Shown: positions 1 through 64,000 of the stretch, piece by piece
How positions within the stretch are numbered: the stretch's first letter is position 1
How the letters are laid out: each line of letters starts with the position of its first letter
IMG/VR virus record: IMGVR_UViG_3300030376_001752
Location: 4,118-68,117 of that record
Reading direction: 5' to 3' (one strand)
Origin: a virus
Lineage: Duplodnaviria; Caudoviricetes
Length of the DNA stretch: 64,000 bases
Translations under genes and position numbers: made by a program
Notes under the pieces: model-generated
What the model saw: the letters and a program-made list of their open reading frames with translations, nothing else
The model's database searches: none
What the model was told of the DNA's origin: nothing

Positions 1-2
1 CT

Positions 3-1061
3 TCTCCAGAAGAAGTTACTAAAGTGGATTTAAGTGAAGCTAAGGTAGAAGAACCTGTTGAAGAGGTTAAAGAAGAGACTCCTGTAGTGGAAGTTAAAGA
101 CGAGGTTAAAGAAGAAGTAAAAGAAGAAACACCTGTTTTAGAAGAAATAACTGAAGAAGAAGTTAAAGAGCAAACAGAAGAACTAACTGAAGAAGTTGAA
201 GAAGCTGTAGCAGAAGCTCAAGAAACAGGTAGAGAATTACCAGAAAACATACAGAAAGTTGTAGACTTTATTGATGAAACTGGTGGTAGTTTAGAAGATT
301 ATGTTAGATTAAACCAAGATTATTCTGGTTTAGACGAACATCAATTATTAAAAGAATACTACAAAAATACAAAATCTCATCTATCTGACGACGAAATAAA
401 CTTTATTATAGAAGAAGAGTTTATGGTTGACGAAGATTTAGACGATGAGAAAGTAGCAAAAAAGAAAAAGATAGCACTTAAAGAGCAAGTAGCTAGTGCT
501 AAAAGCCACTTGGACGGGCTAAAGTCCAAATACTATGAAGAGATCAAAGCTGGTTCAAGGCTCACGGGTGAGCAACAGAAAGCAGTGGAGTTCTTTAATA
601 GATATAACAAGGAGTCTGAGGAAACTCAGAAAATAGCGGAAAAACAAAAATCCACTTTTCTACAGAAAACCGAGCAGGTTTTCAGTAATGATTTCAAAGG
701 TTTTGATTATCAAGTTGGTGAAAAGAAATTTAGGTTCAACGTGAAGGATTCTGCTAAAGTCAAAGATACACAAAGCAACATCAACAATTTTGTCAAGAAG
801 TTCTTGAATGAAAAAAATGAGATGAATGACGCTGCGGGTTATCATAAAGGCTTGTTTACAGCAATGAATCCTGATGCTGTCGCAAAACACTTCTACGAAC
901 AAGGTAAAGCAGATGCAATGAAAGAAAGCATGGCTAAAGCTAAGAACGTAGACATGAATCCAAGACAACAACATGGAAATGTTATTGAAACTGGAGGATT
1001 AAAAGTACGAGCGGTAACAGGCGATGATTCATCTAGACTTCGAGTTAAAATGAGAAAATAA
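3..1061 (+). CDS. Capsid scaffolding protein (5'-truncated by window edge)
   Basis: Frame is open from position 3; highly acidic Glu-rich N-terminus with EEVKEETP repeats, helical C-terminus, immediately upstream of the major capsid gene. Confidence 0.7.
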   Translation, partial: SPEEVTKVDLSEAKVEEPVEEVKEETPVVEVKDEVKEEVKEETPVLEEITEEEVKEQTEELTEEVEEAVAEAQETGRELPENIQKVVDFIDETGGSLEDYVRLNQDYSGLDEHQLLKEYYKNTKSHLSDDEINFIIEEEFMVDEDLDDEKVAKKKKIALKEQVASAKSHLDGLKSKYYEEIKAGSRLTGEQQKAVEFFNRYNKESEETQKIAEKQKSTFLQKTEQVFSNDFKGFDYQVGEKKFRFNVKDSAKVKDTQSNINNFVKKFLNEKNEMNDAAGYHKGLFTAMNPDAVAKHFYEQGKADAMKESMAKAKNVDMNPRQQHGNVIETGGLKVRAVTGDDSSRLRVKMRK

Positions 1062-1086
1062 GTTTAACTAATTAAAATTAAAAATT

Positions 1087-2562
1087 ATGCCTTTTAATTC
1101 ATCAGGTGCGGCGTTAGCCCACCTAACTCCAAGACCAACGCAAACGCTTTGGGGAGACAATTATTTAAGTTTCGACTCCGCTTCAGGAGGTGGAACTTTC
1201 GCGCAGCAGTTTTTACCAGAGATTTATGAGAAAGAAGTAGAAAGATACGGTAACCGTACTATTTCTGGTTTCTTAAAAATGGTAGGAGCTGAAATGCCTT
1301 TACAATCTGATCAAGTAATTTGGTCTGAGCAAGGAAGAATACACGTAGCTTACGATGGTATTGCAAATGCAAATACTGTAGAAGTATTAAATGCTGGTAA
1401 CTCTACGATTACTGTACCTTCTGGTCACTTAATCCAATTACATGATACTGTTGTAATTTCAAAAGCAGGTCAGCAAAACAAATGTTTAGTAACTAACGTA
1501 AATGCAAACGGTGTTGTAATCACTGTAGCTCCTTACGATATTGCTAACTTAGGTACTGGTTCTGCATATGCAAACAGTGATAACATTAAGTTATTCGTTT
1601 ATGGTACTGAATATAGAAAAGGATCATCAGGAATTGCTGGTTCTATCGATGCTTCATTTACTCAATTTAGCAACAGACCAATCATCATGAGAGACAGATA
1701 CCAAGTTAATGGTTCTGATACTGCTCAAATCGGTTGGGTTGAAGTTACTTCTGAGAATGGTGCTTCTGGTTTCTTATGGTACTTAAAGTCTGAGCACGAA
1801 GCTAGACTAAGATTTGAAGATCAAATGGAAATGGCTATGATTGAAGCAGAGGTTGCTGGAGCAAACTTCGCAGGTACTGGAGACTTCGCGGTTCAAGGTT
1901 CTGAAGGTTTATTTGCAGCTTTAACTTCAAGAGGTCTAGTATATAATAACGCTGATTTTGATTCTATTGGTGCGTGGACTGGTTCTGCTGCTCATGATTC
2001 AACAGTTATTAATACTGGTTTAGCTGAATTTGATACAATTCTTGTAGAGCTTGATAAGCAAGGAGCTATTGAAGAGAACATGATGTTCTTAGATAGAGCT
2101 ACTTCTTTATCTATTGATAATATGTTAGCTCAACAAAATGCTGCTTTCGGTGGTGGTACTTCTTACGGAGTATTTAACAACCAGGAAGATATGGCATTGA
2201 ATTTAGGTTTCTCTGGATTCAGAAGAGGTGCTTATGACTTCTATAAAACTGACTGGAAATACTTAAATGATTCTGTAACTAGAGGACTTATTGGTGACAT
2301 CGAAGGTGTTATCGTTCCTGCTGGTACTTCTACTGTATACGATCAGTCTATGGGTAAAAATATCTCTAGACCTTTCTTACACGTTAGATACAGAAAATCT
2401 GAAGCTGATGATAGAAAAATGAAATCATGGATCACTGGATCTGTTGGTGGAAACTATACTTCTGATGCTGATGAGATGGTAGTTAACTTCTTAACTGAAA
2501 GATGTTTATGCGTTCAAGCAGCAAACAACTTTGTATTACTTAAGAATACAACTGCAGCTTAA
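1087..2562 (+). CDS. Major capsid protein
   Basis: 491 aa, strongly biased high-expression codons, follows scaffold, followed by a strong terminator; composition consistent with an HK97-fold capsid protein (inference). Confidence 0.8.
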   Translation: MPFNSSGAALAHLTPRPTQTLWGDNYLSFDSASGGGTFAQQFLPEIYEKEVERYGNRTISGFLKMVGAEMPLQSDQVIWSEQGRIHVAYDGIANANTVEVLNAGNSTITVPSGHLIQLHDTVVISKAGQQNKCLVTNVNANGVVITVAPYDIANLGTGSAYANSDNIKLFVYGTEYRKGSSGIAGSIDASFTQFSNRPIIMRDRYQVNGSDTAQIGWVEVTSENGASGFLWYLKSEHEARLRFEDQMEMAMIEAEVAGANFAGTGDFAVQGSEGLFAALTSRGLVYNNADFDSIGAWTGSAAHDSTVINTGLAEFDTILVELDKQGAIEENMMFLDRATSLSIDNMLAQQNAAFGGGTSYGVFNNQEDMALNLGFSGFRRGAYDFYKTDWKYLNDSVTRGLIGDIEGVIVPAGTSTVYDQSMGKNISRPFLHVRYRKSEADDRKMKSWITGSVGGNYTSDADEMVVNFLTERCLCVQAANNFVLLKNTTAA

Positions 2563-2572
2563 TACTAACCTT

Positions 2573-2612
2573 AAAGAGTTGGGTGCTTCGGCACCCAGCC
2601 CTTTATTTTTTT
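2573..2612 (+). terminator. Rho-independent terminator after capsid gene
   Basis: Stem TTGGGTGC / GCACCCAG with a TTCG tetraloop, followed by a T-rich tract. Confidence 0.85.
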
Positions 2613-2635
2613 AAACTTTTTAATTATATTATATT

Positions 2636-3394
2636 ATGGAAAATAAAACAAAAGCTCCTAAATGGGAGGTTAAAGATAGAACTTACGTTCTAAAAGGAAA
2701 GAACACACCGATAGTTTCAAAAATACCATCAAGACATACTCAAAGAAAACCTTTATTATGGTTAGATCCTGAAAAAGGTTATCAACGAGAATTAAGATAT
2801 GCAACAAACCAACCATCACCAATAGTTGATGAACAAAAAGGTGTTGCTACACTTGGTCACATTGTTTTTAGAAACGGTGCGTTAGTTGTAAAAGCTAAAG
2901 ATCAAAACTTACAAAAATTGTTATCATTATATCATCCGTTAAAAGATGTTTTATATAAAGAACAAGACGAGGTTAAATCAGCTGAAATTGATTTAGATTA
3001 CATGGAGATGGAAATTGAAGCTATGAACATAGCTATAGATTTAGATATTGAACAAGCTGAAGCAATAATGAGAGTAGAGACTGGATCTAAGGTATCTAAG
3101 ATGACATCTAAAGAAATAAAAAGAGATGTTGTATTATTTGCTAGAAGAAACCCTGTGTACTTCTTAGAACTTTGTCAAGATGATACTATTGAATTAAGAA
3201 ACTTTGGTGTTAAAGCTGTTGAAGCAGGTATAATAAATCTATCAGCAGATCAAAGAACTTTTACAATGGGTAAAAGTAAAGGTAAATTGTTAAATGTTCC
3301 TTTTGATGAACATCCATATTCTGCATTAGCAGCATTCTTTAAAACAGATGAAGGTATGGAAATTTACAAAACTTTATCTAAGAAAATAAAATAA
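2636..3394 (+). CDS. Hypothetical head-associated protein
   Basis: 252-aa ORF with genome-typical codon usage in the structural operon. Confidence 0.7.
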   Translation: MENKTKAPKWEVKDRTYVLKGKNTPIVSKIPSRHTQRKPLLWLDPEKGYQRELRYATNQPSPIVDEQKGVATLGHIVFRNGALVVKAKDQNLQKLLSLYHPLKDVLYKEQDEVKSAEIDLDYMEMEIEAMNIAIDLDIEQAEAIMRVETGSKVSKMTSKEIKRDVVLFARRNPVYFLELCQDDTIELRNFGVKAVEAGIINLSADQRTFTMGKSKGKLLNVPFDEHPYSALAAFFKTDEGMEIYKTLSKKIK

Positions 3395-3401
3395 TCACTT
3401 T

Positions 3402-3439
3402 GTAGTAGCAGTCGCTCTACGGGGCGATTGCATACTATA
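3402..3439 (+). other. Intergenic hairpin (TACG tetraloop), no U-tract
   Basis: GCAGTCGCTC-TACG-GGGCGATTGC stem followed by an A-rich rather than T-rich run; possibly an RNA processing or stability element. Confidence 0.5.
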
Positions 3440-3452
3440 AAACAAAAAAATT

Positions 3453-4169
3453 ATGGCGGTAAACGTAGACACAGTATATCAAAGAGTTTTAGCTGCGGCT
3501 AATAAAGAACAAAGAGGTTATGTAACACCTCAAGAGTTTAACTTATTTGCTAATCAAGCTCAGATGGATATATTTGAGCAATATTTTTATGATAAAAATG
3601 CTTTTGGTAATGCACCAAGCAATGACACTACTTACTCTGATATGTTAGATTTGTTACAGGAAAAGCTAGATATATTTGAAAGATATAGACAAGCTGTTAC
3701 AATGACAGGTTCTAACGGTGTTGGTAACTTACCTACTCATTACAGAATGGGTGAGTTGTATTATTTAAAGCAAGGTAACTATTATGAGATAGAAAAGATA
3801 CGCCAGAACGAAATACACCATATGTTAAACTCACCATTAACCACACCTTCACTAACAAGAGCTATGTATGTTAGATCTCAAGGTGGAACAAATGGAGATA
3901 ATGCAATAATTGTTTATCCAACTACTATAAATGATAGTGTTTACTGTAACTATATAGCTAGACCCGCTACTGTTGTATGGGGTTATACAGTTGTAAACAA
4001 CCAAGCATTATACAACGCAAACACATCTACTAACTTTGAATTGCACCAATCTGAAGAATCTGAACTAGTATTAAAGATATTAGAATTAGCTGGTATGTCT
4101 ATAAAAGATCCTATGCTAGCTGATTATGCAAATAAAGAAGACATGGTTAACGTTCAACAAGAAAAATAA
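3453..4169 (+). CDS. Putative head-tail adaptor / tail ring protein
   Basis: 238 aa; position between head genes and the large tail protein, as in short-tailed Bacteroidota phages. Confidence 0.55.
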   Translation: MAVNVDTVYQRVLAAANKEQRGYVTPQEFNLFANQAQMDIFEQYFYDKNAFGNAPSNDTTYSDMLDLLQEKLDIFERYRQAVTMTGSNGVGNLPTHYRMGELYYLKQGNYYEIEKIRQNEIHHMLNSPLTTPSLTRAMYVRSQGGTNGDNAIIVYPTTINDSVYCNYIARPATVVWGYTVVNNQALYNANTSTNFELHQSEESELVLKILELAGMSIKDPMLADYANKEDMVNVQQEK

Positions 4170-4175
4170 TAAAAT

Positions 4176-5084
4176 ATGCCATTATTTCAAGGAACACAAC
4201 AAGCTTATTACGAGGGTGCTGACGGCCAGTTTAACACAGCTGATGATTTAGCTGTATATGGCGGTTATCAATTTATAACAATACAAGATATAATAAACAA
4301 CTTTATAATTTCTTATGTTGGACAAGAAAAATTAATAACTAAAATTAAAAGAGCTGACGTTGCATTTCATGCGCAAAGAGCGATACAAGAGTTAAGCTAT
4401 GATACTTTTAAATCTATAAAGTCACAGGAAATAGAAATACCACCAAGTTTATTAATGGTATTACCTCATGACTATGTTAACTATGTAAAGTTAACGTGGA
4501 CGGATAACTCAGGTATAGAGCATATTATATATCCCGCTATAAAAACTAGCAACCCACAACAAATATCTCAAGATGGTAATTTAGAATATATATTTGATAA
4601 TGATGGTAACTTAATTGATCCATTAACTTCAGATACATGGACGACTTTTCAAAACAATAATCCTGACGACAGCACTAGTAACTCGCCTGACGAAGATACT
4701 CAAGCTGTGTTTGTTGAAGGTAGAAGATATGGATTAAATCCAGAAAACGCACAAAGTAACGGTGTTTTTTATATAGACCCTAGATATGGAAGAATACACT
4801 TTAGTTCTGATATGTCTGGTAGAACAGTTACTTTAAAATACATATCTGATGGTTTAGCTACAGACGCTGAGATGATAGTTCATAAATTCGCTGAAGAAGC
4901 GATGTATAAGTCTATAGCTTACGCGATACTTTCTACAAGATCTAATGTACAAGAATATATCGTAGCTAGATATAAAAGAGAAAGAAGAGCTGCTATTAGA
5001 ACCGCTAAGCTAAGATTATCTAACTTGAAAGCCGAAGAGTTAACTCAAGTTATGAGAAACAAATCTAAACAAATAAAACACTAG
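4176..5084 (+). CDS. Putative tail ring/tubular protein
   Basis: 302 aa; structural operon context. Confidence 0.55.
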   Translation: MPLFQGTQQAYYEGADGQFNTADDLAVYGGYQFITIQDIINNFIISYVGQEKLITKIKRADVAFHAQRAIQELSYDTFKSIKSQEIEIPPSLLMVLPHDYVNYVKLTWTDNSGIEHIIYPAIKTSNPQQISQDGNLEYIFDNDGNLIDPLTSDTWTTFQNNNPDDSTSNSPDEDTQAVFVEGRRYGLNPENAQSNGVFYIDPRYGRIHFSSDMSGRTVTLKYISDGLATDAEMIVHKFAEEAMYKSIAYAILSTRSNVQEYIVARYKRERRAAIRTAKLRLSNLKAEELTQVMRNKSKQIKH

Positions 5085-5087
5085 AGC

Positions 5088-8000
5088 ATGCCAGAAATAA
5101 AACATCACTTTCGTGCAGGTAAGATGAATCAAGACCTGGACGAGAGGTTAATACCTAATGGAGAATATAGAGACGCTTTGAATATAGAGATCGCATCGTC
5201 TGAAGGAGATGATGTTGGTTCTATTCAAACTATCCCTGGAAACTCAAGAATTACTACCTTGGGTATTGCTGGTGCTGAGTGTATAGGTTCTTATGTAGAT
5301 CATGAGAACGACAAGATATATTGGTTTATATCAGGAACATTAATAGATGCTATAGCAGAGTACGATCCAAGAACAGATACTGTTGTACCTGTGCTTGTTG
5401 ATTCTCCTGCAACAAATGCTGACGCTATATTAGAGTTTAGTAAATACTGGCACATATGTGGTATAAACATTATTGATGGTTTATTATTTTGGACAACTGG
5501 TAATACAGAGCCTAAGATGATAAACATAAAAACATTTAAAGCTGGTTCAACAGACTTTAGCACTACTACTACTGTAGTAAATCAACACAATGGCTCATCC
5601 GGCCAATTTTCACTGTCAGATATAACTGTTATTAAAAAAGGGCCAACAATTGCCCCTACACTAACCATGTCTAATACTAAAAGATCTGGTATAGTTGAAA
5701 GCACTTTTACAACTATGGGCGCTCCAATTGTAAATAATAGTTTTACTGTTACAGATGCTTTAGGTGATATAGTTCCTGTAGAAACAACTATAAATCCTTT
5801 TATTATAACAATATTAGGTGGTAATATAATGGATTGGCAAGTTGGTGACAAATTAAGAGTTACACTTGCTGGTGGTTTAAGTAGTGAAGAAGCTATACTT
5901 AATGTTGTACAAACATTTTCAACATCACCTAATCAGTTTAGAGTAACTATAGATGCTATAAGTGAAGAGATAGAACAAGGTCAACAAGTGTGGGATATAT
6001 CTTTGGTTGAAGAGAAACCAATGTTTGAGTTTAAGTTTCCTAGATTTGCATTAAGATATAAGTTTAGAGATGGTCAGTATTCACCTATAGGTCCTTTTAG
6101 TGAATTAGCTTTTATACCAGACGAGTTTGATTACCAAGCTAAAAAAGGTTATAACTTGGGTATGAAAAATAATATAAGATCTTTAAAAATATCTGGTTTT
6201 GCAAACCCACCTTTAAACGATATAATTGAAATAGATATATTATACAAAGAAAGCAACCATAATAATATATACACAGTCCAAAGTATAAAATGTGAAACTG
6301 GCAAGCATGATCCAGAATATACGGCTGATGAGTTAGAAATAACGTCAGACATTATACACGCTGTTGTACCTAGTAATCAGTTGCTTAGGCATTGGGATAA
6401 CGTACCCAGAGAAGCTAGAGCACAAGAAATAACTGGTAATAGATTAGTATATGGTAACTTTACACACCAGTACAATCTAACAGACGCTAATGGTGGTGAG
6501 ATTACACCTAGGTTTGAAGTAAATATTGGTCAAAATAATTCTATATTACCTGAACCTAGAACACCGTCACCATCAATAAAATCATTAAGAACATATCAAG
6601 TAGGTGTTGTATATGCCGACGCATATGGTAGAGAAACGCCTGTGCTTACGGATCCAAGTGGTTCTTTTACTTTAGATAAGCAAGCTGCAGTTAACTATAA
6701 TGTTATGCAGGTTAAAATGCTTAGCAACGCTCCTTCATGGGCTGCTTCTTATAAATTCTTTATTAAAGAACCTAGTAACGAGTATTACAACGTGGCTATG
6801 GACAGACATTATGAAGCTGAAGATGGTAACGCTTGGATTTCATTTCCTTCATCTGAAAGAAACAAAGTTCATGAAGATAGATTTTTAATACTTAAAAAAG
6901 AACACGACTCAGATATTTTTGTACCTAAAGAAGCTAGATATAAAGTTCTAGCTGTTGAAAACGAAGCTCCGGATTTCTTGAGAATAGAAAACATAACTCA
7001 AGGACAATTAGAGTGTAACGATGATGGTAATCTGTTTTTAACACTAGGTTATCCTTCTACAGATCACGGGCATGTAGCAATACCTGGTGATAGATGGCAT
7101 GAAATATTTGGATCTGCCGACCCAACAGTAACCAACAATAACATACATACTTTAGCTTTACATGCTAAAAGTGATCTTGTACTTAGGGTATATACGGGTT
7201 CAAGAGAAACTAAGTTTTACGACGTTGCTAATATACAATACGTGCCAGCTAGTCCAGGTAATTATGCTGATGGTAGCACTGCTCCTGGTAATGATTATTA
7301 TAAAGTAGAAATTGATGGTAAGTTTGAAGAAGCTGATACGCAATGGTTAGGATCTGTTGCTGATAACAATACTTTAAGTAACTTAAATATTGAGTTTTAT
7401 CAAAAAAGAAGAAATAATAAACCAGAATTTACTGGTAGATTTTTTGCTAAACTAAACAAAGACTCAACACTAGAAGACGCTATATTATCAAAAGCAAATG
7501 ATGATGACCACAAGATAATACAGAGTATTAGAATGTGGGAGCAAAATACAGACACAAGAAATATAGACTACTGGCAAGATGCTAAAAAATTTAGCAACGG
7601 TGAAAGAGGTAGTGGTTGGTTTATAGACAGAGCTAAGAAAGCAAAAAGAAAAGGCGCTGGTGGTAGCGGTACTAATAGAAATACTGGTTATCCAGCACCA
7701 TACAATAAGAATAGTAATTGGAAAGGTATGGGTGTTCAAGCTGGTATGCAAGTTGTAGAGTTTGCTTATCACTGGTTTGGACATAAAGCACCTGGTAGTT
7801 GGGACGGACAATGGCATGGTTTTGAAACAAGTAAGAAACCACAATATGCTGATATGGTTAAACAAATGCAATCGCCTGGTGCTTTATTTAGATTTGGCGA
7901 TGATCCAACCCAAACAATTTATACTATCGTTAAATACAAAAGAAACCATTGGCAAGCATATAGCCATAAAAACGGTAAGTTCTCTTCTTCAAGAATTATT

Positions 8001-9521
8001 AGCTGGACGTTAGAGTTAGATAAGCCTATAGTTTGGGCTCCAGAAGACGAAACAGCAACTATAAACGGGACTAACTATAGTAACTTTGGTGGATCTAATT
8101 TAGGTGGTTCTACAGCTCATCACTCACGAGGTGATGTAACAACTCCTATTGAGTTTTTAGAAAAGTTTTCTGATACAGCTGGAGATGATAGTGATAGAAG
8201 TAAAAACCCTGCAATATTTGAAACAGAACCACTAGAAGATACTGATTTAGATTTATACTTCGAAGCTACGCACGCTTATCCTATTAGTCAACATGCTAAC
8301 CAGCAGACTCTACCTTATATGAATTGTTATTCGTTTAATAATGGTGTTGAGTCAAATAGAATACGTGATGATTTTAATGCTGTTACTATAGCTAAAGGTA
8401 TTAAAGCAAGTACAGTTTTAGCAGAAAAATACGAGACAGAAAGAAGAAAAAGTGGTTTAATATTCTCTGGATTATATAATAGTAACTCTGGAACAAACCA
8501 ACTTAATCAATTTATAATGGCAGAAGCTATTACTAAAGACTTAGACCCTAGTTATGGAAGCATACAAAAACTTCACGCTAGAGACACTAATTTAATTACT
8601 TTGTGTGAAGATAAGTGTTTGAGAATATTAGCTGATAAGGATGCTCTATTTAATGCAGACGGAAGCGCTAACATGGTAGCTGCTAATAGATTCTTAGGGC
8701 AAACCACACCTTATGTTGGTGAATTTGGTATATCTAAAAACCCTGAGTCATTTGCTAGTTATGGTTATCAAGCTTATTTTACAGATAAAAATAGAGGAGC
8801 TGTTATAAGGTTGTCTATGGATGGTATTACAAATATAACTGAACACGGTATGTCAGATTATTTTTCAGACAAACTTGGTAATGCTGCTAGACATGATTTA
8901 GTTATTGGTACTTATAATGAAGCTAAAAGACTTTATAATGTTACAATTAAAAACTCTGGTAGTATACATCAACCAGTTGCTGATAGAGGTGACACTACAG
9001 TTTCGTTTAGTGAAGCTGTAACAGGTTGGACAAGTAGAAAATCTTTTTCACCTGAATCAGGTGTTTCATTAAATGATAAGTATTATACATTTAAACAAGG
9101 TGATTTGTACGAGCATGGTGTAACAACAAGTTACTCTACATTTTACGGCACAGCTGTTACTCCTTTAGTTAGATTTATATTTAGTGACATGCCTAGTGTT
9201 GTTAAAACATACAAGACATTAAACTACGAAGGTACTCAAGCTAAATGGCTTGTTAACACGGCTGACAATGAGTATTATAATAATTTTGCTAAAGCAGGTT
9301 GGTACAACCAAAGCGTTGAAACTGATTTACAAGGTGGTAAAATAACTACGTTTAAAAACAAAGAAAACAAATGGTTTAATTTTATAGAAGGTTTATCAAC
9401 AGATATTAAAAATATAGACACAAATGAGTTTGCTGTTCAAGGTATAGGACAAGGAACTGTTACTGCTGATACTGGTAGCTTCAATGAATTAACATTAACA
9501 ATAAACGAAAACAACGACTAA
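5088..9521 (+). CDS. Large tail stabilisation / nozzle-like protein
   Basis: 1477 aa, beta-rich, N-terminal 'GKMNQDLDERL..GEYRDALN' pattern typical of podovirus tail stabilisation (nozzle-type) proteins. Confidence 0.65.
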   Translation: MPEIKHHFRAGKMNQDLDERLIPNGEYRDALNIEIASSEGDDVGSIQTIPGNSRITTLGIAGAECIGSYVDHENDKIYWFISGTLIDAIAEYDPRTDTVVPVLVDSPATNADAILEFSKYWHICGINIIDGLLFWTTGNTEPKMINIKTFKAGSTDFSTTTTVVNQHNGSSGQFSLSDITVIKKGPTIAPTLTMSNTKRSGIVESTFTTMGAPIVNNSFTVTDALGDIVPVETTINPFIITILGGNIMDWQVGDKLRVTLAGGLSSEEAILNVVQTFSTSPNQFRVTIDAISEEIEQGQQVWDISLVEEKPMFEFKFPRFALRYKFRDGQYSPIGPFSELAFIPDEFDYQAKKGYNLGMKNNIRSLKISGFANPPLNDIIEIDILYKESNHNNIYTVQSIKCETGKHDPEYTADELEITSDIIHAVVPSNQLLRHWDNVPREARAQEITGNRLVYGNFTHQYNLTDANGGEITPRFEVNIGQNNSILPEPRTPSPSIKSLRTYQVGVVYADAYGRETPVLTDPSGSFTLDKQAAVNYNVMQVKMLSNAPSWAASYKFFIKEPSNEYYNVAMDRHYEAEDGNAWISFPSSERNKVHEDRFLILKKEHDSDIFVPKEARYKVLAVENEAPDFLRIENITQGQLECNDDGNLFLTLGYPSTDHGHVAIPGDRWHEIFGSADPTVTNNNIHTLALHAKSDLVLRVYTGSRETKFYDVANIQYVPASPGNYADGSTAPGNDYYKVEIDGKFEEADTQWLGSVADNNTLSNLNIEFYQKRRNNKPEFTGRFFAKLNKDSTLEDAILSKANDDDHKIIQSIRMWEQNTDTRNIDYWQDAKKFSNGERGSGWFIDRAKKAKRKGAGGSGTNRNTGYPAPYNKNSNWKGMGVQAGMQVVEFAYHWFGHKAPGSWDGQWHGFETSKKPQYADMVKQMQSPGALFRFGDDPTQTIYTIVKYKRNHWQAYSHKNGKFSSSRIISWTLELDKPIVWAPEDETATINGTNYSNFGGSNLGGSTAHHSRGDVTTPIEFLEKFSDTAGDDSDRSKNPAIFETEPLEDTDLDLYFEATHAYPISQHANQQTLPYMNCYSFNNGVESNRIRDDFNAVTIAKGIKASTVLAEKYETERRKSGLIFSGLYNSNSGTNQLNQFIMAEAITKDLDPSYGSIQKLHARDTNLITLCEDKCLRILADKDALFNADGSANMVAANRFLGQTTPYVGEFGISKNPESFASYGYQAYFTDKNRGAVIRLSMDGITNITEHGMSDYFSDKLGNAARHDLVIGTYNEAKRLYNVTIKNSGSIHQPVADRGDTTVSFSEAVTGWTSRKSFSPESGVSLNDKYYTFKQGDLYEHGVTTSYSTFYGTAVTPLVRFIFSDMPSVVKTYKTLNYEGTQAKWLVNTADNEYYNNFAKAGWYNQSVETDLQGGKITTFKNKENKWFNFIEGLSTDIKNIDTNEFAVQGIGQGTVTADTGSFNELTLTINENND

Positions 9522-9522
9522 T

Positions 9523-11586
9523 ATGGCTTTAGCAAATTGTACAATAGATTCTAAAACAATAACCATATCAGCTGGGACTACAAACATAGCTACTCAGGTG
9601 TTGACAATTACACCTGATAATAACTTTACTGTATCAGCTGCTGATTTTACAAACAACACTGCATCTAATTCAGCTATTCAAAGTATTACTTTAACAAATA
9701 GCAGTACTCCTCATGCAGCTGGAAATACTGTATTGGTAACTGTTGATCTAGTTAACTCGTACGCAATGCCTAATACAAGCACTACAATAACTATAGATAT
9801 TGATGGTAAAGCTCTTTACTATGGTGAAAGACCTATAACTTTAGCTGGTACATGGGATGCTAGTGTTGGATCAAACATATCTCCTTCTAGTTCCAACGGC
9901 AATGTATACAGTGCTACAGGTTCTTTAGGCACTACGCACACTTTGTTTTCTGTAACATTTACTTGTGCTTCTGGTTTCTTTTTTGATAATGCTAATCCTT
10001 TTTCAGCGTATTTAACAACTGGAGATTATGCAAATTATTCTTTTAGTCAGACTAATACTATGACAGGTATAAATGGTGTTACTTACCACACGGCTGTTAG
10101 GTTTGATGTTGATGGTATAATACCAAACGCAGATGTAAGTGGTGATAATATTGATTTTACATTTGCTAATGCAGTGGCGATACCTAGTGTAGGTAATGAA
10201 ATAACTTCTTACTCTATGGATGTTAGTACAATACCACAAACAGGTGTTACTAGAACAGTAAGAGTTTATGGTACTGTTGGAGCTACATTTACAATTACAG
10301 CTACTAATGAAGACACGCATTATTACAACTTTCCTTCAGATACTTTTAATCCTAGTCCTCCTGTAAATTCTGGAACTATAACTATTGGATCAGAAGGTTA
10401 TGCGGAAGAAACGATAATATTCCCTAGTGTTACTGATGATGATTTATATACAATTGCAATTAATAAAGTTGGAACAACACAAGATAATATATCACAAACA
10501 GAACCTTTTCAAATAACTCAGCTTACTGATAAAAGCATTACGTTTTCTACTAACTCAGCTTCTGGGCGTAGTTATACTAGCAATCCTTCACAAGCATATA
10601 CAAATCCTGTAGGAGACATTGAGACAAGTAATCAACATAAGTTGTTTAATTTAGTATTGACTGATAATGAAAACATGGTTTTAAGAAGAGCTCCGTTAAC
10701 AACAGACTTTGTTAAAACAAATATAGTTAGTCCAGGTGGTGGTAATAATAGTTATGTACTATTAAAATCGATAACATCAAACCCACCATACTCAAACAAT
10801 ATGACACCTGTTCAATCTATAACTTTAACATGTGATAACTATTTATATAGTCAAGGCGCTTTAAACGCTACGGCTATATTAGCTTTGGATAATTTCATAA
10901 ATATTCCTCCTGTTGCTAGCAACGTTGGTACTGTTTCTGTTTTACATAACACAGCAAAAACAATACCTCTTGCCGCTACAGATGCTAATGGAGACTCGCT
11001 AACGTATAGTGTTGTTTCTAATTCGCTTAAAGGATCTGTTTCTATAAGTAGTAATGTAGCTACGTTTACACCAAACAACGGTGCTTCTGGTATGACAACT
11101 TTTACCTACAAAGCAAATGATTCGTTCCAAGACAGTAACACGGCCACAGTAACATTATCAATAGCTGGTAGTGGTCAAGTAATAAGTCTTAATGACACTT
11201 GGTGGTGGAATGATTCAACACAGAATAACACATACACAGGTATTGCATCTGCTACTAACCAAGGAAGTTTATCAACAAGTGGTTTCACTGTAGGTGCAAC
11301 CTCGTTTACAGCCTCAGTTTCTAACTGGAATTTATCAAACTCTTTAGCTGGTTTACCAAGTTATATAGATCATAGTGGAGACTTTACTGTTAACTTTATA
11401 TTTAAAAATGCAAATGGTACAACATTAGATAGTGACACTATTAGTATTGACCAATTCAATGGAACATTTAATAGTAGTGGTTCAACACTACATATACCAT
11501 CGTTTACAATAACACCTGGTGAGTCCTTAACCGCTCAAGCTTATCAGTTGCAAATTAGAGTGAGATATGCTAACGTATTACAATAA
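9523..11586 (+). CDS. Virion protein with Ig-like/cadherin-like domain
   Basis: 687 aa, Thr/Ser/Asn-rich; 'ATDANGDSLTYS...TFTP...TFTYKAND' is a typical bacterial Ig-like (Big_9-type) motif. Confidence 0.65.
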   Translation: MALANCTIDSKTITISAGTTNIATQVLTITPDNNFTVSAADFTNNTASNSAIQSITLTNSSTPHAAGNTVLVTVDLVNSYAMPNTSTTITIDIDGKALYYGERPITLAGTWDASVGSNISPSSSNGNVYSATGSLGTTHTLFSVTFTCASGFFFDNANPFSAYLTTGDYANYSFSQTNTMTGINGVTYHTAVRFDVDGIIPNADVSGDNIDFTFANAVAIPSVGNEITSYSMDVSTIPQTGVTRTVRVYGTVGATFTITATNEDTHYYNFPSDTFNPSPPVNSGTITIGSEGYAEETIIFPSVTDDDLYTIAINKVGTTQDNISQTEPFQITQLTDKSITFSTNSASGRSYTSNPSQAYTNPVGDIETSNQHKLFNLVLTDNENMVLRRAPLTTDFVKTNIVSPGGGNNSYVLLKSITSNPPYSNNMTPVQSITLTCDNYLYSQGALNATAILALDNFINIPPVASNVGTVSVLHNTAKTIPLAATDANGDSLTYSVVSNSLKGSVSISSNVATFTPNNGASGMTTFTYKANDSFQDSNTATVTLSIAGSGQVISLNDTWWWNDSTQNNTYTGIASATNQGSLSTSGFTVGATSFTASVSNWNLSNSLAGLPSYIDHSGDFTVNFIFKNANGTTLDSDTISIDQFNGTFNSSGSTLHIPSFTITPGESLTAQAYQLQIRVRYANVLQ

Positions 11587-11589
11587 GAT

Positions 11590-11952
11590 ATGCCTATAAC
11601 AATTACATTTCCAAATCCAATAAACGTTTCTGTGCAAGTAGGAGACGGTGTTTATTACACAAATACATCAACGGCTGGTGGTTTTACACATGATAATAGT
11701 GTTAGTGGTGGAACAGGTCTTGTGTATATGGGACCTTGTACAGCTGTAACCGCAACAACTTTAACATGTGAAATATCTAATTCTACTCCAAGACCTACTA
11801 GTAGTAGCTTTATTTGTTTTGCTAAAGACACTAGATTAAATAGATCTGGTTTAACAGGTTATTTTGCAGAGGTTGAAATGAGAAATGATGACTATGTTAA
11901 TCCTTCTGAGATGTTTATGGTTAGCTCTGAGGTGGTAGAAAGTAGTAAATAA
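11590..11952 (+). CDS. Hypothetical structural protein
   Basis: 120-aa ORF tightly coupled to the upstream gene. Confidence 0.65.
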   Translation: MPITITFPNPINVSVQVGDGVYYTNTSTAGGFTHDNSVSGGTGLVYMGPCTAVTATTLTCEISNSTPRPTSSSFICFAKDTRLNRSGLTGYFAEVEMRNDDYVNPSEMFMVSSEVVESSK

Positions 11953-11964
11953 CACTGAAAAAGT

Positions 11965-11975
11965 GTAACTATATA
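11965..11975 (+). promoter_or_regulatory. Candidate middle/late promoter motif GTAACTATATA
   Basis: One of five intergenic GTAAYWATAT(A/G) copies shortly upstream of an ATG. Confidence 0.5.
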
Positions 11976-11991
11976 TCTATAATTAAATTAA

Positions 11992-12588
11992 ATGGATATA
12001 GAAGATATAAATAAACAAGTTGAAGAATCTCCTTTAACAAAAGAAGAAGCTAAAGAGCAGTTTGTAGAGATGACAGAACAACTAGGTTTAGATCACAGTT
12101 ATAACTTTGATGAAGCTTGGGAGATAGGTCAAGAGTTAAGAAGAAGACAAGACTTTAGAAACACTATAGTTGAGTTTGAAGAAACTGTAAGAGAAAAAGG
12201 TGGTTGGTTATCTGAAGAAGATACAAAAAAATTAAACCCAGTAAAACATAGTTTTGCTGATGGTTGTTATATAAGGGAGATATTCAATCCCGCTGGTGAA
12301 TTGTTAGTTACCAAGATTCATAAAAAAGAACATCCGTTTTTTCTTATGAAAGGTAAAATGTCAATACTAACTGAAGAAGGTGTTAAGCATATAGAAGCAC
12401 CTCATCATGGTATAACACAACCAGGAACTAAAAGAATAATATACACGCATGAAGACTGTGTTTTTATTACAGTGCATGCGACAGATAAGACAGATATAGA
12501 AGAGATAGAAAAAGAAGTAATTGCTGAGAACTTTGAAGACCCAGCAATAAGCTTGGAAGACATTAATAAATTAAAACTAAAATTATGA
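11992..12588 (+). CDS. Cupin-fold protein
   Basis: 'HSFADGCYIREIF..GELLVTKIHKKEHPFFLMKGKMSI' and 'FITVH' match the His-containing cupin beta-barrel pattern. Confidence 0.65.
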   Translation: MDIEDINKQVEESPLTKEEAKEQFVEMTEQLGLDHSYNFDEAWEIGQELRRRQDFRNTIVEFEETVREKGGWLSEEDTKKLNPVKHSFADGCYIREIFNPAGELLVTKIHKKEHPFFLMKGKMSILTEEGVKHIEAPHHGITQPGTKRIIYTHEDCVFITVHATDKTDIEEIEKEVIAENFEDPAISLEDINKLKLKL

Positions 12589-13232
12589 GTTTTGTAACCG
12601 CAGCAGCCATAGCAGGAGGAGTAAAAGGTGTAACAAGCATTGCCTCCGGACTTATTGGTAGTAAAAAAAGAAAAGAAGAGCAACGTAATGCTCAGAACGA
12701 GTTTAATAGAAATAAGGCAGCTTATGAAAACCTAGACACGTCTAATCCATATGCTAACATGGAGAATACCATGGAAGACCTAACTGTTAATACACAGCAG
12801 GCAGATATGCAAATGCAACAGAATAATCAAAACTTGTCTAATATTATGGGTAACATGAACGCCGCTGCGGGTGGTTCTGGTATCGCTGGTTTAGCACAGG
12901 CAATGGCAAATCAACAAGCTCAAAATACTCAAGCAGCTTCTGCTAGTATTGGTATGCAAGAAGCAGCTAATCAAAAAGCAGCAGCTAGTATGGCTGGTAG
13001 ACTACAGTCTCAAGAAAGACAAGGAGATATGATGAGTAGAAGAATGGAAAAAGATAAAGTAGAGACAATGTTCGGTATGTCTCAGAATAGATTAAAAGAC
13101 GCTAACGCAGCTATCGATCAACAAAATGCTGCTATCATGGGTGGAGTTGGAAACTTAGGTGGTGTATTTATGAATGACCTAGGTAGTGTAGCTAACGCCG
13201 GCGGTGGAGGTGGGGGCCCAGTCGTTCCTTAA
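12585..13232 (+). CDS. Putative internal virion / ejection (pilot) protein
   Basis: Gly/Ala hydrophobic ends with a Gln/Asn/Met-rich coiled coil, typical of podovirus ejection proteins. Confidence 0.6.
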   Translation: MSFVTAAAIAGGVKGVTSIASGLIGSKKRKEEQRNAQNEFNRNKAAYENLDTSNPYANMENTMEDLTVNTQQADMQMQQNNQNLSNIMGNMNAAAGGSGIAGLAQAMANQQAQNTQAASASIGMQEAANQKAAASMAGRLQSQERQGDMMSRRMEKDKVETMFGMSQNRLKDANAAIDQQNAAIMGGVGNLGGVFMNDLGSVANAGGGGGGPVVP

Positions 13233-13249
13233 ATAAAAAATAAATAATT

Positions 13250-14530
13250 ATGGCATACACAGGTTACGAAAGATATGATTACGATAATAGATACGACCGC
13301 ATAGCAGCGGATCAACGTAGACGTAAAATAGACGAAAACGTTAGGCAAGATAAACTTGACTATAGAAAACAAAGAAGACTAAATAAAGCAAAGGTAGAAA
13401 AGTTTATTAACGATATGCCTGATGGTAGTGATATTACTGGTTTACCGTCAAAATACTCTACAGCACTAAACACGTTTTTAGAAAACGGTAAAGATAAGTA
13501 TTACGAACATGCTAAAGAAATAATGAAGTACGAGCCTGGTAGCGAAGGTTATAGGTATCATAAAGATGGTATGACTGCAGTTAAAAACGCTTACAAAACA
13601 GCAAAAGCACAAACTGATTTATTTGGTTCTAATAAAGTTGATTTAGGCACTGATATATCTACTAATACTTTTTCAAAAGGTAACGACGTAAACGAAATGA
13701 ACTTGTTAACATCTGTATACACTGATGAGTACGATATGGTTTTTAATGATGATGGTACTATTGGTTTTGATGATGGTGCAGGAAATATTACAAACTTTAA
13801 CGATTTACCTGATTACTTTAACAAAGACTTTAAAACAAGTGACGCAATACAGAAAATGGGTGTTGACTTATATAAATCAGGTATGCCTTTAAACAATGCT
13901 ACTAGACAAATGTATAGGTATAACTTAAGGAGTATGATAGAGCAAGGTGGTACTGAGACTTTATATTCTTTAGCTATGGACGACTTTTTTAATCAAGGTG
14001 GTCTTGGTATTCCTGAATCTGTGTTAAAAGATCCTAACAGAAGAGATGAGGTTGAAGAGATGGTTATAGACAGTTATATGAAAGTATTAGAGTCTCAAGC
14101 TAACGCAGGAAGTGTGTATAGCAAAAAAACCTCAAAAAAGGGTGGTAAATCCCACAGAACTTCTGATAACAAGCATTATTATGACGAAGGTACTGATAGG
14201 CCTTATACTAGGCAAATGCCAATAGATCCACGTGGTTATATAATAAGAACTTATGACGATGGTGGTATAGAGTATCATTATCAAGATGGTAGTGGTAAAA
14301 TAGAAGTTATACAAAAAGCAGGAGGAGCACCAAACACATCAACAAACACATCGACAAACACATCAACAAATACATCTGCTCCAAACGAAATAAATTTAAG
14401 CGAAGTAGAAGTAAAAAGAATAGAAGACCTTTATAAATTATATCCTAATTTTGAAGGAGACGCCCAAGCGTTAGTTAAAAAAGCCACAGCAGATGGGGTG
14501 GACTTGTCAATCTTAATGGGTAGAGACTAA
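13250..14530 (+). CDS. Putative internal virion / ejection protein
   Basis: 426 aa between the pilot-like gene and the giant gene. Confidence 0.55.
   Translation: MAYTGYERYDYDNRYDRIAADQRRRKIDENVRQDKLDYRKQRRLNKAKVEKFINDMPDGSDITGLPSKYSTALNTFLENGKDKYYEHAKEIMKYEPGSEGYRYHKDGMTAVKNAYKTAKAQTDLFGSNKVDLGTDISTNTFSKGNDVNEMNLLTSVYTDEYDMVFNDDGTIGFDDGAGNITNFNDLPDYFNKDFKTSDAIQKMGVDLYKSGMPLNNATRQMYRYNLRSMIEQGGTETLYSLAMDDFFNQGGLGIPESVLKDPNRRDEVEEMVIDSYMKVLESQANAGSVYSKKTSKKGGKSHRTSDNKHYYDEGTDRPYTRQMPIDPRGYIIRTYDDGGIEYHYQDGSGKIEVIQKAGGAPNTSTNTSTNTSTNTSAPNEINLSEVEVKRIEDLYKLYPNFEGDAQALVKKATADGVDLSILMGRD
14332..14377 (+). repeat. 12-bp tandem repeat encoding NTST x4
   Basis: aaacacatcaac / aaacacatcgac / aaacacatcaac / aaatacatct. 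Confidence 0.8.
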
Positions 14531-14552
14531 AACAATAACAAGCAATAATAGA

Positions 14553-17500
14553 ATGGGATATTTCAATAGAAAATATTATAATACAGATAACGGTATAATA
14601 GACATTAGTGAACTCGATGAAAACCAGCAAATAAAGTTTTTCGTAAATAATCCTAATGCTGTAGAAGCAACTGAGCTTGAAACTAGAGAAGCTGGGTTAA
14701 CTAGACCAAACTCTGAAATTGTTAGTGAAGAGAATAGATTGTCTAAAAAAATGGAACAAGAACAAGAAGAAAAGTTTTTGTATTTAAAGTATGGAACGCC
14801 TAGACAAGATGATATTGAAATTAAACCAAGAATGTATGTAGGTGGTAAAGGTGACGAGGTTTCTAGAGAAGATTTTAATAGCGATACAGAGTGGAAAGCT
14901 TATCAGGTATGGAACGGTGATTTGAAAAGAGAAGCTGTACCTTTAAAGACTCAGGTGTACCAAAGAGTTAGAACTAATGACTTAGATGTTGGTGTTCAGA
15001 CTAGTGACTATTATTACAATAGAGACAAAAAAACAGATTTTGTAGACACACATTATGATAGCAAATCTTTAGAAGAAGCCGGTATAGATGTTGCTAATTT
15101 TCAAGGTTACTTAGAAAGTTCAGGTTATAGAGACGAATTTGATGAATATATAAATGATAACTCTTTTGATGGAAACTGGATTTCAGGCCAAAAAGAGTTA
15201 GACATAGCAAAAAACCGTACGTTAAAAGGTTATTTAGAACGTTATTTACAAGACGAAAATAATAGATTTACCGAAAAAATGTTTGTTGATGATTACTATC
15301 ACAACCAAGATAAATATAAAGATTACAAAGATTATTTTGAAGCATATGAAGCGTTTAAGACAGAGCAGTTTGGAGCTAAGAACGGTGGTGGTACTGTGTT
15401 TGATTACGAAAAACTAAACGCATATTCCGATGTTAATTACAAGAATGTCAAAGATAGAGATGCTTTAAATAGAAGAAATTTTATAAAACATATCGATGAT
15501 GTAGAGCAGCAGGGAGACGTTGTTGGTGGTGGTGCCGGTGCTTTAGAATTTTTTACTAGTGCTATTGGTGGAGCTTGGAGTGGATTAGATGAGTTATCTA
15601 TAACACTAGCTGATTGGTTTTGGATGGACGGCGTTGCTAATAGACGTAGATTTATTGACCAAGAACAAGATCTAGGTGATGCAGAATCAAACGCACAGTA
15701 TATGCTTTTTAGAGGTAAAATAGGTGAGATTGATGGTGTTCAATACGGCGTGGGTGATGATGGTAGTGTATATAATATAACTGAAAACCGAAATGTAACA
15801 AACGCTTTAACAGTAAATGAGATTGAAGAAATAACACAAACAGCAGAAAAAGAGAACTGGGAAGATGGTTATGATTGGTCAGCGAGAGGAAGTAGTAATA
15901 TGTCTGGGCATGTTATTGGTAATGTTATTTTTCAAATATTCGGTACAAAAGGAGCTGGTTATTTAAGAAACGTTGCTTCGTTAAAATATTTAGCAGCCGC
16001 AAATGGTTTTAAAAACGTAGCTCAATATGAAAAATACTTAAGACAAATAAAACTAAACCCTGAAAGACTAAAACAGTTTGGTGCAGCTAACAAAGGAACA
16101 TTTGGTAAAAAACTACCTTTTGATCCTAGAATAGTAGACGCTACAACTTTTCAAACTTTTTACGGTGCTACTACTGGATATGAAAGAACATTAAACGCGG
16201 CAGTAAACGCTGGTATACCTCGTGACGAGGCAGAAAAATTAGCAAGAACTGCTTCTGGGCAAATGGCGTTATTGTATGGTGTTACAGGTCCTATAAATCC
16301 TAGATTAGGAGGAATGAAATGGCTTGATAAACAATACTCTAAAATCTTTGGTAATGCTCAGCTTAACAATGTAATTAAAGCTTATAAACAAGGAGGTTTA
16401 AAAGGTGCTAACGATCAAATAAAAAAAGGTATAAAAAGTTTTATACCTAACAACCCAGGACAAATGCACAAAGCATTTTGGAGCGAAGGTGCAAGAGAAG
16501 TTTTACAAGAAAACATACAGCAAGGTGGTGAGTTTTTATTGGTTAACAGAAGTTTAAACGAGGCAGCTGGCCAAGAATTTTTAAAACAAGATTACACTTT
16601 AAGAGATTTTATAGAAACATCTGTTCTTTCTTTAGCTGCAGGTGGTTTAGTTGGTGGTTTTAGTTCAGCAAGCACAAGCACTATTAATAGTAAAAAAGCT
16701 CAGCTACAAGATATGTGGTCGTTGTCTAATAACATGAAGCAAACCAAAGAGTTATTAGGAGGAGCTGTAGAGAATGACATGTTAACTCAAGAAGAAGCAG
16801 ATGATCTTTATAAGTCTATACAGTCTATTGGTAAAGCTAAGCTACCTGCTTGGATGATAAACACTCCTGAAGAATATATTGAAGCTGCTAACGTACAAAA
16901 CGCGTTGGAAGTTTTAAAAAGAAAATCAAAGAAATCAGGTGATGAATCATCTAATAAAGATCAAATAGCAGCGCTAGAGAACAACTTAAAAGACATTGTT
17001 AAAAAAGCAGCGTCAGCTGAAATCAATAAAGAAATAGATTTTGTAGGTAAGATAGTTGGTAAGAAAAACATAAAAGTTTTTAATACGCCTGAAGAAATAA
17101 AAAAAGCTGGTTTTAGCTCTGAAATGTTTACAGATGGTTGGTTTGAATCAAACGGGGTTATATATATAAACAAAGAAATGGCTGCAGCAAACCAAGCTGT
17201 TAGTGTAGCTTCTCATGAGCTGTTACATAAAATATTAAAAGCTGAGTTTAAAGGTAATCCAGAAATACAAAAAGTTGTAAACGAGTTTAAAGAAATACTA
17301 AAAGAAAAAGGCGTGTGGAGCGCTATAGAAAGAAGAGAGGCTTTGTATAAAGCTGATGGTAGAGCTGATTTAGATGGTGTAGATGCTGATGAGTATTTGA
17401 CAATGTTCTCTGATGCACTAGCTAAAAATGAAATACCTTTTGAAGCATTAGAAGAAGCACAGTGGAAACAAATAGGTAGATCTATAATGACCGCTTTAAA

Positions 17501-20500
17501 AAAGAAACTTCCTAAAGCTTTAGGTGGACAAACAACAGAGTTTGCTACTGGTAGACAAGTATATGACTTTATATTAGATTATCACAAAAACATAAAGAAA
17601 GGTAGAATATCTAACCAAGCACAAAGAATGCTTGACATGTTTGAACCTGATGAGTTACAGAAAGATGATAAAGGTAATACTATAAATAGAAAAAGATCTA
17701 TTAATATAGAAAAAGAATCTAATCAAGAAATACTTAACCAACTTCCTAATGGTTTTAACGAGGCAACAGGTCAACAAGAAACTGAATTTATAAAAAGCAA
17801 ACAGTTTCAAGCTGCAAAAGCATTGATTGATAACGGCGCTTTTGATAGATTAATAGGTGCTAAGTTAGCAAGTGGTAGTAATATATTTGGAAGACCTAGA
17901 GAAGAGGTTATGGAAGAGATACGTGCTCAACTTGTAAGGCACTTAGAAAACTTTAACCCAGCAAAAAACAAAGATCTATTTGCTTATTTAAACTCTTACA
18001 TAGGTAGAAAAGTAGGTACTGTTACAACTAGAATAAAAAAGAGAAGAGTAAGAACTACGCCTTTAACTAAAGACATTAAAGGTGAAACAGTTGAAACACA
18101 GATAGCTGATATGGCTCCTGATCCAGAACAACAAATGATACTTGCTGAGGAACAAGCGGCTGCACTTATTAAATCAACTGAGCTTAAAATGGGTAAGAAA
18201 CTAGACCCAGATACTGTAGCTAAAGTTAAAAAACTTATAGTACCTATAATTAGAGATATGGATGTAAAGCTAACAGCTGATAAATCTATAAACGCTAAGA
18301 ACTCACCAATGATAAAGTATTTAAAAAATGCTTTAAAGAACTCTTTAGTATATGACGCTATGATTGCTGAGCTTGGTAAAGGTGAAGTTACAAAACAAAA
18401 GATACTTGAGTTTAAACAAGATGTTTTAAAAAATGCTACTACAACTTGGCTGCAAGGTAAAACACAGAAAAATGGTACGGTTAATGGAGGTATACCACAA
18501 GCTATAGATAAAGTTATAAAACTACAAGACGGTAGTGAAGTTAGAGTATCTTATCCTGATTGGGTTGGAGAAAAAATAGCTATAGAAAAAATGGGTACTG
18601 ATAACGCTGGTAGAACCGCGGGTCATGCCTTAGTATTTAGAAGTGAGCAAGAAGTAAGTGATGAAGCTTACATGTCTCAGTTTTACAAAGATGGCAAGCT
18701 AATAAGAAATAGAAAAGAATCTTTAGCAGAAGAAATGGCTAAGGAAATAGGTATAGAAATAATACTTGACGAACTTGTTAATAATCCTAAAGGTGAAATA
18801 GCACAAGCATTTGAACAAAATCAATTAGCAAAAGGTGTTATGAATGCTGTGCAAAAAATTGGTGAAGTATTTGTACAAGCAGACAGATCAGGTATAAAAA
18901 GATCTTTATCAGCAAACAAAGAAGTTGCTATCGCTAGATTTGAAAGACTAGCTATATTAGGTTACGAAGGTAACTTTAAATCTTTAGCAATGGAAAAAGA
19001 AATGCTGAGAGGAACTCCTTACGAGTTTGTTATAAAAATATATGAAGAAAACTTTGCACTTGATGCTGAAGCTTTAACTGGTTTTATTGATCCAATGAAA
19101 GCTTACGCTGAAACATTACCAGAAAGCGATCCTACCAAAAAATATATACAAGAGTTTTTAAACATGGATAAAGCTCAGAAAATAAAAGCTATAGCTAGTT
19201 TTTCAGAAGAATTAGCTAAAGTTATACCACCTGAGTTGTTTAAACTACCTAATCTTGGTTACGACTTTTTAGGTGTATTTGATAGAGTTATAAAACCTAA
19301 TTCACCTGAAGGGGTTAAAATTAAAAAAGCAGCTGACAGTGATGTTGATGGTGAAGTCCCTGCTTGGATGGAAGATATACTACCTATATTCAGCACAGGT
19401 GGTATTGTAGGTTCTATAGTAAACAAAATACAAAACAAAACATTTGCTAGTAAAGAAGAAGCACAGCAAGAGTTTGATAAACTATATGCTGAGAAAATAG
19501 AAAAAGCAAACATTGCTAACATTAAACTCTTTAACTATATTGTAGACGCTGCTACTAAGGTTGTTGCTAAAAACCCTAAGCTTATGCCTGGTTATTTAGC
19601 TTTGTTCCAAAGTAACACGGGGGATATAATAAAAGGTATGAGAGCTTTTGGCGTATTGCAAGATGTAGAAATACATGCTGAGATACAAGCTCCTTTTATT
19701 AGTAAAGATGGTACTAAAGGTTATAAATCAATAGACGCTACAAATAGAAAAGCTTATGATGCTGGAGATATACAAATAAATTATAACCACCCTTTATTTG
19801 CTAGAGTAAAAAAATATGTTGACGATCAAATTGCTGAACTACAAGAAGAACTAGCAAACACAACAGCTCCTAAAAAGAGAGAGAAGTTATTAAAAAGAAT
19901 AAATAAAGACAGAGATGAATTATATAGAGCTCTACTAAGACCTTACACAGAACATAAAAACCCTGCTTCAAATAAATTTGGTGATATAGCAAGAGACCAA
20001 ATGGTGATACTTAGCAAGATAATAGGTAAAGGTTTGACAGATTCTCAAATAGATGTCGCTATAAACGCTTATCAACTGCACAACGGTAAGCTTGCAGATA
20101 TTATATCTGATTTTACAATGACTATAAACACTTCTGTTATATCAAAGATACAAGATGATATACATAGTAAGACGAGTAGTTTAGGAGATGCTAGAGTTTT
20201 TGCTATTGAAAATCAATACGTACAAAATTTATATCCTATAAAAGGACAGGTTCCAGCTTTAAAAAGAGCTGACAATGTTTTAAAAGCAGATGTTGATCAG
20301 TTTGTTAAGATAATGGAGCTGCAAAATGCTATCAACACATCTAATAGCACTAAAAGAAGTTTAAGCCCTAGAGGTATTAGTGTTTATGATTTTGACGACA
20401 CACTAGCTTTTAGTAAAAGTCAAATAATAGTAACAATGCCTAATGGTAAGGTGACTAGAATTACACCTGCTAAGTTTGCTACTGATGCAACTAAACTAGA

Positions 20501-22961
20501 AAAGCAAGGTGCTCAATTTGATTTCAGCGAATTTAATGATGTTATAGATGGTAAACCTGGACCGTTAATACCTAGGTTAAGAAAAGCAATTGATAAGTTT
20601 GGTAATAAAAACATATATGTATTAACAGCTAGACCACAAGCGTCTGCACTAGCTATATATAAATTCTTAAAAGGCTTAGGTGTAGAAATACCTTTAGAAA
20701 ACATTACAGGTTTAGAAAACGGTAAGCCTAGCGCTAAAGCTAATTGGATGATTGGTAAGATAGCTAAAGGTTATAATGACTTCTACTTTGTTGATGATGC
20801 TATGAAAAACGTGTCAGCAGTTAAACAAGTTTTAGAAAACTATGATGTAAAAGGTAAAGTTCAACAAGCTGTTATAAAAAGAAAAAGAAGTCTTAACATC
20901 GACATCAACCAGATGATTGAAAGAAACACTGGTGTTGGTGCAGAGAAAACATACTCTAAGGTTGTAGCTAGAAAGAAAGGTGCTGGTAAATTCCAAAACC
21001 CATTTGTTCCTTACAGTGCTGAAGATTTTAGAGGTTTAACATCTTACACTTTATCTGGTAAAGGTAAACAAGGTGAGCAAGATCAACAGTTCTTTGAAGA
21101 CAATTTAATAAATCCTTACATAAGAGGAGTTGCTGCCATGGAAACGATTAGGCAAGCAATGAAAAACGAATATGATAGATTGTTAAAAGCAAACCCAGAG
21201 CTTAGAAAGAAAATAAACAAAGAGGTTCCTGAATTAGGATTTACACATGACCAGGTTATAAGGATATACTTATACAACAAAGCTGGATATGAAGTTCCTG
21301 GTATATCTAAAAGAGATTTAAAAGCTGCGGTTGATTTTGTTACTAAAAACGAAGACATAGAATTATTTGCTAATGAACTACTTTTATTAACAAAAGGTAA
21401 TCAATGGGTAAAACCTGATGAATTTTGGGATGTTGGTAGTTTATTAAAAGATCTTAACACGTTTAATGATGATGTAAATAGAAAAGAATATCTAGCTGAG
21501 TTTATAGAAAACGTTGACATTATGTTTGACGAAGCAACCTTAAATAAACTTGAAGCTATATATGGAACAAAATATAGAAAAGCTTTAGAGAATATAATAG
21601 CTAGAATGAAGTCTGGTAGTAATAGACCAAGTAAAATGGGTACTACAGAAACAAAATGGATGAATTGGTTAAATAATTCTGTTGGTTCTATAATGTTCTT
21701 TAACAGAAGATCTGCTTTGTTACAGATGTTATCATTTGCTAACTTTACAAACTGGTCTGATAATAATCCAATTGCGGCTGCTGCGGCTTTTGCTAACCAG
21801 CCTTTATATTGGAAAACATGGGTAAGAATATTTAACTCTGATAAATTAAAACAAAGACGTGGTGGTTTAAAATCAGATTTACAAGAACAAGAGATTGCTA
21901 ACGCTGCTAAAAACTCTAAAGGTAAACCTGAAGCTATTATAGCTTATTTATTGAAAATAGGTTTTACACCTACACAAATAGCAGATAGTATGGCTATTGC
22001 TACAGGTGGTGCTAGCTTTTTAATAAATAGAACTAAAACATATTTAAAACAAGGTTTATCACAAGAAGAAGCTGATGCTAAAGCTTTTGAAGATTTTAGT
22101 AAAATATCTGATGAGACTCAGCAGTCTGGTGATCCAATGCTTATATCATCTCAACAAGCTAGTCATTTAGGTAGGATAATACTAGCGTTCCAAAACACTC
22201 CTATGCAGTATACGAGATTAATAAAGAAAGCTGCACAAGATTTATACAATGGTAGAGGTGATGCTAAAACTAATATATCTAAAATATTATATTATGGATT
22301 TGTACAGAACTTAATATTTAACGGTTTACAACAAGCTTTATTCGCATTAACAGATCCGTTCTTTGATGATGATGAAGAAGAATATGAAAAAGAATTAGCA
22401 AAGAAAGAAGTAAAAATAATAAACGGTATGATTGATAGTATATTGAGAGGTACTGGTTTATACGGAGCTGTTGCTGTTGGTTTAAAAAATACATACAGAA
22501 CTTACATGAAGCAAGAGGAAAAAGGTTATAGAGCAGATCATGCTCACACTCTTATTGAGTTAGCCAACATTTCACCTCCTCTTGGATCTAAAATGAGAAA
22601 AGTTTACTCTTCAATTTTAGAATACAAATACAACAAAGCATTAATTAAAGAAAGAGGTTGGTCGTTAACGGCTGACGGTAGAGTAAACGTTGCTCCCAAC
22701 TATATGATACTAGCTAATCTTGTTTCTGCTGGATTTAACGTTCCTCTTGATAGAGCTATTATAGAGATTAACGGTATTTCAGAATCACTTGATAATAGAA
22801 ACAATGCAATGCAAAGAATAGCTTTACTACTAGGATTTAGAACTTGGGATGTAAATGTTAAAAATGAAGAAAATGATTTTATAGAAGCTTTCTATAAAGA
22901 ATTAAAAGAATTAGAAAAGAAGAAGAAAAAGAGGCACACACCACGTAAAAGAAAGAAATAA
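14553..22961 (+). CDS. Giant (2802 aa) ejection/polyvalent polyprotein: zincin peptidase, sigma-region-2-like domain, HAD phosphatase
   Basis: Gly-rich hydrophobic helices near both ends; HELLH (HExxH) at about 17214; sigma-like segment at about 17800-18170; HAD motifs DFDDT / LTAR / K / FVDD at 20370-20850; four KRS[L/I] motifs. Confidence 0.75.
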   Translation: MGYFNRKYYNTDNGIIDISELDENQQIKFFVNNPNAVEATELETREAGLTRPNSEIVSEENRLSKKMEQEQEEKFLYLKYGTPRQDDIEIKPRMYVGGKGDEVSREDFNSDTEWKAYQVWNGDLKREAVPLKTQVYQRVRTNDLDVGVQTSDYYYNRDKKTDFVDTHYDSKSLEEAGIDVANFQGYLESSGYRDEFDEYINDNSFDGNWISGQKELDIAKNRTLKGYLERYLQDENNRFTEKMFVDDYYHNQDKYKDYKDYFEAYEAFKTEQFGAKNGGGTVFDYEKLNAYSDVNYKNVKDRDALNRRNFIKHIDDVEQQGDVVGGGAGALEFFTSAIGGAWSGLDELSITLADWFWMDGVANRRRFIDQEQDLGDAESNAQYMLFRGKIGEIDGVQYGVGDDGSVYNITENRNVTNALTVNEIEEITQTAEKENWEDGYDWSARGSSNMSGHVIGNVIFQIFGTKGAGYLRNVASLKYLAAANGFKNVAQYEKYLRQIKLNPERLKQFGAANKGTFGKKLPFDPRIVDATTFQTFYGATTGYERTLNAAVNAGIPRDEAEKLARTASGQMALLYGVTGPINPRLGGMKWLDKQYSKIFGNAQLNNVIKAYKQGGLKGANDQIKKGIKSFIPNNPGQMHKAFWSEGAREVLQENIQQGGEFLLVNRSLNEAAGQEFLKQDYTLRDFIETSVLSLAAGGLVGGFSSASTSTINSKKAQLQDMWSLSNNMKQTKELLGGAVENDMLTQEEADDLYKSIQSIGKAKLPAWMINTPEEYIEAANVQNALEVLKRKSKKSGDESSNKDQIAALENNLKDIVKKAASAEINKEIDFVGKIVGKKNIKVFNTPEEIKKAGFSSEMFTDGWFESNGVIYINKEMAAANQAVSVASHELLHKILKAEFKGNPEIQKVVNEFKEILKEKGVWSAIERREALYKADGRADLDGVDADEYLTMFSDALAKNEIPFEALEEAQWKQIGRSIMTALKKKLPKALGGQTTEFATGRQVYDFILDYHKNIKKGRISNQAQRMLDMFEPDELQKDDKGNTINRKRSINIEKESNQEILNQLPNGFNEATGQQETEFIKSKQFQAAKALIDNGAFDRLIGAKLASGSNIFGRPREEVMEEIRAQLVRHLENFNPAKNKDLFAYLNSYIGRKVGTVTTRIKKRRVRTTPLTKDIKGETVETQIADMAPDPEQQMILAEEQAAALIKSTELKMGKKLDPDTVAKVKKLIVPIIRDMDVKLTADKSINAKNSPMIKYLKNALKNSLVYDAMIAELGKGEVTKQKILEFKQDVLKNATTTWLQGKTQKNGTVNGGIPQAIDKVIKLQDGSEVRVSYPDWVGEKIAIEKMGTDNAGRTAGHALVFRSEQEVSDEAYMSQFYKDGKLIRNRKESLAEEMAKEIGIEIILDELVNNPKGEIAQAFEQNQLAKGVMNAVQKIGEVFVQADRSGIKRSLSANKEVAIARFERLAILGYEGNFKSLAMEKEMLRGTPYEFVIKIYEENFALDAEALTGFIDPMKAYAETLPESDPTKKYIQEFLNMDKAQKIKAIASFSEELAKVIPPELFKLPNLGYDFLGVFDRVIKPNSPEGVKIKKAADSDVDGEVPAWMEDILPIFSTGGIVGSIVNKIQNKTFASKEEAQQEFDKLYAEKIEKANIANIKLFNYIVDAATKVVAKNPKLMPGYLALFQSNTGDIIKGMRAFGVLQDVEIHAEIQAPFISKDGTKGYKSIDATNRKAYDAGDIQINYNHPLFARVKKYVDDQIAELQEELANTTAPKKREKLLKRINKDRDELYRALLRPYTEHKNPASNKFGDIARDQMVILSKIIGKGLTDSQIDVAINAYQLHNGKLADIISDFTMTINTSVISKIQDDIHSKTSSLGDARVFAIENQYVQNLYPIKGQVPALKRADNVLKADVDQFVKIMELQNAINTSNSTKRSLSPRGISVYDFDDTLAFSKSQIIVTMPNGKVTRITPAKFATDATKLEKQGAQFDFSEFNDVIDGKPGPLIPRLRKAIDKFGNKNIYVLTARPQASALAIYKFLKGLGVEIPLENITGLENGKPSAKANWMIGKIAKGYNDFYFVDDAMKNVSAVKQVLENYDVKGKVQQAVIKRKRSLNIDINQMIERNTGVGAEKTYSKVVARKKGAGKFQNPFVPYSAEDFRGLTSYTLSGKGKQGEQDQQFFEDNLINPYIRGVAAMETIRQAMKNEYDRLLKANPELRKKINKEVPELGFTHDQVIRIYLYNKAGYEVPGISKRDLKAAVDFVTKNEDIELFANELLLLTKGNQWVKPDEFWDVGSLLKDLNTFNDDVNRKEYLAEFIENVDIMFDEATLNKLEAIYGTKYRKALENIIARMKSGSNRPSKMGTTETKWMNWLNNSVGSIMFFNRRSALLQMLSFANFTNWSDNNPIAAAAAFANQPLYWKTWVRIFNSDKLKQRRGGLKSDLQEQEIANAAKNSKGKPEAIIAYLLKIGFTPTQIADSMAIATGGASFLINRTKTYLKQGLSQEEADAKAFEDFSKISDETQQSGDPMLISSQQASHLGRIILAFQNTPMQYTRLIKKAAQDLYNGRGDAKTNISKILYYGFVQNLIFNGLQQALFALTDPFFDDDEEEYEKELAKKEVKIINGMIDSILRGTGLYGAVAVGLKNTYRTYMKQEEKGYRADHAHTLIELANISPPLGSKMRKVYSSILEYKYNKALIKERGWSLTADGRVNVAPNYMILANLVSAGFNVPLDRAIIEINGISESLDNRNNAMQRIALLLGFRTWDVNVKNEENDFIEAFYKELKELEKKKKKRHTPRKRKK

Positions 22962-22964
22962 CAA

Positions 22965-22975
22965 GTAACTATATA
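22965..22975 (+). promoter_or_regulatory. Candidate middle/late promoter motif GTAACTATATA
   Basis: Identical to the copy at 11965; 13 nt separate it from the ATG at 22989. Confidence 0.5.
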
Positions 22976-22988
22976 TAAAAACACAACT

Positions 22989-24182
22989 ATGAGACAATTG
23001 CTAATTATAGTATTATTACTATCAAGTATCACAGGCTTTTCACAAGAGAAGAAAAATTTATTTAAATCTATATACGAAGACTTTTTTAAGTACAGTACCT
23101 TTTATGTAGCTGGTGATATAGAAAATCCAAAAGAAGAAGTTAAAGATTACTTTGTAAGAACAAATCCAGACGGTGGTTTATATGACATACCTGTTGTAGT
23201 AGACGGGACAGACTATTATGACTTTGATTATAGATATGGTTTTGGTGTGCGTAAACTAGCAAGGTTTGATTACGAGTTTAAAGGTAAACATTATTATGAT
23301 GGTACTGAAAGTAGTGTAGGTTTATCAGCTACTAACTCGCCTGTAAAAGGATTTGAGTATTTGTTTCATTGGGAAAAAGAAAGAGAAAGAGACGAGGTAT
23401 TTAATAATCACAGGTACTTCTTAAAGCATAGTGGAGATTATCACGTTGTTAAAATAGAAAGTAGAGCACAAGGTAAGGTTGATTTTAATTATAAATCAGC
23501 TGAGATAAAAGCTAAACTACCTATTGGTAATAAATTTAGTTTATCTGCTGGCGCAATATATCGTACACATGAAAGACCTTATGGATATAATCCTATAGAA
23601 ATATGGTTAAACGAAACACAAGTTATAGATGGTCAGGAATACCCAGTTAACTACTGGTATGAATTAGGTTTCGAATATGGATATGACGATATATACTACA
23701 CTCAAACAGATCAGTTTGGTAATGAGACCAGCGATTGGTATTGGATAGATCCAGAAGGAAACATTGTTGCTGATAGCGATTTAGAGTTTCGTGATGGTGT
23801 ATTTGCAGATCTTATGAATCAATATAATAATGAAATATTTGAAGACATAGACGCTTTCGGTGTTGTTTCACCTGTGGTCGGTTTTGACTTTTATCATTAT
23901 AAAAATAATTTTTGGCTACATGCTTACGGTAATTATTTATTACCATACCACAAGTATGTTTCAGGTGACGAAGACTTTAGTTATTTAAATAGAAACAACT
24001 GGGGTAAAGGCGGACTGGTACAAGACTCAGAGCCAGAGCAATGGGAAGATTATCAAGCCGGTGTGGTGTTTGGTTGGAAGCTAAGCAAGTCAGTCGGTTT
24101 GTTTGTTGAAGGAGAATATACTAAATTCTGGGATAGTAAAATCTATAACAGTTCTGTTGGATTAAATATAACACTAAGATAA
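22989..24182 (+). CDS. Putative outer-membrane beta-barrel protein
   Basis: Signal peptide ending GFS|Q; Tyr/Phe/Gly-rich amphipathic strands; C-terminal strand YNSSVGLNITLR. Confidence 0.6.
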   Translation: MRQLLIIVLLLSSITGFSQEKKNLFKSIYEDFFKYSTFYVAGDIENPKEEVKDYFVRTNPDGGLYDIPVVVDGTDYYDFDYRYGFGVRKLARFDYEFKGKHYYDGTESSVGLSATNSPVKGFEYLFHWEKERERDEVFNNHRYFLKHSGDYHVVKIESRAQGKVDFNYKSAEIKAKLPIGNKFSLSAGAIYRTHERPYGYNPIEIWLNETQVIDGQEYPVNYWYELGFEYGYDDIYYTQTDQFGNETSDWYWIDPEGNIVADSDLEFRDGVFADLMNQYNNEIFEDIDAFGVVSPVVGFDFYHYKNNFWLHAYGNYLLPYHKYVSGDEDFSYLNRNNWGKGGLVQDSEPEQWEDYQAGVVFGWKLSKSVGLFVEGEYTKFWDSKIYNSSVGLNITLR

Positions 24183-24466
24183 TGGCAAAGCAAATAGGAG
24201 AAGAGACTAAGATAACACTAGATCTTAAAACAATAGGTATGATTGTAGGTTTTACAATTACTTTAGCAAGCATGTATTTTGTAATGCAGGCAGATATAGC
24301 TAGAGCTATGGAACTACCAGCGCCTGTAATTGATAGAGTTGAATATGATTTAAAAGACGAGTTAATACGTCAAACAATCATGGACACACAAGATGATGTA
24401 GAAGAAATAAAAGAAACTATTGATAAGATAGATCAAAGATTATACGAAATACAAAAAAATAGATAA
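24182..24466 (+). CDS. Single-TM protein with C-terminal coiled coil
   Basis: TM 'IGMIVGFTITLASMYFVM'; acidic coiled-coil tail (spanin-like topology, inference). Confidence 0.6.
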   Translation: MAKQIGEETKITLDLKTIGMIVGFTITLASMYFVMQADIARAMELPAPVIDRVEYDLKDELIRQTIMDTQDDVEEIKETIDKIDQRLYEIQKNR

Positions 24467-24876
24467 TGAAACAATTAATTTTACTTTTAATACCGTTTTT
24501 ATCATTTGCTCAGTCAGACGTGCCAGAAAAATATTGGATAGATGATACTAATTTTGAAGAAAAAATAAATATAAAAGAAGCTTTCGGAGATGACAACACT
24601 AAACCTGTTGTTGTAGAGTTTTGGGCAAAGTTTAACGAGAAAAACTGTTTTGCTCAATGGGAAGAATTAGAAGATGCTGTGTACTATAGAGTTGATATAG
24701 CTAACGCACCAGAAGCTAAAAAGAAATATAAAGTCCGCATGGCACCAACTTTAATTATTTTTAAAGATGGTTTTAAAGAAGAGGTTTTTAAAGCTGGTTT
24801 AGATCTAACACTGCCAGCTGATCTAACAGATGTCCAAGAAGCTATTAATGAAGTTAATAACGCTAGTAAGTTTTAG
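24466..24876 (+). CDS. Secreted thioredoxin-fold protein lacking CxxC
   Basis: Signal peptide SFA|Q; 'VVVEFWAKFNEKNC' replaces WCxxC; 'RVDI...KYKVRMAPTLIIFKDG' thioredoxin C-terminal pattern with the cis-Pro position retained. Confidence 0.7.
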   Translation: MKQLILLLIPFLSFAQSDVPEKYWIDDTNFEEKINIKEAFGDDNTKPVVVEFWAKFNEKNCFAQWEELEDAVYYRVDIANAPEAKKKYKVRMAPTLIIFKDGFKEEVFKAGLDLTLPADLTDVQEAINEVNNASKF

Positions 24877-25186
24877 TATTTTAATACTAACAAGCTGTGC
24901 TAGTAGTAATATAGGTAAGGACAAATATTATCATTTTGCAGCAGGTGGAACATCTAGTTATGTTGCTAGTGAGCTAGACATGCCAGAAGTTACTTCTGCT
25001 TTTGTAGCTGGTTTTACAAAAGAAACTTATGATTATATTCGTTATGGCTATTTTGATGTTAAAGATTTAGCTGCTACAACGTTAGGTGGAGTAGTTATAA
25101 AATATATAATTAAATTAATAAAGAATGAGAAAACTAATAAAAAAATTCCTGAAAGACGTTTGGAACTACCTTTGGTCGAAAACTAG
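24848..25186 (+). CDS. Lipoprotein, YfiM/DUF2279-like
   Basis: MKLITLVSFSILILTS|C lipobox; 'DKYYHFAAG...KETYD...DLAATTLGG' pattern. Start moved from the track's 24830 to 24848. Confidence 0.6.
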   Translation: MKLITLVSFSILILTSCASSNIGKDKYYHFAAGGTSSYVASELDMPEVTSAFVAGFTKETYDYIRYGYFDVKDLAATTLGGVVIKYIIKLIKNEKTNKKIPERRLELPLVEN

Positions 25187-25358
25187 TCTTGATGAAAAAG
25201 CTATTGAAACATTAACTGAGGTTAAAAAAAGATATAAACTAACCGCGCAAGAAATACAAGATATTGCTGCGGCTATGAAGGAGGTTGGTAATCAAATAGA
25301 TGATATACCAGCTGCATTAGCAGGTAAGAAAAGAAAAGGAAGAAAAACTAAAAAATAA
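25125..25358 (+). CDS. Hypothetical protein
   Basis: 77 aa, amphipathic N-terminus, basic tail. Confidence 0.6.
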   Translation: MRKLIKKFLKDVWNYLWSKTSLDEKAIETLTEVKKRYKLTAQEIQDIAAAMKEVGNQIDDIPAALAGKKRKGRKTKK

Positions 25359-25362
25359 TAAT

Positions 25363-25728
25363 ATGTTTAAAGATAAAGAACTAAGAGGATATATAGGTGC
25401 TGCAACAGTATTTTTACTAGTAATGGGGTTATTACTGTTTTTAGCATTTTTTGAAATACCAGATACTAACAACGATATATTTAAGGTAATCGTCGGTATG
25501 TTAGTTGGTTCGCTTTCTGTTGTTATCTATACTTTTATAGGTAAAAACCCAGAGGAAGTTGAAGCACTTAAAGCTAAAAACGAAGCTTTAGAAGATAAAG
25601 TGTCAGCTATGGTTATTGAAAAAGATAAGCTAGAGGCTTTATTAAGAGATCTTCAAAACGAAATTATAGAGAAATTATCTATAACTGGTGGTAAATTCGA
25701 ATTTAAAAGCAATGGCAAAAATAAGTAA
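25363..25728 (+). CDS. Two-TM membrane protein with coiled coil (holin/spanin candidate)
   Basis: Two hydrophobic helices then a coiled coil; overlaps the endolysin start. Confidence 0.6.
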   Translation: MFKDKELRGYIGAATVFLLVMGLLLFLAFFEIPDTNNDIFKVIVGMLVGSLSVVIYTFIGKNPEEVEALKAKNEALEDKVSAMVIEKDKLEALLRDLQNEIIEKLSITGGKFEFKSNGKNK

Positions 25729-26176
25729 ACACATTAGCCACAGGGAAGGTGTGTATAGCATAACAGCGCAGAGGTTAGGCTTAGATAATAAACCTAATGA
25801 TGAACAGCTAGAATGCATGGGAACTATTGCTAGTAAAGTTTTTGAGCCATTAAGAGAGTTTGTTGGTGGACCAATAAAGATTAATTCTTTTTTTAGATCG
25901 CCAGAGCTTAACAAAGCTATAGGTGGATCAACAAAGTCACAACATTGCAAAGGCCAAGCTATAGATATAGATGATACATATGGACATGCTAGTAACGCTG
26001 AGATGTTTAAATGGGTTAGAGAAAACCTAAACTACGATCAAATGATATGGGAGTTTGGAGACGACAATAACCCAGCTTGGGTACATATAAGTTACGTAAG
26101 CCCAGAAGATAACAGAAACAGATGTTTAAAAGCATATAAAGATAATACTAACAAAACTAAATACATGATAATATGA
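25712..26176 (+). CDS. Endolysin, peptidase M15 family
   Basis: 'INSFFRSPELNKAIGGSTKSQHCKGQAIDI' and 'WVHISY' Zn-peptidase motifs. Start moved to 25712. Confidence 0.9.
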   Translation: MAKISKHISHREGVYSITAQRLGLDNKPNDEQLECMGTIASKVFEPLREFVGGPIKINSFFRSPELNKAIGGSTKSQHCKGQAIDIDDTYGHASNAEMFKWVRENLNYDQMIWEFGDDNNPAWVHISYVSPEDNRNRCLKAYKDNTNKTKYMII

Positions 26177-26379
26177 AAGCAACTTGGATGTCAAACATAA
26201 TGAAAGGACAGAGAGTAGGGAGTACTCCAAGTCCTATAAAGAAAAGATACTGTAGCACAGCAAAATTTAAAGGAGCAAACTCATCTAACTCTAGTTGTTG
26301 GAAAGGTTGTAAAAAAGTAGGTGAGAAAGAATCGCCTAGTAGACCTGGTGTAATGGTTAATGATTGTGATTGCTCATGA
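26173..26379 (+). CDS. Small basic Cys-containing protein
   Basis: 68 aa; SPIK motif; 'SCWKGCKKVG'. Confidence 0.6.
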   Translation: MKATWMSNIMKGQRVGSTPSPIKKRYCSTAKFKGANSSNSSCWKGCKKVGEKESPSRPGVMVNDCDCS

Positions 26380-26654
26380 ACTGGTTAATAAGACAAAGGA
26401 GTACATACTCTACACCTACGAAACATTGTGGGTGTGGTATTAGTCCTATTAAGCGTGTAGCTACAAGCTGGACGCAAGCTGATAGAGATGAATATAACAG
26501 AAAAACAGGTAGTAATCTAAAACCACCTCAACCAGAAGGTGGATCACGTAGGGATAGCTATTGTGCTAGATCTGCTGGTATACCTAAATGTAAAAATCCA
26601 GATAAAAACGGTGATTGTCCAAATGACATAGCCAGAAGAAAATGGAATTGTTAG
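26370..26654 (+). CDS. Small basic Cys-containing protein
   Basis: 94 aa; SPIK motif; 'GGSRRDSYCARS...ARRKWNC'. Confidence 0.65.
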   Translation: MLMNWLIRQRSTYSTPTKHCGCGISPIKRVATSWTQADRDEYNRKTGSNLKPPQPEGGSRRDSYCARSAGIPKCKNPDKNGDCPNDIARRKWNC

Positions 26655-26656
26655 TA

Positions 26657-26692
26657 TAAAAAAAAGGGAGCAAACGCTCCCTTTCTTTATTT
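26657..26692. terminator. Bidirectional terminator between convergent operons
   Basis: AAAGGGAGC-AAAC-GCTCCCTTT flanked by an A-tract on the left and a T-tract on the right. Confidence 0.85.
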
Positions 26693-26696
26693 ACAC

Positions 26697-26715
26697 AACT
26701 AACTAACTAACTAAC
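26697..26715 (-). repeat. (TTAG)n repeat at the nrdA stop
   Basis: + strand aactaactaactaactaac; places TAG in all three minus-strand frames. Confidence 0.7.
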
Positions 26716-28432
26716 CATCGCAGCTTAAACACTGCTCGTTCATAGCATTATCCGCTATGTCTCCTCTGAGAACTGATTCTGTTCTCATATAATATAAAGT
26801 CTTAATACCTTTTTTCCAAGCATCTAAATGAACTTTATTAATCCATTTAGGTTCTGCTTGTGAAGGAAAAGCTAAATTCAAACTAACAGATTGGTCAATA
26901 TATTGTTGACGTATTCCTGCTTGATTAACTAATTCCAGCTGATTTATTTCTTTAAAGGTTTTATAAACTTCTTTCATAGGTATATCATGCTCACCTACAT
27001 TTATCTTATCTAGCGCTTTTACTCCTTGCACAGATCCTCCATCTGCCAATATCTGATTCCAAACTTTATCATTATTAAGGTTGTGTTTCTTTAATAAGTC
27101 TACTAAAGTTGGATTTTTGCGGATGAAAGTTCCTTTTGCACTTTGGTCTGTAAAGACGTTAGCCGCCCAGGGTTCGATCCCCGGAGATACGTTGCCACTA
27201 AGCTTGCTGTTAGAAACAGTAGGCGCGATAGCCCGTAAATGAGTATTACGCATGCCAGTACCAATGCACCACAAAGGCTCGCCAAAAGCCTCAGCGAGAG
27301 CCATGCTAGCCCTTTCAGACTCAATTTTAATTTGTGAAAATATTCTTCTCGTTTCATATTGTGCTAATAATCCTTCGAATGGTAATCCTTTTTGCTGTAA
27401 ATAAGTATGCCAACCTAAAACACCTAAACCAAGTGCTCTACCTTTTTCAGCAAACCTTACAGAGTTTTCAAAACCTTTTCTGTATTTAGCCTGCTGTATA
27501 AACTCTTCAAGCACACCGTCTAAAAACCATATACTATCGTATATTAAATTAGAGTTTTTCCACTCTTTATATTTAGCTAGATTTAAACTAGATAAACAAC
27601 ATACAAAGCTATGGTTTTCATCTGTGTGTAGAACTATCTCACTACATATGTTAGTCATAAATACTTTTAAAGCATTATCCTTATATGATGGTGGGTTGTT
27701 CTTATTAACATTGCCTTTAAACATTATATATGGTTCACCCGTTGCTTTACGCTTTTGTAATAACTTGCTCCACTTACGTCTTGCAACTTTATCACCAGCC
27801 ATTAGCTTACGCATAAACTTATCACCAATAACTGTACATTGATGCATGTTTAAAGACTGTCTGTTAATATCTCCTTTAGGTTCTCTTATTTCCAACCAGT
27901 CTTCCCAATCTTTATGTTCTATATTTAAGTTAACTGATGCGGCACCTCTACGGACAGCACCTTGATTTGTAGCTAATATAGTTGAGTCATATATTTTACA
28001 AAAAGGTACTACTCCGTCTGAAGTCCCATTATCTGTTATTGGCGCACCTGCAGGTCTGATCTGGTTAATACCAATACCAACACCACCTCCGTGCTTTGCT
28101 AATAACATCATCTCTAAATTTTTAGTTCCAATATCTACTATGCTATCTGCTACATCAATACCGAAACAACTAATAGGTAAACCCCTACTAGTTCCTGTAT
28201 TAGAGAGTACAGGAGACGCTAAGCACAACCAACCTTTCCAGATATAATCAAAAAAAGTATCAGCCATCTCAGGTCTTTTTATACGTTTAGCAACTGTATC
28301 TGCTACACGTCTATAAGCTTCTTTAGGTGTTTCTCCATTAAATAAATATCCACCTTGAATTGTTTTTTTATAAACATCTGCGTCTGCCCATTCTGGGTAG
28401 TCAACGCCTTTTATCCATCTATTGCTCCACAT
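26711..28432 (-). CDS. nrdA: Ribonucleotide reductase class Ia alpha subunit (no ATP cone)
   Basis: 'TNICSEI', 'CCLSSLNL', 'RAIAPT', 'SQSVSLN'-like and C-terminal 'CLSCDG' motifs; 573 aa. Confidence 0.95.
   Translation of the reverse strand: MWSNRWIKGVDYPEWADADVYKKTIQGGYLFNGETPKEAYRRVADTVAKRIKRPEMADTFFDYIWKGWLCLASPVLSNTGTSRGLPISCFGIDVADSIVDIGTKNLEMMLLAKHGGGVGIGINQIRPAGAPITDNGTSDGVVPFCKIYDSTILATNQGAVRRGAASVNLNIEHKDWEDWLEIREPKGDINRQSLNMHQCTVIGDKFMRKLMAGDKVARRKWSKLLQKRKATGEPYIMFKGNVNKNNPPSYKDNALKVFMTNICSEIVLHTDENHSFVCCLSSLNLAKYKEWKNSNLIYDSIWFLDGVLEEFIQQAKYRKGFENSVRFAEKGRALGLGVLGWHTYLQQKGLPFEGLLAQYETRRIFSQIKIESERASMALAEAFGEPLWCIGTGMRNTHLRAIAPTVSNSKLSGNVSPGIEPWAANVFTDQSAKGTFIRKNPTLVDLLKKHNLNNDKVWNQILADGGSVQGVKALDKINVGEHDIPMKEVYKTFKEINQLELVNQAGIRQQYIDQSVSLNLAFPSQAEPKWINKVHLDAWKKGIKTLYYMRTESVLRGDIADNAMNEQCLSCDG
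27103..27357 (-). CDS. Candidate overprinted (+1 frame) membrane protein inside nrdA
   Basis: 84 aa, basic N-terminus then a long hydrophobic stretch; coincides with atypical GC-rich nrdA codons. Confidence 0.3.
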   Translation of the reverse strand: MKREEYFHKLKLSLKGLAWLSLRLLASLCGALVLACVILIYGLSRLLFLTASLVATYLRGSNPGRLTSLQTKVQKELSSAKIQL

Positions 28433-28433
28433 A

Positions 28434-28691
28434 TTATAAAGTTATTAAATGTTTTATCCATGCAACTAAACCATTTAAGTTTAGCGCTACTAAGTTCCAT
28501 TGTTTACGGTGACTAACTTGTATTATAACACATATAAAACCTATTATAAATAACATAGGTTCTAAAGTCCATTGTCCAGCTACTAAAAAACCAGCACCCA
28601 TATATCCAATACGAGTAGCCATTCTTTCTATAGCCGTTAGTCTCCTTCTTCTTTCTACTAAAAGTTTTTTCAATTTATATTTCATTCCCAT
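28434..28691 (-). CDS. Small membrane protein between RNR subunits
   Basis: Two to three hydrophobic segments; 'QWNLVALN'. Confidence 0.65.
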   Translation of the reverse strand: MGMKYKLKKLLVERRRRLTAIERMATRIGYMGAGFLVAGQWTLEPMLFIIGFICVIIQVSHRKQWNLVALNLNGLVAWIKHLITL

Positions 28692-29644
28692 ATGTCTTCA
28701 AAATCCTCTCCTTCGTTGGCTTTTGAATAATCTGTTGGTCTAATAGCGAAAAAGTCTGTATGTGTATGACCACCTGTTAAGTGGTAAAACCAATCTAAGT
28801 TAGAAGCAGAAGCTTCATCATACTTAAATATACCTTTGTAACCTAGTTCAACTAATTTTTCGTTTAATCTTTTCTTTATAAAATTCTTTAAATCTTTTGC
28901 TTTTAGATTTTCAATATCACCCATCTCAAACATCTTATCAATATACTTCATCTCTGCGTCGTGCATTGCACTAGCAGCATCGATAACAGAGTCTTTACAC
29001 TCTGACAATAGGTTCTTATCTTCTTCACACATGTGTCTAAATAGTTGACAACCCATTTTACTATGTAATGATTCGTCTCTTACAGACCACTTCATTTGTT
29101 GTCCTATTCCTTTGAGCATGTTTCGCATTTGAAAGCTATACAATACTGCAAAAGCACTGTATAAAGAAACACCTTCAGCAAACGCGGAGAATACCGCCAA
29201 GCTTTTTGCAATTTCTTTTTTATCATTTCCTTCATATCCTACTAAATTATCAAAACGTTCCATTGTTGCCTCGTCTTGTAAGAAAGCTTCAAAGTCTTCT
29301 AATCCTAACGTTTCGTTTAAATAACTATAAGCTACTGCGTGGATCGTTTCCTGTGATCCAAACATCATAGCCATTTGCTGTATCTCATGTTTTGGAAACC
29401 ATGATACAACTTTCTGCGTCCAATAATCTGACACAGCACACTCAGTCTGAGCAAAACCTAGTAAGATATTTCCTACTAGATTTTTTTCAGCTAAGGTTAA
29501 CTTTTCGTTCCAGTCTTTTACATCACCTGACATAGGTATTTCTGTATGTAACCAAAACGCTTGAGCTTGTTTTAACCAACCCTCAGTATAATACTCAGGG
29601 TACTCAAAAGGTTTATATGCTATTCTTTCGTCAAATAATCCCAT
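28682..29644 (-). CDS. nrdB: Ribonucleotide reductase class Ia beta subunit
   Basis: Di-iron motifs 'QETIHAVAYS', 'EGVSLYSAF', 'RDESLH'. Start moved to MGLFDER at 29644. Confidence 0.95.
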   Translation of the reverse strand: MGLFDERIAYKPFEYPEYYTEGWLKQAQAFWLHTEIPMSGDVKDWNEKLTLAEKNLVGNILLGFAQTECAVSDYWTQKVVSWFPKHEIQQMAMMFGSQETIHAVAYSYLNETLGLEDFEAFLQDEATMERFDNLVGYEGNDKKEIAKSLAVFSAFAEGVSLYSAFAVLYSFQMRNMLKGIGQQMKWSVRDESLHSKMGCQLFRHMCEEDKNLLSECKDSVIDAASAMHDAEMKYIDKMFEMGDIENLKAKDLKNFIKKRLNEKLVELGYKGIFKYDEASASNLDWFYHLTGGHTHTDFFAIRPTDYSKANEGEDFEDIWE

Positions 29645-29648
29645 TTTT

Positions 29649-29789
29649 TTAATAATATGTTGTGTAACAAATATCAAAGCATCCTAAGTATAATACGTAG
29701 TCTATCTTTGAATTTTCTTGATCCTCGTATTGTCTTATACCAAATAAAACTCCTGGTACTAAGCCAATGTTAATTTCCCATGCTTTCAT
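29649..29789 (-). CDS. Small hypothetical protein (46 aa, not in ORF track)
   Basis: MKAWEINIGLVPGVLFGIRQYEDQENSKIDYVLYLGCFDICYTTYY; fills the gap with an ATGA overlap. Confidence 0.6.
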   Translation of the reverse strand: MKAWEINIGLVPGVLFGIRQYEDQENSKIDYVLYLGCFDICYTTYY

Positions 29790-29920
29790 CTTCCTTGTCC
29801 GTTATATAATTTAACATAATTTTTACTTGATTTTAATTTAGACGTTTTTGTTTTTGCGTGAACGCCTGGTCTTTTTTTCCTTGCCGGTTTATATATATTT
29901 ACTATTATCTTTCTAGCCAT
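29786..29920 (-). CDS. Small basic protein (44 aa, not in ORF track)
   Basis: MARKIIVNIYKPARKKRPGVHAKTKTSKLKSSKNYVKLYNGQGR; overlaps both neighbours. Confidence 0.6.
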   Translation of the reverse strand: MARKIIVNIYKPARKKRPGVHAKTKTSKLKSSKNYVKLYNGQGR

Positions 29921-30371
29921 TTCTTTGTTGTTTTAATATTAAATCTACCGTTGTATCACACTCCTTTTGGTTCTGTGGTTTATATAATGTAAAAGGTCCT
30001 AATCTTCTTTCAGCTACTAACTTTTTAAATATCTTCCAACGTAGTGGAAAAGATTCGTTAGCTCTACCTTTACACTCTATAATCCAACCTTTACCTATAA
30101 AGTCTGGAGTATATTTCATATTCAATATCTTTTTGTTACCTCTATTCTTATATTCTCCTTTTCCATTAGCACATCTTTCATAACATTCAAATGGAAAGTC
30201 AAATGATTCTATAAGTTCAAAGGTTTGGCCTTCGTATAAAGCGTGTATCTTTGCTTTCTTTAAAGCTTGATACATATATTTTTCTAAACCAGAAGCGAAA
30301 GTTATCCCGTCAAAAGCAATCTTTTTACTTCTAACAGGACCTTTCTTTTTTCTTCTATAATTCTTCTTCAT
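29913..30371 (-). CDS. PD-(D/E)XK endonuclease, T7 endonuclease I / resolvase-like
   Basis: 'FASGLE...YTPDF...IIECKG' motifs. Confidence 0.8.
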   Translation of the reverse strand: MKKNYRRKKKGPVRSKKIAFDGITFASGLEKYMYQALKKAKIHALYEGQTFELIESFDFPFECYERCANGKGEYKNRGNKKILNMKYTPDFIGKGWIIECKGRANESFPLRWKIFKKLVAERRLGPFTLYKPQNQKECDTTVDLILKQQRNG

Positions 30372-30618
30372 CGTATTGCATTCTTTTTAACATGGATTCT
30401 TCAACCTCATCATTCAAACATCTTTTAGCAGCTTCAATGTATAATAACGCATCCATGATCTCTTCTTGCACATCAGTTAAAAAAGCCATAAGATCTTTAT
30501 CTCCACCTTCTATTTCCTCATGCATCATAGCTCCATATTTGGCTTGGCCAATTAAGCTACGTTCGTCCATCTTCCTTAGTACAGATTGTACTACCTTATC
30601 ATTTGTTTTAATCTTCAT
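30355..30618 (-). CDS. All-alpha NTP pyrophosphohydrolase-like protein
   Basis: 'KYG...LTDVQEEIMDALLY' resembles the MazG-superfamily EE..D motif. Confidence 0.5.
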   Translation of the reverse strand: MKIKTNDKVVQSVLRKMDERSLIGQAKYGAMMHEEIEGGDKDLMAFLTDVQEEIMDALLYIEAAKRCLNDEVEESMLKRMQYDEEEL

Positions 30619-31414
30619 CTTTTACAAATGTCCCGTTAACCATTTTGCCTGTACGTTTTGATATTACGTTGTATGCTTGTGCTATACACGTCTCTATATC
30701 TGTGCCGTGCAAATGTGCTAAGTTTGTTAATACTACAACCATATCACCAATAGCGTCGTTTATTTCGTCATGGTCATTATTTAATAATGCCTTGGCTAAT
30801 TCACCAGCTTCTTCCTGAAGCTTTACATATTGTGTGATTGTATTACCTTTTGCATAAAGACCTCGTTGCTCTGCCCAGTCTCTTATGTTTGAAAACATTT
30901 TTAAAGGTTTTTTAGAAGTTGTTCTTAAGCCCATTGATAAAGCTCCTGTTCTTGGGTATACATCATTGTTATCGTAAAACCTAGCAAACGCTTTGTTATA
31001 TACATAACATCTTTGTTTGTTATACATAGATTCTTTTACGTTGTTCATGATCCAAGTTATTGTTGCTGGTGTTATATTTAGCTCTCCATGCTCGGTATTC
31101 CAGCTCATACCTATATTATCCATCAGTCTTCCTTTCAGTTTGTTAACTGGTACAGGGAATGTTGTGGTTTGTTCAGTTACGTTTATGTTCATCTTTCTTT
31201 TTCTTTTTAGTTTTTTGTATGGTACCATATCTACTCTGTAACCATACTCTCTCTGTAATGTTGTCTCTTTATCTGATATATAATCTATATCATCAGAGCT
31301 TTCCAACACCTCATACTCATCGGCATTGTAACCTTGTTGAACTGTGACCCGGTTATTAAGATCACAGGTAACTCCGATTTTTTTACCTGGTATGTGATAA
31401 ATATAATATGTCAT
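30608..31414 (-). CDS. GIY-YIG-like N-terminus fused to MazG-like NTP pyrophosphohydrolase
   Basis: N-terminal 'YYIYHIPGKKIGVT..L..R'; C-terminal 'KLQEEAGEL...DAIGD...L'. Confidence 0.75.
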   Translation of the reverse strand: MTYYIYHIPGKKIGVTCDLNNRVTVQQGYNADEYEVLESSDDIDYISDKETTLQREYGYRVDMVPYKKLKRKRKMNINVTEQTTTFPVPVNKLKGRLMDNIGMSWNTEHGELNITPATITWIMNNVKESMYNKQRCYVYNKAFARFYDNNDVYPRTGALSMGLRTTSKKPLKMFSNIRDWAEQRGLYAKGNTITQYVKLQEEAGELAKALLNNDHDEINDAIGDMVVVLTNLAHLHGTDIETCIAQAYNVISKRTGKMVNGTFVKDED

Positions 31415-32052
31415 ATCTTATTGTTATATAAATGCATGTTATGTGCATGATGATAATACCAACCGACGTCAATAGACAGTCTGTCTGCAATCATTTTTTG
31501 TAATGATGAAAACTGATACTGATCGTTGCAGAAACCGTACCAGACGTCATTAGAACGCATATAGACAGACATATTTAATCTGTTACTAATTATTGTAAAC
31601 TGTACTGCGTAAGTACAAGGAGTATCAGACTCATATGTACCATGTTCTTTACAATCGTATATACTTATTGCAGCGTGTCTAGTGTTAGGGTTTGACTTTA
31701 GCTTGTTAACTACATAATCTATTTGATGATTACGTTGCCATTGCCAACCATAATTACTTCTTACGTGACCATTTTCATCTGCCATCTTTTCCCATATAGG
31801 AGGTATTTTACCGTATATATCACCTAGCTTTTTAATACTAGGATCACCAGATAAATACCACTGCCATTCAGCTTCAGCGTATTCTAACTTCCAGTTACGC
31901 TCCTTGTTTGTTATATGGTTATCGAGTGGGTTGTCTATATATAAACCCACATTGAATAAAGCTTTAGTATCGTCAAACGGAATACCTTCCATAAGTATTT
32001 CGTCTAACAGTGCTTCATAAGCTTGATTCGCGTTTTCAAATCTTTTTCTCAT
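31411..32052 (-). CDS. Thymidylate-synthase-fold enzyme, dCMP hydroxymethylase-like
   Basis: Catalytic 'TPC'; 'MRSNDVWYGFCND' has Asp at the position equivalent to T4 gp42 Asp179; 'HLY'. Start moved to 32052. Confidence 0.75.
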   Translation of the reverse strand: MRKRFENANQAYEALLDEILMEGIPFDDTKALFNVGLYIDNPLDNHITNKERNWKLEYAEAEWQWYLSGDPSIKKLGDIYGKIPPIWEKMADENGHVRSNYGWQWQRNHQIDYVVNKLKSNPNTRHAAISIYDCKEHGTYESDTPCTYAVQFTIISNRLNMSVYMRSNDVWYGFCNDQYQFSSLQKMIADRLSIDVGWYYHHAHNMHLYNNKI

Positions 32053-32305
32053 ATTTATTATAATAGTATTTATAAAATTCGTACATTTTCTCCCAAACAT
32101 CTGTAGGTCCATAAGCTTCAGGACTTTTAAATGTTTTCTTTCCTAGTTGTATTTCAAGATTCCACATCCTGTTTCTATATCCTGTTTCTACCGGCGTTAT
32201 AAATATATTGTTTTTAAAACACCATAAGTGTGCTTTTGCACATTCAGGATCTGTAGCCCAAGGACATTCGCCCATGTATTTTTTAGCTTTCCCAGGGTAA
32301 GGCAT
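32036..32305 (-). CDS. Hypothetical protein
   Basis: 89-aa ORF overlapping both neighbours. Confidence 0.6.
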   Translation of the reverse strand: MPYPGKAKKYMGECPWATDPECAKAHLWCFKNNIFITPVETGYRNRMWNLEIQLGKKTFKSPEAYGPTDVWEKMYEFYKYYYNKYEKKI

Positions 32306-34016
32306 CTTCTACTATTGTATCTATTATTTGAGGTATAAAACAACCTGACTTTGGCTCCCATTTAAAATGAGCTTCAGCTTGGTTCTCGCCAAGGTTTTGA
32401 AACTTAACTTTTAATACTTTAGCTTTAACTGTTTTAGCCTCGTAATCTCTATGTACTAATATACCGTGATAACTAGCATCGTACCATTCACCACCACCTT
32501 TAATACTGTACATTGTTGGTTCTTCTATTTGACCGTCTTTATCTCTGTACATTTTAGTCGGGTGAGCAACTATAAAAGTTAACACATCATACTTTTTACA
32601 AAACGTTTCTATCTTTGTTAAATACTCCATTGTATAACGGTTTACATCATCTGTACCCGCGTTTACATCTCTTATTTTATTAAATGGATCTATAACTAAA
32701 CATTTAATACCTTTTCTTTTGACTAACTCAGCGCCTTTTTTAAGCACAGCATCTAAAGTATATCTGTCCATATCAATAAAAAAGAAATTGTCGTTTACAT
32801 GATCTGCTACACGATTCCAAGACTCACCACCAATGTCAGAAGGTCTAGGCATATCCTGCCAAACCTTCCTCATCAGCTTGTGAGCATGTAAATATGTAGG
32901 TTGGTTCTCAGGACTAGCAAAAGCTGTTTTCCAGCCATAGTTTTGATTATAACCTACAACCATTTGGTCAACAAAGTCAGACTTACCGCTACTAGGTATG
33001 CCAGTAACAGTAATAAACTGACTCGTGTATGTACTAAATATCTTGTCGAAGTTTTCGAGCCCGACTTGATACCCAGGTTTAAAACCGTTTTTAACAAAGT
33101 CTTTAAGTTCATCTTCTATGTCATATAGTGTACTTACACCTTCTAACGGGACAGGTTTACATGCGTGTATAGCACTTTGTAAAGCGTCTTTGCCGTGTTT
33201 GGTTAAGTATTCGTTTGCGTCTTTGCAGTCAGCAAAATCTACAAGAAAACATACTTCAGCGCCAAGCCTACGTATTAACTCTTGTTTTAAAGCATTACCT
33301 GCTTCATCATTGTCAACTGCTAAAATAACTCTCTCCTTATCTTCAAAATAGTCTATACAATTGTCTAAGTAATCTAGGTTGTTACTATTAAGTGTAGCAC
33401 CATTAGGAACTGATATACTATTAGGTATACCAGCTTCGTGTAATGCCAACACATCCATTTCACCTTCAACAATTATACATGAATCATATCCAACTATACT
33501 ATCGATATTATAAAATATCTTTTCAGCACCTTTATACAGTTTAAAGTTTTTCCTACCGTCACGATATTTAATATTGATAAGCTCTCCACCCATCATATAA
33601 TTAAACTTAATCGTGTTTTCTTCTTTCTGCGTTTGAGGCATCCACTCAGTACCCTCACCGACTTGTAAGTCAATAAGAGTCTGAGCTGATATTCCTCTAT
33701 TTTTAAACCATTTCAAAACTTTCTGCTCTGGATCACCAGTTATATTGTAATCCTCCTGCTTATCAACAGGTTTAACATATATCTTTTCAGAGCTACCTTT
33801 TCTTTGATAGGTATGTAATTGAAATGAGGTGTTACAGTTATGACATGTTCCGAGACCACGTTCCCAATCATAAGAAGCACATTTAAGCTTTTGATTCTTA
33901 GGTTTCCTAGTGTGCGAGCAAAGAGGACATATACCCTGCTTTTTCCCTGTTTCTAAGTTGTGCTGATTGAAATTATCAATCAAGAATCCATTAATCTCTC
34001 TATTTTCTACTGTCAT
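32283..34016 (-). CDS. Primase-helicase (T7 gp4/Twinkle-like)
   Basis: Zn finger CPLC...CHNC; TOPRIM 'VEGEMDVL' and 'DNDEAG'; Walker A 'GIPSSGKS'; 'IDPFN'; 'AHP'. Confidence 0.9.
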   Translation of the reverse strand: MTVENREINGFLIDNFNQHNLETGKKQGICPLCSHTRKPKNQKLKCASYDWERGLGTCHNCNTSFQLHTYQRKGSSEKIYVKPVDKQEDYNITGDPEQKVLKWFKNRGISAQTLIDLQVGEGTEWMPQTQKEENTIKFNYMMGGELINIKYRDGRKNFKLYKGAEKIFYNIDSIVGYDSCIIVEGEMDVLALHEAGIPNSISVPNGATLNSNNLDYLDNCIDYFEDKERVILAVDNDEAGNALKQELIRRLGAEVCFLVDFADCKDANEYLTKHGKDALQSAIHACKPVPLEGVSTLYDIEDELKDFVKNGFKPGYQVGLENFDKIFSTYTSQFITVTGIPSSGKSDFVDQMVVGYNQNYGWKTAFASPENQPTYLHAHKLMRKVWQDMPRPSDIGGESWNRVADHVNDNFFFIDMDRYTLDAVLKKGAELVKRKGIKCLVIDPFNKIRDVNAGTDDVNRYTMEYLTKIETFCKKYDVLTFIVAHPTKMYRDKDGQIEEPTMYSIKGGGEWYDASYHGILVHRDYEAKTVKAKVLKVKFQNLGENQAEAHFKWEPKSGCFIPQIIDTIVEDALPWES

Positions 34017-34026
34017 TAATTAATTA

Positions 34027-34350
34027 TTAAAATGGTAAATCGTCTTCTACTACTGGTGCAGCTTGTGCTTGTGGCATAGCTGGAGCAGCTTGAGCTTCAT
34101 CTCGTGGAGCTACATCTACGTTTGTACCGTTAGTCCATACTACTTTTACATTTCCTAAATAAGTTTTCTCTACTTTAGCATCCCTTTCTTCTTTGGATTG
34201 CTCTACTACAACTGGACCTTGATTACCGAACTGATCTAAATCATCGTTCAAAGTAATTGTAATAGGTAGGTATTTACCTTTCTTACCTACAAAGATTTTA
34301 TCTTTAGGTATATTATTAAGGTTAATACTAGTTTTAATTATACTTGCCAT
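34027..34350 (-). CDS. Single-stranded DNA-binding protein
   Basis: Small beta-rich domain with an acidic C-terminal 'EDDLPF' tail. Confidence 0.75.
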   Translation of the reverse strand: MASIIKTSINLNNIPKDKIFVGKKGKYLPITITLNDDLDQFGNQGPVVVEQSKEERDAKVEKTYLGNVKVVWTNGTNVDVAPRDEAQAAPAMPQAQAAPVVEDDLPF

Positions 34351-34351
34351 A

Positions 34352-34531
34352 TTATGCGTATTGATTTATTTGGTTAAACATTCTTGCTATTTGTTCTTTA
34401 GTAGCATTAGTATTTCTTCTCATGTTATCAACAGCTTTTACGTGATTTTGATTTGCATAAAAATTGTTTACATTAGTTTCTAATCCTGTTACGCTACAAA
34501 TTTTAGTTTGAATTTTTCTTTTTCTTGCCAT
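34352..34531 (-). CDS. Small hypothetical protein (59 aa, not in ORF track)
   Basis: MARKRKIQTKICSVTGLETNVNNFYANQNHVKAVDNMRR...; fills the gap exactly. Confidence 0.65.
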   Translation of the reverse strand: MARKRKIQTKICSVTGLETNVNNFYANQNHVKAVDNMRRNTNATKEQIARMFNQINQYA

Positions 34532-34540
34532 AATATTAAA

Positions 34541-35272
34541 TTAAAGTGTTTTACTTATGAAATACTGTTTAGGGTCAAAACCCTTGGTCTTATAAAACAA
34601 GTCATAAGCTTCGCTTGCTTTACGCACCTTTTCTTCTCCTCTTTCATAAAACTGTGGAGAACAGTCGAACATACCTATTTGGTTTGTGTTCTTGTCTATA
34701 ACTATAAATAAAAATTCATAGCCAAATAGTTTACTATAGATATAAGCTTGACTATCGTAATTAAACTTACTAGCTGACCACTGAAACTTATCAATATCAC
34801 TAGTAGTTTTTAAGTCAATAATTAACTTTTCATCATGGTTAACAATATCTGCTTTACCTTTCCACTGATTACCAAATAATTCTGTAACCATAGGTTTTTC
34901 GTACTCGACATTACCTAGTTTAATAAGGTCTCTACATATATCATTGTCCATAACTTTTTCTCTCATTAATTCTATAGAATCTACTTCATGTTGCAATAGA
35001 CATAGTTCTCCTCCTGAAACATCCTTGTAAGCTTTGGTATTTCTAGTTGATGATTTTACAACTTTGTATTTATCTAGCTTGTTTGGCTCTAAAATACAAG
35101 TATGAAAATAACCTCCAACTAAAAACGCCGGTGATGGCTTACTAGGTTCGAAAGCATTTAATGGATCTTTTAGTAACTTACCAACGTGTGAGTTGGATAA
35201 AAACTTGTTACCAAATTTACCGTAATAGTCTTCGTCGTTACAGAGTCTTTGTAAGATTTTTTCTTTGTTCAT
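34541..35272 (-). CDS. PD-(D/E)XK exonuclease (RecE/DUF3799-like)
   Basis: 'LSNS', 'GGYFH', 'KGKADI', 'IDLKTT', 'YDSQAYIY'. Confidence 0.8.
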   Translation of the reverse strand: MNKEKILQRLCNDEDYYGKFGNKFLSNSHVGKLLKDPLNAFEPSKPSPAFLVGGYFHTCILEPNKLDKYKVVKSSTRNTKAYKDVSGGELCLLQHEVDSIELMREKVMDNDICRDLIKLGNVEYEKPMVTELFGNQWKGKADIVNHDEKLIIDLKTTSDIDKFQWSASKFNYDSQAYIYSKLFGYEFLFIVIDKNTNQIGMFDCSPQFYERGEEKVRKASEAYDLFYKTKGFDPKQYFISKTL

Positions 35273-35795
35273 CTGTCAATTTATATTTAGTTTCTATAGC
35301 ATCAATTTTACCACCTGCTGCTATATACTCAACAGCTTTAGCCATTTGATCTTTTGTTATAGCTGGCTTTGCTGCTTCTTTAATTTTAGACACAGCTTTA
35401 GATTTATGATTATTAGTGCTATCAGCATCAGCTGAATCATCTATCAAAAACAAATTGCCTAGTGCATATTTCTTTCCATATGAAGACGCAGCACCGAACT
35501 GCTGAGCAGTCTGCATACCTTTCTGATCAAGGTCTACACCTACTATAGCTGTTGCGTGTATAGCATTGTCGCCATCTGAAAATGATGCTGTTGATTGTAA
35601 AGTTGGAACAGGGTCATTAGATATTAACTCTTCGTTTATAGTCACAGTGACGCCATGTTCTATTAGAAATGGTTTGACAGCTTCAAGAATATCTTCAGCT
35701 TTACGGAAATAGTATTTTCCAAAGCTGTTATAGCTTGTCTTCTTGGTTTTTAGCTTAGTCTGAACTACTGCTAACTTTTGGTTTAATTCTTTCAT
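35238..35795 (-). CDS. erf: ERF-family single-strand annealing protein
   Basis: 'YNSFGKYYFRKAEDILEAVKP' and 'GAASSYGKKYALGNLFLIDD..DAD'. Confidence 0.85.
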   Translation of the reverse strand: MKELNQKLAVVQTKLKTKKTSYNSFGKYYFRKAEDILEAVKPFLIEHGVTVTINEELISNDPVPTLQSTASFSDGDNAIHATAIVGVDLDQKGMQTAQQFGAASSYGKKYALGNLFLIDDSADADSTNNHKSKAVSKIKEAAKPAITKDQMAKAVEYIAAGGKIDAIETKYKLTDEQRKNLTKTL

Positions 35796-35817
35796 ATTAA
35801 AAGGTTTTTGGTCTATA

Positions 35818-35828
35818 TATATAATTAC
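35818..35828 (-). promoter_or_regulatory. Candidate middle/late promoter motif GTAATTATATA
   Basis: Intergenic, upstream of erf on the minus strand. Confidence 0.5.
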
Positions 35829-35866
35829 ATATAGAATTGTAAAATTAAATTAACTTAACACCTAAC

Positions 35867-36631
35867 TTACAGGTAATCAAGCACTTGCGAGTGGTCTACG
35901 TTTTCTATTAATTTGTTTACCGCTTGCTTTTTTAGTTGTGAGACTCTTACATAAGAACTACTACCTTCAATATTTAATATTGATGCTATCTCTTTTGCTG
36001 AGTGTTTCTCACAGTCTAATCCATAACTTAATCTTAACACATTGTATTCTCTATCATCTAGATGTTTCTTTAACAAACTAGTTAAATACATATTAAGTAA
36101 GTTCATGTTGTATGGCTCGGATTTGTCTGGTATTTGATATATCATATTCTCATCATTGTTTGGTTTGTCATCAATGCTTAAGAATATTGAGTTGAAAAAC
36201 ATTGCTACCATTTTCTTATCCTTGCCAAAGTTTTTACGTATTTCGTTTAGCTTATGCTCAGGTATACGTATGTCACCTCTATGAATATCTATTGATCTTC
36301 TTATCGCGCCTCTAATTCTTTTAGATAAAAAGCTTTTCATTGTCTGCTCTTTATCTTCAGACTCATTCATTCTTTCCCAATCAATTCTATCCACAGCTTT
36401 TGTCAAGCCAATTCTTCCATCTTGTATAAGATCTCTTATGTCTAACACTCCAGAAGCTTGTTGACTTGTAGAGAATTTTCTAGCTAAGTTTTCTACTAAA
36501 GGTAGAAATTTAGTTATCAATTCATCTCTTGTGTACAAATGATAATCTGTACCGTAATCCGGTAACCTTTCTAAGGTTTCTTCAAGGTCATTCTTATCTC
36601 TAATGTAGCCTTGAATATTATATTTCTTCAT
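35867..36631 (-). CDS. Phage sigma-70 family RNA polymerase sigma factor
   Basis: Region 2 'LPLVENLARKF...DLIQDGRIGLTKAVDR...IRGAIRRSI'; region 4 HTH 'REYNVLRLSYGL...SAKEIASILN...RVSQLKKQAVNKL'. Confidence 0.9.
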   Translation of the reverse strand: MKKYNIQGYIRDKNDLEETLERLPDYGTDYHLYTRDELITKFLPLVENLARKFSTSQQASGVLDIRDLIQDGRIGLTKAVDRIDWERMNESEDKEQTMKSFLSKRIRGAIRRSIDIHRGDIRIPEHKLNEIRKNFGKDKKMVAMFFNSIFLSIDDKPNNDENMIYQIPDKSEPYNMNLLNMYLTSLLKKHLDDREYNVLRLSYGLDCEKHSAKEIASILNIEGSSSYVRVSQLKKQAVNKLIENVDHSQVLDYL

Positions 36632-37253
36632 TCATCAATTTTTTTTCTCGTTTTAAAGTATCACACATGTGTCTGTGTATTGTTCTTTGTGAAACACCTA
36701 ATAGTTCAGCCATCCAACGAATAGTTATTTTTTTGCCATTGTGGTTTATATCTACCATGCACTGATATATCGTTTCTTTATCTAGCTTGTTTCTACCTAT
36801 TAATTGTCCTACAATTTTTAATTTACCACTAAGGTCTAAACCAGAGTGAGGTTTAAATACTACTTTACGTAGCTTGTTTGCTGGTGGATCACCACCTTGG
36901 TTAAATACATCTTCTATCATAGAATATAATAAATTCTGTTTAATAAAAAAAGTAACGAAACCATTTTCTTTATTAGCTATAAATTTAAATACATACCTCA
37001 TATCATCTTCTAATGATATTTCATCACCATCTACACCATCTATATTTAAATAATATAATACAAGCATGTGCCACTTTAATGATTTGTATGTAGTTATTTT
37101 AGCCTTGCTATTAAACAAGTGATAACATTGATACGTACCATTTTCGTAGTATTTATATTGCTTGGTTTCAATAGTAGGTACATCAGTCGTAGGATCTCTC
37201 CTGTAGACGATGCGTCTATCATTTAACCATTTTAAATTTCTGTCTTGTGACAT
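36618..37253 (-). CDS. HTH-containing DNA-binding protein (regulator or replication initiator)
   Basis: C-terminal 'ITIRWMAELLGVSQRTIHRHM' HTH; its start codon lies inside a 47-bp palindromic element. Confidence 0.65.
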   Translation of the reverse strand: MSQDRNLKWLNDRRIVYRRDPTTDVPTIETKQYKYYENGTYQCYHLFNSKAKITTYKSLKWHMLVLYYLNIDGVDGDEISLEDDMRYVFKFIANKENGFVTFFIKQNLLYSMIEDVFNQGGDPPANKLRKVVFKPHSGLDLSGKLKIVGQLIGRNKLDKETIYQCMVDINHNGKKITIRWMAELLGVSQRTIHRHMCDTLKREKKLMNEEI

Positions 37254-37292
37254 AAGCCTATTACTATCTATATCTTAAGGGCTGTTGTCACA
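37246..37292 (-). promoter_or_regulatory. Palindromic element A (twin of 44976-45023)
   Basis: TGTGACAACAGCCCTTAAGATATAGATAGTAATAGGCTTATGTCACA; 40/48 identical to element B by manual alignment. Confidence 0.7.
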
Positions 37293-37368
37293 GTCCCTTT
37301 TGGTTTTAATGTTAAAAAAATAATTTTATTATTTTTAATAATTCTCTTTCTTAATTTATCTGTCATAT

Positions 37369-37869
37369 TTATACGGCTATATTATTAGGTATTTCTGTAT
37401 ATATTGTCTCGCTACTGTGCGCAATGCTTTTCTTATCGTGTATATAATACTGCCAGTACGCGTGTATAGCACTTTTGTGTTTGTACTCGTCAGGCATAGC
37501 TTGAGGAGGTTCATTGAACTCACCACCTAAAGGAATACCAACTGGACAATTTTTAAGTGCATCAAAACATTTAGTTATACTTAAATGCTTCTTGTTATAT
37601 CGTTTAGTATACTCATCACCTAGTGCTAACATATGATGAAACAACCAGTAATATTGTCTACTGTTTTGTCTACACCATATTGTTGATGGGTGATTATAAT
37701 GAGCTTTCTTATACGGTATATACTCTGCATCGTAACCTAACAACTCAGCATAATGATGATGAGCCGTACAAAGCATTTGAGCTGATTCTAAGATCATCTT
37801 AACTACATGCTTATTGTATTGTACTTGAGCAGCTTTAACAGGATCTTTATCTAAATAAAATATATTCAT
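37369..37869 (-). CDS. Pyrimidine-dimer DNA glycosylase-like protein (DenV-related family)
   Basis: 'MNIFYLD..P..AA....NKHVVKMILESAQML' and 'YKKAHYNHPSTIW'. Start moved to 37869. Confidence 0.8.
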   Translation of the reverse strand: MNIFYLDKDPVKAAQVQYNKHVVKMILESAQMLCTAHHHYAELLGYDAEYIPYKKAHYNHPSTIWCRQNSRQYYWLFHHMLALGDEYTKRYNKKHLSITKCFDALKNCPVGIPLGGEFNEPPQAMPDEYKHKSAIHAYWQYYIHDKKSIAHSSETIYTEIPNNIAV

Positions 37870-37958
37870 TCTTCTTCGTTTGGTATATAATACATAATTG
37901 CAAAGCAAATTATCGCAAATACTGTTAATACTAATATTGCTTCTGTTGTTACACTCAT
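37866..37958 (-). CDS. 30-aa single-TM peptide (not in ORF track)
   Basis: MSVTTEAILVLTVFAIICFAIMYYIPNEEE; ATGA overlap with the next gene. Confidence 0.5.
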   Translation of the reverse strand: MSVTTEAILVLTVFAIICFAIMYYIPNEEE

Positions 37959-38057
37959 TTGTATCTTTTATTATTTAATCTATTGTAATGTTTATCTAAT
38001 AATATGTTAGCAACTTCCTCGCTAATCATATTGTCATTATATAATTGCCAAATTAAC

Positions 38058-38270
38058 TTACTCATTGGTTGGTATTATTTCGCCAAATACAATTAGTTCT
38101 ACGTCTGTTTGACTGTAACAGTTTGTTTCTGGCCAGTTAATATATCTATTATATATCAGCAAGTGCTCATCAAGAGGTTGCTTGTAGCAATAATACATTG
38201 CTGTAAATACTCCTGCAAAATAGAACAAAGCTATTATACAGAACTTATCTACTAAATCTAGTTTATTCAT
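38058..38270 (-). CDS. Small membrane-anchored protein
   Basis: N-terminal TM; start moved to 38270, overlapping the ligase stop. Confidence 0.55.
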   Translation of the reverse strand: MNKLDLVDKFCIIALFYFAGVFTAMYYCYKQPLDEHLLIYNRYINWPETNCYSQTDVELIVFGEIIPTNE

Positions 38271-39105
38271 AATCTCGTATAGTTTTAAATAGCGGGTGTC
38301 TATAAGAACCTGCTTGTGTTCGTTGAAAATAGGTAAAGGTTGCACGCTTGCCAATGTAATCAGCGACGTTTGTCAACATCTCTTCTAAATCCTTGTAGTT
38401 GTAACCTTTGCCCGGCGGACAACCGAACTGTACACCTTCGTCATCTAGCATAATGAACTTGCCAAGTGTGCCTGTCCTTTTGCCTTTACCTAATTCATAA
38501 CCTATGATAGTTGCTTCAGTATCGCTGAAGTCTTTGAATTTCATCAGGTCGTAAGATCTACCGTGTTTGTATAGACCATCTAATCTAATAATAGAACCTT
38601 CGTAACCCTCACTTAAGAACGTGGTATGAATAGTTCTAGCATAATTATAGCTGTCAACTAATTGTGCAGGTACATTCTTTACGTAATCACCGTATATATC
38701 TATATCGCTGTTATAAAGATTTTGCATACGAGATTTATAGCTGTCGTATCTGACACCGTCGAAATAATCGTAGCAATGAAACTGTACAAGTTTTCTAGCA
38801 TCTAGTCTATCATCTGCGGTAGGCTTTTGCTTACGAACTAATGATATAATCTTTTCGAAATCATGTTTAAGTTCATGATTATATAATTCGCCATCAAGAA
38901 CAATATCTGGTTGTTGCTTGAAGAACGGTATAAGTGCTAACTCAATGTGAGCTAGATTTTTAAATTGTTTACCGGTACGAGAGAACGCACCATCTTTGGT
39001 AAGTAGACAGCGGACGCCATCTAGTTTCGGTTGTATGTACACAGGTAAAGACCAGTCAACTCTGTCGTCATCGTACTTGTGTGCAAGCATAGGTTTTAAT
39101 GTCAT
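38263..39105 (-). CDS. ATP-dependent DNA ligase
   Basis: Motif I 'QPKLDGVR', 'LDGELY', 'EGSIIR', 'MKFK'. Confidence 0.92.
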   Translation of the reverse strand: MTLKPMLAHKYDDDRVDWSLPVYIQPKLDGVRCLLTKDGAFSRTGKQFKNLAHIELALIPFFKQQPDIVLDGELYNHELKHDFEKIISLVRKQKPTADDRLDARKLVQFHCYDYFDGVRYDSYKSRMQNLYNSDIDIYGDYVKNVPAQLVDSYNYARTIHTTFLSEGYEGSIIRLDGLYKHGRSYDLMKFKDFSDTEATIIGYELGKGKRTGTLGKFIMLDDEGVQFGCPPGKGYNYKDLEEMLTNVADYIGKRATFTYFQRTQAGSYRHPLFKTIRDYE

Positions 39106-39383
39106 AGGTTATCTAATTTGTTATTTACTTCGTCTAATTTTTTCTTTATTATTGCTGCCTTCATGTATTCTTCATTTGTTTCGTACATGTGCATAAGTGT
39201 AGTTAGTCTAGCCATTTCGCCAACTAAGAACTCTTCTTCTGTTTCTTTAAAAGGCAATTGTCCTTTTAGTAACTCACCAACTGTCATCGGTGTATTATAT
39301 TGATGCCAATTAGGACTAGCTGATTTTTCTATTAATTTATCTAATACTCTATCAACTATTATGTTTAATTCATCATCTGTCAT
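39102..39383 (-). CDS. Hypothetical early protein with UVR-like helical C-terminus
   Basis: Starts directly after an early promoter motif; 'EEYMKAAIIKKKL'. Confidence 0.6.
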   Translation of the reverse strand: MTDDELNIIVDRVLDKLIEKSASPNWHQYNTPMTVGELLKGQLPFKETEEEFLVGEMARLTTLMHMYETNEEYMKAAIIKKKLDEVNNKLDNL

Positions 39384-39388
39384 GTTTA

Positions 39389-39420
39389 TATTATCCAACT
39401 TCGTTCGTATTTATATTGTA
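39389..39420 (-). promoter_or_regulatory. Early promoter motif copy 1
   Basis: TACAATATAAATACGAA-N8-GATAATA. Confidence 0.8.
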
Positions 39421-39914
39421 TTTGTAAGAATGTCAACAATTTTCTGTGCGTGACTTCTAACTCTGTTATAATTAGCTATATATCTAGTTTCGCCATTAGC
39501 AAAGTCAGTATAATCCATATCTTTCATGTATTTAGATATAATCTTCTCAGGTTTAAGTACAAACACGTTTTTACTACTATAATTATCATAGCAACTAACC
39601 CATCTGTCTTGTTTACCTGTAAATATAATATAAGTATATTGATGGTCAATATTAGCGTGATCCGCATATAAGTAGCAACTGTCATAGTACATATCATGAA
39701 CTAACTTAGCAGCTAAACGGCTACCGTCACTAGTTGGGTTAGCGTGTAACCAATTAGCGATCTGTATACCTTGCCACTCAGGATAACCGTCATGATGTAA
39801 GTACATATTTACATAGCTTTTGTCACTGAAAAAACTAGGGTTTTCTGCAAAACCAAGCTCTGATTCTTCAGCGTGTCGTCTATCTACGACCATAGTTAAA
39901 TTTCTTGTAGCCAT
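39411..39914 (-). CDS. Hypothetical early protein (YxHxDGYP motif)
   Basis: 167 aa; 'MYLHHDGYPEWQG'. Confidence 0.7.
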   Translation of the reverse strand: MATRNLTMVVDRRHAEESELGFAENPSFFSDKSYVNMYLHHDGYPEWQGIQIANWLHANPTSDGSRLAAKLVHDMYYDSCYLYADHANIDHQYTYIIFTGKQDRWVSCYDNYSSKNVFVLKPEKIISKYMKDMDYTDFANGETRYIANYNRVRSHAQKIVDILTNTI

Positions 39915-39915
39915 A

Positions 39916-40104
39916 TTATTTGGTTTCTATGTAGCCTGCTTCGATTAAATCTTTTAATGTACGCCCGAACCAACCTTGCAGACCGTTATAAAGTTCGTGG
40001 TCGTATATATATTGCCATGCAGCTAAAACTTCGTCGCTGTCATTTGCTTCTACGAAACCTTCAGCTATGCCAACAGCCTCGTAACTAGTCATTTTTCTTC
40101 TCAT
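39916..40104 (-). CDS. Hypothetical early protein
   Basis: 'AAWQYIYDHELYNGLQGWFGRTLKDLIEAG'; start moved to 40104. Confidence 0.65.
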   Translation of the reverse strand: MRRKMTSYEAVGIAEGFVEANDSDEVLAAWQYIYDHELYNGLQGWFGRTLKDLIEAGYIETK

Positions 40105-40105
40105 A

Positions 40106-40417
40106 TTATTGTTCTTTAAATAACGCATAGCCAAGCTTTGCATAGTTAATAATGTCAGCAAACCTAGATTCTATTGGTTCTGCTTCAGTTAAATCAGGAT
40201 TTTTTACGTGAGCAGCAACAGAACTACATTGCTTATCAAAGAATATAAGCCATACAGTTAAAGGATCTACACCAGCTTTAGCTGCAGTAGCCTTGAAGTT
40301 AGCCAACACGTCGTCACTTCCATTAGTATACTCTGGACCCTTGTGGTTCATAGTAGATTGAGCTAGTATATCTAACTCGTTAGTTAATTTATTAAATTCT
40401 ATCGTAGTCATAATCAT
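40106..40417 (-). CDS. All-alpha NTP-PPase-like / nucleotide-modification-associated (DUF1599-like) protein
   Basis: 'KGPEY...DVLANF...DK...IESRFADIINY'. Confidence 0.55.
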   Translation of the reverse strand: MIMTTIEFNKLTNELDILAQSTMNHKGPEYTNGSDDVLANFKATAAKAGVDPLTVWLIFFDKQCSSVAAHVKNPDLTEAEPIESRFADIINYAKLGYALFKEQ

Positions 40418-40425
40418 TTTTTTAG

Positions 40426-40499
40426 ATGCGCAGGAAGGATTCGAACCTTCGACCTCGAGCTTATGAGGCTCGCGAGCTGACCAACTGCTCCACCGCGCA
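40426..40499 (-). tRNA. tRNA with CAT anticodon (Met-like, atypical identity elements)
   Basis: Full cloverleaf: TGCGCGG/CTGCGCA acceptor, GAGC/GCTC D-stem, CGAGC-CTCATAA-GCTCG, GAAGG-TTCGAAT-CCTTC; U73; no encoded CCA. Confidence 0.9.
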
Positions 40500-40511
40500 A
40501 TGTGTATAGCA

Positions 40512-40769
40512 TTAATCTAGCAATACCATATAACCTGCTGAGTCCGTACTTCTGAACCAGTCTAAACCTTTGTAGAAGTCTTTAATTATCTTCTCATCAG
40601 TATTACCCATTTCAAAAGTCATTTGTGCACCCATTATAAAGTCATACATTGCTAGTTGTGCTGCTGTTAATTTATATTCTTCTCCGCTGAACGGATTTGT
40701 TACTGTATCACCTTCAGTATATACAGCTCCATTAAACCATTTTGGTAATTTGTTTTTATCTTTATTCAT
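40512..40769 (-). CDS. Hypothetical early protein
   Basis: 85-aa ORF in the early gene run. Confidence 0.65.
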   Translation of the reverse strand: MNKDKNKLPKWFNGAVYTEGDTVTNPFSGEEYKLTAAQLAMYDFIMGAQMTFEMGNTDEKIIKDFYKGLDWFRSTDSAGYMVLLD

Positions 40770-40995
40770 CTTTATTTAGGAATTTATCACCGTACATAAC
40801 ATCATGTGCAGTAAGTTGGTATGTATATAAGTCAGAATAAGAGCATAGATCACTAACGTCTGACACTGTTAGCTCTGACCATATGTTACTAGCCATAAGC
40901 TTGTAAGATAATCTCTTTGCTGAGTCATACTTCAAAGCATTAATCTCAAGAGTTGTTTGAATGTTTGGTCTTAGTAGTTCGTATAAGTTTTTCAT
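40762..40995 (-). CDS. Hypothetical early protein
   Basis: 77 aa, directly downstream of promoter copy 2. Confidence 0.65.
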   Translation of the reverse strand: MKNLYELLRPNIQTTLEINALKYDSAKRLSYKLMASNIWSELTVSDVSDLCSYSDLYTYQLTAHDVMYGDKFLNKDE

Positions 40996-41013
40996 ATTGT
41001 ATTTATTTAATTA

Positions 41014-41045
41014 TATTATCTAACTTGATTCGTATTTATATTGTA
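41014..41045 (-). promoter_or_regulatory. Early promoter motif copy 2
   Basis: TACAATATAAATACGAA-TCAAGTTA-GATAATA. Confidence 0.8.
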
Positions 41046-41120
41046 ATATCAAGGGTGACACCATGCACAGTGTCCAAGCTTTCTGAGGTGTTAACCGTCC
41101 TTCTTGTTTTACCCTGTTAG

Positions 41121-41167
41121 AGAACATGGTGGGATTCGAACCCACACTTTAGTACCGTAGCATGTTC
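41121..41167 (-). ncRNA. tRNA minihelix 1 (acceptor stem + T-arm, no D or anticodon arm)
   Basis: GAACATG-(15 nt)-GTGGG TTCGAAT CCCAC-CATGTTC-T, followed by CTAA. Confidence 0.65.
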
Positions 41168-41261
41168 TACCATAATTACTACTTGTCACTACGACTGGCT
41201 TTGTACAACTGATACCTCAAGGAAGCCAAGGCGTCGATTTACTGTTAAAGTAATAAATTAG

Positions 41262-41422
41262 TGGACGTGGCAGGATTCGAACCTGCGTTACCGGGTTGCG
41301 GTTGGATTCAACTAAACTGAGGCTGCCTCAATTAGCAACTCTTGCAGCAAGATTAACACCGTTGCTTTGAGTGTAAGTTTAGTTTACTGTTACCGATTTC
41401 CGGTCAATACCTCATCACGCCC
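41262..41422 (-). ncRNA. ssrA: Miniature tmRNA-like RNA (161 nt)
   Basis: GGGCGTG/CACGTCC acceptor with G3.U70 and A73; D-loop analogue ATGAGGTATTGAC; CCGG/CCGG helix; TAAC linker; T-arm GCAGG-TTCGAAT-CCTGC. Confidence 0.75.
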
Positions 41423-41532
41423 ATAAAGTAGCAGTTGTAGACTGGTAGTTAACTAGTATTGTCATTTATCTACAATTTCTGTTTTGCGAACCATAGTAGG
41501 AATTACCGCTAACGTGACCAGTATGCCGCCAC

Positions 41533-41784
41533 TTAGTTTCCAAACTCTATACCGCTTCTAGATGTCACCATCCATTCACAGTCTTGTAACTTGTGTCCTG
41601 CTCCGTATAGAAACGCTTCGCAAGATTCACAGTCTGGATTCCACTTATTTTCTTTGTTACATAAAGCGCTAATGTCATATCTATATACCTTACCAACTGT
41701 AAAGTCTAGTACAAATACATACTTAGCTACTGTATATTCTTTTTCTTCTTGCATTTCTGCATATGCTTTTTTTGAATCACTCAT
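41533..41784 (-). CDS. Hypothetical early protein
   Basis: 83-aa ORF. Confidence 0.6.
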   Translation of the reverse strand: MSDSKKAYAEMQEEKEYTVAKYVFVLDFTVGKVYRYDISALCNKENKWNPDCESCEAFLYGAGHKLQDCEWMVTSRSGIEFGN

Positions 41785-41797
41785 AATTATTATATTA

Positions 41798-42007
41798 TTA
41801 TCTTAAACAAGTACCGTAACCTCTACGAGCGGTTAGCTTACGTATTCTAGCTGCTTGGGCCTTTGGCATTATCTGAATAGTATTGCCGGTTTTGTGGTAT
41901 GTGATTGCCACACAGCCATAAGCTTCCGTACTGCTACAGTTAACACATTCTTTGTAACCGAGTGCTAACCGCTGCGGAGGTATTATATTATTACATTTAC
42001 ACTTCAT
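41798..42007 (-). CDS. DksA/TraR-like C4 zinc-finger protein
   Basis: 'CKCNNIIPPQRLALGYKECVNC' matches the C..C...IP..RL.....C..C pattern; start moved to 42007. Confidence 0.6.
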   Translation of the reverse strand: MKCKCNNIIPPQRLALGYKECVNCSSTEAYGCVAITYHKTGNTIQIMPKAQAARIRKLTARRGYGTCLR

Positions 42008-42201
42008 TATCCTCTTACCCAGGTTAAACCTTTGTGATTGAACCACTCGCTTATACCTTCTTTGTCAGTGTCAGCATTATATATAAAGCCGAAGTTGTTA
42101 GGTATACTACATATATCGTAAGCAATCCACTTTTGATTGTTGAGTAGTAATTGTTTAGGGTCTTTTTTAGAGTATTTGATAGTTTTGATAGTGTCTGTCA
42201 T
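42007..42201 (-). CDS. Hypothetical early protein
   Basis: 64 aa, downstream of promoter copy 3. Confidence 0.6.
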   Translation of the reverse strand: MTDTIKTIKYSKKDPKQLLLNNQKWIAYDICSIPNNFGFIYNADTDKEGISEWFNHKGLTWVRG

Positions 42202-42238
42202 AATTGTAAAGTTTATATTATTATTTTAAATTCATTTA

Positions 42239-42270
42239 TATTATCTGATTGTATTCGTATTTATATTGTA
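42239..42270 (-). promoter_or_regulatory. Early promoter motif copy 3
   Basis: TACAATATAAATACGAA-TACAATCA-GATAATA. Confidence 0.8.
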
Positions 42271-42273
42271 AAA

Positions 42274-42744
42274 CTATTCTTCATCTTCATCTTCTTCTAC
42301 AAAATATTCACCTGAATCTAATAACTCGTCTTTCTTTTCTGACTCTTTTTCTTCGTATACATCTGTCCACCACTGTTCTAATTCGTGGTTGAAGTCATAT
42401 TCCATATCGTCCCATAAGTGAGGTTCTACCCACACATCAGAACCAGATACTAATTCGTTTATCGCTTGTTCTGACCACTCTGGATAATCTTCATATTGAT
42501 AACCATCTTGTGAAACATAAGGTTTCTCGTCGTGAGTACACCAATATATATCATAACTATCAGCTGTTGACTCGCTATATATTTTTAACATGTGTCTACT
42601 ATCATTCCAGTCACTAGTGTTATCTAACTTACCACCATATTCTGTGTTGATATATTCTAGAAGCCAAGTCGCATCTGGCTCTTCCATGATGCCATCTTCT
42701 TCTAATTTTTCCTTTAAAATTTCGTCCGTTAATAATTCGCTCAT
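42274..42744 (-). CDS. Highly acidic early protein (possible DNA mimic)
   Basis: 156 aa, very rich in Asp/Glu and aromatic residues. Confidence 0.6.
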   Translation of the reverse strand: MSELLTDEILKEKLEEDGIMEEPDATWLLEYINTEYGGKLDNTSDWNDSRHMLKIYSESTADSYDIYWCTHDEKPYVSQDGYQYEDYPEWSEQAINELVSGSDVWVEPHLWDDMEYDFNHELEQWWTDVYEEKESEKKDELLDSGEYFVEEDEDEE

Positions 42745-43148
42745 TATGCATAGTTTTTAATATAATACTCTAACATATAATTTAAACGAGCAAGGCCAGA
42801 GTATATTAATGCTCTTGCTGTTTGTGTATAGTGTTTAGTAACTAAACCATTTTCAGTTAAATAAGTCCACCTAACATTTTGCTTATATTGTTTATTAAGC
42901 TGATAGTTTGATGAGCAACTATTACAGTTTCTTACATAACCACTCTTATATACTGCTAATCTTAGCTTGTATGATGATGGTTTAAGTTTACCGTTATAGT
43001 AAGCGTATCTAGCAGGCACTGGAAATTCAAATTCTCTTGTACCATTTTTCGCTTGTCTTTGTGTAGTTACTTCTTTGATTCCATATTCTACTAGTAATCT
43101 TCTTGCGTAAGCATTTTCTAATGCCTCTTGTTCTTGTTTCCAGTTCAT
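42744..43148 (-). CDS. Hypothetical early protein
   Basis: 134-aa basic ORF. Confidence 0.65.
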   Translation of the reverse strand: MNWKQEQEALENAYARRLLVEYGIKEVTTQRQAKNGTREFEFPVPARYAYYNGKLKPSSYKLRLAVYKSGYVRNCNSCSSNYQLNKQYKQNVRWTYLTENGLVTKHYTQTARALIYSGLARLNYMLEYYIKNYA

Positions 43149-43149
43149 A

Positions 43150-43356
43150 TTAATGATTTTTAAGTAAGTGATTAGCGATCTTCTCAGCAGTGAGTGACAT
43201 GAGATAACTATGAGCTTCGTTATATTCTAAGGGTGTAGAGCTAAGTAACTCGTCAATCTCACCACTGAGTGTCCAATCGCATATTTTATATATTTCTTTT
43301 ATTGCTTCTTTGCTAGCTTTGTCTGCTAGTCTATCAAATTCTTTAGTCTTGCTCAT
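43150..43356 (-). CDS. Hypothetical early protein
   Basis: Start moved to MSKTKE at 43356. Confidence 0.6.
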   Translation of the reverse strand: MSKTKEFDRLADKASKEAIKEIYKICDWTLSGEIDELLSSTPLEYNEAHSYLMSLTAEKIANHLLKNH

Positions 43357-43579
43357 AATATTCTCTTTTAAATGGTGAGTTCTCATCACCTGGTGCATAC
43401 TTATTCCAGTGGTCTACTAGTTCTTTAGTCCAACCGCCTTGAGCTTTAACTTTTTCGTTAATTAATTCCATTTGTCTTAACCCACCTTTCCAATATCTGT
43501 GGTCATCTGCCATCATATAAGTGAAGTCGTGATGTTTAATCATATCTTTTAGTGATAAGTCGTCGAAGTATTTAGCCAT
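43343..43579 (-). CDS. Hypothetical early protein
   Basis: 'HDFTYMMADDHRYWKGG' motif. Confidence 0.65.
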   Translation of the reverse strand: MAKYFDDLSLKDMIKHHDFTYMMADDHRYWKGGLRQMELINEKVKAQGGWTKELVDHWNKYAPGDENSPFKREYYEQD

Positions 43580-43581
43580 AG

Positions 43582-43701
43582 TTAATTAGTTTTATTGTAT
43601 ATTTCTAACACTTGTTGTCTTTGATTTTTAGTTAATAAAAATGGAGACTTATTAAATAGTTGTTTAGAAATGATTATTAATTGAGTTTGATTGTATAACA
43701 T
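43582..43701 (-). CDS. 39-aa early peptide (not in ORF track)
   Basis: MLYNQTQLIIISKQLFNKSPFLLTKNQRQQVLEIYNKTN; ATG 5 nt after promoter copy 4. Confidence 0.5.
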   Translation of the reverse strand: MLYNQTQLIIISKQLFNKSPFLLTKNQRQQVLEIYNKTN

Positions 43702-43706
43702 ATATA

Positions 43707-43738
43707 TATTATCTATATTAATTCGTATTTATATTGTA
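43707..43738 (-). promoter_or_regulatory. Early promoter motif copy 4
   Basis: TACAATATAAATACGAA-TTAATATA-GATAATA. Confidence 0.8.
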
Positions 43739-43845
43739 ATTCTAACACGGACAAAATATCCATAGTGTTATATAAAAGATATAGAATATAAACATTAGAA
43801 ATATAAAGTTAATTACTATATCAGTTATTTTATTTTTGTTCTTGT

Positions 43846-43980
43846 TTACCATCCGCCAAATGTTATAGTTGGATTATTAAATGCTAAGTGATAAGAAATC
43901 ATTAGTATTCCTGATAGTGCTAAAGTTGCTAGCGAAATTAGTATTGCATTGATTGCAAAGTGTTGAAACTTTCTTTTCAT
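43846..43980 (-). CDS. 44-aa single-TM peptide (not in ORF track)
   Basis: MKRKFQHFAINAILISLATLALSGILMISYHLAFNNPTITFGGW. Confidence 0.55.
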   Translation of the reverse strand: MKRKFQHFAINAILISLATLALSGILMISYHLAFNNPTITFGGW

Positions 43981-44001
43981 AGTTATAAATTTAGATATTA
44001 G

Positions 44002-44042
44002 TTGTCACGAGTGGAATCGAACCACTATTAACCATTGTGACA
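44002..44042 (-). ncRNA. tRNA minihelix 2
   Basis: TGTCAC(A)-(9 nt)-AGTGG TTCGATT CCACT-(C)GTGACA-A, followed by CTAA. Confidence 0.6.
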
Positions 44043-44138
44043 TTTGCTTGTTCGCATTTTTTATAAGTCGCTAAACAACGCGCAACTACGACTTTAGCCA
44101 CCTCAGCCTAATCAGCACTTCAGCTGAGGTATTTTTGA

Positions 44139-44366
44139 CTACGCTTGTACTACTTCGCGTGCAATTACAGGAATGTTATTTGAAGCAGTATAAGATTTGT
44201 ATTTGATAAAACATGGCATAGTTTCAAGTTTTTCTTTCATAACTTCATACACTTTATCGTGATTGTAAGTGACAGTTTTGCCATTTTTGAAGTTAACAGT
44301 AATGTTTTGATTTTTGCCAATTAGTGATTTTCTTATTACAAATCTTTTTGAAATTAAATTGCTCAT
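44139..44366 (-). CDS. Hypothetical early protein
   Basis: 75 aa, downstream of promoter copy 5. Confidence 0.7.
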   Translation of the reverse strand: MSNLISKRFVIRKSLIGKNQNITVNFKNGKTVTYNHDKVYEVMKEKLETMPCFIKYKSYTASNNIPVIAREVVQA

Positions 44367-44413
44367 AGTAAATTGATTTTAGTTATTATTATTATTATTA
44401 TTTCTTATATTAT

Positions 44414-44445
44414 TATTATCTAATGTGTTTCGTATTTATGTTGTA
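44414..44445 (-). promoter_or_regulatory. Early promoter motif copy 5
   Basis: TACAACATAAATACGAA-ACACATTA-GATAATA. Confidence 0.8.
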
Positions 44446-44520
44446 AAAGTAGATAATTTGTTTATATTATATTTTTTAGTGTGTAGTATTGCGCACACTC
44501 TCACAATTTCTAAATATTTA

Positions 44521-44673
44521 TTATAATTTTTCAACAGTGAAATGAGTAATGTTTGAGAAATTAATATCAATGTCAATTAGGAATTGAAGTAATTCGTTGT
44601 CGATTATATTAGTCTCGTGAGTGAGATATAATGGGTCGTCGTCGCGGAAGTTAAATGTAAATTCGTAAGTCAT
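44521..44673 (-). CDS. 50-aa acidic early peptide (not in ORF track)
   Basis: MTYEFTFNFRDDDPLYLTHETNIIDNELLQFLIDIDINFSNITHFTVEKL; first ORF after promoter copy 6. Confidence 0.5.
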   Translation of the reverse strand: MTYEFTFNFRDDDPLYLTHETNIIDNELLQFLIDIDINFSNITHFTVEKL

Positions 44674-44695
44674 ATCGTTTTATTTAGTATATATA

Positions 44696-44727
44696 TATTA
44701 TCTAACGCCATTCGTATTTAGGTGGTA
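44696..44727 (-). promoter_or_regulatory. Early promoter motif copy 6
   Basis: TACCACCTAAATACGAA-TGGCGTTA-GATAATA. Confidence 0.75.
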
Positions 44728-44975
44728 AATGCTATACATTATTTATAACTGTATGTAGCATGGCGAAACGTAGATAATATTGTTGTGAACTGTATATAGT
44801 AATGCTATACATAACGGTTAGTTGTGTGTATGCTGAGCAGAGTAAACACCAAAACAATATGCAATATGCAGATAAACAGGCGGGGCTAGTCAATATATAT
44901 ATGACTTTGGATAATGGGCTATGTGGTGGGAGGGGAGGAGCAACACTGTACCTCTATATATCTAACGTGTTTTTT

Positions 44976-45023
44976 TATGACAATAGCCTATAAGTATATA
45001 CTTAGTAATAGGCTTGTGTCACA
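44976..45023 (+). promoter_or_regulatory. Palindromic element B (twin of 37246-37292)
   Basis: TATGACAATAGCCTATAAGTATATACTTAGTAATAGGCTTGTGTCACA. Confidence 0.7.
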
Positions 45024-45049
45024 CTTTACTTAAATTTACTTTTTACTAT

Positions 45050-45060
45050 GTAATTATATG
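45050..45060 (+). promoter_or_regulatory. Candidate middle/late promoter motif GTAATTATATG
   Basis: At the head of the rightward operon. Confidence 0.45.
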
Positions 45061-45063
45061 TGT

Positions 45064-45309
45064 ATGGCGATTAATTATAACAACAACTCACAAGGATTAT
45101 CAAGAAGAGCGTTACTCGCTAAGAGAAAACGTGATCTGCTCGCTGCTAAAACTACTAAACGTAAAAAACGTAAGAAAGAAAACCAAGCATACGGACAGAA
45201 CAGTACAACTGATTTACACCACACATCTAGTGGAACAATAGTGAGAACAACAATCGCTTTTAATAGAGCAACTCACACAAGAGGTGAAGTTGGAACCAAG
45301 AACGCGTAA
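45064..45309 (+). CDS. Small basic protein
   Basis: Lys/Arg-rich; first gene of the rightward operon. Confidence 0.55.
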   Translation: MAINYNNNSQGLSRRALLAKRKRDLLAAKTTKRKKRKKENQAYGQNSTTDLHHTSSGTIVRTTIAFNRATHTRGEVGTKNA

Positions 45310-45360
45310 GTACGATCCGCGAAACCAAAGCATCGTATATTTAACCTAAATACCAATATA

Positions 45361-45681
45361 ATGACGTATTTTTATTACAAGACTAATACGTGGAATAGTC
45401 AACCACAAATATCCGAAGAAACAATAAACCTTTGGAAACACCTCGCAGAAAAGAAAAACTGGAGGATTGTACAACTACCTAACGGTTTCTATCAGACAGA
45501 GTACAAGGACATTAATTGCCCGTGTAATCCTGAAGAAGATTCATGTTGCGAAAAGTGGCATGATGTAACAAGAAGAGAAACTATAGAGGGTGCCGAAGCT
45601 GCAATTGATGGTAGCATCGAACATTATCTTAAAAAAGTAGACTTCTTAAAAGGACCTAAAGTAGTTAAAACATTCAAATAA
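45361..45681 (+). CDS. Hypothetical protein
   Basis: 106 aa; Cys-rich insertion 'CPCNPEEDSCC'. Confidence 0.7.
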   Translation: MTYFYYKTNTWNSQPQISEETINLWKHLAEKKNWRIVQLPNGFYQTEYKDINCPCNPEEDSCCEKWHDVTRRETIEGAEAAIDGSIEHYLKKVDFLKGPKVVKTFK

Positions 45682-45711
45682 TCAAAGTTTAATTAAATTC
45701 AATCAAATATA

Positions 45712-47283
45712 ATGGAATTCAATCATCCGAGCGATATTGTCAAAGACTTAAATTTTGGCAATGACGCGAAAAGTAAGATAATTACAGGTGTAGATAAGCT
45801 AGCTAAAGCAGTTAGATCTACATTAGGTGCATCTGGTAAATGTGTTATTTACGAAGACGCTAGAGGAAAACCGGTTATAACAAAAGACGGAGTAACAGTA
45901 GCAGAATCTGTTGTCTTATATGACCCGGTTGAGAATATAGGTGCTACACTTATAAAAGAAGCGGCTAGAAATACAGTGAAAGAAGCAGGTGACGGTACCA
46001 CTACGGCTACTGTCCTTGCTGAATCACTACTAAAAACAGTAAATAACGAAAAATACAAAGATGAACCTATTAGAGAAGTCAAGGCAGGAATCACAACCGG
46101 TCTTGAAAAGATTAATAAATACCTTTCAGAACACGCCAAAACAATATCTGGCTCTCAGCTTACCAATGTGGCAACGATTTCATGTAATAATGATCAGGAA
46201 CTTGGTGGCATTATTGCGTCAGCTTACGAAAAGGTAGGTGAAGATGGTGTAGTTTTAATGGAAGAAAGTGAAAATGAGGTAACATATGCTGATATTGTGC
46301 AAGGAGTACAGTTAGAATGTGGTATGACATCATCTCATTTTGTAACAGATAAAGATAGACAAGTAGCAATACTGGAAAATCCATACGTTTTGATCGTAAC
46401 GTCACCAATTGCTAACTTAAGAAAGATACAACCTATACTAGAGCATGTTATAAAGAAGAACAGATCTCTATTAATTGTTGCTGGTGTTGAAGAACAAGTA
46501 AAATCAGCGCTATTAATGAACAAAGTAAAGGGTAATATCAAGGTAAACATAATAGATCCGCCAGGTTTTGGCCCTACAAAGGAAGATACGGTGCAAGATT
46601 TAGCATTATTAACCGGTGCAACTATTATGAATGAAGAGCTTGGAGATGATCTTGATCTGATCCGGCCAGATTGTTTGGGTGAAGTAGTCAAATCTGTAAC
46701 TGATAACAGAACTACAGTCCTAACAACTGGCTCTACAGGAGAAAATCTACAAGATAGACTAAAAGAAATAAGAAAAAAGATAAAAGATTCTAAAGATCCT
46801 TATATAACACGTAGATTACAGCAAAGATTAGCTATGTTAAACGGTGTTGTAGGTATAGTAAAGGTAGGAGCAACCTCAAAAGTTGAATTAAAAGAGAAAA
46901 AAGATAGAGTTGAGGATGCAATTTACGCTACAAAAGCGGCTTTACAAGAAGGAATCGTTCCCGGCGGCGGTATTGCACTGTTAAACGCAGCTTTAAATAC
47001 AAAAGAAGAAAATGTTGGTGAAAAAATACTATCAGAAGCTATAGTTTCACCATTTAGAACAATTTTAGAGAACGCTGGAATAGAAAATATAAAAATTCCG
47101 TCTAAAGACGGTTACGGTATTGATGTTACTACTGGAAAAGAGGTTGATATGATTAAACATGGTATAATCGACCCAGTTTTAGTTACAAAAACCGCGCTAA
47201 AGAATGCAGTTAGCGTAGTTTCAACAATAATTTCTGCAGATTGTGTAATTTCTAATATAAGAATAACCAATGCGAGCAATTAA
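45712..47283 (+). CDS. groEL: Chaperonin GroEL (phage-encoded)
   Basis: 'TKDGVTVA', 'AGDGTTTATVLA', 'EGIVPGGG', 'GIIDP'; lacks the GGM tail. Confidence 0.95.
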   Translation: MEFNHPSDIVKDLNFGNDAKSKIITGVDKLAKAVRSTLGASGKCVIYEDARGKPVITKDGVTVAESVVLYDPVENIGATLIKEAARNTVKEAGDGTTTATVLAESLLKTVNNEKYKDEPIREVKAGITTGLEKINKYLSEHAKTISGSQLTNVATISCNNDQELGGIIASAYEKVGEDGVVLMEESENEVTYADIVQGVQLECGMTSSHFVTDKDRQVAILENPYVLIVTSPIANLRKIQPILEHVIKKNRSLLIVAGVEEQVKSALLMNKVKGNIKVNIIDPPGFGPTKEDTVQDLALLTGATIMNEELGDDLDLIRPDCLGEVVKSVTDNRTTVLTTGSTGENLQDRLKEIRKKIKDSKDPYITRRLQQRLAMLNGVVGIVKVGATSKVELKEKKDRVEDAIYATKAALQEGIVPGGGIALLNAALNTKEENVGEKILSEAIVSPFRTILENAGIENIKIPSKDGYGIDVTTGKEVDMIKHGIIDPVLVTKTALKNAVSVVSTIISADCVISNIRITNASN

Positions 47284-47527
47284 TTATTATCTAGTAGTAG
47301 AAAAAATAAAACAAGAGCCTAAAAAAGTAGCTGGTCTTATAATATCTGACAAGATAGATGAAGACAATAGGTACTTAAAAGCTAAAATTATATCAACTGG
47401 TAATCTTGTAGAAGGTGTAATTGATGGTGATGTTATACATTATGATAGACATGCTGGTCATAACATTAATTGGAAAGAAAAGCTTTATACAGTTATAACA
47501 GCTAAAGATATAGTTTTAGTAGAATGA
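47270..47527 (+). CDS. groES: Co-chaperonin GroES
   Basis: 'KKVAGLIIS', 'GDVIHYDRHAG', 'DIVLVE'; overlaps the groEL end. Confidence 0.85.
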   Translation: MRAINYYLVVEKIKQEPKKVAGLIISDKIDEDNRYLKAKIISTGNLVEGVIDGDVIHYDRHAGHNINWKEKLYTVITAKDIVLVE

Positions 47528-47964
47528 GAGTAAGCGCTCAAGATTTACGTGAAATGAATTTATTTAAGTATTACAGGCTTGTCAGACGATGGGCTTGTAA
47601 AACTTATGGGTTAAAAGATGCTGATTTAGAACTTTTAGTCTATTTAGATTGCAAATCGCGATTTACACGTAATGATTTTATAGATGGTGTATATACATAC
47701 TCATGGGATAAAAACCGATGGGAAAGACTAAGAAGAGATGGTTGGATAGATGTATGGCGTCATAGAAACAGAACAACAATTAAATATAGTATATATAAGA
47801 CTTCATTCAAATGCAGTCAATTAATCTCTCGTATATACAGAATCTTATTAGGCGAAGAGGACCTTCCCACATCCGAAAGAAGTAAATTTTTTAAAAACAA
47901 ATCATACACAGATAAAGTTTATAACAAAGCTATAGATGATATGATTAAAGACAAAGATAGATAA
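47524..47964 (+). CDS. Putative winged-helix DNA-binding protein
   Basis: 'LKDADLELLVYL...WERLRRDGWIDV...YSIY' resembles a MarR-like wHTH. Confidence 0.5.
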   Translation: MRVSAQDLREMNLFKYYRLVRRWACKTYGLKDADLELLVYLDCKSRFTRNDFIDGVYTYSWDKNRWERLRRDGWIDVWRHRNRTTIKYSIYKTSFKCSQLISRIYRILLGEEDLPTSERSKFFKNKSYTDKVYNKAIDDMIKDKDR

Positions 47965-48332
47965 TGCCTAAATTTCCAAAAAACACAGGATATAAAATGA
48001 AACCGAAAAGAGGTGAGTTGTTTAATTACGACAGATCCGCTTTTGACGATGCACCTATAATAAAGAAAAAGCTAGAACAAGGTGTAAAAGCAGAAGCAAA
48101 TAAAGACGGTAGTATTTATGTAGATCCTTCAGTAGATTTAGCATCGAAGAAAGGTAAAAAAATAATTGAGCACGAAAAAGTACATTTAGATCAATTTGCT
48201 AGAGGCGACTTAGATTATGATGCTGAAACAGTTACTTGGAAGGGTGAAACAATAAATAGAAAAAATATTAAAGAAGGCGCTAAAAACCTACCATGGGAAA
48301 AAGAAGCCTACGATAAAACAGAAAACGCTTAA
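47964..48332 (+). CDS. Small zincin metallopeptidase-like protein
   Basis: 'IIEHEKVHLDQ' (HExxH) and downstream 'PWEKEAY'. Confidence 0.7.
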   Translation: MPKFPKNTGYKMKPKRGELFNYDRSAFDDAPIIKKKLEQGVKAEANKDGSIYVDPSVDLASKKGKKIIEHEKVHLDQFARGDLDYDAETVTWKGETINRKNIKEGAKNLPWEKEAYDKTENA

Positions 48333-48336
48333 AATT

Positions 48337-49389
48337 ATGGGAAAATCAATATACGAAAAAATAAAAGAAAGCCAAGGAGAATCGCCTGCTAAAATAAGCA
48401 GTATTCTTGTAGAGCAATCTAAAGGTATAGGTAAAAAGTTTGTTAATCACTCTAAAGCTTTAATGCAAGGTTATAATGAGACATTGGACGAAGATGGTGC
48501 TTCTTATGGAGAAGATCTTGCTAGCGATGGTAAAGACGATCCGTTTGATTCAGTTGTTGAATACTCATCTCCAGTTAAAAACGCAGCGGACGAAGCTGCT
48601 GCAGCAGTAGCCAACACTACAAGGGTAAAAAGAGAAGGTGAGTTTAAAAACGTAGATGGAGATGCTTTAGACGTATACGATATTACTACAACTACTCCAG
48701 GCGAGGTAGATGACTACGACGGATCTGGTGGTTATATGTCTGATGAAGATTGGACAAAGTTTTTAGAAACTGAACAAGGTCAAGAGTATACAAAGAAACA
48801 TAGTCCTCAAGAAGAAAAATCTGTAGAGATGAATGTTAGACCTGAAGAAAAAGTGGAAAAAGATCCAGATGAAAAAGCAGAGTACAATATGGGTTGGATG
48901 GAAAGCAGAAATGCAAAAAGAGCTCGTAGAGTACAACATAGAGATAATAAAAAGAAAACACGCCAAATGAACAGACTTATTAAAAAGTTTGAAAGAAAAG
49001 GCGGTAATAAGGATAGTGAGAACATGCCACCAGAGGTTAGAGCTGCTTACGCACATTTTACTAAAGATGGTGCTACAAGTAAGTTCGACACACCTATTGG
49101 AAGTACAACGGGTGTTAATAAGGAAGGTGAAACTAGGGTAACTAAAGGTAACGAGGCTGGGACTGAAGATGCTGTTACATTAGATGAAAAAGGTAATCCT
49201 GTAAATTACGGTTCACCAACTAAATTTGGTGCTGGATTCCTTGGTGTGGCTGGTAAAGCTCTTGCATCTCCTACAGGTAAAAAAGTATTAAAAGGTGCTG
49301 CTGGTGCGTTAGGACTTGGCGGTATCATGTATAAGCAACCGGGAAAAAGTCTACCGGCTAATTTTAAAGACTTTGGAAAAAGAAAATAA
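48337..49389 (+). CDS. Hypothetical low-complexity protein
   Basis: 350 aa; SPAK, SPVK and SPTK motifs. Confidence 0.65.
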   Translation: MGKSIYEKIKESQGESPAKISSILVEQSKGIGKKFVNHSKALMQGYNETLDEDGASYGEDLASDGKDDPFDSVVEYSSPVKNAADEAAAAVANTTRVKREGEFKNVDGDALDVYDITTTTPGEVDDYDGSGGYMSDEDWTKFLETEQGQEYTKKHSPQEEKSVEMNVRPEEKVEKDPDEKAEYNMGWMESRNAKRARRVQHRDNKKKTRQMNRLIKKFERKGGNKDSENMPPEVRAAYAHFTKDGATSKFDTPIGSTTGVNKEGETRVTKGNEAGTEDAVTLDEKGNPVNYGSPTKFGAGFLGVAGKALASPTGKKVLKGAAGALGLGGIMYKQPGKSLPANFKDFGKRK

Positions 49390-49413
49390 TAACAAATAAC
49401 AAAAACAAAAATC

Positions 49414-50034
49414 ATGGCATTTAAATGTAAAATTAACAAGGACAACTTTATGAGCAAGTTTCATAATGAAACTCCTTCTGTGGCTAAAATGATTCCTGAA
49501 CAGTATATACCAAAAGGAAACAATGACGCAAAAGATACAAAAACAACAGAATCATCAACACCTAAGAAAAAAACATCTTACGCTGAAGCTTATAAAAAGC
49601 GTGATATGAAAACTTATGGAGACTTAAGTTTAGATGAGTACACAGCTGAAGCTAAAAGACAAAACAAGTCTAAGAAAGAAACTGGTAAATGGGATGCTCC
49701 TAAAAAACCTATGAAAGGTAAAACTAAAGAAGAAGCTAAGGTTGAGAAAACTGAGGTAAAAGAGAAAGAAGTTACAACTGAAAACAACGCTTCTGAAGAT
49801 AAGCCGAAGTCAGAATTGATTAAAGAAAAGAACACGAAGAAGGTAGATGAAATCAATAAAAAAGGAGACGAGAGAGTTAAAAGAATAAAAGAAAGAAAAG
49901 CAAGACGAGAAGCTAGAAAACAAGGTCGTCAAGATCGTAGAGAAGCTAGAAGAAACAGAAGAGAAAAAGTTAGAAACGCTAGAAAAGGTGTTGAGACTAA
50001 AGAAGAAACTGTAGCTACTTATAAAAAGAAGTAA
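49414..50034 (+). CDS. Lys/Arg/Glu-rich hypothetical protein
   Basis: 206 aa, highly charged. Confidence 0.65.
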   Translation: MAFKCKINKDNFMSKFHNETPSVAKMIPEQYIPKGNNDAKDTKTTESSTPKKKTSYAEAYKKRDMKTYGDLSLDEYTAEAKRQNKSKKETGKWDAPKKPMKGKTKEEAKVEKTEVKEKEVTTENNASEDKPKSELIKEKNTKKVDEINKKGDERVKRIKERKARREARKQGRQDRREARRNRREKVRNARKGVETKEETVATYKKK

Positions 50035-50037
50035 AAA

Positions 50038-50490
50038 ATGTCTAAAAAGAAATTTTCTGAAACCAAAGTTGGTAAATTTTTGTCACAAGCTGCACCTAGT
50101 ATATTAGGTGTGGCTGGTGATATTTTACCAGACGCAGGTGTTCTAGGCATGGTAAAAAATCTAATACAAAAAGATGATGTTTTACCTCCAGAAGACAAAG
50201 AAAAAGCTTTAAAACTATTAGAGCAAGACATGGTAGAAATGCAAGAAGTTTCTAAGCGTTGGGATAGTGATATGAAGTCAGATTCTTGGCTTTCTAAAAA
50301 CACACGTCCGATGTCTTTAATATTTCTTACAATATCTATGGTTACTCTTATTTTATTAGACAGTTTTGAAATTAACTTTCATGTAGCTGAAGGTTGGGTT
50401 TCTCTTTTACAAACACTTTTAGTTACAGTTTATGTAGCTTATTTTGGTTCTCGAGGAGCTGAAAAATTCCAATCAATTAAAAATAAATAA
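50038..50490 (+). CDS. Holin (3TM/GTA-holin-like)
   Basis: 'SWLSKNTRP', hydrophobic helices, 'YFGSRGAEK'. Confidence 0.7.
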   Translation: MSKKKFSETKVGKFLSQAAPSILGVAGDILPDAGVLGMVKNLIQKDDVLPPEDKEKALKLLEQDMVEMQEVSKRWDSDMKSDSWLSKNTRPMSLIFLTISMVTLILLDSFEINFHVAEGWVSLLQTLLVTVYVAYFGSRGAEKFQSIKNK

Positions 50491-50495
50491 GTATA

Positions 50496-51230
50496 ATGGG
50501 TAGAATTAGTAATTTTCAATTAGACACAACGATTGAAAGTGGTGATAAGCTTTTAGGTTCTAATACAGATGGATCTACAAAAAACTTTTCACTAGCTGAT
50601 ATTGCTAAGTTTTTAAGTAATACTAACGCAAGTGGTATTGCTGGTTCTGTCCCATATAAATATAGCAACACTGGTCCAGCTACTGGTGAGATAAAAGTTG
50701 AGAATAGTGGATTAACATCGCTTGCATTTCCTACTGGAGATAATCAAGCTTTTTTAGTTAGCAAATTCCCAAATGGTCAAACCTCTAGAGACACTGTTGC
50801 TGTTTTAAATACCTTTGTTGGTAAAGATGTTATAATTAGCCAAATACAAGATCCTAATGTTTTTGCTGTATACAGAGTTGTTTCTGTAACGCAAGTTGGG
50901 TCTACAAGTACATATAGAGTTATAATGAACTATGTTAACGGTAATAATGACTCAAACAACAAGGGTTTATATAATAATGTATACTTTAATATAATACCTT
51001 ATGCTGGTGCGCAAGATAAAGATTATCAGCAAGACTTTGTAACAAATGATTTAGTTTCTGAAAATAGCGAATATTATTTAGTAGTAAATCACAATTTAAA
51101 TAAATTTCCTAATTTAACTGTAAAAGTAAGTACAGGACACGTGGTAGAAGTACCAATAAAACACATAACTAAAAATCAATCAAGAGTATATTTTAAGGGT
51201 TTAAATTCCGGCACAGTATACGCAAACTAA
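50496..51230 (+). CDS. Tail-associated structural protein
   Basis: 244 aa; 'VNHNLNKFPNLTV' motif seen at tail-fibre junctions. Confidence 0.55.
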   Translation: MGRISNFQLDTTIESGDKLLGSNTDGSTKNFSLADIAKFLSNTNASGIAGSVPYKYSNTGPATGEIKVENSGLTSLAFPTGDNQAFLVSKFPNGQTSRDTVAVLNTFVGKDVIISQIQDPNVFAVYRVVSVTQVGSTSTYRVIMNYVNGNNDSNNKGLYNNVYFNIIPYAGAQDKDYQQDFVTNDLVSENSEYYLVVNHNLNKFPNLTVKVSTGHVVEVPIKHITKNQSRVYFKGLNSGTVYAN

Positions 51231-51246
51231 TTAAAACTAACATAAA

Positions 51247-53088
51247 ATGGCAATACAATATTTACACGATATTAATTTAAATGACAATGAGCTACAGAAT
51301 GCAAAAGTTCATGTTACTGATACAACGCCTACAGCCGCTGCTGGTCAAATATACTTGCATGAGACATCTGGAACGTTAAGGTTTCACACTGGATCGGGTT
51401 GGGTTACTGTGTCAACAGATACATCAGACGATAATAAATTTATAACAGGTTTATCGTTTAACACTACTTCTGGTGTTTTAACAGCAACATTTAACGATTC
51501 ATCTACTACAACAGTAGATCTTGACGGTAAATACGCTGACGCATCACACACGCATGCTGCAGGTGATATTACATCAGGCACATTTGCGGATGGTAGAATA
51601 CCTAGCTTAAACGCAAGTAAAATATCCGCAGGAACGTTTGCGGATGGTAGAATACCTAATTTAGGTGCATCAAAAATCACAAGTGGTACTTTTGCTGACG
51701 CAAGAATAGCATCTTCAAATGTTACTCAACACGTTGGTGATATTGTTCACGATAGCTTATCTGGCTTTGTAGCTAATGAGCATATTGACTGGACTGCAGA
51801 TTATAGTGCTACAGATCAAATTGATGCTGCTAACATACCAAATTTAGGTGCAGGTAAAATAACTAGTGGTACTTTAGGAACAGCACGAATACCTGATTTA
51901 GCAGCTTCTAAGATAACTTCTGGCACTCTTGGTGATGCAAGGATTCCTAGTTTAGCAGCTAGTAAAATAACATCAGGTACTTTCGATGCCGCTAGAATAC
52001 CAAACTTAAATGCTTCTAAAATAAACGCTGGTACAATAGCAGTTGCACAAGGTGGTACTGGTGCTGCTACATTAGACGGTGCTGGTATTGTTACAAAGTC
52101 AGGCACTCAAACACTTAGTGGTGCTAAAACATTTAGTGGCAATGTAACTATAAATGGTGATTTAACTGTATCTGGTAACCAAACAACTAAAAACTCTGAA
52201 GTTGTATTAATTGAAGATAATATAATTACTCTTAATAGTAATGAAACTGGCTCACCTAGTGAAGACTCTGGTATACTAGTTGAAAGAGGAACAGGTACAA
52301 ACGTACAGTGGATATGGGATGAGAGTGCTTCAAGATGGGGTGCTTTTGGTGGTGAATCAATGGACACTAAAGGAAACGTTGGTGTAGGAACATTATATGC
52401 TGATACAATTGATGCAACAAACTATGGTTTAATTGCAAGTGATATACCAAACCTTGCTGCTTCTAAAATTACATCTGGAACATTAGGTACAGCTAGAATT
52501 CCTAACTTAGCTGCTTCTAAAATTAATTCAGGAACACTTGATGCTGCTAGAATACCAACACTAGCATTTGGTACTAAAACTTCTGGCACTGTAGGTGTTG
52601 ACCGTGGTGGTACTAACGCTACGGCGTTTGCTGATAAATCAGTTATTGTTTCACAAGATAGTGGTACAGATACTTTACAGGCAAAAGCAATGACTGCTAG
52701 TGGATCATTATTAATTGGTGGTGCTAGTGGTCCTGAAGTTGCAACATTAACAGAAGGTTCTAACATTACTATAACTAATGCAGATGGAGCAATTACAATT
52801 GCATCTTCTGTTAGTACATCAGATATTAACACTCAGATCGATGCTAGATCTAGTGCTCATACAATTACTGGTGATGGTAACGATGTTGAGTTCACAATTA
52901 CTTATGGATTTACTGCAGCTGCAACAAACGATGTTATGGTACAAGTTGTTGATAGTTCTGGTGATCACGACGGTGATACAGTGTTTGCTGAGGTTGAAAG
53001 AGATTCAACTACTCAATGTAAAATTAAATTTGCTTCTGCACCTGCTAATAACAAAACGTATAGAGTGCTTTGCTTTAAAATAGCATAA
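51247..53088 (+). CDS. Tail fibre with 18-aa repeats
   Basis: About 10 copies of IPxLxASKITSGT(F/L)xxAR in three clusters. Confidence 0.8.
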   Translation: MAIQYLHDINLNDNELQNAKVHVTDTTPTAAAGQIYLHETSGTLRFHTGSGWVTVSTDTSDDNKFITGLSFNTTSGVLTATFNDSSTTTVDLDGKYADASHTHAAGDITSGTFADGRIPSLNASKISAGTFADGRIPNLGASKITSGTFADARIASSNVTQHVGDIVHDSLSGFVANEHIDWTADYSATDQIDAANIPNLGAGKITSGTLGTARIPDLAASKITSGTLGDARIPSLAASKITSGTFDAARIPNLNASKINAGTIAVAQGGTGAATLDGAGIVTKSGTQTLSGAKTFSGNVTINGDLTVSGNQTTKNSEVVLIEDNIITLNSNETGSPSEDSGILVERGTGTNVQWIWDESASRWGAFGGESMDTKGNVGVGTLYADTIDATNYGLIASDIPNLAASKITSGTLGTARIPNLAASKINSGTLDAARIPTLAFGTKTSGTVGVDRGGTNATAFADKSVIVSQDSGTDTLQAKAMTASGSLLIGGASGPEVATLTEGSNITITNADGAITIASSVSTSDINTQIDARSSAHTITGDGNDVEFTITYGFTAAATNDVMVQVVDSSGDHDGDTVFAEVERDSTTQCKIKFASAPANNKTYRVLCFKIA

Positions 53089-53111
53089 CAATTAAATTAA
53101 AATAAAATAAA

Positions 53112-53297
53112 ATGATAATTAAAGTAGAATATGATAAATCAGATGCTACTTTAACGCTCACAAAAGACGATAATATAGTTGCTGTTATCAATGACAATAC
53201 GGTTGTTGATAATAGCGACACATTATCTTTTGAAATAGCGTTAAACGTATCTCAATATCAAGAACAATTTTTAATAGATGGCGAACCTAACGAGTAG
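53112..53297 (+). CDS. Small hypothetical protein
   Basis: 61 aa between tail genes. Confidence 0.55.
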   Translation: MIIKVEYDKSDATLTLTKDDNIVAVINDNTVVDNSDTLSFEIALNVSQYQEQFLIDGEPNE

Positions 53298-55824
53298 TCA
53301 GTCTGGTAACTGGACAAGCTCTTCAACTTGGGGAGGTTCCACTCCTGCTGACGGAGACACATTTACTATTTCACAAGGACATATAGTAACAGTAAACTCT
53401 GATCAAAGAGCTGGTACTGGTTTTGGTGATATACTTGTTAGAGGTAATCTACATTTTGCAACTAACGGTAAAATTAGAATTAACGGTAGAATTACTGTAC
53501 AAGGTAATGGTTCTACTGATTATTCTAAAAGTGGTGGTGTTTCCGCACAAGACTTTACTGAAGGTGGTAGTTCTTCTGGTGCTTTATTATCTGCTACAGG
53601 TAACAACATACATTTAGAATTTGAAGGTACTGATGCTGATCAACATGGTATATGGGTAGAAAACATAAGCTATTCATCTTGGAAGTTTATAGGTGATGAT
53701 AGTGTAACAACCACAGAGTTAAGCGCTGTTGCTAATACAAATGATGATTATATAACTGTTGATAGCGCTACTGGTTTTGGTATTGGAGATTGGGTTGCAA
53801 TATACAAAGGAGTAGGAACTAATAGATATTACCATGGAGATGAAGGTTGTTGGGTTCATGATGTTGATACATCTAATAATAGAATATATGTAAAAAAGTT
53901 TGTAGGTCCTAAGGCAATAGTTTCTTCTGCCAGCGGTACTTCCTTAGTTGTTGATCACACTAAAATATTCAGAGTAGGCTACAAAATTATATTCGGCACA
54001 GGAAGTAATAGAAACACAAGAACTATAACCGCAATAAATCACACAACAAATACATTAACATTAAATTCTACTATATCTGGTACTATATCAAGTGGTACTG
54101 AGGTATATGAAACTGGTTTAGATAAAAAGCACGCGGTCGACTGTAAAGTTAGGGTTAATGCGCATGTGCTTACTAGCGCTGGCGCTGTTGGTGATACTAC
54201 AGTAACTGTTAGCGATGCAACAGATATAAGTGTTGGACATACCATAAATATTGATGTTAATAATGATGTTGATACAAATTGGGATTATAATAGCGAATAC
54301 GAAGTTACTAATAAAAGTGGTAACACATTAACAATTAGTCCAGCTCTAGGACACGTTAGAAAAGTTGGTAGTTTAGTACAAAGATTAGATAGATCAATAA
54401 CAATAGAAGGTGTAGATACAGATGTTAGAGCTTTTTGCTACGTAGAATATGATACTGATAGTAATAGAGCTGGTACAAGAGAAATTGGTTTAAAAGATAT
54501 ACGTTGGTACAGAATGGGTGGTAATACTAATAATAATTTTTACCGCGGTGCTTGTATGGTTGCTGGTTATAATAGTGATATTGGTACTGGTTATGCTACA
54601 AACTCAAGAGAAGATTATCAAAGTGGTTATCAAAATTGTGTAGTGCATGACTCAAATAATAAGAATAATTACACTGGAATGAACAGTAGGCATGCTATAG
54701 GTTTTATTTGGAGAAATTGCATTTCAGTTAATGCTGGTCAAAGAGCTTATTGGCAATGGTCGTCTCATTACAACGTACAGTTTGTAAATAACTACGGTAC
54801 AAGAAATGCTTACGCTACTGTAGATAACGGCGCGATGTATGATAACCCAGAATACGCATACAATTACTCAACAAGATCTGATGATTATGCTTGGCTGCTT
54901 CATCACATGAGAAACATAAACTCAATACATAATAACATTTTCTTAAATCACGAGCAAAGACCTTTTTATATATATTACCAAACATCTGGAATACAATTTA
55001 GAAGAATGCATTTTGATGGTTTTAGAAATATACCTTATATAGGTATGGGTGGTGGACCAGTTGAATTTAGAGATTCATATTTTCAAAACAAATATTATAA
55101 ACACATACCAGGTACATACGCTGGTTATACAGACACTTTTGGCGTTGTGGATGCAAATGATTATATGGGTAATAGCGGTTGGGACGGTAGAGCTGATTAC
55201 ACTAGAAACCCAGGTTTTGGTATGTTAAGTGAGTGGTTTGATTGGAATTTTGAAGAAAATAAAACCGCTGTTGTAGAGGCAACAAACTTGATATGGCAAG
55301 AAAACCAAGACAAGATATGGGGTCTTGTTAATTTAAGATCAGAACATGCGTTAGCCTGTCAATCTCATATATACGTACCACCAAATACAAGTGTTACAAT
55401 AACAGGTGAATTTAAAGGTCAAGCTAGTGGAAGTTATACAAGACCTTATTTACTCGCTAGAAAAGCAACTGAAAGATGGATGGGTAGATACTCAATTTTA
55501 AGTGGAGAGCATACATCAACTTTTAATCTTAGTAGCAGTAGTGATGTTAAAAATAGTAATGTGTATGGTTTTTTAGAACAAACACAATTTACTGAATCTA
55601 GTTACGGTGCTTGGGAACAAAAAACATTAACTTTAGATGCACAGAAATATGGCTATAAATTAATAGCTGGTTACAAAATAGCTAGTAACAATCAAGAAGA
55701 AATAGGCTATGTAAAAGATTTAGAAATAACACTTGGCTCAAAATCAAAAATGAAGTCAAGACATTTTGAATCAAGATCAATACATAGCGGTGCTAGTAAA
55801 AAACGAATATCAGGAAGAATTTAA
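53278..55824 (+). CDS. Tail spike-like protein (G8-like N-terminus, beta-helix)
   Basis: 'SSQSGNWTSSSTWGGSTP..GD' N-terminus; Asn/Tyr-rich central repeats. Confidence 0.6.
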   Translation: MANLTSSQSGNWTSSSTWGGSTPADGDTFTISQGHIVTVNSDQRAGTGFGDILVRGNLHFATNGKIRINGRITVQGNGSTDYSKSGGVSAQDFTEGGSSSGALLSATGNNIHLEFEGTDADQHGIWVENISYSSWKFIGDDSVTTTELSAVANTNDDYITVDSATGFGIGDWVAIYKGVGTNRYYHGDEGCWVHDVDTSNNRIYVKKFVGPKAIVSSASGTSLVVDHTKIFRVGYKIIFGTGSNRNTRTITAINHTTNTLTLNSTISGTISSGTEVYETGLDKKHAVDCKVRVNAHVLTSAGAVGDTTVTVSDATDISVGHTINIDVNNDVDTNWDYNSEYEVTNKSGNTLTISPALGHVRKVGSLVQRLDRSITIEGVDTDVRAFCYVEYDTDSNRAGTREIGLKDIRWYRMGGNTNNNFYRGACMVAGYNSDIGTGYATNSREDYQSGYQNCVVHDSNNKNNYTGMNSRHAIGFIWRNCISVNAGQRAYWQWSSHYNVQFVNNYGTRNAYATVDNGAMYDNPEYAYNYSTRSDDYAWLLHHMRNINSIHNNIFLNHEQRPFYIYYQTSGIQFRRMHFDGFRNIPYIGMGGGPVEFRDSYFQNKYYKHIPGTYAGYTDTFGVVDANDYMGNSGWDGRADYTRNPGFGMLSEWFDWNFEENKTAVVEATNLIWQENQDKIWGLVNLRSEHALACQSHIYVPPNTSVTITGEFKGQASGSYTRPYLLARKATERWMGRYSILSGEHTSTFNLSSSSDVKNSNVYGFLEQTQFTESSYGAWEQKTLTLDAQKYGYKLIAGYKIASNNQEEIGYVKDLEITLGSKSKMKSRHFESRSIHSGASKKRISGRI

Positions 55825-55834
55825 AATATAAAAC

Positions 55835-58800
55835 ATGGCAATACCGTTTTTAAATAACATAACAATAGATAAAGCTGGTCACATACAGTTTAAAACAGCT
55901 GCAGGTGCTAACGCTGGTAAAATAGATCAAGACGGAAACAATTTAGTTTTAACTAATGCTGTTGGTGATATTTTATTAGGTGATGGTTCATCTGACGTGT
56001 ATATTGGTGACGGTACAAATAATGTTGATATTATATTTGAACAGTCTGGTAGTATAAAAGGTGACGGTAGCGCAGTAACACTTACATTAGGTGGTGCTAA
56101 TACAACATTAAATTTAGAAAACCCAAATATAAATGGTGCATTATCACTAAGTGGTGCTACAACCATAAGCAACAAACTTACATTTACCACTTCAAACGGT
56201 TATATATTATTTGATTACGAGCCATCAGGAGATACGGGTGAATATTCTACAGAAACACCTTTACTAAAAGTTGACATGAATGGATCAGAGTCAACAATAC
56301 TATCAAGAATAAGTGAATATAGAGCTGTTGCTTTAGGTATTGACGATACAGTATGGTTGAGAGCTGGTGACACTGGATCTGTTATAAAAGCAAATGTAAA
56401 CTTATCAGCTGAGCAAGTTCTTATGTCAGCTGAAGGTGGTTTCCACGCATATGGTTTTCCTGGTAATGATACAGCTTGGTCAAATAGAGTAGAATTTAAA
56501 TTTAGAGCAGATAGCACAACAGCTAGTGATAATGGGTTATACATAGGTGATGGTGGTAATACACAATTTATAGATTTAAGTAGAAACTTAAAAAATATTG
56601 GAACAATAAATTCTGGAGCTATAACTTCCACAGGTACGGTAACGGCAAATCAAATAAACCTAGACTCTGTAGGTGATTATATAACTTTTTATGGTGGTGG
56701 TGAAACAAACCACTCTATTACATCTAGAGAATTAGGTGGTGGAACTGGAGATGATATAAGAATAAATACATATGGCTCTTTTATTGTGAATTTAGATTCA
56801 AACAATAATCAAACGTCTGCGGCTAACTCTAGTTTCTTTGTTGGTAGACATGGGGGTAATGCTTCTGGAATATCTGGTAATAATCTTTTATTTCAAATAG
56901 ATGGAGCAACTGGTAACGTTCTTCCCGGTGCAGATAGCACTCATGATTTAGGTACTTCATCAAATAGATGGGCAAACATATACGCAGATACACTATATGG
57001 TGATGGTAGTAATTTAACAAACATATCAGCAACTGATAGCACAAAGCTACCTTTATCTGGTGGTACTTTAACTGGTGACGTTACGTCTAATTCTGTTATA
57101 ACGGCAGATACACTTAAATTGACAAATGATGCCACTGATACAACTAGAAATAGAATTTCAGTATACGATTCAGGTGCCGTATCATACGGTATGATGTTAT
57201 GGAACGCTAATGGTACTTCAGGAGATTGGGCTACAATGATTTACGGTCCAAACCAAGCTAATAGAAGAATATCGTTTGGTAAAGCTAATTCAAACTTTGC
57301 AACTAATCACGCGGGTGTAGATGAACTAGCTTGGTTAGATTTAGATAATGGTAATTATTTTACTGATGGTAGCATGTACCCGTCAAATCAAACAACACAC
57401 TATGTAAGTTCAGGAAGAATACAAAACTGGCAAACTGCATATACACATTCACAAGCCGATCACGCGCCTAGTAATGCTGATGCTACACCATCATGGGTTC
57501 CAAGTTCTGATCCTGGTTATTTAACATCATCATCTACACAATCAAAATATTTAAGAAGTGATGCAGATGATACAGCCACTGGTCAAATAACTTTAGCTGA
57601 TAGTAATGCTTCTGATAGTCCCTTAATATTAGGTAGTAGTTCTCAAACAACCTATACTCTTCAACAATTTAGAACTTCTTCACACGGGTTAAACGCCGCT
57701 TATTTAATTGCGTATGGTGCTAGTCATGGATCGCAAGCAGGTAACTTTGCAATTAAAAATACGTTAAGTGGTAAAAACATATTTTTTGAAGTTGATGGCG
57801 TGGTTCCTTTAAAGTTAGAAAACGGTACTTCAACTATAACTGGAAATTTATTTGTAACTGGTGATTTAAATATAACAGGTGATATAAATTCTTACAATGT
57901 TACAGATTTAGATGTAGTTGATAAAACCATAACAATTGGTAAAGGCCAAACAGAAGCTAACTCAGGTGGTTCGGGTATTATTGTCGATGGTGCTAGCGCT
58001 AGTATTTTATGGGACGAATCTAATACTCTTTTTGATTTCAATCAAAATATTAATATAGAAACTGGTAGTATCGCTTTAGGTGGTGATGTTACTTTATTTA
58101 GAGACGGTGCTAACATACTAAGAACAGATGATGCTTTTCACGCTAACAATAATGTTTATGTTGGTGGTGCAGGTAAGTTATATGATAGAGCGGATAATAA
58201 TAATTACATCGAACTAGCCGATACAATACAAGTATCTACAGATACAAAAATATCAGGTAATCTTACTGTAGGTCCATCAGCAACTACTGGTGGTAGAATA
58301 TTAGCTCAAACATATACATCTGCAGATAGATTAGGTGTAATAAGTTCTCACGCTTCTAGTGGTAATCTTTTAATAGGTTATGGTGCTGAAGGAAAAACAA
58401 GTTCAAGTGGAGATTTTGTTTCTACATACGGTAACTTTAGTGGTGGTCACTCAGCTTTATCTGTTTCTGGTACACATCTTCGTTGGTACTCAGAAGCATC
58501 AAACTCAACAACATCTGTAGGTAGTGATTTAACATTAGCAAACGTATTTAGTGTTGATAGATCTGGTAACGTAGCTTTATCAGGTACTGTTGATGGTGTA
58601 GATATAGCGGCGCTTGCTGCTGCAAACACAGGTGATCAAGATTTAAGTGGACTTGTTACAAAAGCTAGTGCTCAAACAATATCAGGTGCTAAAACGTTTA
58701 GCGTGATGCCAACTTTTAACGCTGACACATTACACAATGGTCATATTTACGGTAGATCTGTAAATGATGAAGCTTCTAGATTATATAGATTTGGTGGTTT

Positions 58801-61021
58801 ATGGTTAACTTGGGATAGTGATAGTTATGGAACTAATTTCAATCACTCAATAACATCTACAGACAACGGAACATATAGTGATAGTATTACTATTAATTCA
58901 TTTGACAAAGTTAGAATTAATATTGATAGTAATAATAATGATTCTGCTTCTACATTTAGTATTGGTAAACATGGAACTGGAACAAGTGGAACTTTATTAA
59001 CACTTGATGAAGATGGTGATTTAACAATAACAAGAGATTTATATGCAAATAAGGTTGTAGTAGGTAGTGATCAAGATACTTATATAGAAGATGTAGGCGA
59101 CTCAACAATGCAGTTTGTTGTTGGTGGTATTCTTTCATCACAACTACAGAGCGGTGGTAATCTTATATTGTCGGGTACAATATCAGGAACTAGTGGTACT
59201 TTTACAGGTAATGTTACTATAGATAAAAACACGCCTAAACTTACGTTAGGAGAAGTTAACAACACAGTTGGTAATGCTAAAATTCAACTTTACAGCAAAA
59301 ATAATAACGTTGCAAATGGATTTGCAATACAATACAATAAAAATACTAATATTGATAGACTAGAATTTATTGATGGTGGTGGTACAGCGGCTTTTCAATT
59401 TCATAATGGAGGTACCGCAACATTTGAGGGTGATATAACTGCTAATGGCACTGTGTTAACCGGTAATCAAGATATTTCTGGAATAGCAACAAATGCTACT
59501 GCGATTAGTAATATAACTAGTTTCCCTGGTTTTGGTACAACTTCAGGAACTGCATTAGAAGGAGACACATCAATACCAGTTGACTTAACAGTTGATGGAG
59601 CTGGAACAGTACACGCTAACAATTATACAAATACAACTTATTCTGTAGGTGATGGTGGTTTAACACAAAATAACCTTACAAACGCGTTAAAAAGTAATTA
59701 CGACACAGCATATACGCACTCACAAGCAGCTCATGCTCCTAGTAATGCAGAGCAAAATGTACAATCTGATTGGAACGCTACATCAGGTGACGCGTTTATA
59801 AATAACAAACCTACTATACCATCAGGCAACGCAATTATAGACTGGACAGCTGAAAACGCTGGTACAATACACACTAGTAATTTTGCAGATAATAATACTT
59901 TTAGAACTGTAGAGATTGATAGTAATGGTAATGGTTCTGTTAACAGTACTTTAACCTCGTCTGAAACATTAAGGCTTAAAAAAGGATCTAATGTAAGTTT
60001 ATCAGAATCTTCTGGTGTTGTAACTATATCAGCTACAAACACCACCCCTACAACAACTAACGTAAGAGCGGCTGGAGCTTTAATGGATGATGAATGTGCT
60101 AGTTTAGGACATGTAAAAGCAATTGATCAAAGTCTAGAAGACGGTGCTTCGCCAGTGTTTAGTACAGAAAACATGACAGACGCTACAAACAAACGTTTTG
60201 TTCTTGATGCTGACGCTACTAAGCTTGGTTATATAACAATTACAGGCGCTCAAGATTTAGACAGTGTATCAACAAGAGCTAATAATGGTCATACTGCTTT
60301 TGGTTGGGGCAATCATGCAAGTGCTGGTTATAGTACGGCTACAGGAGTAGCAAATAATGCAGACGTAACACCTTCTTGGGTACCAAGTTCTAATCCTAAC
60401 TATTTAACTGTTTCAGAATCTGTACAAGTTAATAATAATTCTGGTTTATATAAAGGGTCTGGTAATAGTCCAACTTTACGATTTGATTCAAACAACTTAA
60501 TTAGTTTTGACACGGAATCAAACGAGATTACTCATTTAGTAGGAAAAGATGATGAAGATGCTAGTACAAAAGTCACAGCTGATCAGTTTATGTATCAAAC
60601 AATTGTTTGTCATTTCTCACAATCAGGAGGATCTACGTCTGACTTTTTAATACCTATGAATCACAACTCTGAATCTACATCAGCTCAATACTATCACATG
60701 TGGGCTCCACCTCATAATGGAAGGGTAGAAACAATGATAATGAAACACGGTCATGGATCTGCACCTAGTTTAGCTTCAACTGCTCCAACAAGATTTAGAA
60801 TAGCTAAAAACAGTACTTCAGCCTCGTATTCATCTAGTTATAAAACAAGGGTGAGAGTTGAAGGTAGAAGTGATGATTATTACTCGTATATACGTCAAGA
60901 TAATATCAATTTCGCTTTCAACGCTGGCGATAGAGTTTATTTTAAATTCCAAAACTCTTCTTCATCAACATTATGGAGAAACTGTAGTGTTTCAATAGTA
61001 GTAAGATATAATTTAGTATAA
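55835..61021 (+). CDS. Long tail fibre (1728 aa)
   Basis: Gly/Thr/Ser-rich modular fibre; internal repeats 'AYTHSQAxHAPSNA' and 'TPSWVPSS.P.YLT'. Confidence 0.8.
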   Translation: MAIPFLNNITIDKAGHIQFKTAAGANAGKIDQDGNNLVLTNAVGDILLGDGSSDVYIGDGTNNVDIIFEQSGSIKGDGSAVTLTLGGANTTLNLENPNINGALSLSGATTISNKLTFTTSNGYILFDYEPSGDTGEYSTETPLLKVDMNGSESTILSRISEYRAVALGIDDTVWLRAGDTGSVIKANVNLSAEQVLMSAEGGFHAYGFPGNDTAWSNRVEFKFRADSTTASDNGLYIGDGGNTQFIDLSRNLKNIGTINSGAITSTGTVTANQINLDSVGDYITFYGGGETNHSITSRELGGGTGDDIRINTYGSFIVNLDSNNNQTSAANSSFFVGRHGGNASGISGNNLLFQIDGATGNVLPGADSTHDLGTSSNRWANIYADTLYGDGSNLTNISATDSTKLPLSGGTLTGDVTSNSVITADTLKLTNDATDTTRNRISVYDSGAVSYGMMLWNANGTSGDWATMIYGPNQANRRISFGKANSNFATNHAGVDELAWLDLDNGNYFTDGSMYPSNQTTHYVSSGRIQNWQTAYTHSQADHAPSNADATPSWVPSSDPGYLTSSSTQSKYLRSDADDTATGQITLADSNASDSPLILGSSSQTTYTLQQFRTSSHGLNAAYLIAYGASHGSQAGNFAIKNTLSGKNIFFEVDGVVPLKLENGTSTITGNLFVTGDLNITGDINSYNVTDLDVVDKTITIGKGQTEANSGGSGIIVDGASASILWDESNTLFDFNQNINIETGSIALGGDVTLFRDGANILRTDDAFHANNNVYVGGAGKLYDRADNNNYIELADTIQVSTDTKISGNLTVGPSATTGGRILAQTYTSADRLGVISSHASSGNLLIGYGAEGKTSSSGDFVSTYGNFSGGHSALSVSGTHLRWYSEASNSTTSVGSDLTLANVFSVDRSGNVALSGTVDGVDIAALAAANTGDQDLSGLVTKASAQTISGAKTFSVMPTFNADTLHNGHIYGRSVNDEASRLYRFGGLWLTWDSDSYGTNFNHSITSTDNGTYSDSITINSFDKVRINIDSNNNDSASTFSIGKHGTGTSGTLLTLDEDGDLTITRDLYANKVVVGSDQDTYIEDVGDSTMQFVVGGILSSQLQSGGNLILSGTISGTSGTFTGNVTIDKNTPKLTLGEVNNTVGNAKIQLYSKNNNVANGFAIQYNKNTNIDRLEFIDGGGTAAFQFHNGGTATFEGDITANGTVLTGNQDISGIATNATAISNITSFPGFGTTSGTALEGDTSIPVDLTVDGAGTVHANNYTNTTYSVGDGGLTQNNLTNALKSNYDTAYTHSQAAHAPSNAEQNVQSDWNATSGDAFINNKPTIPSGNAIIDWTAENAGTIHTSNFADNNTFRTVEIDSNGNGSVNSTLTSSETLRLKKGSNVSLSESSGVVTISATNTTPTTTNVRAAGALMDDECASLGHVKAIDQSLEDGASPVFSTENMTDATNKRFVLDADATKLGYITITGAQDLDSVSTRANNGHTAFGWGNHASAGYSTATGVANNADVTPSWVPSSNPNYLTVSESVQVNNNSGLYKGSGNSPTLRFDSNNLISFDTESNEITHLVGKDDEDASTKVTADQFMYQTIVCHFSQSGGSTSDFLIPMNHNSESTSAQYYHMWAPPHNGRVETMIMKHGHGSAPSLASTAPTRFRIAKNSTSASYSSSYKTRVRVEGRSDDYYSYIRQDNINFAFNAGDRVYFKFQNSSSSTLWRNCSVSIVVRYNLV

Positions 61022-61022
61022 A

Positions 61023-61565
61023 ATGGCAAATATAAACGACAACATAAGAGGTAAAAAATTATTTAAATCTGGTAGCTCAGGACAGTTAGCTGTTAAGGGT
61101 AGCGATGGTGAAATAACAATATCAAGTGAAAAAGCTACAGAGCTATCTGCTTTAACAGATATATCTGAAATTTATAACGACGAAGCTTTATTCCAGACAA
61201 ATAAGTTTTTATTAAAACAAATAGAAGATTTAAGAGCAGACGTAGAAGAACTACATGCTTTTACAAAAGCTGCTTTCGGTAAAGACTCTTCACAAGCTTC
61301 ATCAAAAGGTAGCAAGGGCGACACAGGTTCACAAGGACCAAAAGGTGATAAAGGTGATAAAGGTGATACTGGAGCAACTGGATCTCAAGGACCTAAAGGT
61401 AATACTGGTGCTACAGGCGCGGCTGGTGCTGATGGTAAAGACGGTAAGGATGGTAGTGACGCTTCTGTTAGTGGAGTTTCTTCAGATGTAGTCGTGGTAG
61501 TTAACTCTAAGGGAAGTACAAAGACACTAGAATTTACTAACGGACTACTGAAAACGGTTAGTTAA
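61023..61565 (+). CDS. Collagen-like (G-X-Y) virion protein
   Basis: About 17 G-X-Y triplets at about 61308-61460. Confidence 0.8.
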   Translation: MANINDNIRGKKLFKSGSSGQLAVKGSDGEITISSEKATELSALTDISEIYNDEALFQTNKFLLKQIEDLRADVEELHAFTKAAFGKDSSQASSKGSKGDTGSQGPKGDKGDKGDTGATGSQGPKGNTGATGAAGADGKDGKDGSDASVSGVSSDVVVVVNSKGSTKTLEFTNGLLKTVS

Positions 61566-61586
61566 GGTAAAAAACGTGAAAATAGC

Positions 61587-61597
61587 GTAATAATATA
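61587..61597 (+). promoter_or_regulatory. Candidate middle/late promoter motif GTAATAATATA
   Basis: Intergenic, heads the terminase operon. Confidence 0.45.
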
Positions 61598-61627
61598 AAT
61601 AAGTTAAATTAAATTAAAATTAAAATT

Positions 61628-61894
61628 ATGGCAAAGAAAACAGATGATTTAAAAATCACAGACGAGCAATTACAAAACTTACAAGGTAAGATTAAAATTA
61701 TTCAAAACATACAGACAGAAGTTGGTATGCTAGAAGCTAGAAAGTTTAACATGCTTAATCAACAAGCTATGCAGCAAGTTGAACTAGGAAAATTGCAAAA
61801 AGAACTAGAAGAAGAGTACGGAAAAGTTAACATAAGCGTTGCTGATGGTACTATAACAGAGGTTGAAGAAGATGAAGCTGATAAGAAAGATTAG
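61628..61894 (+). CDS. Coiled-coil hypothetical protein
   Basis: 88 aa. Confidence 0.65.
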   Translation: MAKKTDDLKITDEQLQNLQGKIKIIQNIQTEVGMLEARKFNMLNQQAMQQVELGKLQKELEEEYGKVNISVADGTITEVEEDEADKKD

Positions 61895-62090
61895 TATAGG
61901 TAAAGACTATAAGAACGAAGCAATGCATTATTCTGTAGATCAAGAGGTTTATGGAGGACATATTATTGATAGTATAGTTGAAAACGAAGATAAATTTTGT
62001 ATATTTATTAAAAAACAAGACGAAGTGCTACCATGGAAAGAGTTTAATAAAAACATGGCTATCGCAGTAGAATTTAACTTGGAGTATTAA
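61872..62090 (+). CDS. Hypothetical protein
   Basis: MKLIRKISIGKDYKN...; start moved to 61872. Confidence 0.65.
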   Translation: MKLIRKISIGKDYKNEAMHYSVDQEVYGGHIIDSIVENEDKFCIFIKKQDEVLPWKEFNKNMAIAVEFNLEY

Positions 62091-62674
62091 TGAAGGGAAT
62101 TTATAACTTTGTTATCGAGCCTGTAGGCGAGAGATACAATAATGTAAAAAAAATAGGTGATAAAGATCTAATACTAAATACTAAGATGTTTACACATCAA
62201 TTTGTAAACAGAGAAGGTTTAGTGTTAGAAACACCTATTATAAACGATACTGGTATACAAAAGGGAGATATAGTTGTAGTTCATCATAACATTTTTAGAC
62301 GTTACCAAGATATAAGAGGTGAAGAAAAAAATGGTAGATCATACTATAAAGACAACAAATATTTTGTTTTTAGTGACCAAATATTTTTATACAAAAGAAA
62401 TAATATAGCCTATCCATTAAAAGGGTATACTTTTGTAAAACCAATAGAATCAAATGATATTTTTAATTTAAGTAAAGAAACTGAGTTAATGGGTATAGTA
62501 AAACATACAGACTCTAACGACTTTAAAAAAGGTGATTTAGTTGGTTTTAAACCAAGTAGTGAATACGAGTTTGTCGTAGATGGAGAAAGGTTGTATAGAG
62601 TTTTAACACCAGCAATAACAGTTAATTATGAATATCAAGGAAACGAAAAAGAATATAATCCAAGCTGGGCATAG
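62090..62674 (+). CDS. Tandem GroES-like protein
   Basis: Two halves with GroES patterns ('IQKGDIVVVH'; 'PLKGYTFVKP...KKGDLVGF...VDGERLY'). Confidence 0.55.
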   Translation: MKGIYNFVIEPVGERYNNVKKIGDKDLILNTKMFTHQFVNREGLVLETPIINDTGIQKGDIVVVHHNIFRRYQDIRGEEKNGRSYYKDNKYFVFSDQIFLYKRNNIAYPLKGYTFVKPIESNDIFNLSKETELMGIVKHTDSNDFKKGDLVGFKPSSEYEFVVDGERLYRVLTPAITVNYEYQGNEKEYNPSWA

Positions 62675-62903
62675 AGCAGTCGAGGAGCTTATTAAAGTTG
62701 CTAAAGAAGCTATTGTAGATTCTGACGATGATATATCAGCTGATAGATTAAAAAATGCTGCAGCTACAAAAAAGCTAGCTATATTCGATGCTTTTGAAAT
62801 ATTAAACAGAATACAAGACGAGCAAGACATGCTTGACGGTAAAGCAAAAGAAGAAAAGAAGGAAGAAACTTTTGGTGGTTTTGCAGAAAGAAGATCTAAG
62901 TAA
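62628..62903 (+). CDS. Putative terminase small subunit
   Basis: 91-aa helical protein whose stop overlaps the terL ATG. Confidence 0.55.
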   Translation: MNIKETKKNIIQAGHRAVEELIKVAKEAIVDSDDDISADRLKNAAATKKLAIFDAFEILNRIQDEQDMLDGKAKEEKKEETFGGFAERRSK

Positions 62904-64000
62904 TGTACGAGCAGACTTTATACAAGGTTATAGAACCTATAAAAATAAACGTAATAAAACGGCTTAATAAAAAGAAAGCATGGGATTACGGATATAACAA
63001 GGAACATGATGTTATAGTTATATCAAAAACTGGTCAAATTGGTGAAGTATATGATATACAAAATTTAAAAATAGCTTTACCTAAAATACCGAAAGAAGTA
63101 CATAAATTTGAGACTGATAGGTGGGAGGTAACAGAATATCCAAAAGAATTAAATAGAATTAAAACTATATTTGATTGGAAGCAATACCCACAAGATTTTA
63201 AAAATAAATATATAGATTATATTGAGAATGAGTTTAAGAAAAGAGAAGAAGGTTTTTGGTATTATAACAAAGGTAATCCTACTTACATTACTGGCACTCA
63301 TTATATGTACTTGCAGTGGTCTAAAATTGACGTCGGGAAACCAGACTTTCGGGAAGCAAATAGATTATTCTACATTTTCTGGGAAGCTTGTAAGGCAGAT
63401 AAACGATCCTATGGGATGTGTTACCTTAAGAACAGACGTTCCGGGTTTTCTTTCATGGCCTCTGGAGAGGTGGTCAACTTGGCAACCATATCAAGTGACT
63501 CCAGGTATGGTATATTATCAAAGTCCGGTCCTGATGCTAAGAAGATGTTCACAGACAAGGTGGTACCCATATCGGTTAATTATCCCTTCTTTTTCAAACC
63601 CATCCAGGACGGAATGGACCGTCCAAAGACCGAGCTTGCCTTCCGTGTCCCCGCGTCCAAGCTCACAAGACGGAACATTACAAGTTCCGATAAACCCGAA
63701 GCCCTACAGGGTCTTGACACCACCATCGATTGGAAGAATACCGGTGACAACTCCTACGATGGGGAGAAACTCAAACTCCTCGTACATGATGAATCGGGGA
63801 AGTGGGAACGTCCGAACAACATCCTCAACAACTGGAGGGTTACGAAAACCACATTAAGATTAGGTAGTAGAGTAATTGGTAAGTGTATGATGGGATCAAC
63901 ATCAAATGCTTTAGACAAAGGAGGAGATAACTTTAAAAGACTTTATAATGCATCAGATGTTACTAAACGAAATAGAAATGGACAAACAAGCTCAGGCCTA
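62903..64000 (+). CDS. terL: Terminase large subunit (3'-truncated; missing from ORF track)
   Basis: ATG at 62903, open to the window end; Walker A variant 'KNRRSGFS', Walker B 'LLVHDESGK', 'MGST'. Confidence 0.9.
   Translation, partial: MYEQTLYKVIEPIKINVIKRLNKKKAWDYGYNKEHDVIVISKTGQIGEVYDIQNLKIALPKIPKEVHKFETDRWEVTEYPKELNRIKTIFDWKQYPQDFKNKYIDYIENEFKKREEGFWYYNKGNPTYITGTHYMYLQWSKIDVGKPDFREANRLFYIFWEACKADKRSYGMCYLKNRRSGFSFMASGEVVNLATISSDSRYGILSKSGPDAKKMFTDKVVPISVNYPFFFKPIQDGMDRPKTELAFRVPASKLTRRNITSSDKPEALQGLDTTIDWKNTGDNSYDGEKLKLLVHDESGKWERPNNILNNWRVTKTTLRLGSRVIGKCMMGSTSNALDKGGDNFKRLYNASDVTKRNRNGQTSSGL
63228..63857 (+). CDS. Candidate overprinted (+1 frame) lipoprotein inside terL
   Basis: 209 aa: basic N-region, hydrophobic helix, 'IICTC|SG', Pro/Ser/Thr/Arg-rich tail; terL third positions turn C/G-rich over most of this span. 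Confidence 0.5.
   Translation: MSLRKEKKVFGIITKVILLTLLALIICTCSGLKLTSGNQTFGKQIDYSTFSGKLVRQINDPMGCVTLRTDVPGFLSWPLERWSTWQPYQVTPGMVYYQSPVLMLRRCSQTRWYPYRLIIPSFSNPSRTEWTVQRPSLPSVSPRPSSQDGTLQVPINPKPYRVLTPPSIGRIPVTTPTMGRNSNSSYMMNRGSGNVRTTSSTTGGLRKPH

Follow-up and report, generated by a model that had tools for sequence, protein, structure and literature searches.

The T4 protease gp21 cuts at [L/I]-x-E sites in the IPs and in Alt, and gp175 of phage phiKZ cuts at [S/A/G]-x-E; the picornavirus 3C sites, in turn, have the form Q|G. The virion RNA polymerase of phage N4, gp50, reportedly consists of 3500 amino acids with a T7-like RNA polymerase, and no motif is known to punctuate it. This giant protein of a podovirus is ejected and contains an HExxH domain of the zincin type (PMC13434306), and it has been reported to be packaged unprocessed (PMC5512222). 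For the polyvalent proteins of phages and conjugative elements, which have a zincin-like MPTase as their hub, Iyer, Burroughs, Anand, de Souza and Aravind proposed in 2017, on architectural grounds, that zincins carry out autoprocessing (PMC5512222). No defined cut sites for phage polyvalent proteins were found in the literature searched.

The window analysed here is a stretch of 64,000 nucleotides from a virus of the Caudoviricetes. At positions 14553..22961, on the plus strand as are all features given below, it carries a giant gene encoding a protein of 2802 amino acids without cysteine. The gene is the last large member of a block of particle genes, in which crAss-type muzzle, ring-like and fibre genes precede it, and an M15 endolysin gene lies about 2.7 kb downstream, with several small ORFs between. 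The phage is marine and of flavobacterial type. Genes in the analogous position are annotated as structural in the Flavobacterium elemo phages and in Cellulophaga phi38:1 (gp101); their giant proteins were considered as homologues of the 2802-residue protein and rejected, as BLAST gave no similarity. It is synteny alone, with the muzzle and fibre genes ahead, that speaks for packaging of the protein in the virion, as we infer here. When the whole protein was searched against Pfam, PHROGs, the PDB and 50,697 phage records, no match was obtained, no detectable homologue was found in the cultured phages of the phage collection, and the chain contains no transmembrane-like segments. The family sequences come from public, largely marine metagenomes, and for no member of the family has a cleavage product been seen so far.

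In the reading that we propose, and that we hold to have about an even chance of being right, the gene encodes a virion-carried polyvalent polyprotein, in which K-x-S peptides are the recognition sites of a protease, probably the protein's own zincin. The chain would consist of five units, namely an N-terminal region with the zincin, a sigma-2-like module, a module of 480 amino acids with no assigned function, a 3'-phosphatase of the HAD type resembling that of T4 Pnkp, and a conserved C-terminal domain of 690 amino acids, with a short peptide in exposed position, [VI]-K-x-S-x-[S/T/G], linking them; in this phage the peptide reads KRS[L/I]. All junction peptides would be read by a single protease, most probably the built-in HExxH...E zincin. 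The use of a single chain would mean that all modules are packaged together in fixed proportion, and cutting would set them free, in the filled capsid or else once the chain has been ejected into the host. What we infer is cleavage as such, which protease makes the cut and at which bond, when it does so (in the capsid or after injection), and packaging in the virion.

Translation of the ORF gives KRS exactly four times in the 2802 residues, always as KRS[LI] and at residues 1047, 1449, 1934 and 2111, just as an earlier, sequence-only reading of this DNA had listed them, and beyond these four there is no further [KR][KR]S[LIVM] in the protein. Site A is KRSI (residues 1047-1050, 17691..17702), and sites B (residues 1449-1452, 18897..18908), C (residues 1934-1937, 20352..20363) and D (residues 2111-2114, 20883..20894) are KRSL. 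A KKS at residue 793 was tried as a fifth site and dropped, since it is not conserved. From composition, 0.09 copies of KRS[LI] are expected, and none of 20000 shuffles reaches four, a figure that ignores the look-elsewhere effect. The bare tripeptide, seen four times with 0.6 expected, ranks only 9th in over-representation, and some tripeptide at least as extreme occurs in 1995 of 2000 shuffles; KRS[LI] is the most extreme of all XYZ[group] patterns in the protein, and in 32 of 1000 shuffles some pattern matches it. The excess within this single protein is only modestly significant; the weight of the argument rests on the placement of the sites in linkers, on their conservation in homologues and on their concerted evolution.

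These statistics are also what a chance recurrence, or a feature of the DNA such as a recombination joint or a repeat left by module shuffling, has to recommend it: four copies of bare KRS are unremarkable after look-elsewhere correction, and the tetrapeptide pattern attains a family-wise p of only about 0.03. The motif stands, however, at the same junctions across the homologues and representatives examined, and its codons differ both between sites and between relatives. In the window the Ser codons at sites A to D are TCT, TCT, AGT and AGT, and the flanking DNA is unrelated. Among homologues the Ser codon is TCN in 14 and AGY in 13 cases at site B, and AGY in 46 and TCN in 12 at site D, while Arg in the motif is encoded by AGA, AGG, CGA and CGT. 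Since Ser is drawn from both codon families, switches between TCN and AGY included, selection acts on the peptide and not on the DNA. Furthermore, the modules have unrelated folds, so that domain duplication cannot explain the shared peptide. An origin by chance or at the DNA level is already disfavoured, and we consider it very improbable.

The placement of the sites follows from AlphaFold2 models, one of residues 840-1460 and one of residues 1440-2125. In the first, site A (model residues 208-210) lies within a stretch, 202-213, where pLDDT is below 50, and site B (model residues 610-612) lies within another, 603-621. In the second, site D lies within such a stretch at 659-676. At site C a dip in pLDDT (mean 56 over a block of 10 residues) separates a long helix from the first strand of the HAD fold. 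By these predictions all four sites fall in disordered or low-confidence linkers between modules, which agrees with the borders drawn from the sequence alone.

The junction peptide is kept by relatives of the protein. Well over 100 homologues retain K-x-S at the corresponding junctions, as [VI]-K-x-S-x-[STG] with x being R, F/Y/W, K or E depending on lineage. The sequence-only reading, which had suggested that conservation be checked, described the motif as KRS[L/I]; this holds for the window protein, but the motif of the family is K-x-S, in which x is R only in the lineage of the window and K-[FYW]-S is the commonest version family-wide. At site A most homologues have K-x-S-[LIVM]-[ST], with less regularity in the aromatic lineages. 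Among the junctions, conservation is highest at site B, where K1449 and S1451 reach at least 90%; the context there is ERG-x-[VI]-K-x-S, and at site D it is QQA[RK]-[VI]-K-x-S.

Lineage versions of the motif occur at several junctions at once. They include KRS, K[FYW]S, KKS, KES and N-Y-Q / Q-F-Q; in one group of homologues (P0065) [KY]SLGL is found at four junctions, and in another (P0115) K[FL]SKGL is found at three. To quantify this, the class of x at site B can be compared with that at site D. In the first 190 sequences the pair is R/R in 62, aromatic/aromatic in 23 and K/K in 8, with 3 off the diagonal. Under phylogenetic control, with 42 path-disjoint and hence independent pairs, a protein's own B and D sites match each other better than they match the swapped site of the relative in 16 pairs and worse in 2 (sign test, p 0.0013). 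Independent-pair tests on the tree that treat the motif as a single binary trait are not significant (median p 0.125 to 1), and the switches from R to aromatic are few, about 4-8. As judged from these sequence comparisons, the junction motifs evolve in concert. Mixed proteins do occur (P0050 and P0119, as well as some KRS lineages in which site C is K-Y-S), and x may simply tolerate large residues.

The same comparison shows what the peptide delimits. Units are swapped among relatives, for a kinase or for other enzymes, and the junction peptide stays. As an example, consider homologues without the HAD unit: the motifs on either side are still there, separated by about 16 residues. In P0040 and P0082, on the other hand, the HAD cassette contains a nested P-loop kinase, and this kinase has no junction peptide beside it. 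The motif marks functional units, not every domain border.

Now, a protein with such a peptide may also work uncut, with K-x-S serving as a hinge, as a docking peptide for the portal, the ejection path or a host factor, or as a site of Ser modification, and with the modules remaining tethered. By analogy, N4 vRNAP speaks for this and against processing: of the giant virion proteins that carry a zincin-like HExxH domain it is the best studied, and it is ejected and reported to stay whole. A common binding partner would also make the junctions evolve in concert, and the invariant Ser and Lys could be determinants of modification or recognition. Against a tethered chain it counts that four to five copies stand precisely at the borders of unrelated units that can be swapped, and at no other place, and that units are exchanged around a persisting peptide, as is seen at the cleavage sites of polyproteins. 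Moreover, to join the host RNA polymerase a sigma-like module would be expected to need release. On this balance we consider the uncut protein unlikely, though by no means negligible.

If the protein is instead a processed polyprotein, the enzyme closest at hand is its own zincin. The N-terminal region, residues 1 to about 859 (14553..17129), is partially conserved across the family, gave no family or fold assignment, and is followed by a zincin-like metallopeptidase domain at residues ~860-1040 (17130..17672). The motif HELLH is encoded at 17214-17228 (H888, E889, H892) and a putative third ligand, E947, at 17391-17393; all four are identical in each of 50 aligned homologues, and HExxH is present in 188 of 190. 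In the gluzincin type a Glu downstream of HExxH serves as the third zinc ligand, and the secondary structure of the AlphaFold2 model, in which strands come before the HExxH helix and the Glu helix comes after it, fits a zincin. Pfam matches are weak and below threshold (Peptidase_M78, E 0.06; Peptidase_M13, E 3.9e-4 in one homologue), and in structure searches with the 621-residue model the match lists were filled by the sigma-like domain. In gluzincins the S1' pocket is the main determinant of specificity, and by analogy the scissile bond is guessed to be K|x, where x (Arg, or Phe/Tyr/Trp in other lineages) would be the P1' residue.

It is also conceivable that K-x-S is cleaved by some other enzyme, a host protease or an unrecognised phage protease acting, for instance, in the procapsid as T4 gp21 and phiKZ gp175 do, and that the zincin has another role, such as an attack on a host protein or on the cell wall. 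Conservation and concerted evolution are silent on who reads the motif, and no zincin position was found whose state cleanly follows the motif type, R or aromatic. One candidate for such a determinant, an acidic D-x-D-G loop ahead of E947, was rejected: it is common in lineages with basic motifs, but is found in some aromatic ones too. For zincins of this kind Iyer et al. leave room for a role as effector as well (PMC5512222). Against an external enzyme it counts that, among the ORFs scanned with Pfam or PHROGs, no other endopeptidase, prohead-type or otherwise, was detected, the M15 endolysin being the only hit. Outside the giant protein KRS occurs in three real genes (portal KRSG, muzzle KRSG, terminase KRSY), is not enriched in the genome, and is absent from the other real genes in its KRS[LI] form, so that a general capsid-maturation protease is not indicated. 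Nor would a host protease readily explain lineage-specific versions that change in step. We rate cleavage by an external protease as rather improbable.

Right after site A begins a helical domain that resembles region 2 of sigma factors (residues ~1050-1167, 17700..18053). In VIA-align, 20 of the top 21 matches are sigma region-2 domains, with rmsd about 3-6.5 Å over 71-101 residues and Z 5.7-7.0, which is below the tool's caution line of Z 8. The top Foldseek matches for the model of residues 840-1460 are sigma70 chains at E 0.05, and with either model Foldseek against the PDB gave nothing at E <= 0.001. The Pfam family Sigma70_r2 scores E 0.16 with the window protein (12.2 bits against a cut-off of 24) and is found in 3 of 32 homologues, with a best E of 0.005. 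Sigma70_r4 has no Pfam match in the window protein or the 32 homologues; the structure search barely reached that part. The phage's own sigma factor was compared as a possible paralogue of module B and showed no profile similarity to it. The rest of module B, residues 1168-1448 (18054..18896), contains a strongly conserved block that ends in E-R-G-x-[VI] just before site B. Module C (residues 1452-1933, ~480 amino acids, 18906..20351) is predicted with confidence as an alpha/beta fold, with pLDDT about 90. Searches on the multi-domain model gave no fold or family match for it, and the ESM Atlas gave low-score leads only. For the protein at large, PDB profile searches with the alignments A2, A3 and A4 gave nothing significant.

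The HAD phosphatase cassette between sites C and D (residues 1938-2110, 20364..20882) has motifs I-IV as D1946-x-D1948-x-T1950, T2025, K2062 and D2081-D2082, all of them invariant in alignment A3. Its best fold match is the T4 Pnkp 3'-phosphatase (5uj0_B, Z 9.3, rmsd 3.1 Å, 116 aligned residues), followed by Pnkp1 (4xrp_A, Z 8.8) and T4 PNK (1ltq_A, Z 8.8). Since many other HADs match at Z 7-8, the modelled assignment to the T4-Pnkp subfamily is soft. The modules are in this way broadly those guessed from the sequence: the zincin residues and the HAD fold are upheld and a sigma-2-like fold is matched, but the basis for "sigma-like factor" is Z values of about 7 and sub-threshold Pfam scores, with no region 4 detected.

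The hallmark of the family is the conserved C-terminal domain (residues 2114-2802, ~690 amino acids, 20892..22958), which is always at the C-terminal end among full-length matches and has 66% mean column identity over 30 homologues. At E <= 0.001 its family comprises 2902 representative clusters (clustered at 50% identity). No relative was found in Pfam or the PDB, and clusters bearing LPD38/LPD39 are near neighbours in the ESM Atlas, which is a lead only. Genes that would start naturally at site D were looked for, and the short matches turned out to be contig-end fragments or broken assemblies; in one contig (P0224) the giant gene lies in three pieces at the contig start.

The proposed reading can be carried further. 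A co-evolving code between protease and junctions could allow swappable cassettes to be plugged into the polyprotein and freed in the host, and the module from residue 1050 could be a sigma-like factor that is injected and turns the core RNA polymerase of the host towards the unusual early promoters of the phage. This extension is doubtful, and we grant it a small probability. If it is true, early transcription would be reached in another way than in N4 and the crAss-like phages with their virion RNA polymerases. Irrespective of this extension, the candidate sites are defined to the residue and differ between lineages, which makes the autoprocessing idea of 2017 directly testable. If confirmed, the sites would define the products that are delivered ahead of the DNA, i.e., the sigma-like module, an RNA/DNA-end phosphatase and an enzyme of unassigned type, and would show how cargo cassettes are added between standard junctions.

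In comparison with known systems, the HAD cassette is like T4 Pnkp (PseT) in having all four HAD motifs and in its best folds, T4 Pnkp and Pnkp1, and in some homologues this cassette has a P-loop kinase nested within it; unlike T4 Pnkp, the cassette of the window is without kinase and is embedded in a predicted virion polyprotein. With N4 gp50 no sequence similarity was found. As for T4 gp21 and phiKZ gp175, a short linear motif would govern the cutting of proteins that are loaded into the capsid and later injected, with a specificity that differs by lineage. Those proteases are, however, separate enzymes that also cut capsid and scaffold proteins, whereas the present motif is restricted to a single protein, and the candidate enzyme, a zincin, is itself part of the substrate. 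The polyproteins of positive-strand RNA viruses likewise have one chain, an embedded protease and a short consensus at each junction, with protease and sites co-evolving, and a recurrent motif in exposed linkers, conserved at homologous junctions and changing in concert, is what we find here. There is no evolutionary relation between the two: the present case concerns a DNA phage with a candidate metallopeptidase, and the products would be injected cargo, not replication proteins.

A further likeness is to the polyvalent proteins. The giant chain has unrelated modules around a zincin-like peptidase and is encoded in a block of phage particle genes (PMC5512222), and the occurrence of several unrelated catalytic or effector domains in one polypeptide is what makes a protein polyvalent. 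The Pfam families MPTase-PolyVal, MuF and LPD were not found in the window protein, in its five pieces or in 32 + 30 homologue pieces, and the hallmark C-terminal domain is without a described family. Iyer et al. defined no cleavage motif. What is new in relation to their work is an explicit junction peptide, conserved and, by sequence comparison, co-evolving, which is mapped here and which refines their hypothesis.

The giant protein encoded at 14553..22961 on the plus strand (an ORF of 2802 aa) contains four KRS tripeptides and no others, as the sequence-only reading had counted, and all four have the form KRS[LI]: at residues 1047, 1449, 1934 and 2111 (nucleotides 17691-17702, 18897-18908, 20352-20363 and 20883-20894; sites A, B, C and D). 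The naive expectation for KRS[LI] is 0.09, and a count of four was reached in none of 20,000 shuffles. A fair test of chance must cover every motif that a reader could have picked out. At the level of tripeptides KRS is unremarkable, being matched or exceeded in extremeness by some tripeptide in 1995 of 2000 shuffles, while at the level of XYZ[group] patterns KRS[LI] is the most extreme in the protein and is equalled by some pattern in 32 of 1000 shuffles. The chance-based case from the giant protein alone is suggestive, not strong. Elsewhere in the genome KRS shows no enrichment and never takes the KRS[LI] form.

The giant protein belongs to a very large family. More than 3100 proteins among 8000 candidates scored matched it, and a search with its C-terminal domain gave 2902 representative clusters at 50% identity, this domain always forming the C-terminus of 2500-3300-aa proteins among the full-length matches. 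When the junctions in the homologues are located by their conserved flanks, with the motif itself not used as an anchor, those equivalent to sites A to D carry [VI]-K-x-S-x-[STG], so that the motif is kept, with a middle residue x that depends on lineage: R in the clade of the present phage, an aromatic residue (F, Y or W) in most others, K in a further group and E in a few. In two proteins N-Y-Q or Q-F-Q replaces K-x-S. Downstream residues also agree between junctions, with [KY]SLGL at four (P0065 group) and K[FL]SKGL at three (P0115 group). Independently of this junction code, a K-R-S-[AE]-x-A peptide (e.g., EKAKRSAAA) is conserved about 26 residues from the C-terminus of many homologues, K-[FYW]-S lineages included (P0013-P0017, P0026-28, P0036, P0046, L028, L056 and others); it is missing from the present protein, whose tail is KKKKKRHTPRKRKK.

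When the class of x at site B is tabulated against that at site D, the diagonal holds 62, 23 and 8 proteins and the off-diagonal 3. Such a table could come from shared ancestry, and a phylogenetic control is therefore required. Single binary traits under this control gave no significance, the switches being too few, with a direction that was nearly always the same. In a swap test on 42 path-disjoint pairs, where the fit between a protein's own B and own D motifs is compared with the fit to its relative's, 16 pairs were for concerted change, 2 against and 24 tied (p 0.0013). The conservation acts at the level of the peptide: Ser is encoded by both TCN and AGY families, in the four sites here and in homologues, and Arg at the junctions by four different codons, which makes an origin as a DNA repeat, by gene conversion or at a recombination joint less likely.

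That the motifs lie in linkers at module borders is borne out by AlphaFold2 models of residues 840-1460 and 1440-2125, made with alignments from homologous loci. Site A (residues 1047-1049) is predicted within a stretch under pLDDT 50 (model residues 202-213), site B (1449-1451) in such stretches in both models, and site D (2111-2113) in another (model residues 659-676); site C (1934-1936) falls in a pLDDT dip of about 56, with a long helix before it and the first HAD strand after it.

In the unit before site A, all 50 homologues aligned share the zincin residues H888, E889, H892 and E947. Right behind site A starts a putative sigma-2-like domain. Sigma-factor region-2 domains make up 20 of its 21 top VIA-align matches, with Z of 5.7-7.0, below the tool's caution limit; in Foldseek the first-ranked matches are sigma70 chains (E 0.05), Pfam Sigma70_r2 is sub-threshold, and no region 4 was seen in the module. 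The phage's conventional sigma factor (35867-36631, minus strand; Pfam Sigma70_r2 E 1.4e-7, Sigma70_r4 E 1.5e-6) shows no similarity to the module in profile comparison. Because of the low Z, the undetected region 4 and this lack of relationship, the sigma-2-like assignment is tentative. Module C (residues 1452-1933) has a confident predicted fold, and searches of databases and with a multi-domain model returned no match. Between sites C and D the HAD phosphatase domain is confirmed by four HAD motifs, all invariant, and by a closest fold, the T4 Pnkp 3'-phosphatase, at Z 9.3. The C-terminal 690 residues are the best conserved portion of the protein and have no relative in Pfam or the PDB.

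In the homologous sequences the motif is a mark of units and does not stand at every domain border. In P0040, P0058 and P0082 the cassette is interrupted behind HAD motif I by a P-loop kinase (about residues 1990-2363; GGPGAGKT; Pfam Zeta_toxin/AAA_33 from precomputed tables), forming a nested kinase-phosphatase unit that resembles T4 Pnkp, and no junction peptide was found around the nested kinase of P0040 and P0082. Homologues that lack the HAD domain (P0219, P0221, P0223, P0233, P0236) still have the two flanking motifs, separated by about 16 residues, as in KFSKS...PKGKVYKP..KFSKT. The 2893-aa P0097 differs in its N-terminal 1046 residues, with HEAGSH where HExxH would stand; the motif at site D has decayed to K-A-S, and KRS is kept at B and C. 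In this one case loss of the zincin might be linked with decay of the motif.

The 64 kb studied belong to a 68,117-bp single-contig phage genome, in which genes with crAss-type muzzle, ring-like and tail-fibre signatures precede the giant gene. The muzzle protein (5088-9521, plus strand; 1477 aa), with N- and C-terminal domains PF25731 and PF25729, gives this group of 68-kb flavobacterial-type podophages a structural link to the Crassvirales tail. An M15 endolysin gene lies about 2.7 kb downstream of the giant gene, separated from it by small ORFs that include a thioredoxin gene. By major capsid protein the closest cultured phages are Flavobacterium 'elemo' podoviruses, Maribacter phage Panino and Cellulophaga phi38:1, which share the gene order and have, at the equivalent position, a giant cysteine-free gene annotated as structural protein. 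Since BLAST finds no similarity between these analogues and the giant protein, and the phage collection searched holds no homologue of it, we infer its packaging in the virion from synteny. The giant protein has no cysteine and no transmembrane-like segment in its 2802 residues; cysteine is absent also from the non-homologous analogues of an elemo phage (3694 aa; L083 18719-29803) and phi38:1 (gp101, 1691 aa; L085 19423-24498), which may reflect a constraint that ejected proteins have in common. The phage further encodes a GroEL-type chaperonin (45712-47283, plus strand; Cpn60_TCP1, E 6.7e-54) and a GroES-like co-chaperonin (62090-62674, plus strand; phrog_13932), as do phi38:1 and elemo phages. 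Two more large ORFs (53278-61021, plus strand; 848 and 1728 aa), neither of which matches a Pfam or PHROG family significantly, lie behind a minor-tail-like gene in a second plus-strand block.

A cleavage site is the best explanation of a junction peptide that is conserved, exposed and evolving in concert, and cutting of the sites by a protease of some kind is probable. Among the ORFs scanned with Pfam or PHROGs, a set that leaves out several small early-region ORFs, no prohead-type protease or other endopeptidase was detected, the sole peptidase match outside the giant protein being the M15 endolysin. As no other endopeptidase was detected there and KRS[LI] is confined to the giant protein, the obvious candidate for reading the motif is the invariant zincin that the substrate itself carries; among the zincin positions tested, none tracks the motif type cleanly. 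Gluzincins have a P1' preference, and by this analogy our guess is that the scissile bond would be the one between K and x. The cut would occur either in the capsid or after ejection, the release of modules after injection in the sequence-only reading being one of these two options.

Like the present protein, the giant virion RNA polymerase of phage N4 has a zincin-type HExxH domain (PMC13434306), and it is reported to be packaged unprocessed (PMC5512222). The presence of a zincin is therefore not enough to show that a giant virion protein is cut. We put it at about an even chance that the cutter is the giant protein's own zincin. For the class of polyvalent proteins, Iyer et al. proposed on architectural grounds that the built-in zincin is the cutter (PMC5512222); the present finding refines this published hypothesis and does not found a new class.

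What the first reader, a model, noticed from the sequence alone, without database searches (positions are those of the whole stretch)
17800..18170. Sigma-70/ECF region-2-like domain embedded in the giant virion protein: an injected sigma factor?
Seen: 'REEVMEEIRAQLVRHLENFNPAKNKDLFAYLNSYIGRKVGTVTTRIKKRR...TPLTKDIKGETVETQIADMAPDPEQQMILAEE'. By eye this follows the sigma region 2.2-2.4 pattern (xEDxxQE...FDPxKG.F.xY/WxxxI) and the sigma2-sigma4 linker (SLD...L.D..PDPE). No region-4 HTH is evident afterwards. Inference: a virion-packaged sigma-like module delivered with the DNA would let host core RNAP read the six early promoters, which do not match the Bacteroidota TAnnTTTG consensus, before any phage gene is expressed. 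This would be an alternative to carrying a whole virion RNA polymerase. I do not know of a description of this, but could not search.
Basis: partly seen in the sequence, partly recalled or inferred. Interest (0 to 1): 0.9.

Follow-up and report, generated by a model that had tools for sequence, protein, structure and literature searches.

The report
Sigma-like domain in giant phage protein
A 2,802-residue protein that this uncultured marine phage probably carries in its particle contains a real look-alike of the RNA-polymerase-binding core (domain 2) of bacterial sigma factors, so the phage may bring a ready-made handle on the host's transcription machine, but neither packaging nor any sigma activity has been tested.

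Summary

There is no sigma-4. A highly conserved 260-aa domain with no PDB match follows instead.

The gene lies in the virion module, syntenic with giant "structural proteins" of cultured Flavobacteriia podophages. It also carries zincin-like and HAD-like motifs, so it fits the polyvalent injected-protein type.

The phage also has an ordinary 254-aa sigma gene. It has a clade-wide non-host promoter (TTACAA-N3-AAATACGA-N9-GATAAT) and no enrichment of host-type promoters.

"Injected sigma" is therefore plausible but unproven; I put it at about 0.15-0.2. This scan has noted similar modules on other phage DNA before. I found none in print.

The parts
14553..22961 (+). Giant ORF, 2,802 aa: multidomain (polyvalent-type) protein of the virion gene block
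   Evidence: 40 full-length relatives of 1,604-3,294 aa. At least 595 loci in IMG/VR. Neighbours hit PHROG 'virion structural protein' families.
17100..17690 (+). Zincin-like region with HELLH (residues 888-892) and a downstream invariant Glu (E947)
   Evidence: H888, E889, H892 and E947 are invariant or nearly so. No Pfam or PDB sequence hit. A weak profile hit (17.9 bits) to the syntenic giant protein of Elemovirus.
17691..17702 (+). KRSI motif (residue 1047) at the domain border
   Evidence: Conserved as [KR][KR]S[ILY] only in the nearer relatives.
17712..18050 (+). Sigma-70 domain-2-like fold (residues about 1054-1166; regions 1.2-2.4)
18051..18116 (+). Basic-then-acidic linker, predicted disordered
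   Evidence: pLDDT below 50 for model residues 129-150.
18117..18905 (+). Highly conserved domain of unknown fold (residues 1189-1451), ending in the near-invariant ERGNVK[FR]S
18897..18908 (+). KRSL motif (residue 1449) at the domain border
   Evidence: K1449 is invariant and S1451 nearly invariant in the family.
20358..20882 (+). HAD-like phosphatase motifs (VYDFDDTL at 1944; LTARP; FVDDA at 2079)
   Evidence: Read from the sequence and from the consensus. Pfam does not detect it.
20883..22958 (+). C-terminal 690-aa domain, the best-conserved part, function unknown
   Evidence: A6: 57% mean column identity. No PDB or Pfam hit.
35867..36631 (-). The phage's ordinary sigma factor gene (254 aa; regions 2 and 4)
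   Evidence: Pfam Sigma70_r2 31.7 bits and Sigma70_r4 28.1 bits. PHROG 351. Found in 18 of 20 related records.
39389..39421 (-). Early promoter copy 1 (TTACAA-N3-AAATACGAA-N8-GATAATA)
41014..41046 (-). Early promoter copy 2
42239..42271 (-). Early promoter copy 3
43707..43739 (-). Early promoter copy 4
44414..44446 (-). Early promoter copy 5
44696..44728 (-). Early promoter copy 6

Best explanation
Residues about 1054-1166 of the giant protein are a diverged sigma-70 domain 2, the part of sigma that clamps onto the beta-prime clamp helices of core RNA polymerase and reads and melts the -10 element. This domain is fused to a conserved domain of new fold. The pair sits inside a polyvalent protein that is most likely packed in the podovirus particle and ejected with the DNA. 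Proposed mechanism, all of it inferred: the module enters the cell either as part of the giant protein or as the roughly 403-aa piece between the K-R-S motifs at 1047 and 1449. It binds host core RNA polymerase through the sigma-2-like domain and acts locally on the entering genome. The most attractive version has it work as a sigma-4-less initiation factor in the manner of T4 gp55: the sigma-2-like domain reads the GATAAT element and the new domain reads the upstream TTACAA-N3-AAATACGA block. The phage's own 254-aa sigma then takes over later classes. Shown here: the fold resemblance, its conservation in the family, the absence of sigma-4, the position in the virion module, and the private promoter type. 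Inferred: packaging, ejection, cleavage, polymerase binding and promoter reading.

For: Sequence. There is a Sigma70_r2 hit in register. Three of the four best PDB hits of the family profile are sigma factors aligned on regions 2.1-2.4. hhalign against host-type sigma-2 regions scores 21.0, against 27.4 for the phage's true sigma and 14.8 for a negative control. It is the top window of 54 and no shuffle of 200 reaches it. In the ESM Atlas, 25 of 30 nearest named clusters carry PF04542, with score 0.97. An aromatic residue is invariant at the position aligned with sigma70 Y430, and Y/F stands at the position aligned with F419 (the mapping to E. coli numbers is my own reading).

Context. Neighbouring genes are virion structural families. 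The syntenic giant genes of Cellulophaga phage phi38:1 (gp101) and of Elemovirus (gp18) are annotated as structural proteins. Relatives of the giant protein swap in other effector domains, such as zeta-toxin/kinase families in P0040 and P0167, as polyvalent proteins do (PMC5512222).

Need for a pre-made factor. The window shows no enrichment of host-type TTTG/TAnnTTTG promoters (95 found against 95 expected). The six early promoters have a form conserved across the clade and nearly absent from phi38:1 and Elemovirus. Those two phages also lack both the sigma gene and the module. The sigma gene lies downstream of these promoters, so something present at entry must read the first promoter.

Copy number. 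Internal virion proteins are present in few copies per particle (established knowledge for N4 and T7). That fits a locally acting factor better than a global inhibitor.
Confidence: 0.4

Rival explanations
1. The module does bind host RNA polymerase but is not the promoter reader. It would be a tether or competitor: it holds polymerase at the DNA entry site, or displaces the host primary sigma on a few enzymes. The bipartite promoters would then be read by the phage's ordinary 254-aa sigma or by a host alternative sigma.
For: The phage has a complete sigma with regions 2 and 4, suited to a two-block promoter. That sigma is strongly conserved across the clade, like the promoter, whereas the sigma-2-like segment is not. 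The sigma gene and the module co-occur in the clade, and both are missing from phi38:1 and Elemovirus.
Against: The sigma gene lies downstream of the promoters, and no host-type promoter was found that could start its expression. A handful of injected molecules cannot out-compete the host sigma pool (inference from known copy numbers of internal virion proteins).
Confidence: 0.22
2. The domain descends from or resembles sigma-2 but has been put to a use unrelated to RNA polymerase. Examples: holding DNA or single strands inside the capsid, acting as a spacer or folding unit of the ejection protein, or binding the conserved neighbouring domain.
For: Sequence conservation is low and no column is invariant. 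Only core-type positions (hydrophobic, aromatic) are kept. The best-conserved parts of the protein are the neighbouring new-fold domain and the C-terminus.
Against: The fold is retained in relatives as far apart as 20% identity, with the aromatic and FxP-type positions of region 2.3 kept. In one subfamily the region 2.2 signature reads D-E-I-E-T-G-x-G-G-I-L-D-L-I-x-K-Y-x-P, close to D-L-I-Q-E-G-N-I-G-L-M-K-A-V-D-K-F (this comparison is my own reading).
Confidence: 0.18
3. Chance resemblance: a generic four- or five-helix bundle that AlphaFold and the profile methods pull towards the very abundant sigma family.
Against: Four different kinds of method point to the same family and the same register. 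It is the best of 54 windows in the protein's own background. The adjacent confident model finds nothing.
Confidence: 0.12
4. The giant protein is not packaged. It would be a late cytoplasmic protein whose sigma-like module acts during late infection, for example on late transcription or on shut-off.
For: Packaging rests only on gene order and on annotations of non-homologous syntenic genes.
Against: It lies in the middle of the structural operon, at the position of proteins annotated as structural in cultured relatives. It shares the zincin-like motif with one of them. Its size and modular make-up are typical of ejected internal proteins.
Confidence: 0.08

Closest known systems
Bacteriophage T4 gp55 (late sigma made of a sigma-2-like domain only; PDB 7d7d chain F, which I take to be gp55)
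   Different: gp55 is a free 185-aa protein made after infection. It needs gp33 and the sliding clamp. Here the domain is embedded in a 2,802-aa protein of the virion module and is followed by a conserved new domain.
Free-standing phage sigma factors (phiEco32 gp36 and its Kuravirus relatives; this phage's own 254-aa sigma)
   Same: Phage-supplied promoter-specificity subunits for host core polymerase, with private promoter motifs (PMC4281155).
   Different: They have regions 2 and 4, are expressed after entry and pass the Pfam thresholds. For SU10, one sigma peptide was seen in a phage preparation that also held many non-structural proteins. That is not evidence of packaging.
Polyvalent proteins of phages and conjugative elements (Iyer, Burroughs, Anand, de Souza, Aravind 2017, PMC5512222)
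   Same: A giant multidomain protein in the virion block. It has a zincin-like motif thought to cut the chain and swappable effector domains. The proposed role is to jump-start transcription or counter defence at entry.
   Different: That paper does not contain the word sigma. No MuF-type head-anchoring domain was found here.
Virion RNA polymerases of N4-like and crAss-like phages
   Same: A giant ejected protein that makes early transcription independent of new protein synthesis (PMC4496689 for N4).
   Different: Those carry a whole polymerase. Here no polymerase motif, family or fold was found, only a sigma-like handle for the host enzyme.
T4 Alt (packaged ADP-ribosyltransferase acting on host RNA polymerase)
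   Same: A virion-delivered protein that retargets host polymerase to phage early promoters (as summarised in PMC5512222).
   Different: Alt is an enzyme that modifies polymerase. It is not a sigma-like subunit.

Membership tests
Sigma-70 family, region 2 (Pfam PF04542) | Score above the curated Pfam cut-off (24 bits) | tested here: not met
   12.2 bits. 15 bits in the genome search. 2 of 34 relatives match at E up to 1, best 0.0034.
Sigma-70 family, region 2 (Pfam PF04542) | Sigma-2 fold (helices of regions 1.2, 2.1, 2.2, 2.3-2.4) | tested here: met
Sigma-70 family, region 2 (Pfam PF04542) | Conserved region 2.2 core-binding signature and region 2.3 aromatic residues | tested here: inconclusive
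   Aromatic residue invariant at 1145, Y/F at 1134 in 28 of 34, Pro at 1136 in 21 of 34, acidic residues at 1117 and 1122. The region 2.2 signature is clear in one subfamily only.
Sigma-70 family (complete sigma, groups 1-4) | Region 4 helix-turn-helix that reads the -35 element | tested here: not met
   PF04545 and PF08281 hit only the true sigma gene and its neighbour. The downstream domain has no sigma-like fold match.
Sigma-70 family (function) | Binding to the beta-prime clamp helices of core RNA polymerase, and promoter-specific initiation | not testable with these tools
Biochemistry is needed.
T4 gp55-type sigma-2-only factors | Free small protein with a sigma-2-like fold, acting with a co-activator and sliding clamp on a -10-only promoter | tested here: not met
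Polyvalent proteins (PMC5512222) | Several unrelated domains in one giant polypeptide, with domain swapping among relatives | tested here: met
   Zincin-like, sigma-2-like and HAD-like regions plus two conserved unknown domains. Relatives carry PF06414 and PF13671.
Polyvalent proteins (PMC5512222) | Zincin-like metallopeptidase domain | tested here: inconclusive
   HExxH plus a downstream Glu are invariant, but there is no Pfam or PDB hit and the region was not folded.
Polyvalent proteins (PMC5512222) | Delivered with the DNA (packaged and ejected) | not testable with these tools
   Synteny and neighbour families only.
Virion RNA polymerases (N4 gp50, crAss-like gp66) | Catalytic polymerase domain | tested here: inconclusive
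   No Pfam, PHROG or PDB sequence hit anywhere in the protein. Only residues 1040-1460 were folded. A DNAGR string at 1353-1357 recalls the DxxGR motif of T7-like RNA polymerases, but it lies in a domain with no polymerase-like fold.

The most novel reading that the evidence does not exclude
The roughly 403-residue piece between the K-R-S motifs (residues 1048-1450) would be a virion-delivered, two-domain initiation factor. Its sigma-2-like domain docks on host core RNA polymerase and reads GATAAT. The new-fold domain replaces sigma-4 and reads TTACAA-N3-AAATACGA. The six early promoters would then fire before any phage protein is made. This would be a third way, beside whole virion polymerases and packaged modifying enzymes, for a phage to control transcription at entry.
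Probability: 0.17. Interest if true: 0.9.

Novelty: new variant of a known kind. Interest (0 to 1): 0.62.

Why it matters
Phages are known to seize early transcription in three ways: with strong host-type promoters, by injecting a complete RNA polymerase (N4, crAss-like, phiKZ-like), or by injecting an enzyme that modifies the host polymerase (T4 Alt). A sigma-like subunit delivered in the particle would be a cheaper fourth solution. It would explain how a phage whose promoters all differ from the host consensus gets started.

The family is large, with at least 595 loci in IMG/VR, and its phages are abundant in marine samples. The idea is directly testable with a 400-residue fragment, core polymerase and six defined promoters. 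Even if the injected-sigma idea fails, the finding adds a sigma-2-like domain and a conserved new-fold domain to the known parts list of polyvalent phage proteins.

Tried and rejected
Nothing follows from that.

2. GenBank phages: no DNA or protein match to the giant protein, whether the whole gene, residues 1001-1400 or the C-terminus. No cultured member or proteome is therefore available.

3. PHROGs gave no family for the giant protein.

4. hhalign of the module against the phage's own sigma family was weak (P 0.03), so a recent duplication of the phage sigma is unlikely.

5. Realigning the sigma-like segment alone (A3) weakened the PDB profile hits (WhiG E 1.3). The better hits came from the longer alignment A2.

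7. I looked for free-standing forms of the module. I found only contig-end fragments and two proteins of about 1,420-1,440 aa.

8. I tried to use relatives without a sigma gene to decide who reads the promoter. G019 and G012 lack a detectable sigma, but their promoter clusters sit at the record ends, where the gene would be cut off. This gives no test.

9. RNA runs: only one metatranscriptome, holding 6% of the sampled words and kept as contigs. I did not lay it, because contigs cannot show transcript starts.

10. TATAAATA (the T4 late -10 element) occurs in this phage's copies of the promoter, but it is not conserved in relatives. I dropped it as a clue.

Full report
**Observation.** The window is bases 4118-68117 of a 68,117-bp IMG/VR virus record. 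ORF 14553..22961 (+) encodes 2,802 residues.

**Is it sigma-like? Sequence evidence.** Against all of Pfam, the only relevant hit of residues 1001-1400 is Sigma70_r2. It scores 12.2 bits, E 0.16, with residues 1116-1152 on profile positions 23-59. A six-frame search of the phage genome with that single model gives two places. One is a true sigma gene (31.9 bits). The other is this site (15 bits, E 0.0013).

The protein has 40 full-length relatives of 1,604-3,294 aa and at least 595 loci in IMG/VR.

- A 34-sequence alignment of residues 1040-1460 (A2) was searched as a profile against PDB sequences. Three sigma factors are among its four best hits (E 0.14-0.29), aligned on regions 2.1-2.4.
- I built a sigma-2 reference from the 23 Sigma70_r2 loci of a Flavobacteriaceae genome. 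hhalign of the family's sigma-like segment (A3) against it scores 21.0 (P 0.0035, 51 columns, correct register).
- The phage's genuine sigma family scores 27.4 against the same reference. The neighbouring domain scores 14.8.
- Two hundred column shuffles score 6.8 on average and 10.4 at most.
- Of 54 sliding windows over an independently built alignment of the whole protein, the two containing residues 1116-1166 rank first and second. The best local match of the whole-protein profile is also there.

None of these passes a conventional threshold. All agree on family and register.

**Fold evidence.** AlphaFold2 on A2 gives pLDDT 77, and 76-88 over most of the segment.

- Foldseek finds nothing at E below 0.001, but its list is dominated by sigma chains.
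- A protein-language-model search finds Sigma70_r2 in 25 of the 30 nearest named clusters (0.97). These are mostly short viral proteins.

I conclude, at about 85%, that residues about 1054-1166 are a diverged sigma domain 2.

Family-wide, an aromatic residue is invariant at 1145. Position 1134 is Y/F in 28 of 34 sequences. Also common are P1136, L1142, I/L1146, N1147 and R/K1153. By the HMMER alignments these fall on region 2.3-2.4 positions.

**What follows the domain.** Residues about 1167-1189 are predicted disordered.

Sigma region-4 families hit only the true sigma gene and its neighbour. The partner domain is new.

**Context of the giant protein.** The upstream genes hit PHROG families named virion structural protein and tail fibre.

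The nearest cultured phages by those genes are Cellulophaga phages of the Pervagoviridae and Flavobacterium Elemovirus. At the same position they carry giant genes annotated as structural proteins: phi38:1 gp101 of 1,691 aa and Elemovirus gp18 of 3,694 aa. Those proteins lack the sigma-like module. Elemovirus gp18 weakly shares the HExxH region.

The protein also has an invariant HExxH...E motif, HAD-type motifs and a very conserved 690-aa C-terminus. Relatives carry zeta-toxin/kinase families. K-[RF]-S motifs stand at the domain borders, and ERGNVK[FR]S is nearly invariant. This fits the polyvalent-protein type of Iyer et al. (PMC5512222), whose text does not mention sigma. Packaging is inferred, not shown.

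**Transcription context.** The phage has an ordinary sigma gene at 35867-36631 (-) with regions 2 and 4. The gene is present in 18 of 20 related records; the other two end where it would lie.

Six promoter-like sites lie on the minus strand at 39389-44728, against 0.35 expected by chance. Across four divergent genomes and 26 sites the consensus is TTACAA-N3-AAATACGA(A)-N8-GATAATA, with fixed spacing. Nineteen of 20 related records hold one or more copies, mostly several on one strand. phi38:1 and Elemovirus each hold only a single three-mismatch match. Those two phages also lack a sigma gene.

Host-type TAnnTTTG and TTTG-N-TAnnTTTG motifs are not enriched: 95 against 95 expected, and 5 against 4.5. 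No phage RNA polymerase was detected.

So some factor present at entry must read the first promoter. That makes a delivered factor attractive.

Against this, the nearly invariant promoter matches the strongly conserved 254-aa sigma (71% column identity) better than the weakly conserved sigma-2-like segment (19%). A host alternative sigma cannot be excluded either.

**Literature and earlier notes.** Full-text searches found no description of a virion-borne or injected sigma in phages. The nearest item is a single sigma peptide in a phage SU10 preparation that also contained many non-structural proteins (PMC4281155).

This scan has already reported sigma-like modules in giant virion proteins on other genomes. 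One is in a marine Bacteroidota phage that may belong to this family. I treat those as leads, not evidence.

**Verdict.**
- The sigma-2-like identity is well supported at fold level and weakly at sequence level.
- Virion delivery is probable by synteny.
- Polymerase binding and promoter reading are untested.
- I put the full injected-sigma reading at about 0.15-0.2.

Noticed in passing
window 39389-44728 (- strand); loci L148-L167: The early promoter is conserved across divergent genomes of the clade as TTACAA-N3-AAATACGA(A)-N8-GATAATA with fixed spacing. In several copies the ATG starts 6 nt after GATAAT (for example GATAATATAAACATG at 39389), which suggests leaderless or near-leaderless early mRNAs.
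   Followed up: partly
window 18117-18905: A 260-aa domain with a very confident model (pLDDT 86.7, pTM 0.83) and many invariant residues has no structural or sequence relative in the PDB, Pfam or the ESM Atlas. It is a candidate new fold, always found next to the sigma-2-like domain.
   Followed up: partly
window 35867-36631 (-): The phage's ordinary sigma factor has over 8,000 close relatives in metagenomes, many from Tara Oceans. Contigs carrying it are binned into MAGs labelled Woesearchaeota, Clostridium, Aliivibrio and others. These are probably phage contigs mis-binned.
   Followed up: no
window 36618-37253 (-): The 211-aa protein just upstream of the sigma gene ends in an HTH with weak SpoIIID, HTH_11 and Sigma70_r4_2 similarity. 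It is a possible second transcription factor of the middle operon.
   Followed up: no
window 37246-37292 (-) and 44976-45023 (+): Two similar elements (TGACA ... AGTAATAGGCTT[A/G]TGTCACA) head the sigma/replication operon and the late operon. This is a second promoter or operator class, distinct from the six early sites.
   Followed up: partly
window 17691, 18897, 20352, 20883: The four KRS[IL] motifs fall at domain borders. The second is part of a near-invariant ERGNVK[FR]S, and the last aligns with K-F-S or N-R-K-R-S in relatives. They are candidate cleavage sites of a polyprotein.
   Followed up: partly
window 20358-20882: There are clear HAD-type motifs (DFDDT, LTARP, FVDD) that Pfam does not detect. 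Elemovirus instead has a separate small HAD hydrolase gene.
   Followed up: no
window 45712-47283 (+): A phage-encoded GroEL-type chaperonin (Cpn60_TCP1, E 7e-54) opens the late operon, as in Elemovirus and phi38:1, which also carry GroES-like genes.
   Followed up: no
window 40422-40447, 41117-41142, 41258-41283: There are three copies of a T-arm-like GGATTCGAACC block. ARAGORN calls only one tRNA (Met, 40425-40499).
   Followed up: no
L169/L170 (G002:C1:55767-56520): In one related record the sigma gene is read in two overlapping frames. This is a frameshift or an assembly error.
   Followed up: no
window 53278-55824 and 55835-61021 (+): Two large ORFs (848 and 1,728 aa) before the terminase have no Pfam or PHROG family.
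   Followed up: no

Follow-up and report, generated by a model that had tools for sequence, protein, structure and literature searches.

Six copies of a 32-bp bipartite motif are, to judge from their sequence and that of related sites, real phage-specific promoters of the sigma-70 family, and they are probably read by host core RNA polymerase carrying a sigma-28-like factor that the phage itself encodes. Which protein reads the sites, what the ATACGAA block within them does and when they act are points that we infer from the evidence below.

Six copies of one motif precede the leftward genes

A preliminary description of the window (the whole 64,000-nucleotide stretch analysed) had placed minus-strand copies of the motif at 39389, 41014, 42239, 43707, 44414 and 44696. 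A pattern scan returned exactly these six with 0 mismatches, every one of them minus-strand and the whole set spanning 39389-44727. The same pattern found 0 matches in 100 shuffles, so 0 chance copies are expected, and the whole 68,117-bp virus record contained the same six copies and none elsewhere. When scored with a weight matrix, the six sites reached 37.7–48.4 bits, with no score falling between 12 and 37 bits. The scan also bore out three further elements of that description: the constant 8-nt spacing between the upstream block and GATAAT, the position of every copy directly upstream of a minus-strand gene, and the lack of TAnnTTTG (0/6 sites). Conservation extended 1–2 nt further upstream than the motif as originally drawn (wTTACAA), and on the downstream side it took in a constant A after GATAAT and a constant purine 7 nt after the hexamer. 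At two of the six copies (those with the G of GATAAT at 43713 and 39395), an ATG coincided with the predicted start site. The sites and the genes that they precede are as follows:

44696-44727, minus strand: promoter P1 (G of GATAAT at 44702; predicted start, A at 44690); 50-aa ORF 44521-44673, leader of 17 nt
44414-44445, minus strand: promoter P2 (G at 44420; predicted start 44408); 75-aa ORF 44139-44366, structured RNA at ~44000-44140, 44-aa ORF
43707-43738, minus strand: promoter P3 (G at 43713; predicted start 43701, the A of an ATG); putatively leaderless 39-codon ORF 43582-43701, then genes to 42274
42239-42270, minus strand: promoter P4 (G at 42245; predicted start, G at 42233); ORFs 42007-42201, 41798-42046 and 41533-41784, tmRNA-like/tRNA-like RNAs 41120-41530
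41014-41045, minus strand: promoter P5 (G at 41020; predicted start 41008); ORFs 40762-40995 and 40512-40769, tRNA-Met 40425-40499, ORFs down to 39411
39389-39420, minus strand: promoter P6 (G at 39395; predicted start 39383, the A of an ATG); putatively leaderless 93-aa ORF, with DNA ligase, pyrimidine-dimer glycosylase, HTH-211 and sigma genes downstream

A k-mer search for any other repeated class of promoter recovered only the GATAATA motif. The phage is uncultured, marine and of a Flavobacteria type, and megablast against known phages gave no match.

Related sites place GATAAT as a -10 box

Over 100 related IMG/VR contigs carried the motif as well, and they supplied the 264 unique sites on which the conservation figures are based; the A after the box and the purine at position 12 (counted from the G of GATAAT) lay outside the search pattern. 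Numbered from the predicted start, the motif reads T-38 T A C-35 A A A a T-30 AAATACGAA (-29 to -21), N8, followed by a downstream half of G-12 A-11 T-10 A-9 A-8 T-7 A-6, N5 and a purine at +1, with positions -15 to -13 variable (W, T/A, R). GATAAT, with A as its second base and T as its sixth, was unvaried in the relatives and was directly followed by A (+6 of the box) at 100% of the 264 sites; position 12, which lies 7 nt after the hexamer, was a purine at 264/264. An ATG fell exactly at position 12 at 58–59 of the 264 sites (22–23%), and 95% of these ATGs opened ORFs of at least 30 codons, compared with 35% of random ATGs. The median leader was 14 nt. Together, the position-12 purine, the exactly placed ATG and the A after the hexamer identify GATAAT as a box at -12 to -7 and the sites as promoters of the sigma-70 family, and an ATG lying exactly at the predicted start would make the mRNA leaderless. 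The geometry seen in relatives thus supports the earlier proposal of a true -10 box in dedicated phage promoters that depart from the host consensus, and the start that it predicts, 7 nt after the hexamer, agrees with the ~6–7 nt originally suggested.

Unlike the box, the upstream block differed by clade, occurring as TTACAA with ACGA, as TTACAA only, as GGTTGACACGA or as CTCACC; TTACAA was lost in loci L209 and L243 and ACGA in L188 and L199, with other variants in L215 and L218.

Little in the sites resembles a host promoter. The sigma set of F. psychrophilum comprises only sigma-A, sigma-54 and ECF factors, and the flavobacterial sigma-A promoter has TAnnTTTG at -12 to -5 and TTG near -33 (PMC9723704). 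With this consensus the GATAAT box shares only A-11 and T-7, and TTG near -33 was absent from the six sites. Only two host-type promoters (TTG-N18-22-TAnnTTTG) were present on the sense strands of the window, and none was found for the sigma operon; TAGCTTTG at 38226, considered as a promoter for this operon, was rejected for lying inside a coding region.

A sigma-28-like layout and a sigma-28-like factor

The layout of the sites, as read from their bases, matches that of flagellar sigma-28-type promoters. In P. aeruginosa, sigma-28 promoters, that of fliC among them, carry (-36)TCTAAAG(-30) and (-15)GCCGATAA(-8), and R80 of sigma-28, the equivalent of W434, contacts -12G (PMC12784957). The phage core G-12 A-11 T-10 A-9 A-8 is identical, base for base and position for position, to that within GCCGATAA. 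Compared with TCTAAAG, C-35 (96%) and A-33 to A-31 (91, 70 and 61%) agree while -36, -34 and -30 differ, and in some clades this element is missing entirely. Unlike sigma-28 promoters, the phage motif does not conserve the extended -10 GC at -15/-14 and has an extra constant AAATACGAA block in its spacer, and many of its transcripts would be leaderless. Two neighbouring phage genes bear on how the sites are read:

35867-36631, minus strand: sigma factor of the phage (254 aa; regions 2, 3.0 and 4), sigma-28/FliA-like
36618-37253, minus strand: HTH-211, 211 aa, with a C-terminal helix-turn-helix

Among solved structures the best match of the phage sigma was sigma-28 FliA (1rp3, E 4.6e-10), and FliA_WhiG was its second-best NCBIfam match, although its score against the FliA family model TIGR02479 (57.3 bits) fell below the cut-off of 189.6 and the sigma-70 superfamily model was the sole one whose cut-off it passed. 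As in sigma-28, an arginine occupies the W434-equivalent position: it is the unvarying R105, within KRIRGA, which aligns with the R80 that reads -12G. Regions 2.3–3.0 were nearly constant among relatives, matching the constant -10 box. Unlike FliA, this sigma is encoded by a phage, scores under the family cut-off and belongs with a non-flagellated host lineage. The preliminary description had treated dependence on the 35867 sigma as a refutation of its own view; the register of the motif and the invariant arginine at the -12G-reading position instead match that very sigma.

The sigma was detected on at least 144 contigs. Among motif genomes it occurred in 5/5 and in 25/30, the other five of the 30 being contigs that end just downstream of the motif cluster; every related genome open to assessment carried it. 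Conversely, among the 46 sigma loci for which 8 kb or more of sequence upstream was available, 42 had 1–12 canonical sites on the sigma strand, and the remaining 4 had variant sites in which GATAATA was kept. Co-occurrence of motif and sigma is a clade trait and not independent evidence. The HTH-211 gene overlaps the sigma gene, the two are conserved together, and the HTH-211 start codon lies within a conserved palindrome. Neither the sigma region 4.2 helix nor the HTH-211 helix covaried clearly with the upstream-block variants, except at one outlier locus, L215.

In the mechanism that we propose, host core RNA polymerase bound to the 254-aa sigma would bind the six promoters, with sigma region 2 reading the GATAA core (Arg105 on -12G) and region 4 positioned over the C-35/AAA stretch. 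Transcription would begin 7 nt after the hexamer, often at the ATG itself, and would yield the leftward small genes, tRNA-like RNAs, DNA ligase, the repair glycosylase and the sigma gene, whose presence among the products would make the circuit self-reinforcing. We count several observations against the phage sigma as the reader. Its FliA-family score is below the cut-off, GC is not a conserved feature of positions -15/-14, and clades that differ in the upstream block show no corresponding differences in the region 4.2 helix. The model also offers no source for the first sigma molecules, since the promoters proposed for this sigma stand upstream of its gene and no host-type promoter was found for it.

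Other possible readers

The preliminary description had assigned the promoters to a sigma-like domain in a giant protein of the virion, which corresponds to the following feature:

17742-18356, plus strand: sigma region-2-like module inside a 2802-aa giant ORF (14553-22961)

According to predicted structure, the module folds like sigma region 2, and to this extent the earlier suggestion stands. For residues 1074–1258 the top Pfam match was Sigma70_r2 (sub-threshold, E 0.036); the predicted model had a pLDDT of ~90 over residues 13–105 and superposed on region 2 of many sigmas with Z of 6–7.6 and an rmsd of ~3 A over 85–90 residues, and sigma factors made up nearly all of the top 50 Foldseek rows, although every Foldseek E was at least 0.07 and such Z scores are middling for a helical bundle. 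As the reader of the promoters, injected with the virion, bound to host core polymerase and active at time zero, the module is an unlikely candidate. The near absence of host-type promoters from the phage would favour such an injected protein, as would the ignition problem posed by a sigma gene lying downstream of its own promoters, which an injected starter would solve. However, a single-sequence search for the module found it in only 4/30 motif genomes. Its aligned copies were 12–25% identical with no constant column and it was often undetectable among relatives, whereas the -10 box is constant in all clades; the module thus diverges too fast to be a likely reader of that box, leaving its pairing with the motif unsupported. 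Moreover, a profile comparison of module and phage sigma gave no match (probability 0.4%), packaging of the giant protein is deduced from gene position only, the protein has no similarity to virion proteins of phi38:1, MW202828 or elemoF, and a domain consisting of region 2 only would leave the conserved -38 to -21 block unaccounted for. A combined scheme, in which the injected module starts a first round at the GATAATA promoters and the sigma-28-like factor so made then takes over, also seems quite improbable. An iterated HMM of the module reached 34/37 giant proteins and a second, C-terminal 'copy', which we rejected as profile drift because it has no sigma-like motifs.

It is likewise quite unlikely that host polymerase with a host sigma uses GATAAT while a phage or host activator binds the -38 to -21 block, much as MotA/AsiA act at T4 middle promoters. 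This arrangement would meet no bootstrapping problem, the box does hold A-11 and T-7, the bases captured by all sigma-70-family region 2 domains, and a block that varies by clade independently of the region 4.2 helix fits a separate DNA-binding protein. Yet those two bases are all that the box has in common with TAnnTTTG, there is no TTG at -33, and the helix of the co-conserved HTH-211 does not follow the block variants; the host-read middle promoters of phi14:2, by comparison, are clear instances of TTG-N20-TAnnTTTG (10.1101/2020.03.07.982082). An unrecognised phage RNA polymerase, whether crAss-like or an N4-like virion enzyme, is a highly unlikely reader, even though the genome encodes a crAss-type muzzle protein and the giant ORF occupies the position at which crAss-like phages carry a virion polymerase. 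A DxDxD search of the giant protein found no DFDxD and a single DSDVD that is not conserved in homologues, there was no Pfam or PHROG match, and the protein matched no solved-structure sequence, phi14:2 gp66 (deposited as 6VR4; 10.1101/2020.03.07.982082) included. Nor do the sites themselves suit such an enzyme: unlike N4 early promoters they form no hairpin (MFE 0 to -1.8 kcal/mol, no better than shuffles), phi14:2 early transcripts are without a common motif (10.1101/2020.03.07.982082), and the site geometry is textbook sigma-type. A PF00940 search of the phage genome gave no match, but as its controls gave none either it carries no weight here. Equally hard to credit is that the sites are not promoters at all and serve instead as operators, packaging or recombination sites, or RNA-level signals. 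Duplication could homogenise repeats within one genome, but the copies are intergenic, lie ahead of genes and are strictly co-oriented with them, they keep a fixed distance to leaderless ATGs and a constant purine at the canonical start, and in one relative the motif stands in place of another promoter-like element before the ERF gene.

Discussion

Reading by the phage sigma would place these promoters alongside several known systems. T4 gp55 and the sigma of coliphage phiEco32 are phage sigmas with their own promoter classes. The same is true of gp28 and gp33/34 of SPO1 in B. subtilis (PMC13401047). As in those phages, the phage sigma would direct the host's core polymerase to a repeated consensus that is specific to the phage and differs from that of the host. 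In those phages, however, it is the host sigma that recognises early promoters, and the phage sigma serves later classes, whereas in the present genome the promoters proposed for the sigma lie upstream of its own gene, no host-type early promoters were found and the host phylum is Bacteroidota. The crAss-like Cellulophaga phage phi14:2 resembles the present phage in its related host group, its muzzle protein and a repeated promoter motif before genes, but its middle promoters, taken from its genome and served by host polymerase, differ from the present motif (10.1101/2020.03.07.982082). Both the motif and the sigma are absent from phi14:2, phi38:1, MW202828 and elemoF. In sigma appropriation, T4 middle promoters combine a sigma-70 -10 box with a MotA box. 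The present sites similarly join a good -10 box to a phage-specific upstream box in place of a normal -35, but their -10 box is not host-like and neither MotA nor AsiA has an identified homologue here. T4 late promoters, read through gp55, have TATAAATA at -10 and no upstream element; here, in contrast, TATAAATA occurs in four window copies at about -32 to -25, where it is not conserved in relatives.

To our knowledge, little is known of transcription in Bacteroidota phages outside one crAss-like model. Our analysis provides a precise, testable pairing of promoter and sigma for a widespread clade of uncultured marine phages, with start sites predicted to the base and with mRNAs that would frequently be leaderless, in a phylum without Shine-Dalgarno sites. 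It suggests an orthogonal set of sigma and promoters that should be silent in Flavobacteria and could serve as a genetic tool. The ignition step hints at a possible injected transcription factor; if the giant-protein module did start the first round, this would be the first case of a sigma factor delivered by a virion, in a phage needing no host-type promoter at all.

Six minus-strand sites with a conserved start-site geometry

The preliminary description had listed six copies of a bipartite 32-bp motif (an upstream block, N8 and GATAATA), and our search of the window agreed with it fully, returning six matches with no mismatches to the pattern, all on the minus strand and at the same coordinates:

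44696, minus strand: promoter site P1
44414, minus strand: promoter site P2
43707, minus strand: promoter site P3
43582–43701, minus strand: leaderless 39-codon ORF beginning at the inferred P3 start site, shorter than the usual ORF-list length limit
42239, minus strand: promoter site P4
41014, minus strand: promoter site P5
39389, minus strand: promoter site P6

None of 100 shuffled sequences contained a match, the whole 68,117-bp IMG/VR virus record (the window being its bases 4118–68117) holds just these six sites, and a weight matrix derived from relatives scored them at 37.7–48.4 bits, with the rest of the window at 12 bits or less. All six fall within the leftward gene block bounded by the divergent control region (~44,730–45,060) and the sigma-factor gene; each has a minus-strand gene downstream, P3 and P6 are leaderless in the window, and no hairpins formed at the motif sites. 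A short tmRNA-like RNA (41259–41422, minus strand; Rfam 27.5 bits, E 3e-8, gathering score of 47 not reached) and tRNA T-arm-like pieces (41129–41145 and ~44000–44140; no ARAGORN call) all fall within the P4- and P2-driven units.

An exact-pattern scan of IMG/VR returned 113 stretches, many from contigs of 64–72 kb, and a relaxed scan of those exact-match loci yielded 283 sites (264 unique) with the consensus wTTACAAaaTAAATACGAA-N8-GATAATA-wAAaT-R. Two positions were invariant though not demanded by the search: the A directly after GATAAT, and a purine 12 nt past the G that opens this hexamer, which is 7 nt past its end. An ATG lies exactly at this purine in 58–59 sites, and 95% of these ATGs begin ORFs that are 30 codons or longer (median 73), versus 35% of random ATGs. 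Among the sites in relatives, predicted leaders have a median length of 14 nt, and site orientation matches gene orientation with almost no exceptions. Together, the invariant A, the invariant purine, the leaderless ATGs and the co-orientation place GATAAT at −12 to −7 and identify the sites, on comparative grounds, as sigma-70-family promoters. We infer a start site 7 nt past the hexamer, predicted to the base.

Several variants of the motif exist, of which the 32-bp form predominates. Loci L188 and L199 keep TTACAAACA with ACGA absent, L209 and L243 have AAAAAGGTTGACACGA without TTACAA, and L215 and L218 carry CTCAC-type boxes, while GATAATA and the purine start are retained in all six. Neither the helix of sigma region 4.2 nor that of the co-conserved 211-aa helix-turn-helix (HTH) protein was found to track these variants of the upstream block (−38 to −21). 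In relative G001 (loci L135–L138; 70,691-bp record), ~6.4 kb including six promoter sites is present at both ends, probably because a circularly permuted genome was assembled with overlapping ends.

A phage sigma-28-like factor as the probable reader

The phage encodes a crAss-type muzzle protein, terminase, GroEL, ribonucleotide reductase, ERF and primase-helicase. Its capsid-type protein is 42–47% identical to counterparts in Flavobacterium, Cellulophaga and Maribacter podophages, and Shine-Dalgarno-like sequences are confined to 1 of 34 genes, with A making up 52% of leaders; such scarcity and A-richness are a Bacteroidota trait (PMC6847099). These features therefore provide good support for a Bacteroidota host, probably flavobacterial. 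Two ORFs bear on which factor reads the sites:

35867–36631, minus strand: sigma-70-family protein with regions 2 and 4 (phage sigma)
14553–22961, plus strand: 2802-aa giant ORF closing the structural block; sigma-like module at 17742–18356

Among solved structures the phage sigma matches Aquifex sigma-28 FliA best; in NCBIfam, FliA_WhiG ranks second, with a score far under the family cut-off. The P. aeruginosa sigma-28 open complex contains the promoter (−36)TCTAAAG(−30) and (−15)GCCGATAA(−8), with A-11 flipped out, and −12G is contacted by R80, a residue that corresponds to W434 of sigma-70 and is conserved in group 3 sigmas (PMC12784957). With the predicted start site as +1, the phage motif reads A-36 C-35 A-34 A-33 A-32 a-31 T-30 ... 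G-12 A-11 T-10 A-9 A-8 T-7, identical in core and register to that promoter. In the phage sigma sequence SFLSKRI(R/K)GAIRR, R105 is invariant and stands at the R80 position. Regions 2.3–3.0 are almost invariant in ~50 homologues (60–77% identity), paralleling the invariant −10 box. The sigma is present in 5 of 5 and 25 of 30 motif genomes, the five sigma-less ones being contigs that end just past the motif cluster on its downstream side; conversely, 1–12 canonical motif sites occur at 42 of the 46 sigma loci whose upstream sequence is long enough, and cultured relatives without the motif lack the sigma too. The phage sigma-28-like factor is thus the most likely reader, and probably the actual one.

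The preliminary description had instead paired the motif with the sigma-like module (aa 1074–1258 of the giant protein), a pairing that fared poorly. The module itself probably has a real sigma region-2-like fold, given that its top Pfam match is Sigma70_r2 (E 0.036, under threshold), that a model built from 15 homologues (pLDDT ~90 over residues 13–105) aligns with region 2 of many sigmas (Z 6–7.6, rmsd ~3 Å), and that sigma factors fill its Foldseek list, although no row attains E 0.001. However, its copies are 12–25% identical with no invariant columns, whereas an invariant box should have a conserved reader; it occurs in just 4 of 30 motif genomes by single-sequence search, its profile gave no match to the phage sigma, and packaging of the giant protein is deduced from gene order alone. 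A virion-carried module reading the six sites is accordingly unlikely. Only the last ~680 residues of the giant ORF are conserved in all relatives (42–64% identity, 25 of 25 genomes), including a C-terminal domain marked by the invariant motifs SPP.GSK ... PLDR ... GW; its N-terminal and middle parts consist of shuffled or strongly divergent modules.

Slightly less probable still is a host sigma aided by an activator. The sigma factors of F. psychrophilum are limited to sigma-A, sigma-54 and seven ECF sigmas, and leaderless transcripts make up 5.5% of its mRNAs; the flavobacterial sigma-A box is TAnnTTTG at −12 to −5 (PMC9723704). The phage box has just A-11 and T-7 in common with it, in keeping with the earlier view that the motif is unlike the host consensus. 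TAnnTTTG is not enriched in the window, and TTG-N18-22-TAnnTTTG has just two sense-strand occurrences there. In the crAss-like Cellulophaga phage phi14:2, middle promoters are transcribed by the host polymerase and early transcripts of the virion polymerase share no motif (10.1101/2020.03.07.982082); read directly from its genome, the middle promoters are plain TTG-N20-TAnnTTTG. That an unknown phage polymerase reads the six sites, or that they are not promoters at all, we consider very improbable in either case.

Ignition and the control region

With the phage sigma as reader, the circuit would be self-reinforcing, as the sigma gene follows P6 in the same orientation, yet it would need a spark. 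A search of the window found no host-type promoter for the sigma gene; candidate sparks are leaky host transcription, packaged sigma or an injected sigma-like module. Because of this need, the label 'early' for the promoters comes from gene content and position only. A motif site also lies downstream of the sigma start in 12 of 46 sigma loci.

Further elements lie around this circuit:

37250–37297 and 44977–45023: twin palindromes, GTGACAnnAGCC ... GGCTnnTGTCAC
37268–37365, minus strand: 32-codon ORF ending ...GTVTTA.K
~35815–35835, minus strand: TGTGTAATTATATATA element
45048–45060, plus strand: ATGTAATTATATG element

The first palindrome overlaps the start codon (ATG) of the 211-aa HTH gene, at the head of the HTH–sigma pair, and the second lies in the divergent control region upstream of the rightward operon; both are conserved across five related genomes, and the HTH protein may use them as its operators. 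The 3′ part of the 32-codon ORF encodes the left palindrome arm before the HTH gene, and relative G003 encodes a similar peptide. In four genomes TGTGTAATTATATATA stands 20–30 nt upstream of the ERF gene, and in relative G002 a full motif copy takes its place; the similar ATGTAATTATATG is found ahead of the first rightward gene, and the two may represent a second, extended −10-type promoter class. Read on the minus strand, 44925–44960 of the control region has a conserved ...ATATATAGAGGTACAGTGTTGC followed by a C-rich tract, common to relatives.

Phage sigmas that have a promoter class of their own are already known, and the six sites are phage-specific promoters of the sigma type. What is unusual here is a register of the sigma-28 type in a host lineage without flagella, the frequency of leaderless starts, and the position of the sigma gene behind its own promoters.

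Follow-up and report, generated by a model that had tools for sequence, protein, structure and literature searches.

The window analysed here, a 64,000-nucleotide stretch of DNA, makes up most of a 68,117-bp IMG/VR virus record that is judged complete. The genome encodes a ribonucleotide reductase, a ThyA-like enzyme, Erf, an exonuclease, a ligase, a sigma-like factor and GroEL. PHROGs searches of 20 larger ORFs returned replication, nucleotide-metabolism and structural genes, and Pfam searches of ten early ORFs returned a pyrimidine-dimer glycosylase only; no tRNA enzyme, SmpB, RNA ligase or integrase was found in either set. The primase/helicase has its closest relatives in phages of Cellulophaga, Riemerella, Tenacibaculum and Flavobacterium and the DNA occurs in marine runs, so the host is probably a member of the marine Flavobacteriia. 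A megablast search with 20 kb of the genome against INPHARED found no close cultured phage.

In the early region the genes lie on the minus strand, as do the RNA elements of the window described below. A 520-nt stretch free of ORFs runs from the stop codon of an 83-aa ORF (41533) to an early-promoter-like motif (about 41014-41046), a putative promoter with which the next unit, ORF 40995..40762, starts. The sequence from 41046 to 41426 folds into four separate domains. The first module of the array is a tmRNA-like RNA consisting of the tRNA-like domain only (TLD RNA, 41262..41422), with G3.U70, A73 and a variable interior. Both of its ends align to the Rfam tmRNA model, at 27.5 bits, below the gathering score of 47, and nearly all relatives possess it, with unchanged ends around entirely dissimilar interiors of 42-129 nt. 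A few relatives have lost G3.U70, and several genomes place this RNA 21 nt ahead of an ORF start. Next comes a hairpin RNA of about 80 nt with a conserved core, termed S (about 41176-41256); its closing stem in the window differs from that of three relatives (L027, L037, L041) with pairing kept, and its position in the array varies among genomes. The third domain is the minihelix that is the subject of this work. The fourth is a structured RNA termed G (about 41052-41115), which begins 5-6 nt past the discriminator of the minihelix and ends at the early promoter. G has conserved ends, AGGGTWAAAACACGAAGGACGG at the 5' side and CAGAAAGC at the 3' side followed by a hairpin and then CACCC, around a variable interior with inserts that vary; it has no Rfam match. 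Relatives retain S and G as conserved modules with covarying closing stems, in an order that changes from genome to genome. In these relatives G follows the TLD RNA, a minihelix of the present type (family B) or a longer tRNA-like element termed D, always 5-6 nt past the discriminator. D elements (L017, L025, L026, L031, L061, L067) have acceptors such as AACTAGG/TCTAGTT and an interior of 46-68 nt that ends in GACGG(G/A)TA before the T-arm; some hold a motif resembling G RNA.

The minihelix itself occupies 47 bases (41121..41167) and corresponds to the top half of a tRNA, acceptor stem and T-arm with no anticodon. Reading along the minus strand, the acceptor 5' strand GAACATG (41167-41161) is followed by a 15-nt linker, CTACGGTACTAAAGT (41160-41146), the T-stem 5' strand GTGGG (41145-41141), the T-loop TTCGAAT (41140-41134), the T-stem 3' strand CCCAC (41133-41129) and the acceptor 3' strand CATGTTC (41128-41122), which pairs perfectly over 7 bp with GAACATG; a discriminator T, U in the RNA, closes the element at 41121. 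The CTA that follows (41118..41120) is common to the tRNA-Met and other tRNA-like modules of the phage and presumably provides the context for 3' processing. A sequence-only reading had proposed the element at this position with this acceptor, linker and T-arm structure, and re-reading the minus strand bears it out exactly. It had also anticipated that tRNA finders would miss the element, and the sole call made by ARAGORN and by the Rfam tRNA model at gathering thresholds is indeed a tRNA-Met(CAU) at 40425-40499. Compared with the tRNA family RF00005, the minihelix has no D-arm or anticodon arm and only 15 nt between acceptor and T-stem, and is therefore no cloverleaf; its top half is that of a tRNA, with a 7-bp acceptor on a 5-bp T-stem, T54 T55 C56 R57 A58 and the pair G53-C61. 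The alanine identity elements G3.U70 and A73 are absent, A3-U70 and U73 standing in their place. The Rfam tmRNA model aligns to the T-arm alone (14.3 bits, gathering score 47), and in the fold of the window copy the linker contains no helix that could correspond to P2, the SmpB platform. A permissive Rfam search of 40900-41600 brought up only the TLD RNA and the T-arm, both as tmRNA-type matches.

The T-arm core GGTTCGAATCC, with at most one mismatch, occurs at four sites in the window, all on the minus strand, where 0.26 are expected, and none of 100 shuffled sequences reaches four. These sites are the tRNA-Met, the minihelix, the TLD RNA and a second minihelix at 44002-44042. The minihelix is also the minimum-energy fold of the element; its energy is unremarkable (z = -1.7), and folding energy alone was for that reason dropped as evidence. 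A chance hairpin therefore has to be ruled out by comparison of homologues.

Homologues were collected with the neighbouring 83-aa protein as query, which led to 19 related loci, and with a pattern of linker and T-loop, which led to 17 viral loci and then to at least 119 marine metagenome contigs (TARA, GOS and JGI sets). Across IMG/VR and the marine metagenomes, family B comprises at least 150 copies, with 44 distinct 47-mers and 23 acceptor/discriminator types among the matches listed. In the 44 distinct sequences standard pairing holds in 97.7% of 528 pair cells, a figure that falls to 40-52% when the partner strand is slid. Changes on both sides of a pair account for 84 cells and affect nine of the 12 pairs, namely all seven of the acceptor and two of the T-stem. 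None of 500 shuffles reaches the covariation score of these 44 homologues, which followed a first pass with 17. G53-C61 is kept in 43 of the 44, TTCGA is invariant and the T-loop consensus is TTCGANT. The acceptor stem, by comparison, varies at every pair among the matches listed, and the discriminator may be U, A or C; G3.U70 together with A73 appears in three of the 44 distinct members.

The high proportion of paired cells and the compensatory changes mean that the helix is under selection as RNA. They exclude chance pairing, tRNA decay and a site that works purely as DNA, and they uphold in full the earlier argument, made from the perfect pairing of a single copy, against decay; the compensatory changes whose absence from homologues was to count against the element are present. 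The family-B minihelix is a real and widely conserved element of uncultured marine phages. Two other readings of the same DNA were set aside. An overlapping 41-aa ORF (41020..41145) changes in the pattern of an RNA helix, and an intrinsic terminator, made of the T-arm and CATGTTCTCT, is flagged in the window copy only, most homologues having no T-run after the T-arm. Outside these phages the family was not encountered: there is no family-B match among 185,579 representative bacterial and archaeal genomes of GTDB, and blastn of the element against phages matched only the T-arms of ordinary tRNAs. One match, in Maribacter phage Panino, was rejected as an unrelated irregular stretch within a tRNA array. 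It is an unannotated stretch with a T-arm-like motif (L060 2380-2535) between tRNA-Val and tRNA-Met of a 15-tRNA array, which also carries an annotated tmRNA overlapping two tRNAs.

The array is mosaic. An exact search of IMG/VR retrieved a sister phage (L005) with about 99% identity over the block 41095-41290, which comprises the TLD T-arm, S, the minihelix and the beginning of G; the flanking genes have diverged to only about 67% protein identity. This pattern points to a recent exchange of RNA modules, and such recombination adds to the apparent conservation of the block. In related strains the sequence of DNA contigs changes over at 41288-41290 and at 41415. One family-B subtype with the acceptor AGTGGTG/GATGTGG (L037, L038, L041, L053 and related metagenome loci) has conserved flanks, GGTTAATTAG before and CATAACTGAATAGCTAACC after the element, which can pair with one another, and the subtype may therefore be one arm of a bigger RNA. 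Three metagenome contigs of 50-58 kb or less (L040/L148, L093, L166) stop exactly at the discriminator of an element of this type, probably through an assembly break at a mosaic boundary, a genome end being the other possibility.

Such boundaries could be taken to mean that the element has no function as RNA and is instead what is left of a tRNA or tmRNA-like gene, a site where gene cassettes frequently recombine, or an attP-like copy of the 3' end of a host tRNA. Mosaic joints and assembly breaks do coincide with elements, the TLD RNA's T-arm marks the point where contigs of related strains diverge, and modules are shuffled between genomes. Compensatory changes at nine of 12 pairs and near-complete pairing nevertheless require selection on the RNA helix and largely refute this account. 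An attP core, moreover, needs no complementary 5' strand, the scanned ORFs, early and larger alike, include no integrase, and the representative genomes hold no copy. We consider it very improbable.

If the helix is selected as RNA, what surrounds it bears on what it does. The tRNA-Met(CAU) of the same early operon (40425..40499) has the same N73-CTA trailer as the minihelix and is wedged between two ORFs, 12 nt past the stop codon of one and 8 nt ahead of the ATG of the next, an arrangement in which the mRNA must be cut when the tRNA matures. An initiator-like tRNA-Met with a mismatch at 1:72 occurs in relatives as well, and none of these tRNAs encodes its CCA. CTA follows N73 in 67 of 79 distinct tRNA-like elements of all families; in family B it does so in 98 of 150 copies among the matches listed, most others having CAT or CAA. 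An ORF starts within 60 nt of N73 in 54 elements of all families, at 20-22 nt in 30 of them and at 14-15 nt in ten. Among 114 distinct family-B contexts in the matches listed, a start codon lies 14-23 nt past N73 in 46, with a peak at 20-21 nt, an early promoter lies directly 3' in 19 and G RNA in five; the remainder have mostly a tRNA-Met or other structured RNAs on the 3' side. On the other side of the element, 69 of these 114 contexts have a small, covarying hairpin, in many cases with AACA after it. Between the discriminator and the ATG runs a consensus leader of about 21 nt (CTAAC..TAAATATAATAACT), and the same leader is seen after early promoters. Each of six near-complete genomes has two to four T-arm motifs, all of them on the gene strand and no more than a few kb from the early region. 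Like the structure and the conservation of the minihelix, its orientation and its stereotyped placement are directly observed: in form and setting it matches a t-element, as a non-decoding acceptor/T-arm fold that is co-oriented with the genes and lies at borders of mRNAs and RNAs.

By analogy with such elements, we lean modestly towards a role for the minihelix as a punctuation signal that would be cut by RNase P on its 5' side and by RNase Z or a similar enzyme on its 3' side. An early precursor would start at a promoter near 42239 and pass through three small ORFs into the array of TLD RNA, S, minihelix and G. There the 12-bp stack of acceptor and T-stem, the canonical T-loop and a D-loop-like GG in the linker would be presented to the host RNase P, RNase Z or its equivalent and the CCA-adding enzyme. 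RNase P cutting between 41168 and 41167 would create the 3' end of S RNA, and a 3' endonuclease cutting after U41121 would create the 5' end of G RNA; cutting at this 3' site in relatives would leave a short A/U-rich leader on the next mRNA. The by-product would be a minihelix RNA of about 47 nt, probably CCA-tailed. Transcription, the two cleavages and CCA addition are what we infer from the analogy. Contigs assembled by Logan from metatranscriptome run X20, which cover part of a 5.5-kb region, fall on early ORFs (41444-41580, 41826-42175 and 43251-43409) and none lies over the minihelix; contigs cannot show RNA ends, so they are uninformative either way.

Several features of the family are in keeping with punctuation. 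What tRNA-processing enzymes read is kept, that is, the 7+5 bp stack, G53-C61 and TTCGANT, and what synthetases read drifts, a pattern that would be expected of a processing signal. That the TLD RNA, family B and the D elements are interchangeable before G at a fixed spacing of 5-6 nt would also fit a generic cutting signal, and the 5' hairpin with AACA could plausibly protect the 3' end of the upstream RNA after an RNase P cut. From the menu of functions offered by the sequence-only reading, a processing signal releasing neighbouring RNAs thus suits the context best: the minihelix lies between two structured RNAs, a true tRNA-Met has the same trailer and occupies the same kinds of site in the genome, and in relatives the minihelix precedes start codons by 14-23 nt or stands immediately ahead of a promoter, a tRNA-Met or another RNA. 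The EF-Tu or aminoacylation role on the same menu is disfavoured, since acceptor and discriminator vary freely over 23 types and no single synthetase identity is kept. Punctuation has its own difficulty at this locus, where both neighbours of the window copy are putative non-coding RNAs and the benefit of cutting is not evident.

Could the fold act in cis without being cut? As a nuclease-resistant structure it might insulate a downstream translation start from structure on its upstream side, protect an mRNA end or aid ribosome loading that does not depend on a Shine-Dalgarno sequence. The fixed 20-22 nt between element and start in many copies would suit such a role, as would the A/U-rich leaders in phages whose primase/helicase relatives point to Flavobacteriia hosts. 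A plain hairpin would suffice for it, however, and the canonical T-loop, G53-C61 and the tRNA-type trailer point instead to tRNA enzymes. The window copy, in addition, is not beside a start codon, and equivalent positions are occupied by a real tRNA, which must be excised. We regard action in cis without cutting as quite unlikely.

The linker sets a harder problem for the punctuation model. Only three of its 15 positions vary among the at least 150 family-B copies in the matches listed. The main search patterns required the linker, and two half-pattern searches, each freeing one half of it, were run for this reason; they added only three variant loci. Its GGTA resembles G18 G19 U20 A21 of a D-loop, and its last four to five nucleotides, A(A/G)G(T/C), resemble a variable loop, such as the AGGTC of the phage's own tRNA-Met; the linker would accordingly cap the T-loop in the manner of a tRNA elbow. 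A Shine-Dalgarno-like reading of UAAGG in the linker was rejected, as 54 of the 150 copies in the matches listed have AAAGT instead. When about 300 kb of related loci were scanned without bias, short-linker minihelices proved to form discrete families, each with a conserved linker of its own, of 15 nt in family B, 9 nt in C1 and 12 nt in C2. The second minihelix of the window (44002..44042) belongs to C1 and has a 6-bp acceptor with a conserved A.C mismatch, the 9-nt linker ATGGTTAAT and a T-arm; the ATG of a 44-aa membrane ORF follows 21 nt downstream. Across the window and loci L010-L040, C1 and C2 (linker TTGGAGCAGAGG) are found in a common position, some 21 nt before a small membrane ORF (MKRKFQH...). 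The acceptor stems of both families covary, and both retain the mismatch at pair 7:66. The sister families C1, C2 and TLD, like B, each keep their own linker.

A pure cutting signal should tolerate drift in the linker, yet the linker is nearly invariant in family B while every acceptor pair has changed, a disparity that would count against punctuation as the whole story. A generic cutting signal has no need of such constancy, and a sequence-specific partner is therefore possible; something beyond generic recognition by RNase P and RNase Z constrains this segment. The released, CCA-tailed minihelix may itself be the product, with processing only the means: linker and T-loop would bind a specific factor of host or phage, and the RNA would serve as a decoy or sponge. 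The partner could be a toxin or sensor directed at the acceptor end or the elbow of tRNAs, an enzyme that modifies tRNAs, or SmpB or EF-Tu. In its favour are the retention by each family of its own linker while the stems drift, and the copies in L034 and L132, which carry G3.U70 and A73 and occupy the slot of the TLD RNA, a link to tmRNA-like mimicry. Hudson et al. (PMC4131195) report strong inhibition of tmRNA by a TLD-only molecule, with titration of SmpB as a possible cause. The neighbourhood, though, offers no candidate partner, the early ORFs having no such match in Pfam or PHROG, and any target that reads acceptor or discriminator is excluded by the lack of conservation of both. A free-standing decoy would not predict the tight coupling to start codons and promoters either. 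Overall we judge it unlikely that the minihelix itself is the product. One form of the idea, that the elbow of the excised, CCA-tailed minihelix, linker and T-loop together, titrates a host reader of tRNA top halves, either an immunity toxin or sensor or, jointly with the TLD RNA, ribosome rescue, strikes us as decidedly doubtful; if true, it would establish an ocean-wide new class of phage RNA for counter-defence or for the control of translation.

Should the minihelix be cut by tRNA enzymes as the punctuation model holds, globally distributed marine phages would organise early expression by tRNA-style punctuation, which is known from organelles and is undescribed for phages in the literature searched. 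The model, if true, would explain short unstructured leaders in hosts without Shine-Dalgarno pairing, and the ends of the structured RNAs, S, G and the TLD RNA, would become defined. Whatever its role, the family, with its clean covariation and at least 150 sequences, escapes current tRNA and Rfam tools. Rfam does not represent it, and a literature search on phage minihelices, t-elements and tmRNA-like RNAs, run outside most subscription journals, yielded no account of such a family. With the family annotated, spurious small ORFs such as 41020..41145 would disappear, and the near-invariant linker is a concrete handle for finding a partner.

How does the family compare with known systems? The MHV68 vtRNA-miRNA units and the mascRNA of MALAT1 use a tRNA-shaped module from which RNase P or RNase Z frees an adjacent non-coding RNA, the module being CCA-tailed and uncharged. 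Those modules are eukaryotic, cloverleaf-like and made by Pol III or Pol II, whereas the minihelix belongs to a bacterial phage and is a top half only. An acceptor/T-stem minihelix is also the minimal in vitro substrate of RNase P, RNase Z, the CCA-adding enzyme and some synthetases, and natural phage substrates of RNase P exist, for example the precursor of the P1/P7 C4 RNA. The 12-bp coaxial stack and the T-loop of such model substrates are the same as here, but those are laboratory constructs or single cases, and the phage minihelix occurs naturally as a conserved family that also has an invariant linker.

Closer to home, mycobacteriophage DS6A encodes a TLD-only "tmRNA", and molecules of this kind are reported to inhibit tmRNA (Hudson et al. 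2014, PMC4131195). The tmRNA TLD and the minihelix have in common an acceptor on a T-arm, a D-loop analogue with GG, the absence of an anticodon arm and a place in phage genomes, and the acceptor and T-arm of the family-B copies in L034 and L132 are those of the TLD RNA of these phages. The window minihelix differs from the TLD of tmRNA in its A3-U70 pair and U73 and in having neither P2 helix nor tag frame.

The nearest parallel is found in plant mitochondria, where t-elements direct cuts by RNase P and RNase Z at mRNA ends and are CCA-tailed and base-modified and not aminoacylated (PMC1920247, PMC11658184). Plant t-elements (Hanic-Joyce et al. 1990; Forner et al. 2007, PMC1920247; PMC11658184) and the phage minihelix both keep an acceptor and a GGTTCRANYCC T-arm. 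Both lie within longer transcripts, as we take the phage transcription to run, at gene borders and with no encoded CCA. The plant elements are degenerate relics, about 70 nt long, of tRNA genes that can be identified in the organelle; the phage element, by contrast, is a 47-nt top half with a dedicated, near-invariant 15-nt linker and a large covarying family, and its cleavage would be the counterpart of a reaction established for the plant elements. The relation of the phage minihelix to plant t-elements is one of analogy, not homology.
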